Source: a virus (Duplodnaviria; Caudoviricetes). Taken from it: a stretch of DNA of 44,715 nucleotides. This document shows positions 1 to 44,715 of the stretch, one piece after another. The stretch covers positions 1 through 44,715 of IMG/VR virus record IMGVR_UViG_3300023263_000004; one strand, written 5' to 3'. Within the stretch, counting starts at the first letter, position 1. Each line of letters starts with the position of its first letter. The translations under genes were made by a program, and so were the position numbers. The notes under the pieces were generated by a model that was not told the DNA's origin, did not search any database, and was given only the letters and a program-made list of their open reading frames with translations.

Positions 1-60
1 GGCAAAAAAAGCCACGCGCGAAATTGAACAGGGGGGGGTTAATTCGACAGGGGGGGCTAG
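1..60. other. left genome end, cos/packaging-site region
   Basis: Non-coding, with an A-run, CGCGCGAAATT and G-runs. Lies upstream of the packaging operon and continues from the right end after the HNH gene, as in HK97-like cos phages. Confidence 0.55.
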
Positions 61-63
61 GTC

Positions 64-273
64 ATGACCGACGCCGAAGGCACGGAACTTCTCGCGAAAA
101 TTGGCGTGGCGGTACTGGCCGCAATTATTCTGCCCACCGTCGACCCGGAGGTTGAGCCGAAGTTGGACGTCGAGGCGGTGGCGGTTCGGCGGGCGCTGAC
201 GATTATCAAAGAAGTCGATCGCGCTTTTGAAGGCGGCAAGGTTCTCGCAGATTTGTTCGGGCGGAAGCCATGA
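64..273 (+). CDS. hypothetical protein
   Basis: 69-aa ORF with an ATGA overlap into the next gene. Confidence 0.55.
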   Translation: MTDAEGTELLAKIGVAVLAAIILPTVDPEVEPKLDVEAVAVRRALTIIKEVDRAFEGGKVLADLFGRKP

Positions 274-641
274 AGCCGGGGCCGATTCAATTCGCGACGC
301 GCGCCTTGGGCGCCCCCGAAGGTTGGGACCGTGAGAAGCACGGCGATTGCGACGTGCTGGAAGTGCGCGACCGCGACGGGCAGATGGATTCCGCGTGGTA
401 TCCAACGGACGAAGAGAAAGCCGCGATCGCTGCCGGCCGTCCCGTCATCCTGACCGTGTGGGGTTCCGGGCATCCGCCCGTTTCGGTCAACGTCGAACCG
501 CAGGACGGGCACAAGGAAGACCTGCACGGGGCCGAACCACCGGACGGTGCAGTCGAAATCACATCGCTGACCGATGAAAGGCGGAAGTACTACGACCGGG
601 CCAGCGGGAAAACATACGTCGGCGACCCGGTGAAGCTGTGA
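270..641 (+). CDS. hypothetical phage protein
   Basis: 123 aa, coupled to genes on both sides, protein-like composition (LGAPEGWD...SAWYPTDEE...HPPV). Confidence 0.7.
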   Translation: MKPGPIQFATRALGAPEGWDREKHGDCDVLEVRDRDGQMDSAWYPTDEEKAAIAAGRPVILTVWGSGHPPVSVNVEPQDGHKEDLHGAEPPDGAVEITSLTDERRKYYDRASGKTYVGDPVKL

Positions 642-2272
642 AGTGGCCAGCCACCGTTGTCGAAATGTGGGCGATCGACAGGCTGAAGGAACGCAAGAAC
701 AACCCCCGCACGCACTCCGGTGAACAGGTCGAACAGATCGCCGCGAGCATGCGCGAGTGGGGCTGGACGAACCCGATCCTAGCCGAAGAGGACGGGACCA
801 TTATCGCCGGCCACGGCCGATGGCTGGGCGGCAAAAAGAACGGGTACCCCGAAGCGCCGGTCATGATCGCGCGCGGCTGGACCCCTGAGCAGATCCGCGC
901 CTATGTCATCGCAGACAACAAACTCGCGCTCAACGCCGGATGGGATGAAGCCCTGCTGGTCGCGGAGCTGGAAGCCTTGAGCGAGGCCGACTTTCAAATG
1001 GAGCTGATCGGCTTCAGCGACGAGGAACTGAAGGCGCTGACGGCCGAACCTGAGCCGGAACCGGACAACGACGGGCGCGACAACGTCCCCGAACCGCAGT
1101 CCCAAGCCGTCACCGGCGTTGGCGAGGTCTGGCAATGCGGCCGGCACCGGGTCATGTGCGGCGATTCGACCATTGCCGATCAGGTCGCGATCGTGATGAA
1201 CGGCGAAAAAGCGCGGCTGCTGCACGCGGATCCGCCCTACGGGATGGGCAAAGAGGACGTCGGGGTGCTCAACGACAACCTCTACGGGGACAAACTCGAC
1301 CGTTTCCAGATGGCTTGGTGGCATGCGTGGCGCCCTTTCCTGGAGCCGAACGCGTCCGCGTACATCTGGGGCAACGCTCCGAACCTGTGGCGGCTGTGGT
1401 ATCGGCGGGCGTTCAACAAGAAAACCGAGGTCGGCGGGCTCGACGAGTCCGAACCCCTCACGCTTCGCAACGAAATCGTGTGGGACAAGAAGTCGATCGC
1501 GGGCATGGCGTCCGAGGACCTGACGCAATACCCCGAGGCGTCCGAGCGCGCGCTCTTCTTCCAGATCGGCCGCCACGTGCTGCTGGTGAACCAGACGAAG
1601 GACGATTACTGGGACGGTTGGGAGCCGATCCGCCGCTGGCTGTGCGAGGAGCGGAACAAGGCAGGGTGGAAGCCGGGCGACGTGAAGCGCATCTGCGAAA
1701 ATCACATGTACGGGCATTGGTTCGGCAAGTCGCAATGGGTCTTCATCACCCGTGAAAACTACGAAAAGCTGCAACGCGCGGCCGCTGGCAAGGCGTTCAC
1801 GCGGGACTATGCCGACCTCGATCGCGAGTTTCGGACGACGGCCAAAGTCTTCGACCGCGAAGTGCGCGATCCGCGGGTTGCTGAGTTTCGCGCCGCGCGG
1901 CCCTACTTCGACAACGCGCACTCCATCATGCGGGACGTATGGGAATTCTCACGCGTATCGAGTGACGAGCGGCACGACCACGCCACGCCGAAGCCAGTGG
2001 ACATGATGGAGCGCGTGATGCGGTCCAGCCTGCGCGAAGGTGAACTGGCCGTCGAACCGTTCCTCGGGTCGGGGTCTACACTGATCGGCGCGCACAAGGC
2101 GCAGCGGCGTTTGTTCGGGATGGAGTTGGACCCGCGGTGGGTCGATGTGACGGTTCGGCGCTGGCAGTCCTATTCGGGATTGAAGGCAACGCTGGAGGGT
2201 GACGGCAGAACATTTGACGAGGTCGAACGTGAAAGGACGAAAGCCAAAGCCGTCGTACATGCGAGTACTTGA
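638..2272 (+). CDS. ParB/Srx N-terminal domain fused to an N6/N4 DNA methyltransferase (beta-class motif order)
   Basis: NNPRTHS...IIAGHGR (ParB-like), then GRHRVMCGDS, ADPPY, HATPKPV, EPFLGSGSTLI and GMELDP. Confidence 0.9.
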   Translation: MKWPATVVEMWAIDRLKERKNNPRTHSGEQVEQIAASMREWGWTNPILAEEDGTIIAGHGRWLGGKKNGYPEAPVMIARGWTPEQIRAYVIADNKLALNAGWDEALLVAELEALSEADFQMELIGFSDEELKALTAEPEPEPDNDGRDNVPEPQSQAVTGVGEVWQCGRHRVMCGDSTIADQVAIVMNGEKARLLHADPPYGMGKEDVGVLNDNLYGDKLDRFQMAWWHAWRPFLEPNASAYIWGNAPNLWRLWYRRAFNKKTEVGGLDESEPLTLRNEIVWDKKSIAGMASEDLTQYPEASERALFFQIGRHVLLVNQTKDDYWDGWEPIRRWLCEERNKAGWKPGDVKRICENHMYGHWFGKSQWVFITRENYEKLQRAAAGKAFTRDYADLDREFRTTAKVFDREVRDPRVAEFRAARPYFDNAHSIMRDVWEFSRVSSDERHDHATPKPVDMMERVMRSSLREGELAVEPFLGSGSTLIGAHKAQRRLFGMELDPRWVDVTVRRWQSYSGLKATLEGDGRTFDEVERERTKAKAVVHAST

Positions 2273-2702
2273 CGGGAACGCAGGCAAGCGTCCGGTCAAT
2301 GAACACGAACCGATCCCCCAGGGGAAGCTGGAAGACCAGCCACCCCCCGACGGATTGAGCGACGCGCAGAAAATCATATGGCGCCAAGCGATCAGAAGCG
2401 CCCCACCGGGGATGTTGCGGCACCTGGACGAGTCGGTCCTGGAAGTGTGGGTCGTGGCGTGCGAGCGGCACCGCGACGCATCGAAGCAAGTGGCCAAGCT
2501 GGGCTCACTGCTGAAGGGCAAGACCGGCACGCCCTACCAGAACCCGTACCTTGCGATCATGAACAAGCAGGCGGCGATCCTGCTGAAAGCCGCGGCCGAG
2601 CTGGGCTTCACGCCGTCGAGCCGTAGCCGTGTCAAAGTCGAACCTCCGCTCCCCGGCGAGGGCGATCCGTTCGCCGATCTCAAGCGGCTCGACGCCGACT
2701 GA
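2229..2702 (+). CDS. terS: terminase small subunit, P27 family
   Basis: GTG start at 2229 gives MKGRKPKP...GNAGKRP; also QNPYLAI and AAELGFTPSSRSR. Confidence 0.9.
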   Translation: MKGRKPKPSYMRVLDGNAGKRPVNEHEPIPQGKLEDQPPPDGLSDAQKIIWRQAIRSAPPGMLRHLDESVLEVWVVACERHRDASKQVAKLGSLLKGKTGTPYQNPYLAIMNKQAAILLKAAAELGFTPSSRSRVKVEPPLPGEGDPFADLKRLDAD

Positions 2703-4419
2703 TTACGTTTCGATCGCCATTGCGTTCGCCGAGGAAGTGCTCGACGATCGCCGCGGCCTATGGACGGGCCGGCTTCTACGTCTCGCCGCGCGCCGATTCC
2801 TTCGGGACCTCAACCGCTCCCTGCTGAAGCGGCCGCCGTTCGTATTCTCGCCGGACAAGGCGAACGCGCACTGCCGCTTCATCGAAGCGTTGCCCCACGT
2901 CGAAGGCGAGTGGGAAACCGAAAACATCCTCCTGCAGCCGGCGCAAATTTTCGTCGTCGTCCAGCTCTTCGGCTTCCGCAAGCACAACGGCGCGCGCCGG
3001 TTTTCCGAGTGCGTGCTGGCAATGGCGCGCAAGAACGCCAAGACCACGCTGGCCGCGGCCATCCTGCTGTCGTGCTTCTGCCTGGAGAAAGAGCCGGGCG
3101 CCCAGATAATCAGCGCGGCCACCACGGGCGACCAGGCGCGCATCGTCTGGAGCATCGCGAAGAAGATGATCCTGAAGCGGCCGAGCCTGCGCGCGGTCTT
3201 CGACGTGGAGCCGTTCGCCAATTCGATCGCACGCTACGAAACGCAATCGGTCTTCAAGCCGATCAACAGCAAGGCCAGCACGCAGGACGGGTTGAACCCC
3301 AGCGTCACCAACCTTGACGAAGTCCACGCCCACAAGACCCACGACCTGCTGAACGTGCTGCGCTCCGCGGCCGGCGCGCGCAAGAACCCGCTGTGGCTGT
3401 ACACCACGACCGAGGGCTACGAGTCTCCGGGCCCGTGGCCGGAATTGCGGGCAATGGCGAAGAACGTCCTCGAGGGCGTCATCACCGCGGACCATTTGCT
3501 TGCCGTGCTGTGGATGCTCGACGACGACGACGACGAGCTGGACGAGCGCAACTGGCCGAAGGCGAACCCGCTGATCTACAGCAACCCGGAAATCCTGCCG
3601 ACCATGCGCCAGCTCGCGATCAACGCGCGGAGCATGCCGGGCACGCTGGCCGAATTTCGCATCAAGCGGTGCAACCTGCCGGCCGCGGCCGCGCGCGCGT
3701 GGGTGAACCTGCGCAAGTGGAACCGCTGCGCCGGACCCGTGGACGTGGACTTCCTGGTTCGGGTGGGGGCGCCGTGCTGGGGTGCGCTCGACCTTGCGTC
3801 CACGGCGGACTTGGCGGCGCTTCGGTGGCTGTGGCGATGGGAGGAACGCTGGTACACGTGGGGGCGGTTCTGGGTCCCGGAAGAGGCGGTGGCGCAGCGG
3901 ACCGAGTCGAACCGGGTGCCGTATGGGCCCTGGGTGGCGCAGGGGTTGATAACGCAAACGTCCGGGGATGTGATCGACTACGACGTGATCGAGGCGCAAG
4001 TTGTGGCGGACGCGGCGCGTTTCGGCGCGCGGAAAATCGGTTACGATCCGTGGAATGCGGCGGACCTGGTCAACCGGCTGGTCGCGGAGGGGTTGCCGAT
4101 GGAGGCTTTCATCCAGGGCTTCAAGAGCTACAACCCCGCGATGAAAGAATGCGCCAGGGTGTACGCGTCGCGCGATCCGATGTTCAGCCACGGCGGCGAC
4201 CCGGTGCTGCGCTGGAACATGGCGAACCTGGTGCCCCGCTACGACGCGAACATGAATGAGGCGCCAGACCGAAAGCGCAGCGCTGAGAAGATCGACGGGG
4301 CGTGTACGCTGTTCATGTGCTTCGGCTTGGCACTGGCGGAAGAGGACGAGGGCGACGCCGAGGGCTTTTTCTCCCGTCCCGTTCGCAGTAGCGGCGGGGC
4401 TCGACCGAGGGTTAGCTAG
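2629..4419 (+). CDS. terL: terminase large subunit
   Basis: Walker A ARKNAKT, DGLNPS..LDEVH, WPKANP, GALDLAS, GYDPWNA, EKIDGA. Exact start uncertain. Confidence 0.95.
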   Translation: MSKSNLRSPARAIRSPISSGSTPTDYVSIAIAFAEEVLDDRRGLWTGRLLRLAARRFLRDLNRSLLKRPPFVFSPDKANAHCRFIEALPHVEGEWETENILLQPAQIFVVVQLFGFRKHNGARRFSECVLAMARKNAKTTLAAAILLSCFCLEKEPGAQIISAATTGDQARIVWSIAKKMILKRPSLRAVFDVEPFANSIARYETQSVFKPINSKASTQDGLNPSVTNLDEVHAHKTHDLLNVLRSAAGARKNPLWLYTTTEGYESPGPWPELRAMAKNVLEGVITADHLLAVLWMLDDDDDELDERNWPKANPLIYSNPEILPTMRQLAINARSMPGTLAEFRIKRCNLPAAAARAWVNLRKWNRCAGPVDVDFLVRVGAPCWGALDLASTADLAALRWLWRWEERWYTWGRFWVPEEAVAQRTESNRVPYGPWVAQGLITQTSGDVIDYDVIEAQVVADAARFGARKIGYDPWNAADLVNRLVAEGLPMEAFIQGFKSYNPAMKECARVYASRDPMFSHGGDPVLRWNMANLVPRYDANMNEAPDRKRSAEKIDGACTLFMCFGLALAEEDEGDAEGFFSRPVRSSGGARPRVS

Positions 4420-5834
4420 TGTCAGTCATGCCGCCGCGGCTCAATCAGTCCCAAATGCGCCAAGCACGGCAGGCCGGGTACATCCTCCCGAGGGCCAGCA
4501 AGTCCAGCTTCTTCGGATCGATGTTCTCTTGGTTCCCCTCGGTCCGCTTTGGACAGGCGACGTTCTGGCCGGTGGGCGGCAATTCCAAGCCCCCAGTCAA
4601 CGCGGCCACGTCGAGCACGGGCCAGATCGTCACGCCGGCGAGCGCTCTTACCCTGTCCGCCGCGTGGGCATGCGTATGGCTGAACGCTTGCACGATGGCA
4701 TCGATGCCGCTGGACCTGAAGCGCTACAAGAAAGACGGCAAGGGCGTCCTCGAGGAAAACAACCCGCTTTACCAGGTCTTGCGCTGGACGCCGTCGCGGA
4801 GCATGACGGCTTACGAGTTTTGGACCTGCATGTGGGCGTCGGTCCTGCTGTGGGGGTCCGGCTATGCGGTGAAGCGCATGAGTGCTGGCAACGTGATCGC
4901 CCTAGACTTCCTGTTGCCTGAGTACGTGACGGTCTACCAGGACGAAAACCGGCGCCTCCGCTATCGCTACGACGACCCGCGCGACCCGCAGGACTACACC
5001 GCGGACCAAATCTTCACCATTCGCGAGCGCACCCTGGACGGGTTGAGCGGGTGCAGCGTCATTGAGTTCGCGCGCAATAGCCTGGGAATTGCGCAGGCTG
5101 GGGAGCTGGCGGCCGGCAAGACGTTCCGCAAGGGACTGAACGCGTCGGGCTTCATCAAGGTTGAGAAGTTCCTGAAGGTGGACCAGCGGCAGGAGTTCCG
5201 CAATTCGATCGACGAGTTCACCGGCGACGGTCCGAAGGCAGGCGGCACAATGGTCCTCGAGGGTGGGACCGACTACAAGCAACTGAGCATGAAGCCGGCC
5301 GACGCGGAGCTGTTGCAGTCCAGGCAATTCTCGGTCGAGGACGTGTGCCGATGGTTCCGCACGCCGCCCATCCTGATCGGCCATTCCTCGCAGGGTCAAA
5401 CGATGTGGGGGTCTGGGCTCGAGCAAATCTTCCGGGGCTGGACAAACATCTCCCTGCGGCCGTACATCACGTGCTGCACGCAGGCGATCCGAAAGTCGCT
5501 GATCCTGCCGGCCGATCGCGCCGAGCTCTACGCCGAGTACGACCTGGACGACTTGCTGCAAGCGGACAGCTTGGCGCGTGCCCAGCTCTACTCGCAGTTC
5601 GCCCAGAACGGCATCAAGACCCGGAACGAGTTGCGGGAAAAAGAGGGCGACGGACCGTTGCCGGGTGGCGATGTGCTGACCGTCCAGTCGAATCTGGTAC
5701 CGCTGGACGCCCTGGGCCAGCAGCAGCAGGGCACCAGTGCCGGGACCGCGGCCGCTGAAAAGATGCGGAACGCTCTGCTAGAGTTCCTGAGCATTGAGGC
5801 GTCCCCGCCACCGTCCGAGGGTCCGAAGTCATGA
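4419..5834 (+). CDS. portal protein, HK97 family
   Basis: SAAWACV, DGLSGCS, VLEGG, LLQSRQFSVEDVCRWFRTPP, TRNELREKE; follows terL. Confidence 0.95.
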   Translation: MSVMPPRLNQSQMRQARQAGYILPRASKSSFFGSMFSWFPSVRFGQATFWPVGGNSKPPVNAATSSTGQIVTPASALTLSAAWACVWLNACTMASMPLDLKRYKKDGKGVLEENNPLYQVLRWTPSRSMTAYEFWTCMWASVLLWGSGYAVKRMSAGNVIALDFLLPEYVTVYQDENRRLRYRYDDPRDPQDYTADQIFTIRERTLDGLSGCSVIEFARNSLGIAQAGELAAGKTFRKGLNASGFIKVEKFLKVDQRQEFRNSIDEFTGDGPKAGGTMVLEGGTDYKQLSMKPADAELLQSRQFSVEDVCRWFRTPPILIGHSSQGQTMWGSGLEQIFRGWTNISLRPYITCCTQAIRKSLILPADRAELYAEYDLDDLLQADSLARAQLYSQFAQNGIKTRNELREKEGDGPLPGGDVLTVQSNLVPLDALGQQQQGTSAGTAAAEKMRNALLEFLSIEASPPPSEGPKS

Positions 5835-6505
5835 AGCTAAAACACCGCACCTATCCCCTGCACGTGAAGGAAATCACGGAAAAGGGGCAGCTTTGTGGCC
5901 ATGCCTCGGTCTTCGACAAGCTCGACTGGTACGGCGACGTAGTTCGCCGCGGCGCGTTCACGAAGACCATCGCCAACTGGAAAGGCAAGGGACGATTGCC
6001 GCCGCTGCTGTGGCAGCACGACAGCCGAACCCCGATCGGTCCGCACCTGGACATGTACGAGGACGACAAGGGTCTGTACGTCGAGGCGCAACTGCTGATC
6101 GACGACGTTCCCAAAGCGCGCGAGGCCCGCGCCCTGGTCATCGCGAAGGCGATCAACGGATTTTCGATCGGCTTCGACTATGCCGAGGACGGCATTGAGT
6201 ACGACGGCAAGACGAACGTGTGGAACCTGTTGGAGCTGGACCTCTGGGAGAATTCTCTGGTCACGTTCCCGGCCAACGAAGACGCCGGCGTCACTGAGGT
6301 GAAAAGCATCCTGGCCGGGGGTAAACTGCCCACGCCATCCGAATTCGAGGGGCTTCTGCGAGACGCCGGATTCTCTCGAAAGCAGGCCAAGCACATCGCC
6401 GCCTGCGGTTTCACGAGCCTGCGAGACGCTGGCTTGCCTCTGCGAGACGCTGAGGACGAAAAGGCGATCGACCTTTCCGACATCCTGAACTATTTGAGGG
6501 CGTAG
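5831..6505 (+). CDS. prohead maturation protease, HK97 family
   Basis: GHASVF, LLWQHD, GFSIGF, LWENSLVTFPAN. Confidence 0.95.
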   Translation: MKLKHRTYPLHVKEITEKGQLCGHASVFDKLDWYGDVVRRGAFTKTIANWKGKGRLPPLLWQHDSRTPIGPHLDMYEDDKGLYVEAQLLIDDVPKAREARALVIAKAINGFSIGFDYAEDGIEYDGKTNVWNLLELDLWENSLVTFPANEDAGVTEVKSILAGGKLPTPSEFEGLLRDAGFSRKQAKHIAACGFTSLRDAGLPLRDAEDEKAIDLSDILNYLRA

Positions 6506-6508
6506 CAG

Positions 6509-7732
6509 ATGAACGAGCAAAGCGAAGAGCTGAAAAAGCAGGTCAAGGAAATCCTTGACGCGATGAAGAAGCGCGACGACGAAAACGCCGCCGTGCTCAA
6601 GAAGACCGCTGAGGACGTGGCCGCGTTCGGCAAGATCCAGGAGGGCACCAAAGATGCGGTCGCCGCCATAAACGCCGAGGGGCAAAAGCTCCAAGGCCGC
6701 ATGCTGGAGGTCGAGCAAAAGCTGGCCGAGCTGAAGACTAATCCGGGCCCGGTGAAGGATGTCACGCTGGGCGAGAAGGTGGTGACCGATCCGAAGTTCA
6801 AGGAGTTCGCCGCGCTCGCAAAGTCGAAGGGCAACCACTCCCAGCGCTTCGAGCTGAAGTCCTACGGGCTGAAGCAAATCACCAGTATCGACAGCAGCGG
6901 CGGGGCGGGTATCTGGTCCACGCGACTGCCGGGCGTGATCGAGGAACCCCTGCGACCCCTGTCGATTCGCGACCTGCTGGACCAGGGCTCCACGGATTCC
7001 AACCTGATCGAGTGGGTGCGCGAGAACGTGTACACCAACGAAGCGGACGTGGTGAGCGAGGGCGCGCTGAAGCCCGAGTCCAACATCACCTACGAACGGT
7101 TGGACGTGCCGGTCCGCACGATCGCGCACTGGATCCGCGCGTCGAAACAGGTTCTGGCGGACTTCAAGCAACTGCAAACGATGATCAACGGGCGCATGCG
7201 CTGGGGTCTGCGGATCAAGGAAGAGGACGAGATCCTGTACGGCGACGGCACCGGCGAACATCTGCTGGGACTGATCCCGCAGGCGACCGACTACAACACG
7301 ACGCTGAATCGCACCGGCGACACGTTCATTGACGTGATCCGCCACGCGATTCTGCAGGTTCGGTTGGCGTTCTATCCGGCGTCCGGCATCGTGGTCAGTC
7401 CGACCGACTGGCATAACATCGAGCTGACCAAGGACAACGAAAACCGGTACCTGATGGCGTCCCCGCAGGGTCGCATTCCGGCGATGTTGTGGGGTCTGCC
7501 GGTGGTTGAGTCGGACGGCATGGCGACTTCGGGCGAGTTCCTGGTGGGCGCGTTCCGGCTGGCCGCCACCCTGTTCGATCGCGAAGAAGCCGCAATCCTC
7601 CTGAGCACCGAGGACCGCGACAACTTCATCCGCAACTTGGTCACCATCCTTGCCGAAGAGCGGCTGGCGCTGGCGGTTACGCGTCCGCGCGCGTTCGTGC
7701 ACGGGTCGTTCCCGAGCGGTTCGACGACCTGA
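6509..7732 (+). CDS. major capsid protein, HK97 fold with delta domain
   Basis: Coiled-coil N-terminus, EGALKPES, ILYGDGTG, LWGLPVV, NLVTILAEERLAL. Confidence 0.95.
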   Translation: MNEQSEELKKQVKEILDAMKKRDDENAAVLKKTAEDVAAFGKIQEGTKDAVAAINAEGQKLQGRMLEVEQKLAELKTNPGPVKDVTLGEKVVTDPKFKEFAALAKSKGNHSQRFELKSYGLKQITSIDSSGGAGIWSTRLPGVIEEPLRPLSIRDLLDQGSTDSNLIEWVRENVYTNEADVVSEGALKPESNITYERLDVPVRTIAHWIRASKQVLADFKQLQTMINGRMRWGLRIKEEDEILYGDGTGEHLLGLIPQATDYNTTLNRTGDTFIDVIRHAILQVRLAFYPASGIVVSPTDWHNIELTKDNENRYLMASPQGRIPAMLWGLPVVESDGMATSGEFLVGAFRLAATLFDREEAAILLSTEDRDNFIRNLVTILAEERLALAVTRPRAFVHGSFPSGSTT

Positions 7733-7778
7733 GTCTGAGTGCTCCGCGCGCTGCGACGCGCTGGGCTATTGGGCGACG

Positions 7779-7815
7779 AAAGGGCCGGCGTGCTAACGTG
7801 CGCCGGCCCTTTTTA
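7779..7815 (+). terminator. rho-independent terminator after the capsid gene
   Basis: Stem AAAGGGCCGGCG / CGCCGGCCCTTT running into a T-tract. Confidence 0.8.
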
Positions 7816-7841
7816 ATTCCACCGCGGAGGGGGACGTTCAC

Positions 7842-8267
7842 ATGTGGGTCCGAGCATTAAAAACCTTCAAGGGTCGGTACGGATCGATCAAAGCCGGCGA
7901 GAAGTTCAACGCCGAACCCGGGTACGTCACATCGCTGAACAAGCGCAAGGGCAACCCGCTGGTCGAGGTGCTGGACGAGCGGGACGAGCCGGGCCCAACG
8001 AAAGACCGGAACAAGGGCGACGCGCCGGGACGGGCGGGAAAAGTGAATCCCGGCGACCAGGGCCAGGCGCCGGCGAGCGATACGGGCCAAGTGCCGGCCG
8101 CTGGGAAGGCGCTCACGTCGCAATCATTGCCAGCGGTCCCAGCCTCACGAAAGAAGACTGCCGCGCCGTTGCAGCGTGGCGGGCGCAGGGGGAAGCCGAC
8201 CCCGCGCAAGGGCAAGGCGAAGCCGGCAACAAAAACCTCGAGTACTCCCGCGCACCCCGACGCGTAA
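7842..8267 (+). CDS. small post-capsid protein (frame-0 product of a probable frameshifted gene)
   Basis: GGAGG RBS at 7826-7830 and ATG at 7842. Globular N-terminus MWVRALKTFKGRYGSIKAGEKF followed by a low-complexity P/A/K tail. Confidence 0.75.
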   Translation: MWVRALKTFKGRYGSIKAGEKFNAEPGYVTSLNKRKGNPLVEVLDERDEPGPTKDRNKGDAPGRAGKVNPGDQGQAPASDTGQVPAAGKALTSQSLPAVPASRKKTAAPLQRGGRRGKPTPRKGKAKPATKTSSTPAHPDA

Positions 8268-8839
8268 TCGTCATCAACACCAGCTACCTGCTGGCGCCGT
8301 GGGCGGACGTCCTGTACGCGTGCGACGAAACGTGGTGGCTGAAGTACTACCCGCTGGTGGCGACGAGCTTCCGCGGGGAATGCTGGACGATCAGCGCCGG
8401 CGCCCGTGATCGGTTCGGGCTGTTCTGGATCTATGGCCAGGACTACGGCGGCTTGAGTCCCGCGCGCGACTACATCCACACGGGGAAGAACAGCGGGTTC
8501 CAGGCGATCAGCTTGGCGCACCTGTTCGGCGCTTCGCGCATCATCCTGGTCGGGTTCGACATGATGGCCACGGGTGGCCGGGCCCATTGGCACGGCAATC
8601 ACCCGCCCGGGCTGGCCAACGGGGGCGAGGGGCGGTACGCGGCGTGGCGCCGGGCGATGGAGCATCTCGCACTCGACATAAAGCGGACGAACTGCAAAGT
8701 CTTGAACGCCAGCCGACGGACTGCGCTAAAGTGTTTCCAGCGCGTCACGCTAGAAACCGCACTCCATGAAAACCAAGATCCTGTCGGAGCTGGAGACGAT
8801 CGCCGCTTGTCACAACCGGAGCCTTGCGCGGTTCGGTGA
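8042..8839 (+). CDS. Maf/DUF115-like putative glycosyltransferase domain, probably reached by a -1 frameshift from the 7842 ORF
   Basis: VAIIASGPSL, VIVINTSY...DVLYACD..WW, GKNSGFQAISLA..FGASRIILVGFDM. No in-frame start near the domain; slippery G GGA AAA at 8036-8042. Confidence 0.75.
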   Translation, partial: SESRRPGPGAGERYGPSAGRWEGAHVAIIASGPSLTKEDCRAVAAWRAQGEADPAQGQGEAGNKNLEYSRAPRRVIVINTSYLLAPWADVLYACDETWWLKYYPLVATSFRGECWTISAGARDRFGLFWIYGQDYGGLSPARDYIHTGKNSGFQAISLAHLFGASRIILVGFDMMATGGRAHWHGNHPPGLANGGEGRYAAWRRAMEHLALDIKRTNCKVLNASRRTALKCFQRVTLETALHENQDPVGAGDDRRLSQPEPCAVR

Positions 8840-9899
8840 CGGGGAATTGCGGCTCGCGATTGGTGGCGCATGCAGCAGCCAGCGGGCCGACAAGAAGCTG
8901 GCCACGGAGCTTCGGCGGCTGCTGGTCGAGCCATGCGACACGCTGGTGGGCATCCCAAACTTCGCCCAGACGCCGAACCGTGCGACCTGGGACCGGTACG
9001 CCGCGCACCCCTACGACAAGTTTTACAAGCTCCCCCTCTACGGCAGCGCGTTCATCACGCGGCCGGACAACGCCCCGTGGATCGACACGCCGGACTACTG
9101 GGACGCCGTCCGCGGGCTGTGGGCGGGCAAGCTGGTAACGCTGGTGCTGGGCGATCGGAAGAGCCTCACGCCGGAAATGATCGCGGAGGGGGAGACGGGC
9201 GGGACGGTGAAGCGGGTGATCGATGCGGCACGGACGCACGCTTTCCAGGACATAGACGCCCTACAGGAAGAGATCGGCACCGAGCCTGGGCTTGTGCTCA
9301 TGTGCGTGGGCGCCACGGCCACGGCCCTTGCGCGGCGTCTGGACGACAAAGGCGTGCACGCCCTGGACCTGGGCCACATCGGGATGTTCATGCGGCACGC
9401 CGGCGCCTACGCGTTCAAGCCGGATGACCTCGCGACCAAGGGCCACCGCGCGAGCATGCAGCGGATCCGCTGGGAAGCGCATCCGCACGCGGACACGATC
9501 GGGGCCGAGGTCTTCGCGTTCGCCATGTGGGAACTAGAGGCCCGGACCGTTCTGGACTACGGCTGCGGTACGGGCTGGCTTGAGCACAACATCCACGCGG
9601 GCGGGGCGCCGGGCATGCGGGTCACGAACTACGACATCACGCCCGGGCGCGATGCCATGCCCAAGCCGGCCGACCTGGTGGCCGGCCTCGACGTGCTGAA
9701 CTGGGTAGAGGAGCCGAAGCGGTGGGCCGTTCTGTCGCACATGTGCGCGTTGGCGAAAAAGGGCGTGTACCTGTCCCAGCCGGACCCGGCCGGCGAGATT
9801 GCCGCCGATGTGCAGACCAAGGTGCGCGAGCTGAAGCACTGGCGCGCGCGGATCAACAGCAGCGAAGACGGGGTGACGACTGCATGGCTGACCAAGTAA
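8766..9899 (+). CDS. GT-D fold (DUF1792-like) glycosyltransferase fused to a class I SAM methyltransferase
   Basis: SLARFGDGEL, YGSAFITRP, CVGATATALA and ALDLGH (GT-D), then TVLDYGCGTG. Confidence 0.85.
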   Translation: MKTKILSELETIAACHNRSLARFGDGELRLAIGGACSSQRADKKLATELRRLLVEPCDTLVGIPNFAQTPNRATWDRYAAHPYDKFYKLPLYGSAFITRPDNAPWIDTPDYWDAVRGLWAGKLVTLVLGDRKSLTPEMIAEGETGGTVKRVIDAARTHAFQDIDALQEEIGTEPGLVLMCVGATATALARRLDDKGVHALDLGHIGMFMRHAGAYAFKPDDLATKGHRASMQRIRWEAHPHADTIGAEVFAFAMWELEARTVLDYGCGTGWLEHNIHAGGAPGMRVTNYDITPGRDAMPKPADLVAGLDVLNWVEEPKRWAVLSHMCALAKKGVYLSQPDPAGEIAADVQTKVRELKHWRARINSSEDGVTTAWLTK

Positions 9900-10489
9900 G
9901 CCGGGACGCCGAGATCCTGAAGTACGTCGCGGCCTATCACCGGCCGCGGTATCACATGGGGAACGAGCGGCGCGAGAACAGCACGAAGGCGATCGACGAG
10001 TGGGGGTTCGGGCGCGGCTATCGCACCTTCCTGGACGTGGGCGCCGGCCGCGGCGAGATCCTGAACTTCGTGCAGGACAGCGGGGAGTTCCCCGAGGTCG
10101 TAGGCACCGAGGTCGTGCCGGAACTGATCCAGGCGGACGCGCGGCTTCGCTACGCTGAAGCGCACGCGCTCGACATGCCGGACCGTTCGGTGGACGTGGT
10201 CACGTGCTTCGATGTGCTCGAGCATCTTCTGCCGGCCGACGTAAACCCGGCCGTCGACCACCTGTTTCGCATCGCGCGTTGCGTGGTCATCATCAGCGCC
10301 GCGGAGGATTCCCAGTTCCAGGAGGGCGTCGAGCACCATCCGAGCCGGCGCCCGATCGCGAACTGGCGCGCGTTGCTGCACGCCCGGGCCCTGCCGTACA
10401 AGTTTAAGTTCGCCGCCGCGCGACCCTGCCGAAAGGGGTCCGAGCTGTGGATCTTCACCGGCAAGAAAGCGAAGGCGGACGCGCGATGA
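9884..10489 (+). CDS. class I SAM-dependent methyltransferase
   Basis: ATG at 9884; FLDVGAGRGE and DVVTCFDVLEHL. Confidence 0.88.
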   Translation: MADQVSRDAEILKYVAAYHRPRYHMGNERRENSTKAIDEWGFGRGYRTFLDVGAGRGEILNFVQDSGEFPEVVGTEVVPELIQADARLRYAEAHALDMPDRSVDVVTCFDVLEHLLPADVNPAVDHLFRIARCVVIISAAEDSQFQEGVEHHPSRRPIANWRALLHARALPYKFKFAAARPCRKGSELWIFTGKKAKADAR

Positions 10490-10977
10490 AGCAAACGCGG
10501 ATGAGTGTGCTGGCCGGCTTGATTCGCAAGAATGGATGGACCCGGGGCGTCGAGCTGGGCGTGTGGGAGGGCGCGCTGTTCGGCTATCTGCTGGCCGCGT
10601 TCCCCGATCTGCATCTGACGGGCGTGGACCGGTGGCTGGCGATCGGTGATTACGCCGGCAAGGACATGGCCAGCGCCGAAGCGAAGGCGCGGAAGATCCT
10701 CGCAGCGCACCCGGGCCGCGCGCAGCTCCTGAAGGAAGACACGGTGGTGGCGTCGCTGGGCATCCCCGACGAGTCGCTGGACTTCGTCTTCATCGATGCG
10801 AGCCACGACGCCGAGAGCGTCACGGCGGACATTCGCGCATGGTTTCCCAGGGTCCGAAGCGGCGGGGCATTGACTGGCCACGATGCCAACTGGCCGTCGG
10901 TGCAAGCCGCGCTCGATGAACAGCTTCCAGGGTGGCAACTGTTGGGGGGGAATGTATGGATCTACACCTGCGCGTAG
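10486..10977 (+). CDS. SAM-dependent methyltransferase (Methyltransf_24-like)
   Basis: ATGA overlap; GVELGVWEG, LDFVFIDASH, GGALTGHD. Confidence 0.88.
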   Translation: MKQTRMSVLAGLIRKNGWTRGVELGVWEGALFGYLLAAFPDLHLTGVDRWLAIGDYAGKDMASAEAKARKILAAHPGRAQLLKEDTVVASLGIPDESLDFVFIDASHDAESVTADIRAWFPRVRSGGALTGHDANWPSVQAALDEQLPGWQLLGGNVWIYTCA

Positions 10978-11618
10978 AGGACGAGCACTTCGAATACCTG
11001 CGGCTGCAGAAAGGCGCGCTCGACGAAGAGAGCGACGACCGAGAGGTGTGGCACGAGCTGTACGAGATCTCGCTGGCCGAACAGTTCGACAGCATCAAGC
11101 CGTTCCTGCCGGCGAAGTGCTGGGGCTTGCTCGACATTGGCAGCGGGCTGGGCGGGATCGACGTGCTGATCGGGCGGCACTACGCCGCGCAGCACCGCGG
11201 GCCCCGAAGTGGCTGGCCGTTCGTGCATCTGTTGGACGGAGTGGACGACAAGCCGGAAATGATCCTGCACAGGCAGACGTACAACAGCATGCGGGTGGCC
11301 AAGGATTTCCAGGTCAAGAACGGGATGCCGTCGGACCGTTTTTGCTACTACGGCACGCGCGAACAGCTCTATGTGAAGCCGTTCGACCTGGTCATGAGCT
11401 TCGGGTCCTGGTGCTTCCACTACGAGCCGGCCGTGTACCTGTCGAAGTTGATCAGCGGCGGCGGGCTGCACGAAGACTCGGTCGTCATCGTGGACGTGCG
11501 GGCCACCAAGCCGGAATGGATCGAGCAATTAGACCAGGCGCTGCGACGCGAGGCGGTCATCACAACAAAGCCGAAGTGGCACCGCATCGTGTATGGCATC
11601 CGTCCCCGCACCCGTTGA
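10956..11618 (+). CDS. putative class I SAM-dependent methyltransferase
   Basis: ATG at 10956; LLDIGSGLGGID and FDLVMSFGSWCFHY. Confidence 0.78.
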   Translation: MDLHLRVEDEHFEYLRLQKGALDEESDDREVWHELYEISLAEQFDSIKPFLPAKCWGLLDIGSGLGGIDVLIGRHYAAQHRGPRSGWPFVHLLDGVDDKPEMILHRQTYNSMRVAKDFQVKNGMPSDRFCYYGTREQLYVKPFDLVMSFGSWCFHYEPAVYLSKLISGGGLHEDSVVIVDVRATKPEWIEQLDQALRREAVITTKPKWHRIVYGIRPRTR

Positions 11619-12237
11619 CGTAACAATCATCGGCGGCGGTTGGTCGGTTCTGAACCTTCCCCTGGACGTGCTGTGCGGGCGCGTGATCGCCGTGAACGAT
11701 TCGGCGATTCACGCGCCACGCTGGGACGTTGCGGTATCAATGGACCGGCTGTGGACTGAGCATCGGTTGCACGAGGTCGTGATTCGCAGCGCCGAAACCG
11801 AGCCGCGGCGCGAGATATGGCTGCGCCGATCGGCGGTCCAGAACCTCAAGGTCGACGGCTGGCCCTGGGTGCACGTGTTCGAGTGCGACCACAAGACAAA
11901 TGCATTCAGCACGAAGCCCGGGACGCTCAACGGGACAAACTCAGGCGCGTGCGCGCTCAACCTCGCGTGGCAGATGCGGCCGGCGCGGGTCTTCCTGCTG
12001 GGCTTCGACATGTGCCGATCGCCCGATGGCCGGGCGTACTGGTACCCGCCGTACACCTGGGCGAACGTGAAAGGCGGGACCGGCAACGGCACCTACGGCG
12101 AGTGGGCCAAGCAATTCGCGGGCGCGCGGTCCGCTTTCCAGCGCATCGGCACCAAGGTCTTCAACGTCTCGCCGGCGTCGGCGATCGAGGACTTCCCCAA
12201 AATGACGCCGGCGCAATACGTGAGGGAGTGCCGGTGA
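11593..12237 (+). CDS. second Maf/DUF115-like putative glycosyltransferase
   Basis: IIGGGWS, VIAVNDS, VSMDRLW, GTNSGACALNLA, VFLLGFDM; same motif order as the 8042-8839 domain. Confidence 0.75.
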   Translation: MASVPAPVDVTIIGGGWSVLNLPLDVLCGRVIAVNDSAIHAPRWDVAVSMDRLWTEHRLHEVVIRSAETEPRREIWLRRSAVQNLKVDGWPWVHVFECDHKTNAFSTKPGTLNGTNSGACALNLAWQMRPARVFLLGFDMCRSPDGRAYWYPPYTWANVKGGTGNGTYGEWAKQFAGARSAFQRIGTKVFNVSPASAIEDFPKMTPAQYVRECR

Positions 12238-12962
12238 CACCGTTTACGCTGGTGATGGCCTATTACGACAACCCCGACATGTTCGGCACTCAGTTGCTGC
12301 ACTGTGCGGCGTTGCCGGTTGAGATGCGGAAGGCGTTGACGGTCATCGTTGTGGACGATGGCAGTCCGACGTGGCCGGCGCTGGAAGCTATCGATCGAAT
12401 CGAGGACCGCTTCGACGTATGCCGCTTCGACCTGCAAATCTGGCGGATGCAATGCGACGTGCGCTGGAATCAGGACGCATGCCGCAACGTCGGAGTGCGC
12501 GAGGCCCGGACCCAATGGGTGCTGCTGACCGACATGGACCACGTCGTCCCGCGTGCAACCTGGGAACGGCTGATGGGCGAGAAGCTGAACAAGCACACCG
12601 TGTACCGCTTCGGCCGCGTGTCTGCACCGAACATGGAGCCATACAAGCCGCACCCGAATTCGTGGGCGATGACTGCCAAGAAGTACTGGCAGATCGGCGG
12701 GTATGACGAGGCGCTGGCCGGCAACTACGGCACCGACGGGGACTTCCTCACGCGCGCGCGCGCAGTCGCGGGAGAGCCGATCGAACTACCAGAGGCGCTG
12801 GTGCGCTATCCGCGCGAGGTCGTCCCGGATGCGAGCACGACGACGCTGGAGCGCAAAAGCCTCGAGGACAAGGTCCGCATATCGAACATCATCAAGGCAC
12901 GCAAGGCGCACCCCGACTGGCGGCCGCTGCACTTCAATTTCCCGTGTGAGCGCGTTCTATGA
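12234..12962 (+). CDS. GT-A fold glycosyltransferase (GT2/GT7-like)
   Basis: GTG at 12234; VIVVDDGS, CRNVG, VLLTDMDH (DxD), IGGYDE...YGTDGDF. Confidence 0.85.
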   Translation: MTPFTLVMAYYDNPDMFGTQLLHCAALPVEMRKALTVIVVDDGSPTWPALEAIDRIEDRFDVCRFDLQIWRMQCDVRWNQDACRNVGVREARTQWVLLTDMDHVVPRATWERLMGEKLNKHTVYRFGRVSAPNMEPYKPHPNSWAMTAKKYWQIGGYDEALAGNYGTDGDFLTRARAVAGEPIELPEALVRYPREVVPDASTTTLERKSLEDKVRISNIIKARKAHPDWRPLHFNFPCERVL

Positions 12963-13666
12963 TGGACTTCGTCACGTTCAAGTGGCGGCCGGCGCCGGGC
13001 TATCGATCGAAGTTCGAGGCGGCGACGGTCAACACCCTCTACAGCATGCTGGGCCGCAACTACCACGCCCCGTTCCGGCTCACCTGCGTCACGGATGACA
13101 CGAAGGGAATCAGCAGCGAGGTCCGCACCGTGGACCTGTGGGACGACTGGTCGAGATTGCCCAGCCCGCACGGCGCCAACTACCCGAGCTGCTACCGACG
13201 GCTGAAGCTGTTCAGCGACGAGGCCGCGGAAATCATCGGGCCCAGGTTCGTGTGCATGGATCTCGACCTCGTCATCCTGGGCGACGTGACGGCGATGTTT
13301 GCCGAGGACGTGGACTTCCGCATCTGGGGCGACACGGCCAAGGGCACGCCCTACAACGGAAGCCTCTGGATGCTGCGAGCTGGCGCGCGGCGGCAAGTGT
13401 GGGACGAGTTCGACCCGGTCGAGTCACCGCGGAAGTCGCTGGCGTTCGGCTACATCGGCAGCGACCAGGGATGGATCGGCGCATGCCTGGGACCGAACGA
13501 GCGGAAGTGGTCCACGCGCGATGGTGTATATTCTTTCCGCAATCACATCCAGCGCAACCGCTACCAGTTGCCGGCAAATGCGCGGGTCGTGATCTTTCAC
13601 GGCGCGGTCGATCCCTGGGGAGAGCACGCGCAGCGGTTAAGCTGGGTCCGCAAGCACTATCGGTGA
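12959..13666 (+). CDS. GT-A fold glycosyltransferase (GT8-like)
   Basis: LTCVTDD, RLKLF, CMDLDLVI (DxD), YNGSLW, GSDQGWI, VIFHG..DPW. Confidence 0.82.
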   Translation: MMDFVTFKWRPAPGYRSKFEAATVNTLYSMLGRNYHAPFRLTCVTDDTKGISSEVRTVDLWDDWSRLPSPHGANYPSCYRRLKLFSDEAAEIIGPRFVCMDLDLVILGDVTAMFAEDVDFRIWGDTAKGTPYNGSLWMLRAGARRQVWDEFDPVESPRKSLAFGYIGSDQGWIGACLGPNERKWSTRDGVYSFRNHIQRNRYQLPANARVVIFHGAVDPWGEHAQRLSWVRKHYR

Positions 13667-13669
13667 GCC

Positions 13670-13978
13670 ATGTACGTAACCGTGGACGAGGCCAAGGAGT
13701 ACGTCGGGATCTACCACGCCGAAAAGGACGGCCAGCTTGCGTTCATGATCGAGGCGGCCGAACGGCACGCCCAAAACTTCATCGGCCACGACCTGCGCTG
13801 TAGCACGGTCCCCAGCGAAAACAGCCCCCCGGATCTCGACGCCGAGCTGTTGCCGAACATCAAGGTGTTCGTGCTGGAACAGGTCGCGCGCTGGATCAAA
13901 GACCCGGGCGGGGACCACAAGGCCAGCGACGACTTGCTTCAGATGCTGCACTTCGAGCGCACTGGGCTGGGCGTGTGA
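13670..13978 (+). CDS. head-tail connector (gp6-like)
   Basis: MYVTVDEAKEYV...IEAAE..AQNFIG; position after the head genes. Confidence 0.8.
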   Translation: MYVTVDEAKEYVGIYHAEKDGQLAFMIEAAERHAQNFIGHDLRCSTVPSENSPPDLDAELLPNIKVFVLEQVARWIKDPGGDHKASDDLLQMLHFERTGLGV

Positions 13979-14124
13979 AGAGCAAGGCACCGGGGTGCGT
14001 ACATTGCGCACGGATTCGAAGCGTGTTGCCGCGGGCCATGCGCTTGAGGCTGGAGCGGATCGAAGCCAACCGACGGAGCAAGCGCGATGCAAAGCCTAAG
14101 ACTCCTGCAACGCATCACGATTGA
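13975..14124 (+). CDS. small basic CxxC protein (49 aa, not in the ORF track)
   Basis: GTGA overlap with the connector stop; MKSKAPGCVHCARIRSVLPRAMRLRLERIEANRRSKRDAKPKTPATHHD. Confidence 0.5.
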   Translation: MKSKAPGCVHCARIRSVLPRAMRLRLERIEANRRSKRDAKPKTPATHHD

Positions 14125-14464
14125 ACGCCCCGTAGCGGTCCAGGACGGGGGCGGCGACGACACGGTCACGTATGAACCGGTCCCCGGCTTCATCCGCATC
14201 GGCGCCGATGTGCTCCCAGATCGCGCCGGCGAATTCTTTGCCGCGCGCCAAGTCCAGGCGACGCGCAACGCAATGGTGAAAATCTGGTACCAGCCCGGGC
14301 TAGTCGAGAACATGCGGGTCGTTCATCACGTGCGGCCGGGCATGGATGAGTACTGGGACATTCAAGGCTTGGTCGTTTTCCAGTCCCAGCAGCGCGAGTT
14401 GCGGCTGATGTGTCTGTGGCGCGATGCTGAGGGCTATCGCCGCGGCGCGGACCTGGAGAACTGA
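14087..14464 (+). CDS. head closure / head-tail adaptor
   Basis: LLQRITIERP..QDGGG, GEFFAARQVQA, MRVV. Confidence 0.85.
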   Translation: MQSLRLLQRITIERPVAVQDGGGDDTVTYEPVPGFIRIGADVLPDRAGEFFAARQVQATRNAMVKIWYQPGLVENMRVVHHVRPGMDEYWDIQGLVVFQSQQRELRLMCLWRDAEGYRRGADLEN

Positions 14465-14468
14465 GCAC

Positions 14469-14915
14469 ATGGCCACCGGTCTTGAAGGCGTCGCAGCCCT
14501 GACGAAGAAGCTGCTCGAGATGAAGGGCGCCCTGGCCGCGCGCGAGCTGAGGGGCACGGCGAAAGCGGCGATGGAGGAAGCCGAACATCTCGCGCGCGCG
14601 CGGATCCCGCAGGGCACCGAGCCGCACAAGACCTATCGCGGCCGGCTGGTGTCTCCAGGCTTTGCGGTGTCCACGCTGCACGTGGAGACGTATCTGAACA
14701 AGAACACTGGCGCCGTCGGTGCAGCCTTGGGCACCAGCCGCGAGGCGTTCTACGCCACCCTGTTCGTGGAGCTGGGCACCGCACGCACGCCGGCGCAACC
14801 GTGGCTGCGGCCGGCGTTCGAAGAGTCAGAAGACCCGATGCTGCGCATGATCGCGTCCGACCTGCGCGCGCGCGTAGAGAAGATCGCCAAGCGCCAGGCG
14901 AGGGGTGGAAAGTGA
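14469..14915 (+). CDS. HK97 gp10-like tail completion protein
   Basis: ATG at 14469; GLEGVAALTKKL and FVELGTARTPAQPWLRPAFE. Confidence 0.85.
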   Translation: MATGLEGVAALTKKLLEMKGALAARELRGTAKAAMEEAEHLARARIPQGTEPHKTYRGRLVSPGFAVSTLHVETYLNKNTGAVGAALGTSREAFYATLFVELGTARTPAQPWLRPAFEESEDPMLRMIASDLRARVEKIAKRQARGGK

Positions 14916-15319
14916 CGCTCGAGCAGGCGCTGTTCGCGTGGGCCAATGCGCAGACGGAAGTCGCGGCCCTGATCGGTGAGCCGGCGCGCTTGCGCTTCTT
15001 CAAGCTGACCGTGCCCCAGCGGGCGCACATGCCGTCGGCCGTCCAGCAGCGCACCGGCACGCAGCGCCAGCAATTGCAGTGCCGGGTGGATCGGACCGTG
15101 CAGGCAACGATCCAGATCGACCACTACGGCAAGTCACAGCAAGGCGCGGGTGAGCTGGGCGACGTGTTCCGCACGGCACTTCACGGCGAGACGTTTCCGG
15201 TTATGATGGGCAGCGTCAAGGTGAAGGACGCATTTTGCCTGAACGAGTTCGACCTCGACGACCCCGAGCCGGGGCTGTATCGGCGGTCCCAAAGTTGGCG
15301 GTTCTGGTACGTGGAGTAA
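14912..15319 (+). CDS. tail terminator (DUF3168-like)
   Basis: GTG at 14912; LEQAL, IQIDHYG, LYRRSQSW; synteny. Confidence 0.75.
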   Translation: MTLEQALFAWANAQTEVAALIGEPARLRFFKLTVPQRAHMPSAVQQRTGTQRQQLQCRVDRTVQATIQIDHYGKSQQGAGELGDVFRTALHGETFPVMMGSVKVKDAFCLNEFDLDDPEPGLYRRSQSWRFWYVE

Positions 15320-15326
15320 ATCGGCC

Positions 15327-15773
15327 ATGTCGGTAAACCCTGAAGAAACGCTGATCGGTAACGAGCTGATCCTCGCGGTTGGTGACGGCAATAGCCCCGA
15401 AGCCTTCGTGGACTTTTGCAGCATCGGCGACGTGGCCGGGCTGGGCGAGTCGAAGCCGCAGGTCGATGTAACGACCATCTGTAGCACCGCGCGCCAATTC
15501 CGCAACGGGTTGGCCGAAGGGTCGGAGATGACCATCGCGGCCAACTTCATCCAGGGCGACGGCCAGGCGCGCAGCCTGTTCCAGTCGTACAAGAACGACG
15601 ACATCGTCAACTTCCAGTACCGGGTCAAGGGCAGCAGCCCCGCGGAATACTTCGCGTGGTCCGCGACCGTCCTGGGTTGGCAGATCGCCGGACCCGTCGG
15701 CGATAAGGCAGTGATGACGTTCACCATGAAGATCACGGGCGGCGTGGAGTGGGTGTACGAGGGCGCCCCGTGA
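15327..15773 (+). CDS. major tail tube protein
   Basis: GDGNSPEAF, VDVTT..S.ARQFRNGL, TFTMKITG. Confidence 0.88.
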   Translation: MSVNPEETLIGNELILAVGDGNSPEAFVDFCSIGDVAGLGESKPQVDVTTICSTARQFRNGLAEGSEMTIAANFIQGDGQARSLFQSYKNDDIVNFQYRVKGSSPAEYFAWSATVLGWQIAGPVGDKAVMTFTMKITGGVEWVYEGAP

Positions 15774-16111
15774 GCCGATGGAAGTATCCGGTCGAGAAAG
15801 TCACCGTTGGCGAGAACAGCCAAAACGTCCGCAAGCTCACGTCCGGTGAGCGTCGCGATTTCATCGCCACTTCGAAGAAGATCGGAACCGGCGAGATGCA
15901 ACCCGCCGACCTACCGTTTTTCGTGTGCAAGATGGCCTGTGTTGATCCACCGCTGACCGATGAAGACGCCGTCGCGATGCCACCCGAGCTGATGGACGCG
16001 TGCGTAAACAAAATCATGACGCTGAGTGGCATGCGGACGCCGGCGCTTGATACCACGGGGGAAGCCGACGAAAAAAAAGCCCCCGGCGATTCCTCACCCC
16101 CGACGAGCTGA
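15770..16111 (+). CDS. tail assembly chaperone (gpG-like)
   Basis: GTG at 15770, between tail tube and tape measure; A8 slippery run at 16071-16078. Confidence 0.8.
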   Translation: MSRWKYPVEKVTVGENSQNVRKLTSGERRDFIATSKKIGTGEMQPADLPFFVCKMACVDPPLTDEDAVAMPPELMDACVNKIMTLSGMRTPALDTTGEADEKKAPGDSSPPTS

Positions 16112-16482
16112 TCCGTTGCCGGCTGGCGCTGGCCCTGCACTGCCTGCCTTCAGAAGTTGACGCCATTCCGTGCGACGACTACGACCTCCTGATTCGGTAC
16201 TGGACCGAGGAACCCTGGGGCACATGGCGTGACAATGCTCACGCCGCTATCATCGCCCGCGAGGTCAAGCGCCTGGGACTGAAGCGCGGCGCCCGGGTTT
16301 CGATGGACGACTTCATGCTGGTCCACCCCGAGAAGCGCGGCGCCACCAACGTCCAGAACCTGATCACGTTCCTGAAGATGGCGGCCGGTGGCAAGCCCAC
16401 GTCGAAGCCGAAGAAGCGGCCGCCGTCGGGGCGGCGCAAGGTGAAAAAGGCCGAGGCGACACGTCGCAAGCGCAAGAGGTGA
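16078..16482 (+). CDS. tail assembly chaperone -1 frameshift extension (gpT/DUF4035-like)
   Basis: The -1 frame after A AAA AAA reads SPRRFLTPDELIRCRLALAL...YWTEEPWGTWRD...DDFML to TGA at 16480-16482. Confidence 0.8.
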   Translation, partial: SPRRFLTPDELIRCRLALALHCLPSEVDAIPCDDYDLLIRYWTEEPWGTWRDNAHAAIIAREVKRLGLKRGARVSMDDFMLVHPEKRGATNVQNLITFLKMAAGGKPTSKPKKRPPSGRRKVKKAEATRRKRKR

Positions 16483-16486
16483 AGCC

Positions 16487-18727
16487 GTGGATCTGGCCAA
16501 ACTGTTAGTTCGCCTCGAGCTGCAATCGGCGCAGATGCTGAAAGAGCTGGAGCGGGCGAATTCCAGCATCACGAAGTTCGCGAACAGCACGCAAAACAAG
16601 CTGCAGAAGTGGGCCGCCCAGATCGGCACATTCTTCACGGCGCGCGCGATCTTCAACTTCAGCAAAGACGTCATAAAGGCCGAGGCGGACCTGGTAAACA
16701 TGGCCGCGCAGGCCGGCACGTCCGTGGAGGAATTCTCCCGGCTGGGCTACGCCGCGTCGCAATCTGGTTCGAATATCGAGGGCATGGACGCCGCGCTGAA
16801 GGGGCTCGCCAATTCAGCAGCCGATGCGCAAAAGGGGTCGAAGACCGCAAAGGCGGCATTCGATGCGATCGGGATCAGCGCGGAGGGGGCTGACGGTGCG
16901 CTGAAAGACACGGCGCAACTGCTGGTCGAGATCGCGGACAAGTTCTCCCAGTATGAGGACGGGGCGGCGAAATCGGCGCTGGCGCAGGAAATTTTCGGCA
17001 AGACCGGGCGTGAGTTGATCCCGCTGTTGAACAAAGGCGCCGCGGGCATCGCGGAGCTGACGGCCCGGGCGGACGAACTGGGCATCACGGTGAGCACGAA
17101 AACCGCGCAGGCTACCAACGACTTGACCGACCAGTTGGCGACCCTGGGAGCTGTTACCCGCGGCGTTGTAGGCAAGGCGCTGGCCGAAGTTGTGCCCCTG
17201 CTGGGTGACTTTGCGAAATCGGCGATCGATGCGCAGGCTGCGGGCGAAGGCTTGGGCCGATTCTCAGAACAAATCGCAGCCGGGTTCAAGCTGGTCGTCG
17301 ATATCGGGTACAGCGTCTACAAGACGTTCGACGATATAGGCACGGCGCTGGGGGCTCTGGGCGCCGCTGCTGTGCAGTTCGCAAAGGGCAACTTCGCCGA
17401 AGCCCGCAACATCATGCAGCAGGCGAACGAGGACCAGATCCAGTCCGAGAAGCGGGCGAACGAGTTCCTGGAGAAGCTGTGGGCGGACACGGGCAAAGAC
17501 ATCGTCAAAACGGTGCAGAAGACCGACGACGAGATGAAAAAAACCCTGGTGTTCGGGGACCAGGTCGAAAGCGACGCGATCAAGAACGCGGTGAAGGCGC
17601 TGACTCAATTCCGCGATTCCCTGCGCGAACAGGCGGTCGAGCTTGACGAGAGCGGCGCAGCGGCCACGCGTTACCGGCTGGAGGTCGGGAACCTTGCCGA
17701 CGAGGTGAAGCGCGCGGGCGCGGCCGGGCAGACGCTGAAGTTGGAGATCATCGCCGCGGCCGATGCCAAGCAGCAGAAGGAAGATCTGAAGGAAATCACG
17801 GCCGGGCTGATGGACGTGAACGCGCAGATCCTGGAACTACAGGGGAAGCAGGCCGAGGGCGCGGTGATCAAGTTCGACAAGGAGAACCTCGAACTGGTGA
17901 AGACGCTACGGCGCGAGGGCAACGAAGCCGGGCTGGCCCAGATTGCCACCTTGCGCGGACTGATCGAGGCGCAGGCCAAGTTCAACGAACTGGAGAAGGA
18001 AGCCAAGGTCGTCAAGGATGAGCTGGCGGCGCAGGAAGAGCGGCTGGGGAATTCGCGCGAAGCTGGCGCCATTACAGAGCTGCAACTGTTGCAGGACCTG
18101 GACGCCGCACGCAGCAACGCGGCCACGCAACTGGGAGCAATCGCCGACAAGCAAAAGGAGATCGCCGAAAACTCAGGGTCCGACACGATGGTGCAGCAGG
18201 CGAAGAACGCCGCGCGCGAGGTCGAAAACCTGAGGGCACAGACTGACCTGCTGGAGAAGAAAATCCGGTCGACGTTCGAGGATGCCTTCGCCGATGCCTT
18301 TGAAGGACTGGTCACTGGCGCGAAGTCCGCGGAAGAAGCGATCGGCGACTTCCTGCAGAACATTGCCGCGATGCTCTTGCAGATCGCCGCGCAGAACATC
18401 GCCCAGTCGTTTTTCAAGACTGATACCGGTTCGTCCATCGTGAGCGGCATTGCCGGCTTGTTCGGCGGCGGCGCCAGCGGCGGCGGCCGGGCAATGGAAG
18501 GCGCTGTCAATCCTGGGGTGGCGTACAACGTGGGCGAGAACGGACCGGAGCGGTTCGTTCCGAATGTTGCCGGGCGCATCGAGGACCAGCGGCGCTGGGG
18601 CGGGTCGCGGAATAATATTTACGTGACGGTCGAGGCTCCGAAGGGCACCGTCTCGCGGCAAACTCAACTGCAGACCGGGTCCACGATCGCCAAGCAGATC
18701 GGCCACGCGAACAGGCGGAACAACTGA
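16487..18727 (+). CDS. tape measure protein
   Basis: 746 aa, Ala-rich helical; MDLAKLLVRL start, IFGKTGRELIPLLN, YNVGENGPERF. Confidence 0.92.
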   Translation: MDLAKLLVRLELQSAQMLKELERANSSITKFANSTQNKLQKWAAQIGTFFTARAIFNFSKDVIKAEADLVNMAAQAGTSVEEFSRLGYAASQSGSNIEGMDAALKGLANSAADAQKGSKTAKAAFDAIGISAEGADGALKDTAQLLVEIADKFSQYEDGAAKSALAQEIFGKTGRELIPLLNKGAAGIAELTARADELGITVSTKTAQATNDLTDQLATLGAVTRGVVGKALAEVVPLLGDFAKSAIDAQAAGEGLGRFSEQIAAGFKLVVDIGYSVYKTFDDIGTALGALGAAAVQFAKGNFAEARNIMQQANEDQIQSEKRANEFLEKLWADTGKDIVKTVQKTDDEMKKTLVFGDQVESDAIKNAVKALTQFRDSLREQAVELDESGAAATRYRLEVGNLADEVKRAGAAGQTLKLEIIAAADAKQQKEDLKEITAGLMDVNAQILELQGKQAEGAVIKFDKENLELVKTLRREGNEAGLAQIATLRGLIEAQAKFNELEKEAKVVKDELAAQEERLGNSREAGAITELQLLQDLDAARSNAATQLGAIADKQKEIAENSGSDTMVQQAKNAAREVENLRAQTDLLEKKIRSTFEDAFADAFEGLVTGAKSAEEAIGDFLQNIAAMLLQIAAQNIAQSFFKTDTGSSIVSGIAGLFGGGASGGGRAMEGAVNPGVAYNVGENGPERFVPNVAGRIEDQRRWGGSRNNIYVTVEAPKGTVSRQTQLQTGSTIAKQIGHANRRNN

Positions 18728-19362
18728 TGTTTTTGGAGACGCCCCGCTTTCCCGCATGCCCGAGCTTCGGCTACACGAGCACGCCGCAATACTCGGTGAC
18801 CATCTCCGAGGCGGTGAGCGGCAAGGAATGGCGCAACCGCAACTGGTCCCGCCCCCGCTTCCGCTTCGACTGCACGGTTGGCCCGCGCGCGGAGGATGAG
18901 ATCCAGGAATTAACGGAGTTCTGGCACGCCCTGGGCGGGCCCGAGGTCGGCTTCCGGTTTCAGGACCTGACCGACTACAAGTCGTGCTTCGTGGGCGACA
19001 CGCCGACGCGCACCGATCAACTGCTAGAAATCACAGTCGACAGCCCGGGTGGGTATCAGCTTTCGAAGGCGTACAGCGCGGGCGTGCGCACGCAATTGCG
19101 CCCGATCTACAAGCCGGTCCAGGGAACGATCCTGCTTGCCGACAACGGCGTGGCGAAGACGGAGGGGGCGCAGTGGCAGTTGGACTATGCCACCGGGATC
19201 GTGACGCTATCCTTCAGCCCCGTCGGTCCGCTCACCTGGGGTGGCGAGTTCGATGTACCGGTGCGCTTCGATTCGGAGTTCCCCGTCGAGATCCAGAACA
19301 AGAAAATTCACTCGGTAGCCTTCGCCCTGAAAGAGCTGCGCGACCCGGTGGACGAGGACTAG
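18727..19362 (+). CDS. distal tail protein, DUF2460 (GTA-like)
   Basis: SGKEWRN, GFRFQDLTDY, GGEFDVPVRFD. Confidence 0.88.
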   Translation: MFLETPRFPACPSFGYTSTPQYSVTISEAVSGKEWRNRNWSRPRFRFDCTVGPRAEDEIQELTEFWHALGGPEVGFRFQDLTDYKSCFVGDTPTRTDQLLEITVDSPGGYQLSKAYSAGVRTQLRPIYKPVQGTILLADNGVAKTEGAQWQLDYATGIVTLSFSPVGPLTWGGEFDVPVRFDSEFPVEIQNKKIHSVAFALKELRDPVDED

Positions 19363-19367
19363 CGCGC

Positions 19368-20261
19368 GTGTTGATCCTTCCAACGGCGGCCCAGGAACAT
19401 CTTGCCCGACAGAATCGCAGGCTCACGGTCTGCGGGCTGATCGAGAAGAACGACGGCACCGCGATCTACTGCACGCAGCACGACGAGGACATCGAGGTCG
19501 ACGGCGGGGACCTGGACGGGTTCTACCTTTCGAACGTGGCCGTCAGTGCGTCCGATATCAAAAGCGGATCGGACATGTCGGTGGACAACCTGGAGATCAG
19601 CAGCCACACGACGGACGACATCCTGAACTTCGGGGGCTTCAGCTTTGCCGACATCGAGGCCGGGCTGTTCGCGAACGCCCCGTTTCAAACGTTCATCTGC
19701 CAATGGGACAACCCGACCGCATGGCAAAAGATCGTCCGCCGCGGCTACCTGGGCGAGATCAAGCGCACGGCCGAGGGGCAGTTCCAGGCCGAGTGGCGAG
19801 GCCTATTCCAGCCGCTGCAACAGATGGTCGGGCGGACCCTGTCCGAACGCTGCGACGTGAAACGCTTCGGCGACCTGCGCTGCAAGCTGGATGTGGATGC
19901 GCTGGAGATCGCCGGCACGGTCGTGGATGTAACGGGCGATCGACAGTTCGAGATCGAGCTGGACACGCCGCCCCCGGACTTCCCCGAGTACTTCACGCTG
20001 GGCGAGGCGACGTGGCTCACCGGGCTCAATAGCGGCTACACGCGGCAGCAGATCAAGCGCGACATCGGGATCACTGGGAGCAACGTCATCCAGCTTTGGG
20101 AGTCGATGCCGCATGCCATTGAGGTGGGCGACCGTGTAAGACTACGCCCGGGGTGCGACCGCATCTTCGAAACTTGCAGGGACCGATGGAACAACGCGGT
20201 AAATCATCGGGGACACGGCCGGCTGATCCCGGGCATTCCGGCAATCATTCGGGCGCCATAG
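19368..20261 (+). CDS. baseplate hub, DUF2163/BR0599 (GTA-like)
   Basis: GTG at 19368; TQHDED, SVDNLE, C...FGD.RC, PGCDRIFETC..WNNAVN. Confidence 0.88.
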   Translation: MLILPTAAQEHLARQNRRLTVCGLIEKNDGTAIYCTQHDEDIEVDGGDLDGFYLSNVAVSASDIKSGSDMSVDNLEISSHTTDDILNFGGFSFADIEAGLFANAPFQTFICQWDNPTAWQKIVRRGYLGEIKRTAEGQFQAEWRGLFQPLQQMVGRTLSERCDVKRFGDLRCKLDVDALEIAGTVVDVTGDRQFEIELDTPPPDFPEYFTLGEATWLTGLNSGYTRQQIKRDIGITGSNVIQLWESMPHAIEVGDRVRLRPGCDRIFETCRDRWNNAVNHRGHGRLIPGIPAIIRAP

Positions 20262-20671
20262 CCGCGGCCGCTGTTGTCGCCAAAGCGCGGGAGCTGCTGG
20301 GCGCCCCGTATCTGCATCAAGGCCGAACCCCGAAGGGGATTGATTGCGTGGGCGTCCCGATCTGGGTTATGCGCGAACTGGGCGTGTTCCCGCCTGAGCT
20401 TCAGGCCACGAACTACGGGCGCCTTTCCAACGGTGAGCTGATCGCCGCGTGTCAACGCTTCTGCGCGCCGCTGGCGGGCGATGAACCGGGATGCCTGGTC
20501 GTGATCCGCTGGCCAGGCGAACGCGAGGCCGGGCACGTGGCGATCCGCACCGACCTGGGCATCCTGCACGCGTACAAGAACCAGGGCGGCGTCCGTGAGC
20601 ACGGCTACCGGGCGAAGTGGCCGCAATGGACGGACAGCTTCTGGCGACTGCCGGGGGTGAATGGTGGGTAG
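20258..20671 (+). CDS. NlpC/P60 tail-associated peptidase (start uncertain)
   Basis: ARELLGAPYLHQGR..GIDCVG and GHVAI...LHA catalytic Cys/His pattern. Confidence 0.85.
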   Translation: MAAAAVVAKARELLGAPYLHQGRTPKGIDCVGVPIWVMRELGVFPPELQATNYGRLSNGELIAACQRFCAPLAGDEPGCLVVIRWPGEREAGHVAIRTDLGILHAYKNQGGVREHGYRAKWPQWTDSFWRLPGVNGG

Positions 20672-23600
20672 ATATGGGCAGGCCATTCTCACGATCGCCG
20701 GGACGATCGTGGGGGCGTACTTCGGGTACCCGGCATTAGGCGCAGCCCTGGGCAGTCTTGCGGGGAGCTTGCTGTTCCCGACGCAACTGCCGACCGTGAG
20801 CGGGCCCCGGCTCGCGGACCTTACGCAGACCACATCCGCCGTCGGCACCAGCATCCCCCGCGGCTGGGGAACCTTCTCCTGTGCGGGCGCCGTGATCTAC
20901 AAGAGCGACCTGCGCGAAGTGATCGTAAGCGAGGACGTGGGCGGCAAGGGCGGCGCGGAGCAAACCGTGGAGACGCCGACGTACTACCAGGACTTCGCGG
21001 TGGGATTGGTCGAGGGCGAGGACCCGATCGCATTGCTCGAGCCAATTGCAGGCGTGCGCCGCATCTGGTCAAACGGCAAGTGCATCTACGATCGGCGGCC
21101 GCGCGAGACGGGCGAGAGCGAGGCGGACTTCAACAGTCGCATCGCTGCGAGCAACGTTCTCGATACGCAGATGGTGATTTACCTTGGGACCGAGGACCAG
21201 GAACCCGACCCGACGATAGAGGCTGATCCCAACGTGGGCATGGGCAACGCCAGCGGCTACCGCGGCTACGCCTACGTGGTGTTCATCAACTGGCAGAACC
21301 TTCCCGAAGACGGCAACAAGATGCCGCTGAATTGGAAGTTCGAGGTGTACACGGCCGGCGCGCTCGACCCGACCACGGCGTTCGAGTATTCCAACGAATA
21401 CATACCGCCCTGGAATGCAGCGGCCGAGATCCCGATCTTCGGGTCCAGCGACTACTACAACTTCACGGTGCGGGCGACGGGCTGGACCTATGGCAGCGGC
21501 CGTTCGCGCGTGAGCGGATCGTGGTCCACGTTGCAGCAGGCGATGAACGCGGCGGAAGTGGTGGCGCTGCGCCAGGCCAACAACTTCATGGGGTACAGCA
21601 TCCTGCCCAATAGCGGCAGCACCGCGGCGCGTGGGGTGCTGAACACGGCGCCCGGGGAAGAGTACCGATCGGTCGCTTACGACCCGGCATCCATCACGCT
21701 CCACTTCAACGCGATCAAGACGACCAAGTTCGGCCGCAGCGGCAATTCGTGGTCGGCGCTGGCAGCGAAGGGCATGGCGCCGGGCATCCCCTTGCACACC
21801 AACGGCTACATTCTGAACAGCGACATCAGCAACCCTGCGTCGGCTGGCGTGTATCAATGGTGGCCTGGGGACTATTCGTCGGCTGCGTCCTATCGTTCGG
21901 CATCCCCGCTGATCGATCACGCCATAAGCACGGGCCGCTCTTCGAACCCGGGCGCCGTGCTAATCACGGGCGACCTGATGATCTACGTCACCCGCAAGAG
22001 GCAACCCCCTAGCGACCAGTGCGCCGTCACCTTGCCCCAGCTTCCGGGCTACTGCATCAGCACGCGCGGCAATCTGGTGCGGCAGCGGTCGTGGACGAAG
22101 ATCGAGGTCAGCTTCGTCAACCTCGCGCGCGCGCTATCGAACCGAACCACGCACCTGGTCCAATTGCCGGGACAGCCGGCCAGTCATCAAGTGACCGCGA
22201 TTCGCACGTATCCATTGAACCCGCTGCTGCCGGCTGGGCATCCCGACTACAACAACCAAACATTCTGGGAGGCCGCCTACAATCAAGCCGTGGCGCAAGG
22301 GTTGCTGCCGGCTGGCTGGACCTATGACGTGGAATACCCGCGCACCCGGAGCACGTACTACCGGCGCCAGCTCGCGCAAGACACGATCGAAACTTTCCCC
22401 GTGCCCCTGGATCAAGTGGTCGGGGACCTCATGCGCGAGTCCGGCTACGTGGCCGAGGACTACGACGTAACCGCGCTGGAGGAAAAGACCGTCCTGGGCT
22501 ACGTGCGCACGCGCGTGATGGCCGGGCGCGCGGCAATCGAACCGTTGCGGCAGGCCAAGTTCTTCGATGGGGTCGAGTCGAACGGAAAAATAAAATTCGT
22601 GCTGCGCGGCGGCGCGATCGTGGGCGAAATCACTGCGGACGACCTGGGGGTCACGGTGGCCGGCGAGGATGCCCCCAGCCGGCTGACGACCACGACGGCT
22701 GACGAAACCACACTGCCGCGCACGGTGCGGGTGCATTACTTGGCGGTGTCGCGGGACTACGAGCCGGGCGAACAGATCAGCCCAGCACGCAGCGAAACCC
22801 GGGCCACCAATGACGTCGACGTCGAACTGCCAATGGTGCTCGAGGACGACGAGGCGGCGCAGATTGCCGAAGTGTTGTGGGCGGAAGCCTGGACCGCACG
22901 TCGCACGCATTCGGCGGTCATCGATGCCGGCCGGCAAGAACTGGAGCCGACCGACCCGATCGAGATCCCGGTGGACGGGCGGGTGCGGCGGGTCCGTATC
23001 CTATCGATCGAGGATGCGTTGCCGGCGCTGCGCCGATTGGAGCTGGTGCGCGACGACGACGGCAGCTACGTAAGCCGGGCGGTCGGCACGGTCCCAGGGT
23101 ACGTGCGGCCCACGCTTCAGGTCGCAAGCCCTGCCGAGTTGCTGTTGCTCGACCTGCCGGCGCTGCGCGATGAGGACGACAACGCGGGCGTGTATGCGGC
23201 CGTGCGTCCTTACCTGACCGACACGACGTTTCGAGGCGCTTCGATCCTGCGCAGCACGGATGGCGGCGGCAGTTACACCTCCCTGGGTCCGGTGAGCACG
23301 GCCACGCCGATGGGCTATTTGTTGCAGACGCCGGGAGCAACCGAGCCGCACACGATCTGGGACGAAGTCACGGTGCTGCGCGTGCAGATGCAATACGGCG
23401 AATTGGAAAGCCGGACCGAGTCCGCCGTCCTGGGCGGGGCCAATGCGGCGGCGATCGGTGCGCATGGTCGGTGGGAGATCGTGCAGTTCAGGGACGCCAG
23501 TTACTTGGGCGAGGGCATCTGGCTGTTGAGCGGGCTTTTGCGCGGGCGCCGCGGCACGGAACACAACATCGGGATCAGTGTTGCGAATGATCGGTTCGTG

Positions 23601-26129
23601 ATGTTGTCCGCGGGCGGGCTGATCCGCTTGCCGTTGAACGTGGCCGAGATCGGCGCGTCGCGGCTGTACAAAATCGTCGCGCTGGGCACCCGCTTCGGGG
23701 ATGCCGAGCCGCAGGAGTTCACGGGCACGGGTGAAGCGTTGCGGCCGTTCAGTCCGGTGCACATCAAGGCCGCGCGTGAGTTTGACGACGACATCGAAAT
23801 CACGTGGTTCCGCCGCGGCCGCATCGGGCAGACGTTGCAGAGCGGGACCGAGATGGCGTTGAGCGAGGAAACTGAAGCCTACGAAGTGGACATCCTGGTG
23901 GGCGATGAGGTCGTGCGAACGATCGAGACGACGACCCCCGAGGCGATCTACACGGACCTCCAGCAAGGCGAGGACTTCGACAGCCCCGCCCCCCTGGCCA
24001 TCACGATCAACGTCTACCAGATCAGCGCGACCGTCGGTCGTGGCCACGTGGGCGTGCTCGAGGTCGTGTTGGTCGATCTGCCCGCGGATTCAGATCCTGC
24101 GGACGTGGAGCCGGACGAACTGCTCGTACCGGACGCCGACGCCATCCTGGTTCCGCTCACCTACGACGAAACGAACGAAGCCGTGGCGCCGCTCACGTGG
24201 ACCCGCTTGGGCGATGGGCCGCGAGTCACGCCAGCGGGCATGATCGGCGACGGACTGAATGCGCGACTTCTGGCCACGGCTGGGTTGCCGGGCTACGCCA
24301 CCAGCAACAGCGGCAACCTGTACCTGCGGGCCACGATCGCCGCTTTTGCTGCGGGCGCGCGTAACGCCACGGCGGACCGGATCGTGTCCGTGTGCGTGAA
24401 CGATGCGACAGCCAACCCGCGCCTTGAATTCGCGATCGTCGATGACGCTTCGAATTCTGACGAACCCAACGTAGCCGTGCGGTCCTACACGGGATCCATG
24501 CAGACCAAGCGATTGAGCCGGCGCGAGTGGCGCTTCGCATCTGCCTACCCTGAGAAGACGCGTGGCGGCTTTGGCGTGCGGCCCCAGGGCATTCTGTTGC
24601 TGGAGGGATTGGTGCTCACATGCGAGCACTACGAGGAACAATTCAGCACGGCCCACAAGGTCAATCCGGCGACTGGCGCGAACGAGGGCGTGTTCCAGTT
24701 CGCGGCCGGGCGCAATCACGTGAGCGCGATCGCCGATAGACCGAGCGACGGCAGCGTGTGGTTCCTGGACGCGACGACCGAGCACTTGCTGGAGGTCGAT
24801 CTGGACGCGAGCTTCGCGAGTCAATCAGCCGTGGTCCTGTCGGATGTGGATCTGTCGGCGCTTACGGGCCCGGTGGCGATCGACTGGGTCGTGATCGACG
24901 AGGTCGAATACCTGCTGGTGGGCGAGAACGTAAGCGGGCTGGTGTACGTGTTCGACGGTGCAGACGTTGTTGACGCGGCAACGCTGGTCGCGGCAGATCG
25001 CGTCAAGCGGCTGCAGGGCCCGGCGAACTGCCAGGGCATCGTCTTCAGGCTGCAAGGCGAAGAGGGCGAGGACGACGAAGAGGAAGAATCGGAAGACTCG
25101 ATCGGCGTTCTGTACTCCGCGACGACTGGGTCCGGCGCCCTGGTGCATGCGATCGACTTCGGGACCTGGTTCGCCACCGGCACCGACGACCAAAGCTATG
25201 CCGGCTACGAACTGGCGACCCACGGTGCACCGTCGGCGATGGTAGGGGACCTGGATATCGACGACGGCGGCAATCTGTGGATGCCGACGGAAGGATTGGC
25301 GACGCTGGCGGATGACACGGACTGGTTCGCGATCTGGACGTCGCCGTTGACCGGATCGGTGGAGAACATCTACAGCGCCTACTACGCGGGCGGCGCGGTG
25401 ACGGTGCGCATCAACGACCGGGCATTCTGCACGCTCGCATGGACGCCGACGCCAACGCCGGCCGCGATCAGCATCGGCGGGCCACCGCAGGCAACCCTGG
25501 GACAGGCCAACGGCTTTTTCCTGGGCACGGTGCGCGATATCGTGATCCAGGGGACCGACTACGACCCCAACGACTTCGACCTGGGGTTGGTGTACGAGAA
25601 CGAGGGGACCGTGCAGGAATACCCCCTCATCATCGTCAACCCGGGCGCCGAGGATGGGGTGACGGGCTGGACCAATGAGGTGGGCGTCCTGGGCGTGGAC
25701 ACGTCCACCCCTGATCCGCATTCTGGGTTGGGCTTTTTCTACGGGGTGAACAACGCGCACACGACGGCAAGCCAGCGCGTCGAGCTGGCCGCGGTGTCTG
25801 ATGTCGATGTGGAGCGGTTGGACGATGGCGACTGCTGGATAATCGTCCAGTGGTTTGCCGCCTCGTTCACGGGCCAAGATGACACGGGCGCCATGTGGGT
25901 GCGATTCCGGGATGCGTCGGAGGTGCAGATTGGCGGCGACCATCAAGGCCCAGCGCTTCGACCGCTTCCGAACGTCACGTGGATTCCGCGCAGCTTTGCC
26001 GTGCTGATCCCTGCCGGCACCCGCTACGTTGACCTCGTGATGGACATGGTCCGCGTGGATGGATCGGACAACGACGGGTACACGGACGACATCAGCGCCG
26101 CTATCTATGTTCCGACCGCAAGCGAGTAA
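20661..26129 (+). CDS. large tail tip / host-specificity protein (GTA megatron-like) with extra C-terminal domains
   Basis: GPRLADL, RRIWSNGK, YRGYAYVVF, LPRTVRVHY, WEIVQF, LSGLLRGRRGTE, SEETEAYEVDI; C-terminal NPGAEDGVTGW sugar-binding-like domain. Confidence 0.88.
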   Translation: MVGRYGQAILTIAGTIVGAYFGYPALGAALGSLAGSLLFPTQLPTVSGPRLADLTQTTSAVGTSIPRGWGTFSCAGAVIYKSDLREVIVSEDVGGKGGAEQTVETPTYYQDFAVGLVEGEDPIALLEPIAGVRRIWSNGKCIYDRRPRETGESEADFNSRIAASNVLDTQMVIYLGTEDQEPDPTIEADPNVGMGNASGYRGYAYVVFINWQNLPEDGNKMPLNWKFEVYTAGALDPTTAFEYSNEYIPPWNAAAEIPIFGSSDYYNFTVRATGWTYGSGRSRVSGSWSTLQQAMNAAEVVALRQANNFMGYSILPNSGSTAARGVLNTAPGEEYRSVAYDPASITLHFNAIKTTKFGRSGNSWSALAAKGMAPGIPLHTNGYILNSDISNPASAGVYQWWPGDYSSAASYRSASPLIDHAISTGRSSNPGAVLITGDLMIYVTRKRQPPSDQCAVTLPQLPGYCISTRGNLVRQRSWTKIEVSFVNLARALSNRTTHLVQLPGQPASHQVTAIRTYPLNPLLPAGHPDYNNQTFWEAAYNQAVAQGLLPAGWTYDVEYPRTRSTYYRRQLAQDTIETFPVPLDQVVGDLMRESGYVAEDYDVTALEEKTVLGYVRTRVMAGRAAIEPLRQAKFFDGVESNGKIKFVLRGGAIVGEITADDLGVTVAGEDAPSRLTTTTADETTLPRTVRVHYLAVSRDYEPGEQISPARSETRATNDVDVELPMVLEDDEAAQIAEVLWAEAWTARRTHSAVIDAGRQELEPTDPIEIPVDGRVRRVRILSIEDALPALRRLELVRDDDGSYVSRAVGTVPGYVRPTLQVASPAELLLLDLPALRDEDDNAGVYAAVRPYLTDTTFRGASILRSTDGGGSYTSLGPVSTATPMGYLLQTPGATEPHTIWDEVTVLRVQMQYGELESRTESAVLGGANAAAIGAHGRWEIVQFRDASYLGEGIWLLSGLLRGRRGTEHNIGISVANDRFVMLSAGGLIRLPLNVAEIGASRLYKIVALGTRFGDAEPQEFTGTGEALRPFSPVHIKAAREFDDDIEITWFRRGRIGQTLQSGTEMALSEETEAYEVDILVGDEVVRTIETTTPEAIYTDLQQGEDFDSPAPLAITINVYQISATVGRGHVGVLEVVLVDLPADSDPADVEPDELLVPDADAILVPLTYDETNEAVAPLTWTRLGDGPRVTPAGMIGDGLNARLLATAGLPGYATSNSGNLYLRATIAAFAAGARNATADRIVSVCVNDATANPRLEFAIVDDASNSDEPNVAVRSYTGSMQTKRLSRREWRFASAYPEKTRGGFGVRPQGILLLEGLVLTCEHYEEQFSTAHKVNPATGANEGVFQFAAGRNHVSAIADRPSDGSVWFLDATTEHLLEVDLDASFASQSAVVLSDVDLSALTGPVAIDWVVIDEVEYLLVGENVSGLVYVFDGADVVDAATLVAADRVKRLQGPANCQGIVFRLQGEEGEDDEEEESEDSIGVLYSATTGSGALVHAIDFGTWFATGTDDQSYAGYELATHGAPSAMVGDLDIDDGGNLWMPTEGLATLADDTDWFAIWTSPLTGSVENIYSAYYAGGAVTVRINDRAFCTLAWTPTPTPAAISIGGPPQATLGQANGFFLGTVRDIVIQGTDYDPNDFDLGLVYENEGTVQEYPLIIVNPGAEDGVTGWTNEVGVLGVDTSTPDPHSGLGFFYGVNNAHTTASQRVELAAVSDVDVERLDDGDCWIIVQWFAASFTGQDDTGAMWVRFRDASEVQIGGDHQGPALRPLPNVTWIPRSFAVLIPAGTRYVDLVMDMVRVDGSDNDGYTDDISAAIYVPTASE

Positions 26130-26135
26130 CGCAGC

Positions 26136-26960
26136 ATGACCACGCCTTTCCTTGGAATGGATGAACTCGAAGCGGCCCAGGCCCAACCCGAGATCACAGT
26201 CAACGAAGCCCTGCGCACGCTCGAGGCCGCGATATCGATCGACGTGTTGGACAAGGACCTCACGACGCCCCCGGCATCCCCGCCGAGCACCGCGCGCTAT
26301 CTGGTCCCGGCCTTGGGTGCAACCGGGGCGTGGGCGACGATGGCCAATAAGATCGCGTTCTTGCTGGGCACGGTCTGGACCGCACTCACGCCGCGGCTTG
26401 GCTGGACCGTGTATGTAGTGGACGAGGCCAAACGCTACGAGTGGGACGGGGCAGATTGGGTGGAGTTCGCCGGGGGCGGTTCCATCGCGATCAGCGGCCC
26501 CGATGAGTCGCCCCCGGTGAGCGTTGCCACGGTGACGTCGCTTGAATTTGTGAACGCTGTGGTCGAGGACTTGGGCGGCGGGGCGGTCCGCGTCACATCG
26601 TTGGGAAGCGATACCCTACCCGAGCTGGACCTCGGTATGTTCTTCCCCGGCATTCCAGCATCGAACCAGTTGATGTTTAAATTCGTCGCGGCGCGGGCGC
26701 TGGAATTACCGGCCAACTTCGCGGGAAGTTATGGGCACATCGGCACGAATCCGACCAGTTCGTTCGTAATGATTGTGAGCGTTGCCGGCGCCAACGTGGG
26801 GACGATCACGGTGAGCACTGGGGGTGTCTTCACCTTCGCAACGACGGCGGGCGCGGTCATACCGGTCGATCCAGGCGAACGCATTGAGATCGCCGGCCCA
26901 GCCAGTGCGGACGGGACCGCGGCAGATATCGCGGCGACGCTATTGGCTGGGGTTCTGTGA
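26136..26960 (+). CDS. DUF2793-containing tail/fibre protein
   Basis: AQAQPEITVNEALRTLE, YLVP..ATGAW, PRLGW.VYV.DE. Confidence 0.82.
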   Translation: MTTPFLGMDELEAAQAQPEITVNEALRTLEAAISIDVLDKDLTTPPASPPSTARYLVPALGATGAWATMANKIAFLLGTVWTALTPRLGWTVYVVDEAKRYEWDGADWVEFAGGGSIAISGPDESPPVSVATVTSLEFVNAVVEDLGGGAVRVTSLGSDTLPELDLGMFFPGIPASNQLMFKFVAARALELPANFAGSYGHIGTNPTSSFVMIVSVAGANVGTITVSTGGVFTFATTAGAVIPVDPGERIEIAGPASADGTAADIAATLLAGVL

Positions 26961-27694
26961 GCGACAAGCACTTCGCATCGGTTCAGCTTCTGTGCGGCTT
27001 CAACGGCGCCGACGCGGCTACTGCATTTACGGACGAAAGCACCGCGGCCCGTGTGGCAACGTTCGTCGGCAACGCGCAACTGGACACGGCCCAAGCCAAG
27101 TGGGGATCGGCTTCGCTGCTGGTGGACGGCACGGGCGACTGGGTTACGTTTCCAGATGCCGCGGCGTTCACGCTGGGAACGTCCGACTTCACGCTTGAGT
27201 GTTGGGTGCGCGCCGCCGCGCTTGGCGCGTCATTGCGTGGAATTTTCGGGCAGTGGGAAGCGGGCGGCAATCAGCGCGGGTCCGGGATTTTCTACAACGG
27301 CACGTCGAATCAGATCGAGTTCTTCTACTCGACCACGGGAGCGAATAGCGCGAGCTTCACCGGAGCCTATACGCTGGCGCTCAATACGTGGGCGCACTTC
27401 GCCGTCACCAGATCGGGCGCAGACCTGCGCCTTTTCGCCGATGGAGTTCAGTGTGGGACGACGGGGAATATCGGTGCTTCTTCGATCTTCAACAGCACGG
27501 CGACGATGAAAGTCGGGCTGGTGAGTGCGGCGGGGACGCCTTGGAATGGCTGGATCGATGATGCGAGATTCACCGTCGGCGTTGCGCGTTACGTTGCGAA
27601 CTTCCGGCCCCCGCGTGGGCCATTCGATCGGCGCAAGAATCTCGGGGTGCTGGGCGGCTATCGGCAACCGATTGTGGCGGCGACGAGCCTCTAA
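26957..27694 (+). CDS. LamG/concanavalin A-like lectin domain protein (putative receptor-binding)
   Basis: DFTLECWV, WAHFAVTRSG, LFADG, WNGWIDDARFT.GVARY. Confidence 0.88.
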   Translation: MSDKHFASVQLLCGFNGADAATAFTDESTAARVATFVGNAQLDTAQAKWGSASLLVDGTGDWVTFPDAAAFTLGTSDFTLECWVRAAALGASLRGIFGQWEAGGNQRGSGIFYNGTSNQIEFFYSTTGANSASFTGAYTLALNTWAHFAVTRSGADLRLFADGVQCGTTGNIGASSIFNSTATMKVGLVSAAGTPWNGWIDDARFTVGVARYVANFRPPRGPFDRRKNLGVLGGYRQPIVAATSL

Positions 27695-27816
27695 GCCTTC
27701 GGGCTCTTTTCCGCATCACGATAGGCGCAGAACAGAATCGAGGCGCAGACGACCCACGCGACCAGGCAGGCCAGCGCCAGCACGATCAGGACCCACGTGG
27801 GGATTGTCTCGGGCAC
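27691..27816 (-). CDS. small membrane protein (41 aa, not in the ORF track)
   Basis: MPETIPTWVLIVLALACLVAWVVCASILFCAYRDAEKSPKA. Confidence 0.5.
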   Translation of the reverse strand: MPETIPTWVLIVLALACLVAWVVCASILFCAYRDAEKSPKA

Positions 27817-27821
27817 GTCGG

Positions 27822-28049
27822 CTAGTTATCGCGGACCCGACGGGCGCGCAGGGTGTCGCGCAACCCCAGGATGGTCCACGGCCCTTGACTGCTTGGCGGG
27901 GTGCTGGCGCAGAGCGATTTCTTACCCTCGCCGACGGCTTGCAGGTTTTCCAGCACCAGCACGACGTCCGGGAACTCAGGCGACAACCAGCGGGTGTACT
28001 CCTGAATCGCGAGCTTCAACCGGGCCAGCTCTTCGGCTTCCTTGCTCAT
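27822..28049 (-). CDS. hypothetical protein
   Basis: ATG at 28049 (MSKEAEELARLK...), overlapping the upstream stop. Confidence 0.6.
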   Translation of the reverse strand: MSKEAEELARLKLAIQEYTRWLSPEFPDVVLVLENLQAVGEGKKSLCASTPPSSQGPWTILGLRDTLRARRVRDN

Positions 28050-28216
28050 TGGCCGCCACCCGCAATAGCAGCCCCGTGGCGACGCGATCCCGTCAAAGTG
28101 GCCCGGTAGCACTTCCCCGTGGGGATGCGCTTGGACAGCGGCACGAAGAACGGGCGGACGGCCACCACGTAGATCAGCAGGCCAGCGACCACGCAACCGA
28201 GAAGAACGAACCACAT
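28046..28216 (-). CDS. small membrane protein
   Basis: GGAGG RBS; MWFVLLGCVVAGLLIYVVAV hydrophobic helix. Confidence 0.55.
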   Translation of the reverse strand: MWFVLLGCVVAGLLIYVVAVRPFFVPLSKRIPTGKCYRATLTGSRRHGAAIAGGGQ

Positions 28217-28401
28217 AAAGCCTCCGTGGCGGAAAAACGGACCGGGCGAACGCTCGGGTGCTGATCTTAGCGGTCCAGTCTCAGCGGGTGCTTGCAGCCG
28301 CTGGGGTTCAGCGCGTCGCCCGGTCCATGAAAGGGACTCGAGGAAAGAAGTGCGAAGTCCGCACCAGGAAGAACCCGTCGCCGGGCGCTGCCTGGTGCGG
28401 G

Positions 28402-28614
28402 CTACTTGTAGCCGGCGCACCGGGGGCAATGCTTCTCCCCGTCAATGACCGCCACCAGGTCGTGCGTGGACATGAACTGAGAGCCGCAGCAGGCGCACTT
28501 GCCGAAGTAGCTGCCGCCGCCGACATAGGTCCCGATGGTGATGAACTTGCGGGCGCCGACGGTTTCGAGGGCTGGCAGTGGCGCGCGTTGGGGGACGTAT
28601 TGAAGCTCGACCAT
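28402..28614 (-). CDS. small zinc-ribbon protein
   Basis: CACC...CPRC. Confidence 0.6.
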   Translation of the reverse strand: MVELQYVPQRAPLPALETVGARKFITIGTYVGGGSYFGKCACCGSQFMSTHDLVAVIDGEKHCPRCAGYK

Positions 28615-28697
28615 GTGGGCACCCGTTGTGTTGTTCGACGGTGGCCAATGTAGCGTGGCGTGCAGGTTCCGGCAAGTGACGGGGGTCGCACTCCTGG

Positions 28698-28741
28698 GAT
28701 TTCTCCCGGGTTAAAACCCCCATTTAATACCGGGAGAAATC
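28698..28741. repeat. 12-bp perfect inverted repeat around an AT-rich core
   Basis: GATTTCTCCCGG (28698-28709) / CCGGGAGAAATC (28730-28741). Confidence 0.85.
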
Positions 28742-29252
28742 AACGGGCGCGCGGCTTCCTTCCGTTCCCAGCCAGCCGCGTTTTGCGGCCGGTACGGTAT
28801 ACCGAGGTGGCTGCTTTGGCTTCGCTACCCCTTTTGCGGGGGTCAGTCGCCCACCGGTGGATTAAGGCCACCGGCCCTATCCCCTGCGTCCGGTCCGATC
28901 GCCTCTTTCAACCGTTCGAAGTAGTTGAGAGAACGAGAGCCAGGCGCACGGGATAGGTGCGAAGTTGTCAGGATATCGCCACGTCTTTCCTGGGGTCGGA
29001 AGTCGCGCACGTCTGCCGTCTGGTTAAGCTCAACGGTCGCGCAAAGGGCCCCGCGCTGGAGTGCTCCCAGCTCAGGCGCGCGTGTTGCCCGCGCCGGGCG
29101 TGTTCGGTTTTCTGTGCGGCGTCCCCGAGTCGGGACCGATGCTTTCGCGGCACGCGCGGAAGCTCAACCGCAAGCAGTAGGGGGCAGATGCTGGCGCGGC
29201 CGCTATCCCTTGTGAGATAGTTCGCACGCCAGTTGGGAAACCGGCACCCGTT

Positions 29253-29314
29253 GTTGTCAGTTGAGCGTCAACGCCCGAAGGCTGCAAACCTTCGGGCGTT
29301 GTCATTTGAGCGTC
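29253..29314. repeat. 13-bp hairpin interlocked with a 17-bp direct repeat
   Basis: CAACGCCCGAAGG-ctgcaaa-CCTTCGGGCGTTG (29269-29301); GTTGTCA[G/T]TTGAGCGTC at 29253 and 29298. Confidence 0.85.
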
Positions 29315-29494
29315 CGAAATGCTCCGATGTCCAGCCGTTGTAATCGGTGGGCGGAACCGGTATGGAGTGCAGGCCAGCCGGTCCCGTGTCGGGTTAGTCC
29401 CCCGCAAACTCCCCCTGAGTCGAGCACGCGGCCGGCTGGCGACTTGCCAGGGTGTAGCCTGCGTCCCTGATGCAATCCGCCAGGGTGCAACCTG

Positions 29495-30499
29495 TCAAAA
29501 GCGGCCGAGGCTCATGTACTGGGCGATCCAGAGGGCCGCGACTTCCGCATTGATCGTGTTGCCGTAACCGCGCAATCGCAGAACACGCGCGGGAGTCCCA
29601 TCAACCAGCGGGAATGTGCCGGGTTCAACTGGCCGCGCTCTTCCGTCTCGACAGGGGAGCCAATCGGCGTCGGTCCAGAATGTACGACCTGATTGTTGAG
29701 CTGTTCCCCTTTCTTGCCGCCGCCCCGTTCCTCGTAGCTCCTGGAGTTCGCGAACCGGTAATCCCGGGCCGCTGGCGTCGCCCACGTTGCGAGCTGGGCT
29801 TGCAGGTTCAGCGCGGTCAGACTCACGCCGCACTTGCCGGCCAGCCTTTTCTTGCGCTCGAGGAACTGTTCCAGCGTTCCACCGGCTTCCGTCATTGTCG
29901 GTGTTGACCAGCCGGCCAGCGCCGCTATCTGGTTCAGCGGCCGCCCCGTGTCCCACGGTCGCGAATCCTTCGCCCCGCGGACCGCATCCATGACTGTAGG
30001 TGTCGGCCACGAAGAACAACCGCTGGCGGATGTTGGGTGCGCCAACGCCCGGTGCGCATAGATCGGCGCACCCGACGGAGTACGCCGCACCTTCCAGGTC
30101 AGGTCGTACAACGTCGAGCCAAGCGAGGCCGTCGCCGCCCGATACCTGCTCACCAAAGACAACGTCAGGGCGGCGCTGTTGGATGAGATGGAACCAGGAA
30201 GGCCATAGGTGCCGCTCATCAGCAAGCCCAGCTCTGCCGCCTGCCGTGCTGAAAGGCTGGCAAGGGCAGGACCCGGTCCAGACGGGGCGGTCGTCGGGCC
30301 ACCCTGCGAGGCGCAGGGCGTAGGACCAGACGCCAATGCCGGCGAAGAAGTGGCACTGCGTATATCGAGCCAGTTCATCTGGTCGAACATCTCTGACGTC
30401 ACGTTCGTCAACCTCCCCAGGCGCGAGCACGCCAGCGCGTATGAGTTCCCGAAGCCACGCGGCTATCTTCGGGTCGATTTCGTTGTAGTAGGCCGCCAC
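29495..30499 (-). CDS. C5 cytosine DNA methyltransferase, alpha (catalytic) chain
   Basis: HFFAGIG, GSCPCQPFS (catalytic PC), FGEQV, RQRLFFV, LRGYGNTI. Confidence 0.9.
   Translation of the reverse strand: MAAYYNEIDPKIAAWLRELIRAGVLAPGEVDERDVRDVRPDELARYTQCHFFAGIGVWSYALRLAGWPDDRPVWTGSCPCQPFSTAGGRAGLADERHLWPSWFHLIQQRRPDVVFGEQVSGGDGLAWLDVVRPDLEGAAYSVGCADLCAPGVGAPNIRQRLFFVADTYSHGCGPRGEGFATVGHGAAAEPDSGAGRLVNTDNDGSRWNAGTVPRAQEKAGRQVRRESDRAEPASPARNVGDASGPGLPVRELQELRGTGRRQERGTAQQSGRTFWTDADWLPCRDGRARPVEPGTFPLVDGTPARVLRLRGYGNTINAEVAALWIAQYMSLGRF
29512..30411 (-). CDS. nested alternative-frame ORF, probable beta chain of the C5 methyltransferase
   Basis: Open for 299 codons inside the alpha gene; WPTP/WSTP/WATP repeats and a motif IX-like GQLNPAHSRWLMGLP. 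Start uncertain. Confidence 0.7.
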   Translation of the reverse strand: MTNVTSEMFDQMNWLDIRSATSSPALASGPTPCASQGGPTTAPSGPGPALASLSARQAAELGLLMSGTYGLPGSISSNSAALTLSLVSRYRAATASLGSTLYDLTWKVRRTPSGAPIYAHRALAHPTSASGCSSWPTPTVMDAVRGAKDSRPWDTGRPLNQIAALAGWSTPTMTEAGGTLEQFLERKKRLAGKCGVSLTALNLQAQLATWATPAARDYRFANSRSYEERGGGKKGEQLNNQVVHSGPTPIGSPVETEERGQLNPAHSRWLMGLPRVFCDCAVTATRSMRKSRPSGSPST

Positions 30500-30502
30500 G
30501 CG

Positions 30503-30790
30503 CTATTGCAGCTTCGGCAGTTCGCCGAGCTCACAAAGCCCGCACACGTCGCCGACGAAGGCCAGCTCCGTCTTGCAGTTCGGACAAAGCACGGCCACGA
30601 CTTCGAGATCCGCGGAGAGATCCCCCTGCGCTTTCGTGATGGCCGCACGGATCGGGTCGTCGGGCGACTTGTGGCACGCGCACGCGCACCACATCCGCGG
30701 CAGGACACGATGATCAGCGCAGCGCATCGCGTCCGAGAACGAGCACCCACACGGCTTCCGGGTTGGCGTGTTGCTTACTGGTTCGCTCAT
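30503..30790 (-). CDS. Cys-rich hypothetical protein
   Basis: ATG at 30790; CGC, CACACH, CPNC..CGLC. Confidence 0.6.
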   Translation of the reverse strand: MSEPVSNTPTRKPCGCSFSDAMRCADHRVLPRMWCACACHKSPDDPIRAAITKAQGDLSADLEVVAVLCPNCKTELAFVGDVCGLCELGELPKLQ

Positions 30791-31170
30791 GGCAGCGCGT
30801 CCGGCTTGATGACCAGGCGCGGCGGGCTCAGTGGCTCCAGTCCGTCGAGCTTGCACTTTCCCTTGCGTCGCCATTCGTGGGCAAGGTGCTCGAAGCGCTG
30901 GCCGAAATCCTCGCGGCCGGTGATGTAGTTCAGCCACTCGTGGACTTCCTGTTCGCATCGCTTGGCGTCGCATTCGATGACCGCGACCGCGGCTTGCCGC
31001 AAGTCATTGTCCAGCGCGCGAAGTTCTGCAAGATCCAACGGGAAGCGCTGGCCGTTGTACAGCGCAAGCAATACGCCGGTTGCGACGCGGGCGCCGGATG
31101 TGCCCATGTGCTGCTGGGTGACGTTCCACAACGCGACCAGCGCGGGGAGATTCATTGACGGGGTGCTCAT
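30787..31170 (-). CDS. hypothetical protein
   Basis: GGAGG RBS; SGARVA..LLALYNGQRFPLDLAELRALD. Confidence 0.75.
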   Translation of the reverse strand: MSTPSMNLPALVALWNVTQQHMGTSGARVATGVLLALYNGQRFPLDLAELRALDNDLRQAAVAVIECDAKRCEQEVHEWLNYITGREDFGQRFEHLAHEWRRKGKCKLDGLEPLSPPRLVIKPDALP

Positions 31171-31188
31171 GGTGGGAAACCTCCTGCG

Positions 31189-31551
31189 TTACTTGACCAG
31201 ATAGAAACCGGTGTCGATGAGCCACGCGACCAGCGCCGGCGCGCTGACCATGTTGGCGACTTCCTGAACCTGCCCCGCCATTAGCGACGCATAGCCCCAA
31301 GCGTTCTCAATGCCGCAGCGCTGGCGGATCTGCCGGGCGTAGGTGACGAGTTCGCCGGCTTTGTTGACCAGCCGGACCTGCACGTATTCGGAGTCGTGCA
31401 CGACTTCGCGGACGGCGTCGAAGTCGGCGACGTTGCCGATCGACACCAGCGGCGCCACCGGGGCGGGCGTGTCATCAATGGGGACCGACATGCGGACGGG
31501 GCGGCCCATGCGGTCGAAGCTGTTGAAGGTCTGGATTCTGATGTTGTTCAT
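31189..31551 (-). CDS. hypothetical protein
   Basis: AGGAG RBS and ATG at 31551 (MNNIRIQTF...). Confidence 0.65.
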   Translation of the reverse strand: MNNIRIQTFNSFDRMGRPVRMSVPIDDTPAPVAPLVSIGNVADFDAVREVVHDSEYVQVRLVNKAGELVTYARQIRQRCGIENAWGYASLMAGQVQEVANMVSAPALVAWLIDTGFYLVK

Positions 31552-31579
31552 GGTCTGGGGACTCCTGTTCGTTGATCCG

Positions 31580-31804
31580 TTAACCGTCCACCGTCTCGCA
31601 TACGTCGTCGATCTCATCGGCCGCGATCTTCATCGCGTGATCGAAGGCGAGGCGGGCATTCACGAAGCGGGCGAACTTCTTTTCGCTTTCCTCTTTCTCG
31701 CACATCTGCCAGTTGTAGACCGTGAAGAGGTCCGGGGCGGTCTGTTCGACCGTGATGATCTGGCACATCTCGGTCGGTCCAATCTGCAACTTTGAAATCA
31801 GCAT
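31580..31804 (-). CDS. hypothetical protein
   Basis: 74 aa, first gene downstream of the operator/promoter-like site. Confidence 0.6.
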   Translation of the reverse strand: MLISKLQIGPTEMCQIITVEQTAPDLFTVYNWQMCEKEESEKKFARFVNARLAFDHAMKIAADEIDDVCETVDG

Positions 31805-31837
31805 CGCGGCACCCGTGTTGTTTGTTTCGACGGTGCC

Positions 31838-31860
31838 AATATAGCGTGACGCGCAGGTTT
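31838..31860 (-). promoter_or_regulatory. operator-like site overlapping a -10-like TATATT
   Basis: Minus strand reads AAACCTGCGCGTCACGCTATATT and shares the AAACCTGCGCG half-site with 44500. Confidence 0.55.
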
Positions 31861-31933
31861 TGACATGACGCCGGTCACAGTTTCGCCGGCTTCTGGCGGG
31901 AACTGGCCGGTCCTGGAAGCCCGGGCGGGGCTG

Positions 31934-32164
31934 CTACAGCAGGGACCCTTGGGCGGGGATCGGTGGGGCTGCTGGGCCATCCTGGGCCGTTTCTGGGCGG
32001 TTTACGCCGTCCTGGGTGGGGAAATGTGGGGGACGGGCGCAAGGGGCGTGGAGCCACCGGTGGAGGGGCGCCGGGTCGTACTCGACCAGATAGGGGAACA
32101 GGCTGCGGGCGACCTCGCCGGGCTGGCCGCAAGCCTCACAGCTCACGGGGTCAACCTTGGACAC
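31934..32164 (-). CDS. hypothetical protein
   Basis: CEAC...WLHAPC; overlaps the HTH gene stop. Confidence 0.5.
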   Translation of the reverse strand: MSKVDPVSCEACGQPGEVARSLFPYLVEYDPAPLHRWLHAPCARPPHFPTQDGVNRPETAQDGPAAPPIPAQGSLL

Positions 32165-32381
32165 GGGTCCCCGTGTCTGCGTAGAACTCGGGGTCGTAGA
32201 TCGCGCCCAGCGGCACGACGGCGTTGTAGTACGTGAACAGTTGCCGGGCGAGTTCCCGCTTCGGGATCTGCTGGCCCTTTTCCACGCGCGACAAGTTGGT
32301 CGGGTCCGTGCCGACGGCGGCCGCTACGACCTCAAGGCTAAGGCCGCGGCTCTTTCTGGTCTGGGTTAGAAGTGATGGCAT
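32151..32381 (-). CDS. XRE-family HTH transcriptional regulator (Cro/CI-like)
   Basis: RKSRGLSLEVVAAAVGTDPTNLSRVEKGQQIP; no C-terminal peptidase domain. Confidence 0.88.
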   Translation of the reverse strand: MPSLLTQTRKSRGLSLEVVAAAVGTDPTNLSRVEKGQQIPKRELARQLFTYYNAVVPLGAIYDPEFYADTGTRVQG

Positions 32382-32399
32382 CGCGGGCGCATCTTCTCA

Positions 32400-32422
32400 A
32401 ATCCTGCGCGCCGCGCAAGGGT
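32400..32422. promoter_or_regulatory. palindromic operator-like site upstream of the HTH gene
   Basis: TGCGCG-C-CGCGCA (32405-32417) in the divergent intergenic region. Confidence 0.55.
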
Positions 32423-32476
32423 GAGCACCCGAGGCTGTGACGTGCGTCGAGTTGACGTCTTTGCGGAAAGCTGCGC

Positions 32477-32824
32477 ATGATGCAGGCACAACGACCACGG
32501 GAGCCACCGATGACCGGACACGAGAAAGCGCGGGCCCACACTCCGCGCGCTGATGTTGCGCGGCTGGAGAAGAACGACCAACGCTGGTCCATCTGGCTGG
32601 CGCCGGAAGCAACGGTCGTCGAACTGGCCCTGCTGCTGGGCGGCATCCCCTGCAAGCTGGAAGCGCACAACATGGGCGAGGGTGCGTTCGCCCTGATCCC
32701 AGTTGAACCGCACTCGCCTTGTCCGACGGCGGACCAGCTCGCGGCGCTGTTCGAGAGGGGGCTGGGAAAGCCATTGCCGTCATTGCGCCAAGTTGAAGAC
32801 CCTGTCGACGCTCTGGTCCCGTAG
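32477..32824 (+). CDS. hypothetical protein (start uncertain)
   Basis: First rightward ORF; TTGACG-N18-CATGAT promoter-like sequence at its 5' end. Confidence 0.55.
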   Translation: MMQAQRPREPPMTGHEKARAHTPRADVARLEKNDQRWSIWLAPEATVVELALLLGGIPCKLEAHNMGEGAFALIPVEPHSPCPTADQLAALFERGLGKPLPSLRQVEDPVDALVP

Positions 32825-32913
32825 CAACCGCAGAGGCAGGGCGGAGGTGAACCTTGGCATGCGGTTAGGTTTGTCTCTCACGGGACAGCTTCTATAAACG
32901 GGAGAACAATTCG

Positions 32914-33126
32914 ATGAGCACGTCCGAAGAAGCGGTCGACGTTGCGCCGGCGATTCTCACATTCACGGGACGGGTCGATGCTGGCCAGGACGCGGAGCTT
33001 TCGGCGATCGTGCTTTGCGTTCAAGTGCTGGAAGGCAAGGACCTCGGCGACGACCTGACGATGGAGGGGCGCCGGCGCATCGTCGATTACCTTGTGTCGC
33101 GCTACCGAGCATTGGAAGGGACATGA
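32914..33126 (+). CDS. hypothetical protein
   Basis: GGAG RBS; coupled to the next gene. Confidence 0.6.
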   Translation: MSTSEEAVDVAPAILTFTGRVDAGQDAELSAIVLCVQVLEGKDLGDDLTMEGRRRIVDYLVSRYRALEGT

Positions 33127-33314
33127 GCAAGCCGACGGCGGCGGACTGGCAACGGCTGGCCAATCTGAAAAAGAACAACGCGCGGAAGGTGGCCGAGCTG
33201 CGCGCGCTCCGACTGGGAGACGGGAAGCGCGGGGACGCCCTGCGCTTGCAGAAGTCGATCGCCGAAGCGGCACGGCTGGAAAAAGAACTCAACAAACGGG
33301 ATAGGAAAACATGA
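33123..33314 (+). CDS. small basic coiled-coil protein
   Basis: ATG at 33123, with ATGA overlaps at both ends. Confidence 0.6.
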   Translation: MSKPTAADWQRLANLKKNNARKVAELRALRLGDGKRGDALRLQKSIAEAARLEKELNKRDRKT

Positions 33315-33568
33315 CAGACGAACGCCAACGGCGCACCTTCATCATTCACCCGGAATACTTTGTCTGGCCAATTTTGCTGGCGCTGGCGTGGTGGTTTCTG
33401 TGGTGGATGTTTGTGGTCCCACCAGATTCAACTCGGGCGATTCTGTGCCCCAAGCACGAACGGCGGGCCGAAACCTACCGCACGCTGGCCGATATCAGAC
33501 CCTTGAAGGACTACGAGTTGAAGGGGTGGGCGGCGAGCGACGAGTACGTGAAGCGGTGGTGCCAGTGA
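33311..33568 (+). CDS. membrane protein
   Basis: FVWPILLALAWWFLWWMFVV helix. Confidence 0.6.
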   Translation: MTDERQRRTFIIHPEYFVWPILLALAWWFLWWMFVVPPDSTRAILCPKHERRAETYRTLADIRPLKDYELKGWAASDEYVKRWCQ

Positions 33569-34149
33569 AAAAGGTTTCACGTGGAACAGGCCCAGCGGTC
33601 CGCCCCATCCTGTTCCGGGCGCCGATGCGTGCGGCCATTGCGGCGGGCGACAAGACCGAAACCCGGCGCATCGTGGACGCGAGGAACAGCACGGTGCACC
33701 CGGGCACGTTCGCAGGCGTCAACCTGGAGAGCGGCCGCGCGCGCCGATTGAGCACCCCGGAAGTGCGGGCGCGTTGTTCGTTCGAATCCGGGCGCGTAAG
33801 GGTCGTGACCGTGGCGCCAATCGTGCGGGCTGGCGATCTGTTCTGGACGAAGGCGAACCGGTTCACCAGCCGGGCGAAGTCCGAAGAAACGCTCGAGGTC
33901 CTGACGGTGGACGTTGCGCGCATCCAGGACATGACCGACGCGCAGGCGCAGGCCGAGGGGATCGCGCACTACAACCCGAAGCGCCGCGGACCCGTCCCAG
34001 CTTCGCACCGACTGAAGTTCGCCGCCCTGTGGGATGAGATCAACGGCGCCGGCGCATGGGCGCGCAACGACTGGGTGTGGATCTATCGGTTCCGACCCTT
34101 GCGCGAGAACATAGAGGCGATGCTGGCGCGCTGGGAGTCGAAGCCGTGA
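33565..34149 (+). CDS. ASCH/PUA-like phage protein
   Basis: GTG at 33565; RPILF..M..AI..G.KTETRR, RIQDMT..QAQAEG, FAALWDEING..W..N.WVW. Confidence 0.75.
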   Translation: MKKVSRGTGPAVRPILFRAPMRAAIAAGDKTETRRIVDARNSTVHPGTFAGVNLESGRARRLSTPEVRARCSFESGRVRVVTVAPIVRAGDLFWTKANRFTSRAKSEETLEVLTVDVARIQDMTDAQAQAEGIAHYNPKRRGPVPASHRLKFAALWDEINGAGAWARNDWVWIYRFRPLRENIEAMLARWESKP

Positions 34150-34487
34150 CGCCTTTTCCATGCTTCAGCAGCGCGCACCCCAACGGCTTACCGGAGGTCC
34201 TGTGTGAAATGCCCCGCTGCCACGCGCCGGCGACGTCGCTGGTATGGATGCGGCTGGCGCAGGACTTTAGCCGCGACGTTCACCTTCGCCTTTGCGTTAC
34301 TTGCACGATTTCTGCCCGTGCGAACGCTGCGTCGGTTCTGGCGCTGGCGACGGCGCGGGATGCGGATCGTTCCGCATGGCTTGCTGATCGACACGCGGGG
34401 ACTGCGGCCAGATCCCGCGGCGGCCGCCCAGCTAGAACGAAGGCAGCAGTCGCTGACGTACTCACCTACAAACGGTTTTCATCGTGA
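34146..34487 (+). CDS. hypothetical Cys-containing protein
   Basis: GTG at 34146; CEMPRC...CVTC. Confidence 0.5.
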   Translation: MTPFPCFSSAHPNGLPEVLCEMPRCHAPATSLVWMRLAQDFSRDVHLRLCVTCTISARANAASVLALATARDADRSAWLADRHAGTAARSRGGRPARTKAAVADVLTYKRFSS

Positions 34488-34515
34488 CAACGTCCAGCAG
34501 CGCAAGGGGTAGAGC

Positions 34516-34692
34516 ATGAAGAAAGTCGTCAACGTCCTGTCCGTCCTGGTCGTGCTGCCCATCTGGTACTACCTGGTCTGGTGGCTTCTGAAGAGGGCCG
34601 ACGCCGGCGAGCTGCAGATGTTCCTTTTCTGGGTCTACGTGCCCGTGGGCTTGCTGTGCTCAGTCACCACCCGCCTTGTCGAGAAGGACTAA
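34516..34692 (+). CDS. small two-helix membrane protein (58 aa, not in the ORF track)
   Basis: MKKVVNVLSVLVVLPIWYYLVWWLL...MFLFWVYVPVGLL; TAATG overlap with the next gene. Confidence 0.6.
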   Translation: MKKVVNVLSVLVVLPIWYYLVWWLLKRADAGELQMFLFWVYVPVGLLCSVTTRLVEKD

Positions 34693-34970
34693 TGAAAGGG
34701 TTCTGCACATCGAAGCGGCCGCTGCGCTTCTGGCAATACCAGCCGACGGCCGAGGCGCTTCCCATGTGGGTCGCGATCCATTGCAACATCAACGAAGGGG
34801 CGACCGTGTCGAAGGCGCCGAATATTACCGTCCATGTCCCGGGCGAAGAGTGGACGCTGGACCCGGGCGACTTCGTTGTCGAGCACGCCAACGGCACGCC
34901 GTTCGTGTTGAGCGAGGGCGAGTTCGCGCAGATGTTCGACATGTGCGCCGAACAGACGCGTGGCACGTGA
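34692..34970 (+). CDS. hypothetical phage protein
   Basis: ATG at 34692; PGDFVV...EFAQMFD. Confidence 0.6.
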   Translation: MKGFCTSKRPLRFWQYQPTAEALPMWVAIHCNINEGATVSKAPNITVHVPGEEWTLDPGDFVVEHANGTPFVLSEGEFAQMFDMCAEQTRGT

Positions 34971-35248
34971 GCTTCCCCAAGCACTTAATCGTCACCGCAT
35001 GGGCGCCCGAGATCGAGGGATGCGGCGCCGAACTGGAGATCAAATGGCAAGTGATCCAAACAACGAAGCGGGGCCGGACGCACCGCACCCTCGTGACGAT
35101 GAAGGTGGACCGGTTCGTGGTCCGGCAACTGATGGAGCAAGTGGCACGGATGCAGGACAGGGACCGCGAGCGATTGGCGACGGAAGCTGGGAGACTACAT
35201 TCGGAGATCCAGCCCCTAACCCGCCCCGCAGGTTCTGGGACCGGCTGA
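34967..35248 (+). CDS. hypothetical protein
   Basis: GTGA overlap; MSFPKHLIVTAW... Confidence 0.55.
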   Translation: MSFPKHLIVTAWAPEIEGCGAELEIKWQVIQTTKRGRTHRTLVTMKVDRFVVRQLMEQVARMQDRDRERLATEAGRLHSEIQPLTRPAGSGTG

Positions 35249-35441
35249 TTCGGCCGACGCTCTGGCGAAAAGGTCGAGTACTCCGCGGCCGGGTGAACCG
35301 CGTGAGCCGCATCGCATCCGGCGAAACGTCGGTGGTCGTGCGCTTCGGGATGGATGAACCCGACGCGAACAAGCTGCTGCCTGGGACCATGATCGAAGTC
35401 GTGGAACTGCGCGGCGGCATCCCGCCGAAGGACGCGAAGCC

Positions 35442-35612
35442 GTGAAGTACGCGTGGCAACACTGGCTGGTGGTCGCGTTGATGCTGGGCGTCGCGATCTT
35501 CACGCCGCTGACATGGTGGACGTGCTTGGCCACCTTCATGGCGGGGATCTTCACGGAGCGGGCCGTCCGCACGTGGTTACTGAGGCGCCGAGCTGAGGCG
35601 CGCGTCAAATGA
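35442..35612 (+). CDS. small membrane protein (56 aa, not in the ORF track)
   Basis: MKYAWQHWLVVALMLGVAIFTPLTWW...; overlaps at both ends. Confidence 0.5.
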   Translation: MKYAWQHWLVVALMLGVAIFTPLTWWTCLATFMAGIFTERAVRTWLLRRRAEARVK

Positions 35613-36187
35613 TCCTCGAGCTACCAACGAAGAAGCCGGACGACCCAGAGGCGTTGCCCATTGGTGCTGTCGTCGATTTGCTTCGAGAAATGCCGGGCGG
35701 ATCCCGCGTGCACTTGGACAAGGGTTGGAAGGTCATCGGCTATACCGAGTCTGGCAAGGGAAGGTGGTCAGGCTACGAGCTGGAGGCCGCTGACGGCCGC
35801 CGCACGGTGGCTTCGAAGTTCGAAGCCTTCGACCAACAACAACCGGGACAACAGTGCATGCAGCTCGACGGCGAGAACCTTTTCGACGGCGAATCCGACG
35901 TGGAACACGGGACGCCGATTTGTGGCAACGATGCGGAATGGACCAAGTGGCTGGCGTGGGTCCTGTCGCGTCCTGAATCGGTGCGCCAGCTTTGCGCGGA
36001 GTTCCCCATGTACACGCGCCTTGTCGTAGACGGGCAGGTCCGCTTCGTCATCGGTTATCACGAGGACGGGCAGGTCGTGGTGTCTGAGCATTGCCCGCGC
36101 TGCTATCCCCTGGAAATTACGCGCGAGAGCGCAACGCGAATCGCAGCCGCAGATGCGCGGACGATGATCGCGAGGACCGTGAACTAA
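35609..36187 (+). CDS. hypothetical protein
   Basis: 192 aa, coupled to both neighbours. Confidence 0.65.
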   Translation: MILELPTKKPDDPEALPIGAVVDLLREMPGGSRVHLDKGWKVIGYTESGKGRWSGYELEAADGRRTVASKFEAFDQQQPGQQCMQLDGENLFDGESDVEHGTPICGNDAEWTKWLAWVLSRPESVRQLCAEFPMYTRLVVDGQVRFVIGYHEDGQVVVSEHCPRCYPLEITRESATRIAAADARTMIARTVN

Positions 36188-37101
36188 TGGCCGAGAACAG
36201 CCCGATCGAGTGGACCGACCACACCTTCAACCCCTGGTGGGGATGCGCGAAGGTTTCCCCGGCGTGCGACTTCTGCTACGCCGAACGGGACGCCAAGCGC
36301 TACCAGCCGGGGATCAACTACTGGGGCGTAGATGCGCCGCGCCGTGAGTTCCTGGACGCACACTGGAACGCGCCGCTGCGCTGGAACCGGGCGGCGGCGG
36401 AAAGACAGAAGCCGGCGCGCGTGTTCTGTGCGAGCATGGCCGACGTGTTCGACAAGAACGCACCCCCGGGCGCGCGTGAGCGGCTTTGGGAGCTGATCCG
36501 CCAGACGCCCTACCTTCGGTGGCTGTTGCTGACGAAGCGCATCGGCAACGCCCCCTCGATGCTTCCGCCCGACTGGGACCGGGGCTATCCGAACGTGTGG
36601 GTGGGGATCAGCGTCGTCACGCAAAAGGAAGTCGATCGCGACGTTCCGAAGCTGCTGGACCTGCCGGCCTACGTGCGCTTCCTATCGTGCGAACCGTTGC
36701 TCGAGGCGGTGGACCTCTACCGCGGCGGGTTCAGCTTCCTGTCGGGCGGCCGCTACTATGCGCAAGTGAACTGGGTGATCGCGGGCGGGGAGAGCGGGCC
36801 CAGCGCGCGGCCCATGTCGGTGAAGTGGGTGCGGCAGATCCGCGACCAGTGCAGCAACCAGGGTGTGCCGTTCCTGTTCAAGCAGTGGGGCGAGTGGGTC
36901 CCGCCTGACCAGGTCCCCGAGTCGTCCTGGTCCGCCCACCACGATTACGTCGAGGGCGAGTACATGATGCGGCCGGGCAAAAAGAAAGCCGGGCGCATGC
37001 TCGACGGGCGAACCTGGGACGGCGTGCCCGACACTGCGACGGGCGAGGCCCTGATGGCGTCGCGGGCGCTGAAGGATTCGCAGCAGCGCGCAGAGTTCTA
37101 A
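36187..37101 (+). CDS. DUF5131 / phage Gp37-Gp68 family protein (radical-SAM-like)
   Basis: IEWTDHTFNPWWGCAKVSPACDFCYAE, LLTKR, FLSCEPLL, WVIAGGESG, PFLFKQWG. Confidence 0.92.
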   Translation: MAENSPIEWTDHTFNPWWGCAKVSPACDFCYAERDAKRYQPGINYWGVDAPRREFLDAHWNAPLRWNRAAAERQKPARVFCASMADVFDKNAPPGARERLWELIRQTPYLRWLLLTKRIGNAPSMLPPDWDRGYPNVWVGISVVTQKEVDRDVPKLLDLPAYVRFLSCEPLLEAVDLYRGGFSFLSGGRYYAQVNWVIAGGESGPSARPMSVKWVRQIRDQCSNQGVPFLFKQWGEWVPPDQVPESSWSAHHDYVEGEYMMRPGKKKAGRMLDGRTWDGVPDTATGEALMASRALKDSQQRAEF

Positions 37102-37317
37102 GGGGTGAACCCTCACGTAAATATCATGGATTCCCTGGCACTATTAGGGCTCTCCCCTATATGGCTGCGCAAGGAACCGAGTCGTGGGGCGCATGCTGTT
37201 CTACCGCGACATGATCCAGCGCATCGCGCACACGGACGGCGTCCCTCCCGAGATTCGCGACCGGCTGCTGGTGATCGCCGCACGCAGCAAGGAGGGCTGC
37301 ACAACCGAGGACGCTCA

Positions 37318-37803
37318 ATGCGTGGCCTATCTGCTGTACCGCATGCTGTTGCCGCCGCCGTTTTTGCATTAGGGCTGCTGCTGCCGGCGTCCGGTGCTGA
37401 GAACAACCCGACCCTGCGGGAGTACGTCGACGCGAGGTTCGAGGCGCAGGAAAAGGCCGTCGAAGCGGCGCTGGCGGCGGTCAAGGAACAGGGCGCATCG
37501 GCGCAGGCGGCCGCCGATCGCGCGGTGCTAAAAGCCGAGACGGCGACCGAGAAGCGGTTCGAGGGCGTGAACGAGTTCCGGCAAGCGCTGGCCGACAACA
37601 CGCGCACCCTCATGCCGCGCGCCGAAGCCGAGCAACAGTTAGGCGCCATAACGAAGAAGGTCGAGGACCTGACCAAGCGCATGGACGCACGGGACGAGCA
37701 ATCGCGCGGGCTGTCGCAGGGCTGGACGATGTTGGTGGCGCTGGTGCTGGTGATCGCGACCGTCATCGGTGCGGTCGTGGCGGTACGGAAGCGCAACCCA
37801 TGA
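37318..37803 (+). CDS. membrane-anchored coiled-coil protein
   Basis: Signal-like N-terminus, KAETATEKRFEGVNEFR, C-terminal TM helix. Start uncertain. Confidence 0.65.
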   Translation: MRGLSAVPHAVAAAVFALGLLLPASGAENNPTLREYVDARFEAQEKAVEAALAAVKEQGASAQAAADRAVLKAETATEKRFEGVNEFRQALADNTRTLMPRAEAEQQLGAITKKVEDLTKRMDARDEQSRGLSQGWTMLVALVLVIATVIGAVVAVRKRNP

Positions 37804-38330
37804 AGGCGGCACTCTATCCCGGAACCTGCATAAGCGCGTGCGGGCGCTACCGGTACACCCTGGAGCGCAAGTGGACCGAGTCGCCACGCTACGTACTGTG
37901 GCTCATGCTCAACCCGAGCACGGCGGACGCGACCAGGAACGACGCGACGATTCGCCGCTGCATGAGGTACGCCGAGGACTGGGGCTTCGGCGGCATCCTG
38001 GTCGGCAACCTCTACGCGTACCGGGCGACGCAACCCGCCGATCTGTTCACCGCTGAGAACCCGATCGGGCCCGAGAACGACGCTGCGATACTGGAAATGG
38101 TCACACGGTCGCAGATGATCGTGTGCGCATGGGGCCAGCGTGGACCAGATCCGAGCCGGCGTTGGAACGTCCTGCGTAACCTGGGCGTCCCAAACTATCG
38201 ACAGGTACGGGCGTTGAAGGTCAACGACAATGGCGAGCCAGGACACCCCTTACGTTTACGAGTGGGAGCACGGCCGATCGAGTGGGATCCGGTCGGGCGG
38301 GCAGCGCGCGAGAACGGCCACGGTGCGTGA
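37800..38330 (+). CDS. DUF1643 family protein
   Basis: YRYTLER.W, MLNPSTADA..D.TIRRC, NLYAYRAT.P, CAWG, HPL. Confidence 0.9.
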   Translation: MKAALYPGTCISACGRYRYTLERKWTESPRYVLWLMLNPSTADATRNDATIRRCMRYAEDWGFGGILVGNLYAYRATQPADLFTAENPIGPENDAAILEMVTRSQMIVCAWGQRGPDPSRRWNVLRNLGVPNYRQVRALKVNDNGEPGHPLRLRVGARPIEWDPVGRAARENGHGA

Positions 38331-38520
38331 GACTCCCGGCTACGAGATCAGCAGCGCCAAGCACAATCACATCTGCAGCGGATGCAAGGCGACCGTACTG
38401 CTGGGCCAGGTCAAGAACGCATCGGGCACGCTGAAATGGCGAAACTTCGAGTCCAAGCCGGTCGAACGCGGTCCCCATAACTACTATCGCCGGCACTTCT
38501 GCCCCAAGGTGAACGGCTGA
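38323..38520 (+). CDS. small zinc-binding hypothetical protein
   Basis: CSGC...HFCP. Confidence 0.55.
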   Translation: MRETPGYEISSAKHNHICSGCKATVLLGQVKNASGTLKWRNFESKPVERGPHNYYRRHFCPKVNG

Positions 38521-38542
38521 AACTTGCGCGGCGTGCAGGTTT
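38520..38542. promoter_or_regulatory. 23-bp near-palindromic operator-like site
   Basis: AAACTTGCGCG-G-CGTGCAGGTTT. Confidence 0.6.
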
Positions 38543-38560
38543 GTTGCATCCTTTCCCGCA

Positions 38561-38791
38561 ATGAGCCACGCCGCCATGAAGCCCCGACTCGAAACCGTGA
38601 CGCCCTACTTCGTCGCGCGCATGCAGCGCGAGCGATACCGTGCGTGGCGTTCTCAGGTCGAACAGTTCGCGGTGTCGGTGGGCTTGCGTCCGCTGCTGGC
38701 CCACCTGGGTGACGACGTGTGGGAGGAATACTTCGCCGCGAACGAAGACGCGATCGGCGCCGTCGTGGGAGAATTGCAGCGGATCGACTGA
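38561..38791 (+). CDS. hypothetical protein
   Basis: 76 aa, helical/acidic, directly after the operator-like site. Confidence 0.6.
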   Translation: MSHAAMKPRLETVTPYFVARMQRERYRAWRSQVEQFAVSVGLRPLLAHLGDDVWEEYFAANEDAIGAVVGELQRID

Positions 38792-38807
38792 CCAAAGAGG
38801 GAAGGCC

Positions 38808-38939
38808 ATGCTGGAGAATGTGGACGAGTTTGAAGTTAGCGACCTCGGCGACGCTGCGCAGGAAACCAAGCAGGTATCGCCCATCATTCCGTTCTACGCG
38901 GATTCGACTTACGGGTTCGGCATCAGGCCGAACGGCTGA
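38808..38939 (+). CDS. 43-aa RiPP (lasso-type) precursor-like peptide
   Basis: GAGGGAAGG RBS; MLENVDEFEVSDLGDAAQETK|QVSPIIPFYADSTYGFGIRPNG. Confidence 0.55.
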   Translation: MLENVDEFEVSDLGDAAQETKQVSPIIPFYADSTYGFGIRPNG

Positions 38940-38944
38940 ACCGC

Positions 38945-39345
38945 GAAGACGGTGGTTCCAGGCCATACGCAAGGCCCGGCCCGCATGCCAGCAATGGGGA
39001 GCGGCCACCGACACGGGACCAACGTTAGGATGCGCGAACGGTAGCGGTGCCGTTCGCGTGTTCAGCCCCCTGCACCGTGGCGACGGTCGGGGGACCCCGC
39101 AAGGGTTTTGATTACTAGGCGGCATGCCGGCGCATCCTCCGACCGGCTGTAAGTCCGCAAACACTGAGACGGGCCCGTCGCGATCGGCCGTTATTCGAGC
39201 CGGCGCTTGCCGAGGATCTAGGGTGACGGGCGAGTGGACACCATGCCGCAGCCGACTGGCCGTTAGTCCGAGCAGACGGGCGAGGCCATCTAAGTTCCGG
39301 TATTCCCGGTCGGGCGGGGGGTTCTGCCGAAGCCCCCCGCCCGGG
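38945..39345 (+). ncRNA. candidate structured non-coding RNA of unknown family
   Basis: Many nested helices with G-U pairs on the + strand and GCAA tetraloops; no credible ORF. Confidence 0.5.
39311..39343. terminator. strong GC hairpin between convergent transcription units
   Basis: CGGGCGGGGGG...CCCCCCGCCCG 11-bp stem with no clear U-tract. Confidence 0.45.
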
Positions 39346-39351
39346 AACAAG

Positions 39352-39597
39352 CTACCCGGCGCGGCCGGCTTCCGATTCGGCGCGGATGCGCGCTTCAACG
39401 TCGGCGAAGTCTTCGTCCGTGGCGTCGCGATCCTTCAGCTTCGCGGCGACTTCGGCCATGTGGGCGTCCACGTTGCGGCCGGCTTCGATGCCGTCGGCAA
39501 GCAAGAACAGCGAACCGGACGCTTTGGGCTGGCCCTGCAATTCGAGCGCGAGAGCCGAGCCACGGATAGCGATTGCGATAAGGTCGAGGGGGGTCAC
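39352..39597 (-). CDS. hypothetical protein of the lysis cassette
   Basis: GGAG RBS; GTGA overlap with the upstream gene. Confidence 0.65.
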   Translation of the reverse strand: MTPLDLIAIAIRGSALALELQGQPKASGSLFLLADGIEAGRNVDAHMAEVAAKLKDRDATDEDFADVEARIRAESEAGRAG

Positions 39598-40325
39598 GTC
39601 TTACTCCTTGCCGCTTTCACGGCGGCTGCAAACTCAGTGAGGGCGCGCACCGCATCGTTGACGGCTGTCTGCAATTCGGTGGCGGTCTTCGCATTCTGGG
39701 TGGCTTCGTAGAGGCTGGCCACCTTCCGAATGCTGGGGCGTGGGGGCGTGGCTTCGTCGTCCCCGAGGAACACGGGCGTCGCCTTCAGCTCCGCGGCTTG
39801 CAGTGCTTCCTTCACATCCGCGGGCGTGGCCGGGTTTGTCACGATCCCTTTCCATTCCTTCAAGATCGCGAAGTACTGCTCGAGGGCGACGTATGCCTTG
39901 TCGGGCAGGGTGTCCGCTTCGCGGTACGCCGCACGCGTGCCAGTGCATCCCGAGACGGTGACGACGACGACGCTGAACGATGCAGCAAGTAACAGGGCGC
40001 CGAGCAATTGGGGCAGCACGAAGCCGCGCACCGAGTTTGGGTTGGGGATTTCGCCTTTGCGGATGAGGTCCGCTTCCTTCGTGGCCGCCGTGTTCGACAT
40101 GTTGGGCGCCGGCTTGAAGATGCGCGTAATGATCGTCCACACGGCGGTTGCGGCCGCGATGCCGGCGAAGATGGAGCCGACCGTGGCGTCCCAGTCTATG
40201 TCCGTTGATGTGATGCCGAAGAATGCCGTGCCAGCGATGAGCAACTGGACGATCTGCTGGCGAATGATCGCCGACTTGTACCAGGGGAGATTTTCCACGA
40301 TGAGCCTCCAAGGGTTGAGGGCCAC
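39594..40325 (-). CDS. holin-like membrane protein with an internal lipobox (possible holin/spanin-type)
   Basis: Two N-terminal TM segments (PWYKS..), then LLLAASFSVVVVTVSGC; adjacent to the endolysin. Confidence 0.6.
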   Translation of the reverse strand: MALNPWRLIVENLPWYKSAIIRQQIVQLLIAGTAFFGITSTDIDWDATVGSIFAGIAAATAVWTIITRIFKPAPNMSNTAATKEADLIRKGEIPNPNSVRGFVLPQLLGALLLAASFSVVVVTVSGCTGTRAAYREADTLPDKAYVALEQYFAILKEWKGIVTNPATPADVKEALQAAELKATPVFLGDDEATPPRPSIRKVASLYEATQNAKTATELQTAVNDAVRALTEFAAAVKAARSKT

Positions 40326-40329
40326 GCCG

Positions 40330-40926
40330 CTATAGCGTGGCGGTTTCGGCGATGAACTCGCCCAGCCGGTTGGCCCAGCCGTGCGCGTTCTCCGCTTGCA
40401 GTCGGTACCCGGCTTTCGCGGCTTCGGCGCGCACCGGATCCCGGGTAATCAGTTGGCCATAGAACACGCACCGCATCGCGAGGATGTGGGCATACACGGG
40501 CCGCACCGAAGCGATCGAGACGTCGGACTTCAAAGCCTGCAAGGTCTTGGGGCCGAAGTTGCCGTCGACGTCGATTTTCCAGCCGCGCATGGTTAGCGCT
40601 TTCTGGACGAATACCGTGGCGTTGTCCTGTCCATGCTGGACCGCACTGTCCACGACCAGGGCGCGCAGCGCGTCGTTTTCGATCTGGTCGTAGCCGGGAC
40701 CGTCCACGTACTCTTCCAGGTAGATGGCGCGGGCCCTGGTTTCAGTAAGGCGCTGCAGGTCGGCGACGGTCGGGATGCCTTTCCATTGCCGTTTCTTGTG
40801 GAAGGCGCGAAGCGTGGCCAGCGTGATCCCGTACTTGGTTGGGCCGCCTCGGTCGGCCGGGTGATCGGTGAACGCTGAACCCTCGCGGCGGATAATTTCG
40901 TCGATGATCTGGCCGTCTGTTTTCAT
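40330..40926 (-). CDS. endolysin, GH108 with peptidoglycan-binding domain
   Basis: ATG at 40926; IIRREG...DHPADRGGPTKYGIT, DSAVQHG, VDGNFGPKTL, GWANR. Confidence 0.92.
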   Translation of the reverse strand: MKTDGQIIDEIIRREGSAFTDHPADRGGPTKYGITLATLRAFHKKRQWKGIPTVADLQRLTETRARAIYLEEYVDGPGYDQIENDALRALVVDSAVQHGQDNATVFVQKALTMRGWKIDVDGNFGPKTLQALKSDVSIASVRPVYAHILAMRCVFYGQLITRDPVRAEAAKAGYRLQAENAHGWANRLGEFIAETATL

Positions 40927-40943
40927 GTGGCCCCTGCCTGCTG

Positions 40944-40966
40944 TATCGTGCGTGCCGTGCAGGAAT
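40944..40966. promoter_or_regulatory. operator-like site in the divergent gap upstream of the endolysin
   Basis: TGCGTG-C-CGTGCAGG. Confidence 0.5.
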
Positions 40967-41000
40967 CTGCACGCGCTCAACCATAACACGGGGATCTCAC

Positions 41001-42041
41001 ATGACCGAAGCAACGGCGCGGGATGCCGCGAAAGAATCGATGGCGATTACCGCGGCGACGATGGGCCACGACTTTCTGGCGGCGCTGCTGACCGAGCTGC
41101 GGTCCATGCCCGGGCACTGGGCGACACTCAACGCCGAAAAACAGCAGGAGATCATCGGCAAGCTGAAAGAGAAGATCCAGGCGGGCATCGAAACGGCCGT
41201 GCGCATCATGCTGACGAGCGAGTTCCCAGCCGTGCAAGCCGACGTCGAGCACGTGAGCTTCAAGGGCGGCATCGTTGCCGGGCTGAAGATCCCGAAGGAC
41301 GCCCCGTATCGGCACCAGCTCGCGGACGCGCAGGGCATGAAGGTGCTGGTGGTCATCAGCGACCCCCAACGCTGGATGAACCGCATGGACGAAATCAAGG
41401 CGCGCGGCGATCAGATCGACCTGTTCGACGCCGACTACGACCCGGCCAGGGACCAGCCAGGCTACAGGCGGGACAAGGACCCGATCGCACCGGCCGGGCC
41501 AACCTGGGAAGACCTGAAGAAGAGCCTGAAGGGTGAGACGAAACCCCCGCAAAGTGAAACGACGGCTGCAGGTCCAGACACGCCGACGCCCCCTCCCGAG
41601 CTGCCTACCGAGTACAAAGCCGAAGCCGCGGCCCCGATTGATCGCCGGGATGCCGAGGGCAACTGGGCGCCGGTGAAGCTCAAGCAGATCGCGCGCGGGG
41701 ATGTGATCCGCATCCCCGGGTTCGATGCGGCGTTCGTTGCTACGACTCCATCCCTCAAGGGAAAGGACGGGTATACGGTCCAGGTCGAACCCGAGCCGGC
41801 GCTGGTTTTCGGCAGCGCACTGACGGGCGACCAGGAAAAGCGCGCGGCCGCCGTCGGGCTGCAAGAGCTGCTGTCCAACGTGGGCGTGGTGTTGTCGCTG
41901 GGCGCGATCGAAGCCTTCAGCCCCGAACAGCTTGCCGCCACGTCCACCTGGGTCCAGGCGTATGCAGTGGACCGCGAGGCGTGCAAAATCGCCCGGCCGC
42001 TGTGGCTTCCGATTCCCGAACCCAAGGGGGACGCGTCATGA
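41001..42041 (+). CDS. hypothetical phage protein
   Basis: 346 aa; helical N-terminus, Pro-rich linker, C-terminal domains. Confidence 0.75.
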   Translation: MTEATARDAAKESMAITAATMGHDFLAALLTELRSMPGHWATLNAEKQQEIIGKLKEKIQAGIETAVRIMLTSEFPAVQADVEHVSFKGGIVAGLKIPKDAPYRHQLADAQGMKVLVVISDPQRWMNRMDEIKARGDQIDLFDADYDPARDQPGYRRDKDPIAPAGPTWEDLKKSLKGETKPPQSETTAAGPDTPTPPPELPTEYKAEAAAPIDRRDAEGNWAPVKLKQIARGDVIRIPGFDAAFVATTPSLKGKDGYTVQVEPEPALVFGSALTGDQEKRAAAVGLQELLSNVGVVLSLGAIEAFSPEQLAATSTWVQAYAVDREACKIARPLWLPIPEPKGDAS

Positions 42042-42910
42042 ACCGGGTACTGTTGGCGTCGCTGTTGCTGGGCTGTGCGGTAGTAGCACAGGCCAATGTC
42101 CCCCCGGTCATCTCAGGCAAGCCGATCACCACGATCGAGCAGGGCGACGTTTACGCGTTCGTGCCAATCGTGGTCGATGCCGACGGGCCCAGCCGCAAGT
42201 TCGTGATCAAGAACCGGCCGTCGTGGCTCAAGTTCTCGTATCAGACGGGCGGCCTATGGGGCACCGCGCCGGCGCCGGGTGTCTTCAAGGACATCCAAAT
42301 CTTCGTGGACGACGGACCCAACACGGCGCGGTCCCTGCCGAAGTTCACCATCACGGTCACCAAGCCGGTGAACCCTCCCCCGGTCATCGCTGGCCAGCCT
42401 GTCACGCAACTGACGGCGACGAGGCCCTGGAGCTTCGAACCAACGGCCAGCGACCCGCGATCCGAACCGCTTACGTTCACGATCGCGAACAAGCCGAGCT
42501 GGGCATTCTTCGACACGGCCACGGGCAAGCTATCGGGCACACCAAGCGCCGGCGCGGTGGGCGTCTACTCCAACATCGTGGTGGCCGTTACTGATGGGAC
42601 CACGTCGGTGGCGTTGCCGATGTTCGCGCTCACGGTGCAAGCGTTGCCGGTCGAGGCCGTCACCCTGTCGTGGACGCCACCGACTCGCAACGTGGATGGG
42701 TCCGCGCTCACGAACCTCGCGGGCTATCGGATCTACTACGGGCCCAGCGCGACAGCGCTTTCCGTGGTGATCGAGATCAAGAACGCGTCGGTCAGTGCTT
42801 ACGTGTTGGAGAACCTGACGCCGGGCAAATGGTTCTTCGCCGTCACGGCGTTCAACGCCAACGGGTCGGAGAGCGTGCAATCCAACATCGCCAGCAAGAC
42901 CACGGGGTAG
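42038..42910 (+). CDS. secreted protein with two putative Ig (He_PIG-like) domains and an FN3 domain
   Basis: ATG at 42038; signal peptide, repeated NxPP.I.G.P...N[RK]PSW..F...TG.L.GT, TLSWTPPTRN.DGS.LTNLAGYRIYYG. Confidence 0.85.
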   Translation: MNRVLLASLLLGCAVVAQANVPPVISGKPITTIEQGDVYAFVPIVVDADGPSRKFVIKNRPSWLKFSYQTGGLWGTAPAPGVFKDIQIFVDDGPNTARSLPKFTITVTKPVNPPPVIAGQPVTQLTATRPWSFEPTASDPRSEPLTFTIANKPSWAFFDTATGKLSGTPSAGAVGVYSNIVVAVTDGTTSVALPMFALTVQALPVEAVTLSWTPPTRNVDGSALTNLAGYRIYYGPSATALSVVIEIKNASVSAYVLENLTPGKWFFAVTAFNANGSESVQSNIASKTTG

Positions 42911-42913
42911 GGG

Positions 42914-43291
42914 TTGAGTGGTGCGCCGTTCGCGCCCTGGGTCGTGCCGGTGGCCATAGCGGTGGGCACCGTCATCGTCGTGCCGGCACTTGTAGCGGCG
43001 GGCAAGCATTGGTTGAGCATGTGGCGGGCGTGGCGACACTCCCGGCTGTCGAAACTCTTCATCACCAGGACGGAGGTCGAGATGCAGTTCGCAACGCTGG
43101 CCAAGACCCAAGACACGCAGCACACGCAGAACCATGCGCTGCTGGATCAGATCAGAGCGGACGGGCAACAGCGCGAGGTCCGGCTTGTCGGAATGCTGGA
43201 AGCGTTCCAGCAGCAGAACCGCGAGGACGCAAGGGAACAGCGCAAGCGCGTGGACGATGTGCTCCGCATGCTGGGAGATCGCAGGCGATGA
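42914..43291 (+). CDS. membrane-anchored coiled-coil protein
   Basis: N-terminal TM helix and Q/E-rich coil. Confidence 0.6.
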   Translation: MSGAPFAPWVVPVAIAVGTVIVVPALVAAGKHWLSMWRAWRHSRLSKLFITRTEVEMQFATLAKTQDTQHTQNHALLDQIRADGQQREVRLVGMLEAFQQQNREDAREQRKRVDDVLRMLGDRRR

Positions 43292-43518
43292 ACGATTGCG
43301 GCCCTTTGGGAACAATTGACCTCGCGAACGTCACGGGCGCGCGCTTCGCCGATCGGCACGGCTTTTGGGCCAAGCGTGAAGAGGACGTGGCCGCCGTCTT
43401 GCTGTATGTGGGCGAATCCGTCTCGCTCGAGCTGACCTATGTCCAGTTCCTGTCGCTACCCGAAGAGCAGCAGGAATTCATCCGCAACGCTGGCACGTCC
43501 GTGAAGGTGAACCTGTGA
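43288..43518 (+). CDS. hypothetical protein
   Basis: ATG at 43288 with overlaps at both ends. Confidence 0.55.
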   Translation: MNDCGPLGTIDLANVTGARFADRHGFWAKREEDVAAVLLYVGESVSLELTYVQFLSLPEEQQEFIRNAGTSVKVNL

Positions 43519-44090
43519 TAGTGATCGGGCTGGACCCTGGAACGACGACGGGCTTGGCAGTGTGGGACACGATCGAGCGCAAGCTGCGCGTGGTGAAGTC
43601 GTGCGGCATCGTTACGGCGATGGACGACGTGGCCATGTGGCGCGACCACGGCGATCGATCGGCACTGGTGATCTTCGAGGACGCGCGCACGTTACGGGTT
43701 ACTGGTGGCCGCATGGAGGAAGAGCAGAAGAAGTACGGCGCAGCAGTGCGCGAGGGAGTCGGGAGCATCAAGAGGGATTGCGCGATCTGGGAAGAATTCC
43801 TCGAGGTGCTTGGCCTGCCATACCAATGCAAGAAATGGACGCGCGGCACGACGAAGTGGGACGCGGACTACTTCAAGCGCATCACTGGCTGGGAGGCAAA
43901 GACCAACAGCCACGCGCGCGATGCTGCGGTGATAGTGTTCGGACTGAACCAGCCGATCTGTGCGGGGATAGTTCGAGCATGGGAAGAAGACCAACAACGC
44001 AAGAAGAGGTCGACCGGCAAATCCTCAGCAGCGCAATCGACGTCTGCATCTGCAACCTTGCGACCCTTTCGGACTGCCGGCGCAGGGTGA
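43515..44090 (+). CDS. RuvC/RNase H-fold nuclease (putative Holliday junction resolvase)
   Basis: IGLDPGTTTGLA, IFED, HARDAA. Confidence 0.75.
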   Translation: MIVIGLDPGTTTGLAVWDTIERKLRVVKSCGIVTAMDDVAMWRDHGDRSALVIFEDARTLRVTGGRMEEEQKKYGAAVREGVGSIKRDCAIWEEFLEVLGLPYQCKKWTRGTTKWDADYFKRITGWEAKTNSHARDAAVIVFGLNQPICAGIVRAWEEDQQRKKRSTGKSSAAQSTSASATLRPFRTAGAG

Positions 44091-44203
44091 AGGATGTGGG
44101 GTTGGCTGCACGTCTTCAGTTCCTAGAGATTGAGCTGCGAGAGGTGGGCGAGGCCCTTGCCCAGTATGCCCAAGCGTCCACCGGTACATCGCCCAGCGGG
44201 TAG
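43979..44203 (+). CDS. hypothetical protein
   Basis: ATG at 43979; fills the gap to the HNH gene. Confidence 0.45.
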   Translation: MGRRPTTQEEVDRQILSSAIDVCICNLATLSDCRRRVKDVGLAARLQFLEIELREVGEALAQYAQASTGTSPSG

Positions 44204-44495
44204 CAGGAGAGCACGCGCCCAACGCTTGCGCGTGTACGCACGTACACCAACACGTCGAGCACACCAGCACCTGTACGACTGGGCTTGGCGTAAGTACAGC
44301 AAGCGCAGGCTGGCCGAGCATCCAGCGTGTGCGCAATGCATGCGTGAGGGTAGGACACGGCGCGCGGTAGTGACCGACCACATCAAGGACCACGACGGCG
44401 ACCCCGTTCTGTTCCGTGATCCCGATAACCACCAATCGCTATGCAAGATATGCCACGACCAGAAGACCAGGCGCGAGCATGTGCCCGACCTCTAG
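44166..44495 (+). CDS. HNH endonuclease (packaging cofactor, HK97 gp74-like)
   Basis: HPACAQC, VTDHIKDH, NHQSLCKICHDQKT; terminal position before cos. Confidence 0.92.
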   Translation: MPKRPPVHRPAGSRRARAQRLRVYARTPTRRAHQHLYDWAWRKYSKRRLAEHPACAQCMREGRTRRAVVTDHIKDHDGDPVLFRDPDNHQSLCKICHDQKTRREHVPDL

Positions 44496-44499
44496 CGCG

Positions 44500-44522
44500 A
44501 AACCTGCGCGGCGTGCATGATC
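44500..44522 (+). promoter_or_regulatory. operator/promoter-like site upstream of the cos and late operon
   Basis: AAACCTGCGCG-G-CGTGCATGAT. Confidence 0.55.
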
Positions 44523-44639
44523 TGTAACGCTCAACGATGACAACGAACGGGGTGAACCATGCGAGCCAAGCTACGGGTGCGATGCCTGAGCGTCGAAGCG
44601 CGCGGCGACGATGCGTTGCTGCGGTCAATAGTGACGCAC

Positions 44640-44715
44640 GTCCTGGGGGCTCCTGCGAGGCCAGGGGGCGGGGGTAGGGGGCGGGTGAAAAGTCAGCGCG
44701 AAAGGGTCCCGCGAG
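44640..44715. other. right genome end, cos-proximal region
   Basis: GGGGGCGGGTGAAAAGTC-like G-rich sequence after the HNH gene, typical of HK97-like cos ends. Confidence 0.55.

Follow-up and report, generated by a model that had tools for sequence, protein, structure and literature searches.

Tail chaperone and capsid genes of phages are already known to contain frameshifts. In lambda-like phages the tail assembly chaperone G/GT uses a -1 frameshift, and frameshifted extensions of capsid or tail proteins have been described in T7/T3, Lactobacillus A2 and Listeria A118/A500/PSA (PMC5009743, in extract). Lambda gpFI bridges capsid and terminase (PMC13595911, in extract), Maf enzymes transfer nonulosonic acids to flagellin (PMC13317340, in extract), and glycosyltransferases of the mycobacteriophages Che8, Corndog and Myrna are reported to coat the capsid (Freeman et al. 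2023, as cited in an extract of PMC12363180). The gene pair analysed here combines a small gene with an enzyme in its -1 frame, and for its predicted shift no published account came up in a search of main texts, mostly from outside the subscription journals. Among phage cases, the extracted main text of PMC3711429 names the tail chaperone cluster only.

The window, by which we mean the whole 44.7 kb stretch of DNA, is that of an HK97-type tailed phage with the gene order terminase, portal, protease, major capsid protein, transferase block, head-tail connector (13670) and tail genes. The small gene and the enzyme, followed by seven transferase genes, sit between the capsid gene and the connector (Table 1). 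Elsewhere, a ParB-like domain fused to an N6/N4 DNA methyltransferase lies right before the terminase genes (638-2272), and the tail tip genes (18727-27694) encode DUF2460, a phiJL001 gp84-like hub, an Rcc01698-like C-terminal domain, DUF2793 and a laminin-G fibre.

Table 1 Features of the window from the capsid gene to the head-tail connector.
Feature	Coordinates	Strand	Evidence
Major capsid protein, HK97 type	6509..7732	+	PF05065 E=2e-52; phrog_10 E=2e-71
Terminator-like hairpin with U run, 3' of capsid gene	7778..7816	+	16-pair, fold of 7733-7850, z=-3.9
Shine-Dalgarno-like run GGAGGGGG ahead of ATG 7842	7826..7833	+	duplex -11.2 kcal/mol with anti-SD motif
0-frame ORF, 141 aa: folded N-domain (residues 1-48) and Pro/Ala/Lys/Arg-rich low-complexity tail	7842..8267	+	
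N-domain, predicted L9-N / GINS-B / lambda gpFI C-terminal fold, DUF7210/DUF7302-like	7842..7985	+	
Slippery heptamer G GGA AAA, in phase for -1 shift	8036..8042	+	
6-bp stem with 12-nt loop, starting 7 nt past heptamer; possible stimulator	8050..8073	+	
-1 frame part, 265 aa: short linker, then enzyme domain from ~8093	8042..8839	+	phrog_4603 E=5.6e-49
GT-D-fold glycosyltransferase fused to methyltransferase domain	8766..9899	+	PF08759 E=2e-17; PF13489
Methyltransferase, start ATG 9884 by eye	9884..10489	+	PF08241 E=7e-10
Methyltransferase, Methyltransf_24	10486..10977	+	PF13578 E=1.5e-16
Likely class I methyltransferase fold	10956..11618	+	Atlas look-alikes are methyltransferases, score 0.94-0.97; no Pfam or PHROG match
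Stand-alone paralogue of the frameshifted enzyme, own ATG	11593..12237	+	phrog_4603 E=1e-18; enzyme profile match
GT2 glycosyltransferase	12234..12962	+	PF00535 E=2e-8
Glycosyltransferase, last gene before connector	12959..13666	+	phrog_1962 E=6e-14
Head-tail connector	13670-13978		PF05135

Slip site and reading frames in the window

The first-pass annotation had proposed a programmed -1 frameshift that fuses the small protein to the enzyme, and its description of the locus was borne out by the sequence: the enzyme lies in the -1 frame, overlaps the 141-aa ORF and has no nearby start, the heptamer is in phase, and the stem CCGGCG (8050-8055) / CGCCGG (8068-8073) is present at the distance given. 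A computed -1 slip at the heptamer gave the predicted fusion of 67 + 265 = 332 aa, and its translation reproduced the expected junction ...RAGK-SESR.... The -1 part carries the enzyme motifs GRW..IIASGPSL, YACD..WW, GxNSGxQA, GFD, HWHGxHP and NASRxTAL. Close relatives of the 141-aa ORF over its full length are P0163-P0165 and P0167. At its other end, the enzyme frame extends 74 nt into the following gene (8766-8839), and a similar C-terminal run occurs in the closest homologues, P0001, P0002, P0004 and P0005. The hairpin behind the capsid gene is predicted to lower expression of the genes that follow, and it is absent from the list given by a terminator scan of the window. For the duplex of the Shine-Dalgarno-like run we presumed the anti-SD motif.

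Upstream of the first enzyme motif, the sole ATG, GTG or TTG in the enzyme frame is GTG 7844, about 270 nt away, which lies inside the ATG TGG that opens the small ORF and overlaps the ORF's own ATG. The -1 frame is open from 7817, and leak initiation at GTG 7844 is possible in the window phage because the strong Shine-Dalgarno run of the small ORF also precedes this codon. Against this route, 8 of 12 close relatives are start-less in the enzyme frame before the heptamer, and L226, which also begins ATG TGG, has a stop 105 nt before its heptamer.

Substitution patterns bear on the same question. Over 7986-8042, the relatives L090, L092 and L224 differed from the window at 12, 12 and 11 of 19 third positions of the 0 frame and at 2-5 of the other positions (L089 and L226 were uninformative here), whereas over 8268-8764 substitutions favoured third positions of the -1 frame in all five relatives, with 76-84 of 166 on these positions versus 32-45 elsewhere in four of them. 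No coding selection on the -1 frame was seen before the heptamer. Wobble variation thus changes frame at the heptamer, indicating that the -1 frame is read only after it, and initiation at GTG 7844 was rejected as the source of the enzyme on the grounds that the route is closed or absent in most relatives and the frame unselected before the slip site.

An assembly indel was likewise rejected. The independent assembly X1, possibly the source of the window, is identical to it, and relatives in X2 and X4 extend across the heptamer, with no gap listed for 7842-8219, so that these contigs show no frame-changing indel at the slip site; no RNA holder of the site was listed. Taken together, an enzyme made from GTG 7844 or another start, or a frame change due to an assembly error or a pseudogene, is extremely improbable. 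The combination of heptamer and frame switch is beyond chance. From the sequence, the enzyme is very likely made solely through a -1 slip inside the small neighbouring gene, and we regard the predicted -1 frameshift fusion in the window phage as close to certain.

Layout and slip signals in related loci

The enzyme belongs to the D3 Orf7 / P1 PmgO family (phrog_4603). In tblastn its identity was 40% with D3 and 32% with P1, and it turned up in 76 named phage records, including D3, PAJU2, P1 and P7. A single-protein search of viral contigs returned no enzyme relatives; an alignment-based search did recover relatives. The survey pool comprised 7 annotated loci, 215 searched loci and the window, and because the searched loci were the best 80 of 574, the best 80 of 119 and 55 of 55 matches to the window's enzyme, shares in the survey are not population frequencies. 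After the window's own copy, 5 loci ending before the motif and 18 duplicates were dropped, 199 loci remained: 110 with a -1 overlap, 5 in-frame fusions and 84 others. A -1 overlap was assigned where a long ORF, in the +1 frame as seen from the enzyme, spans the enzyme's first motif; the N-domain profile matched in 87 of these loci and not in 23. Four of the in-frame fusions were assigned by profile and L021 by eye, and L184, L192 and L197 were reassigned by eye to the last class as shadow frames. Lineages, taken as clusters at 70% identity, numbered 68 for the overlap class (66 after two open-ended ones were removed) and 71 for the last class.

A strict heptamer in phase for the shift was found in 41 of 66 overlap lineages, with 7 and 5 in the other two phases, and the same scan of the last class gave 6, 4 and 3 of 71 by phase. 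Synonymous recoding of the 0 frame led to an expectation of 4.6 +/- 2.0 in-phase heptamers versus those 41, and outside the usable region of the same ORF heptamers occurred in 2 of 61 cases downstream and 5 of 45 upstream. G GGA AAA was the most frequent (11/66 lineages). Among the 25 lineages with no strict heptamer, 24 had an in-phase shift-prone tetramer versus 11 and 10 out of phase, the tetramer classes being taken from the E. coli ranking in PMC4066793 (in extract); according to that extract, V_VV.A_AA.R is one of the heptamer classes that shift most efficiently in E. coli when a stimulator is present, whereas earlier work had found G_GG.A_AA.A inefficient. An ATG within 75 nt of the enzyme motif was present in 0 of 66 overlap lineages versus 40 of 71 others.

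The same layout was recognized by eye in D3, a cultured phage, and in Psp6 and S20, with the slip sites C CCA AAG, T TTT TTG and C CCT TTG; their GenBank records annotate no frameshift, and D3 is split as orf6.5/orf7. Conservation of the heptamer and frame switch in homologues, which the first-pass annotation had put forward as a check, was therefore observed, and by sequence comparison the predicted layout is retained across dozens of distant phage lineages with interchangeable slip sites.

The slip sites of a few lineages (A AAA AAA in 6/66, T TTT TTG in 2/66) would also suit transcriptional rather than ribosomal slippage as the cause of the frame change. Polymerase slippage should be independent of reading phase. 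The phase-locking of the motifs argues against it, as does the fact that most sites are mixed runs such as G GGA AAA and C CCT TTG, and we consider this explanation very improbable. None of the three outcomes that the first-pass annotation had named against its own reading (initiation at GTG 7844, an unconserved heptamer or an indel) occurred.

A possible stimulator was sought in the RNA downstream. Alone, this region of the window was unremarkable (z = -0.12 to -0.99 in four folds), and 8043-8110 has another, long hairpin as its minimum-energy fold; among the gene's 35-nt windows, the hairpin 8050-8073 falls within the best 7%. In 8 close relatives the 6-bp stem was paired in 83% of 48 cells versus 25-58% when slid; no compensatory changes were found among them, and the hairpin is one pair short in L089, the closest relative. 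Across 42 heptamer loci the 45 nt downstream had a mean z of -0.77 versus -0.10 at a control 150 nt further on (p=0.009), and the upstream Shine-Dalgarno duplex had -4.5 versus -2.2 at a control unmatched for purine content. The stem that had been noted at first pass has at most modest comparative support as a possible stimulatory 3' hairpin, and structure in the window alone is not significant. The possible pseudoknot proposed with it did not hold up: the loop 8056-8067 can pair on paper with 8096-8104 (duplex -16.0 kcal/mol), but this pairing is unconserved: L090, L092 and L224 have other loop sequences, L089 has lost one pair (by eye), and the 3' arm encodes conserved G-R-W residues.

The surroundings of the small gene were surveyed in the same way. 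For 59 of 68 overlap lineages there was an upstream ORF to scan; it was the major capsid gene in 52, and in 7 of the 59 another gene sits between the capsid gene and the small ORF. In L030, L035, L068 and L160, the place of the capsid gene, directly upstream of the small ORF, is taken by phrog_5707 (function unassigned). Downstream, 34 of 54 overlap loci had a Pfam match of glycosyl- or methyltransferase type, in a scan to which 132 of 159 ORFs were submitted, and the connector follows directly in about 10, which suggests that the small gene and the enzyme form the constant core. Hosts of the related loci are mostly Pseudomonadota.

A capsid-anchored search gave 73 distinct loci, several of them repeating contigs of the first survey: 25 had the enzyme, 40 the N-domain without the enzyme within the DNA covered, and 8 neither. 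From this set, the small gene appears to be an ordinary post-capsid gene with the enzyme appended. Of 20 loci with both profile matches, 19 were in the -1 relation; L240, L250 and L270 were so by eye. The exception is L233 (7050-7400), where N-domain and enzyme stand in a +1 relation, possibly through an indel or a broken copy, and its sibling L238 is in the -1 relation.

The small domain, the enzyme and their predicted roles

The 141-aa ORF alone had no Pfam or PHROG match, and its tblastn matches in named phages (E=0.6) were set aside. Among 50 N-domain members, phrog_2616 matched 23, with weak matches to DUF7210, DUF7302 and FluMu_N in 2, 2 and 1. The N-domain model (pLDDT 87.7) has, by structure comparison, a fold common to ribosomal L9-N, the GINS B domains and the lambda gpFI C-terminal domain; against gpFI 2lsm it gave Z 4.8, rmsd 1.3 over 41 aligned residues and TM 0.64, and GINS and L9 domains tied with or outscored 2lsm. 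Profile search returned 3anw_B at E=0.005 and gpFI 2lsm at E=0.056. A gpFI-like fold is not proof of head binding, because this latter match is weak and GINS and L9 score as high or higher. In lambda, the gpFI gene comes after the capsid gene, and the C-terminal domain of gpFI reportedly binds the head. Fold and gene position together suggest that the N-domain probably binds the head, with the major capsid protein of the window as its likely partner; the head-associated small protein of the first-pass annotation thereby gains support from both, and its association with the head stays an inference. Resembling the gpFI class, the small protein need not persist in the mature virion. A search for longer N-domain-bearing proteins, in which 8000 candidates were scored, gave 59 proteins of 85-160 aa, none with a new passenger.

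The enzyme model (pLDDT 94.5) matched Maf 5mu5 best, with Z 16.3, rmsd 2.8, 178 aligned residues, 14% identity and a Foldseek E of 4.9e-5, followed by an MptE-type pyrophosphokinase (Z 11.2), Cst-I (Z 10.7) and SteA (Z 10.6), so that the neighbours include non-glycosyltransferases (the MptE-type enzyme and SteA). The label of phrog_4603 is alpha-2,3-sialyltransferase. On this modelled fold, the C-terminal Maf-like domain would likely add the first sugar to a head protein.

The enzyme occurs both with and without the small domain. In-frame N-domain-enzyme proteins were found at the 5 survey loci and in 13 of 120 database proteins; these fusions are scattered on the enzyme tree and keep the whole N-domain. 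To place the five fused loci, five changes are required on this tree, a quick one that has 60 of 141 inner branches open and shows scatter rather than any order of events. Of the closest database proteins, 37 of 39 lack the enzyme's first motif. In the last class (84 loci), a start in the enzyme frame is possible for 69 of 71 lineages, and P1 pmgO and PAJU2 ORF010 have their own starts away from the capsid gene, as does, in its position, the stand-alone homologue of phiNP. Tethering is thus not obligatory, because these lineages can start alone and the PAJU2 and P1 genes lie off the capsid gene. The P7 homologue is annotated 'head morphogenesis'.

Several loci depart from the common layout. 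Stand-alone homologues at L002:2480-3049 (PAJU2 ORF010) and in H43/H44 (Klebsiella jumbo phage) carry the annotation 'structural protein', a hint that virions can transport the enzyme. L073:2808-4582 is an in-frame N-domain-enzyme fusion behind a tail gene, not the capsid gene. At L082:3800-4010 the N-domain ORF and the enzyme are in a +1 relation, with CCG TTT CGC near the junction and a near ATG for the enzyme, so that the enzyme could arise either by a +1 shift or from its own start. In L016:4589-5434, L018:4589-5485, L023:4607-6019 and L047:4607-5503 the frameshifted enzyme extends by 270-470 further residues with no Pfam match, so that one shift would deliver two domains.

In the reading that we favour, a minority of ribosomes would slip -1 at G GGA AAA, helped a little by the 3' hairpin, to give a plain 141-residue protein and a predicted 332-residue adaptor-enzyme fusion. 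The N-domain would dock on the prohead as lambda gpFI does, the shift would set a low ratio of enzyme-bearing to plain copies, the Maf-like domain would prime a glycan on the head protein with the first sugar, and the neighbouring variable glycosyl- and methyltransferases would extend and methylate it. We lean moderately towards this whole reading, in which the fusion binds the prohead and primes the capsid; for capsid glycosylation as the purpose, which we infer from the locus, the case is evenly balanced.

The fusion could instead be real and head-tethered but act on the portal, the connector, a decoration protein or the small protein's own Ser/Thr-rich tail, or transfer a non-sugar group. 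Genes lying between the capsid gene and the connector, the seven lineages with a gene between the capsid gene and the small ORF, the pyrophosphokinases among the fold neighbours and the four methyltransferase-type domains in the window would all fit. We consider this unlikely, since a protein O-glycosyltransferase leads the fold matches by 5 Z units and since the cassette also holds GT-D, GT2 and another glycosyltransferase.

It is less likely still, and on the whole improbable, that the shift is a dosage device only, with the N-domain a passive leader and the enzyme acting on the host surface (flagellin, pilin or LPS, in superinfection exclusion) or on a small molecule. The in-frame fusions retain the whole N-domain at several separate places of the tree, the N-domain fold also occurs on a viral GT1 cluster in the Atlas (a lead only), and a late position in the head module generally suits exclusion functions poorly, all of which speak against it. 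What it has in its favour are the stand-alone homologues off the capsid genes in P1, phiNP and PAJU2, the action of the Maf enzymes on flagellin (PMC13317340, in extract), and P1 pmgO being non-essential (PMC10695390, a table row).

Comparison with known frameshifts and glycosylation systems

On the prohead-tethered, capsid-priming reading, the locus would represent a second widely conserved frameshift of tailed phages, placed in the head module, that turns a gpFI-like adaptor into a low-copy, capsid-tethered, Maf-like priming glycosyltransferase and leaves many heads sugar-coated. We put this general claim forward tentatively, as slightly more doubtful than not. If it is true, tailed phages hold a conserved recoding site that annotation has overlooked, as in the 37 of 39 closest proteins and D3 orf6.5/orf7; the long-unassigned D3 Orf7 / P1 PmgO family gains a function and a testable target; and a frameshift doses and delivers an enzyme instead of a structural part. 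Virion glycosylation would then be found in phages of Pseudomonadota as well as in mycobacteriophages, sugar-coated heads would be common to many HK97-type phages of proteobacteria, D3 included, and the interchangeable downstream glycosyl- and methyltransferases would set the glycan type.

The arrangement resembles G/GT in that a small assembly protein would gain a C-terminal part by a -1 shift in a minority of copies, with the layout kept and the slip sequence variable. It differs in lying in the head module, between the capsid and connector genes and not between the major tail and tape measure genes, in involving proteins unrelated to G/T, in adding an enzyme fold, and in having natural in-frame fusions and stand-alone enzymes in the family. 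The window has a separate G/GT site of its own between the major tail and tape measure genes (A AAA AAA, 16072-16078), past which the -1 frame is open for about 140 codons. With the extensions of T7/T3, A2 and A118/A500/PSA it would share a shift by which the head receives an additional domain in few copies, and in-frame versions in relatives; in those phages the extension, mostly of Ig-like domains, is on the major capsid or tail protein itself, whereas here a transferase would extend a small gene of its own.

The likeness to lambda gpFI lies in the predicted fold and in the position right after the capsid gene; the window's domain differs in being N-terminal with a low-complexity tail, and the sequence link is weak. 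With Maf, the enzyme shares the fold of the catalytic-type domain, as it does with the Campylobacter sialyltransferases Cst-I/Cst-II (Cst-I in the comparison above), but it comprises this domain only (about 200 residues of Maf's 632) and is encoded in a phage head module. The multi-domain build of Maf with its flagellin-binding parts and the flagellar locus are absent here, and the small N-domain would replace the acceptor-binding parts. In mycobacteriophages, too, phage-encoded glycosyltransferases are reported to coat the capsid; the extract of PMC12363180 mentions no frameshift or tethering domain for them, and the related loci found here belong mostly to phages of Pseudomonadota.
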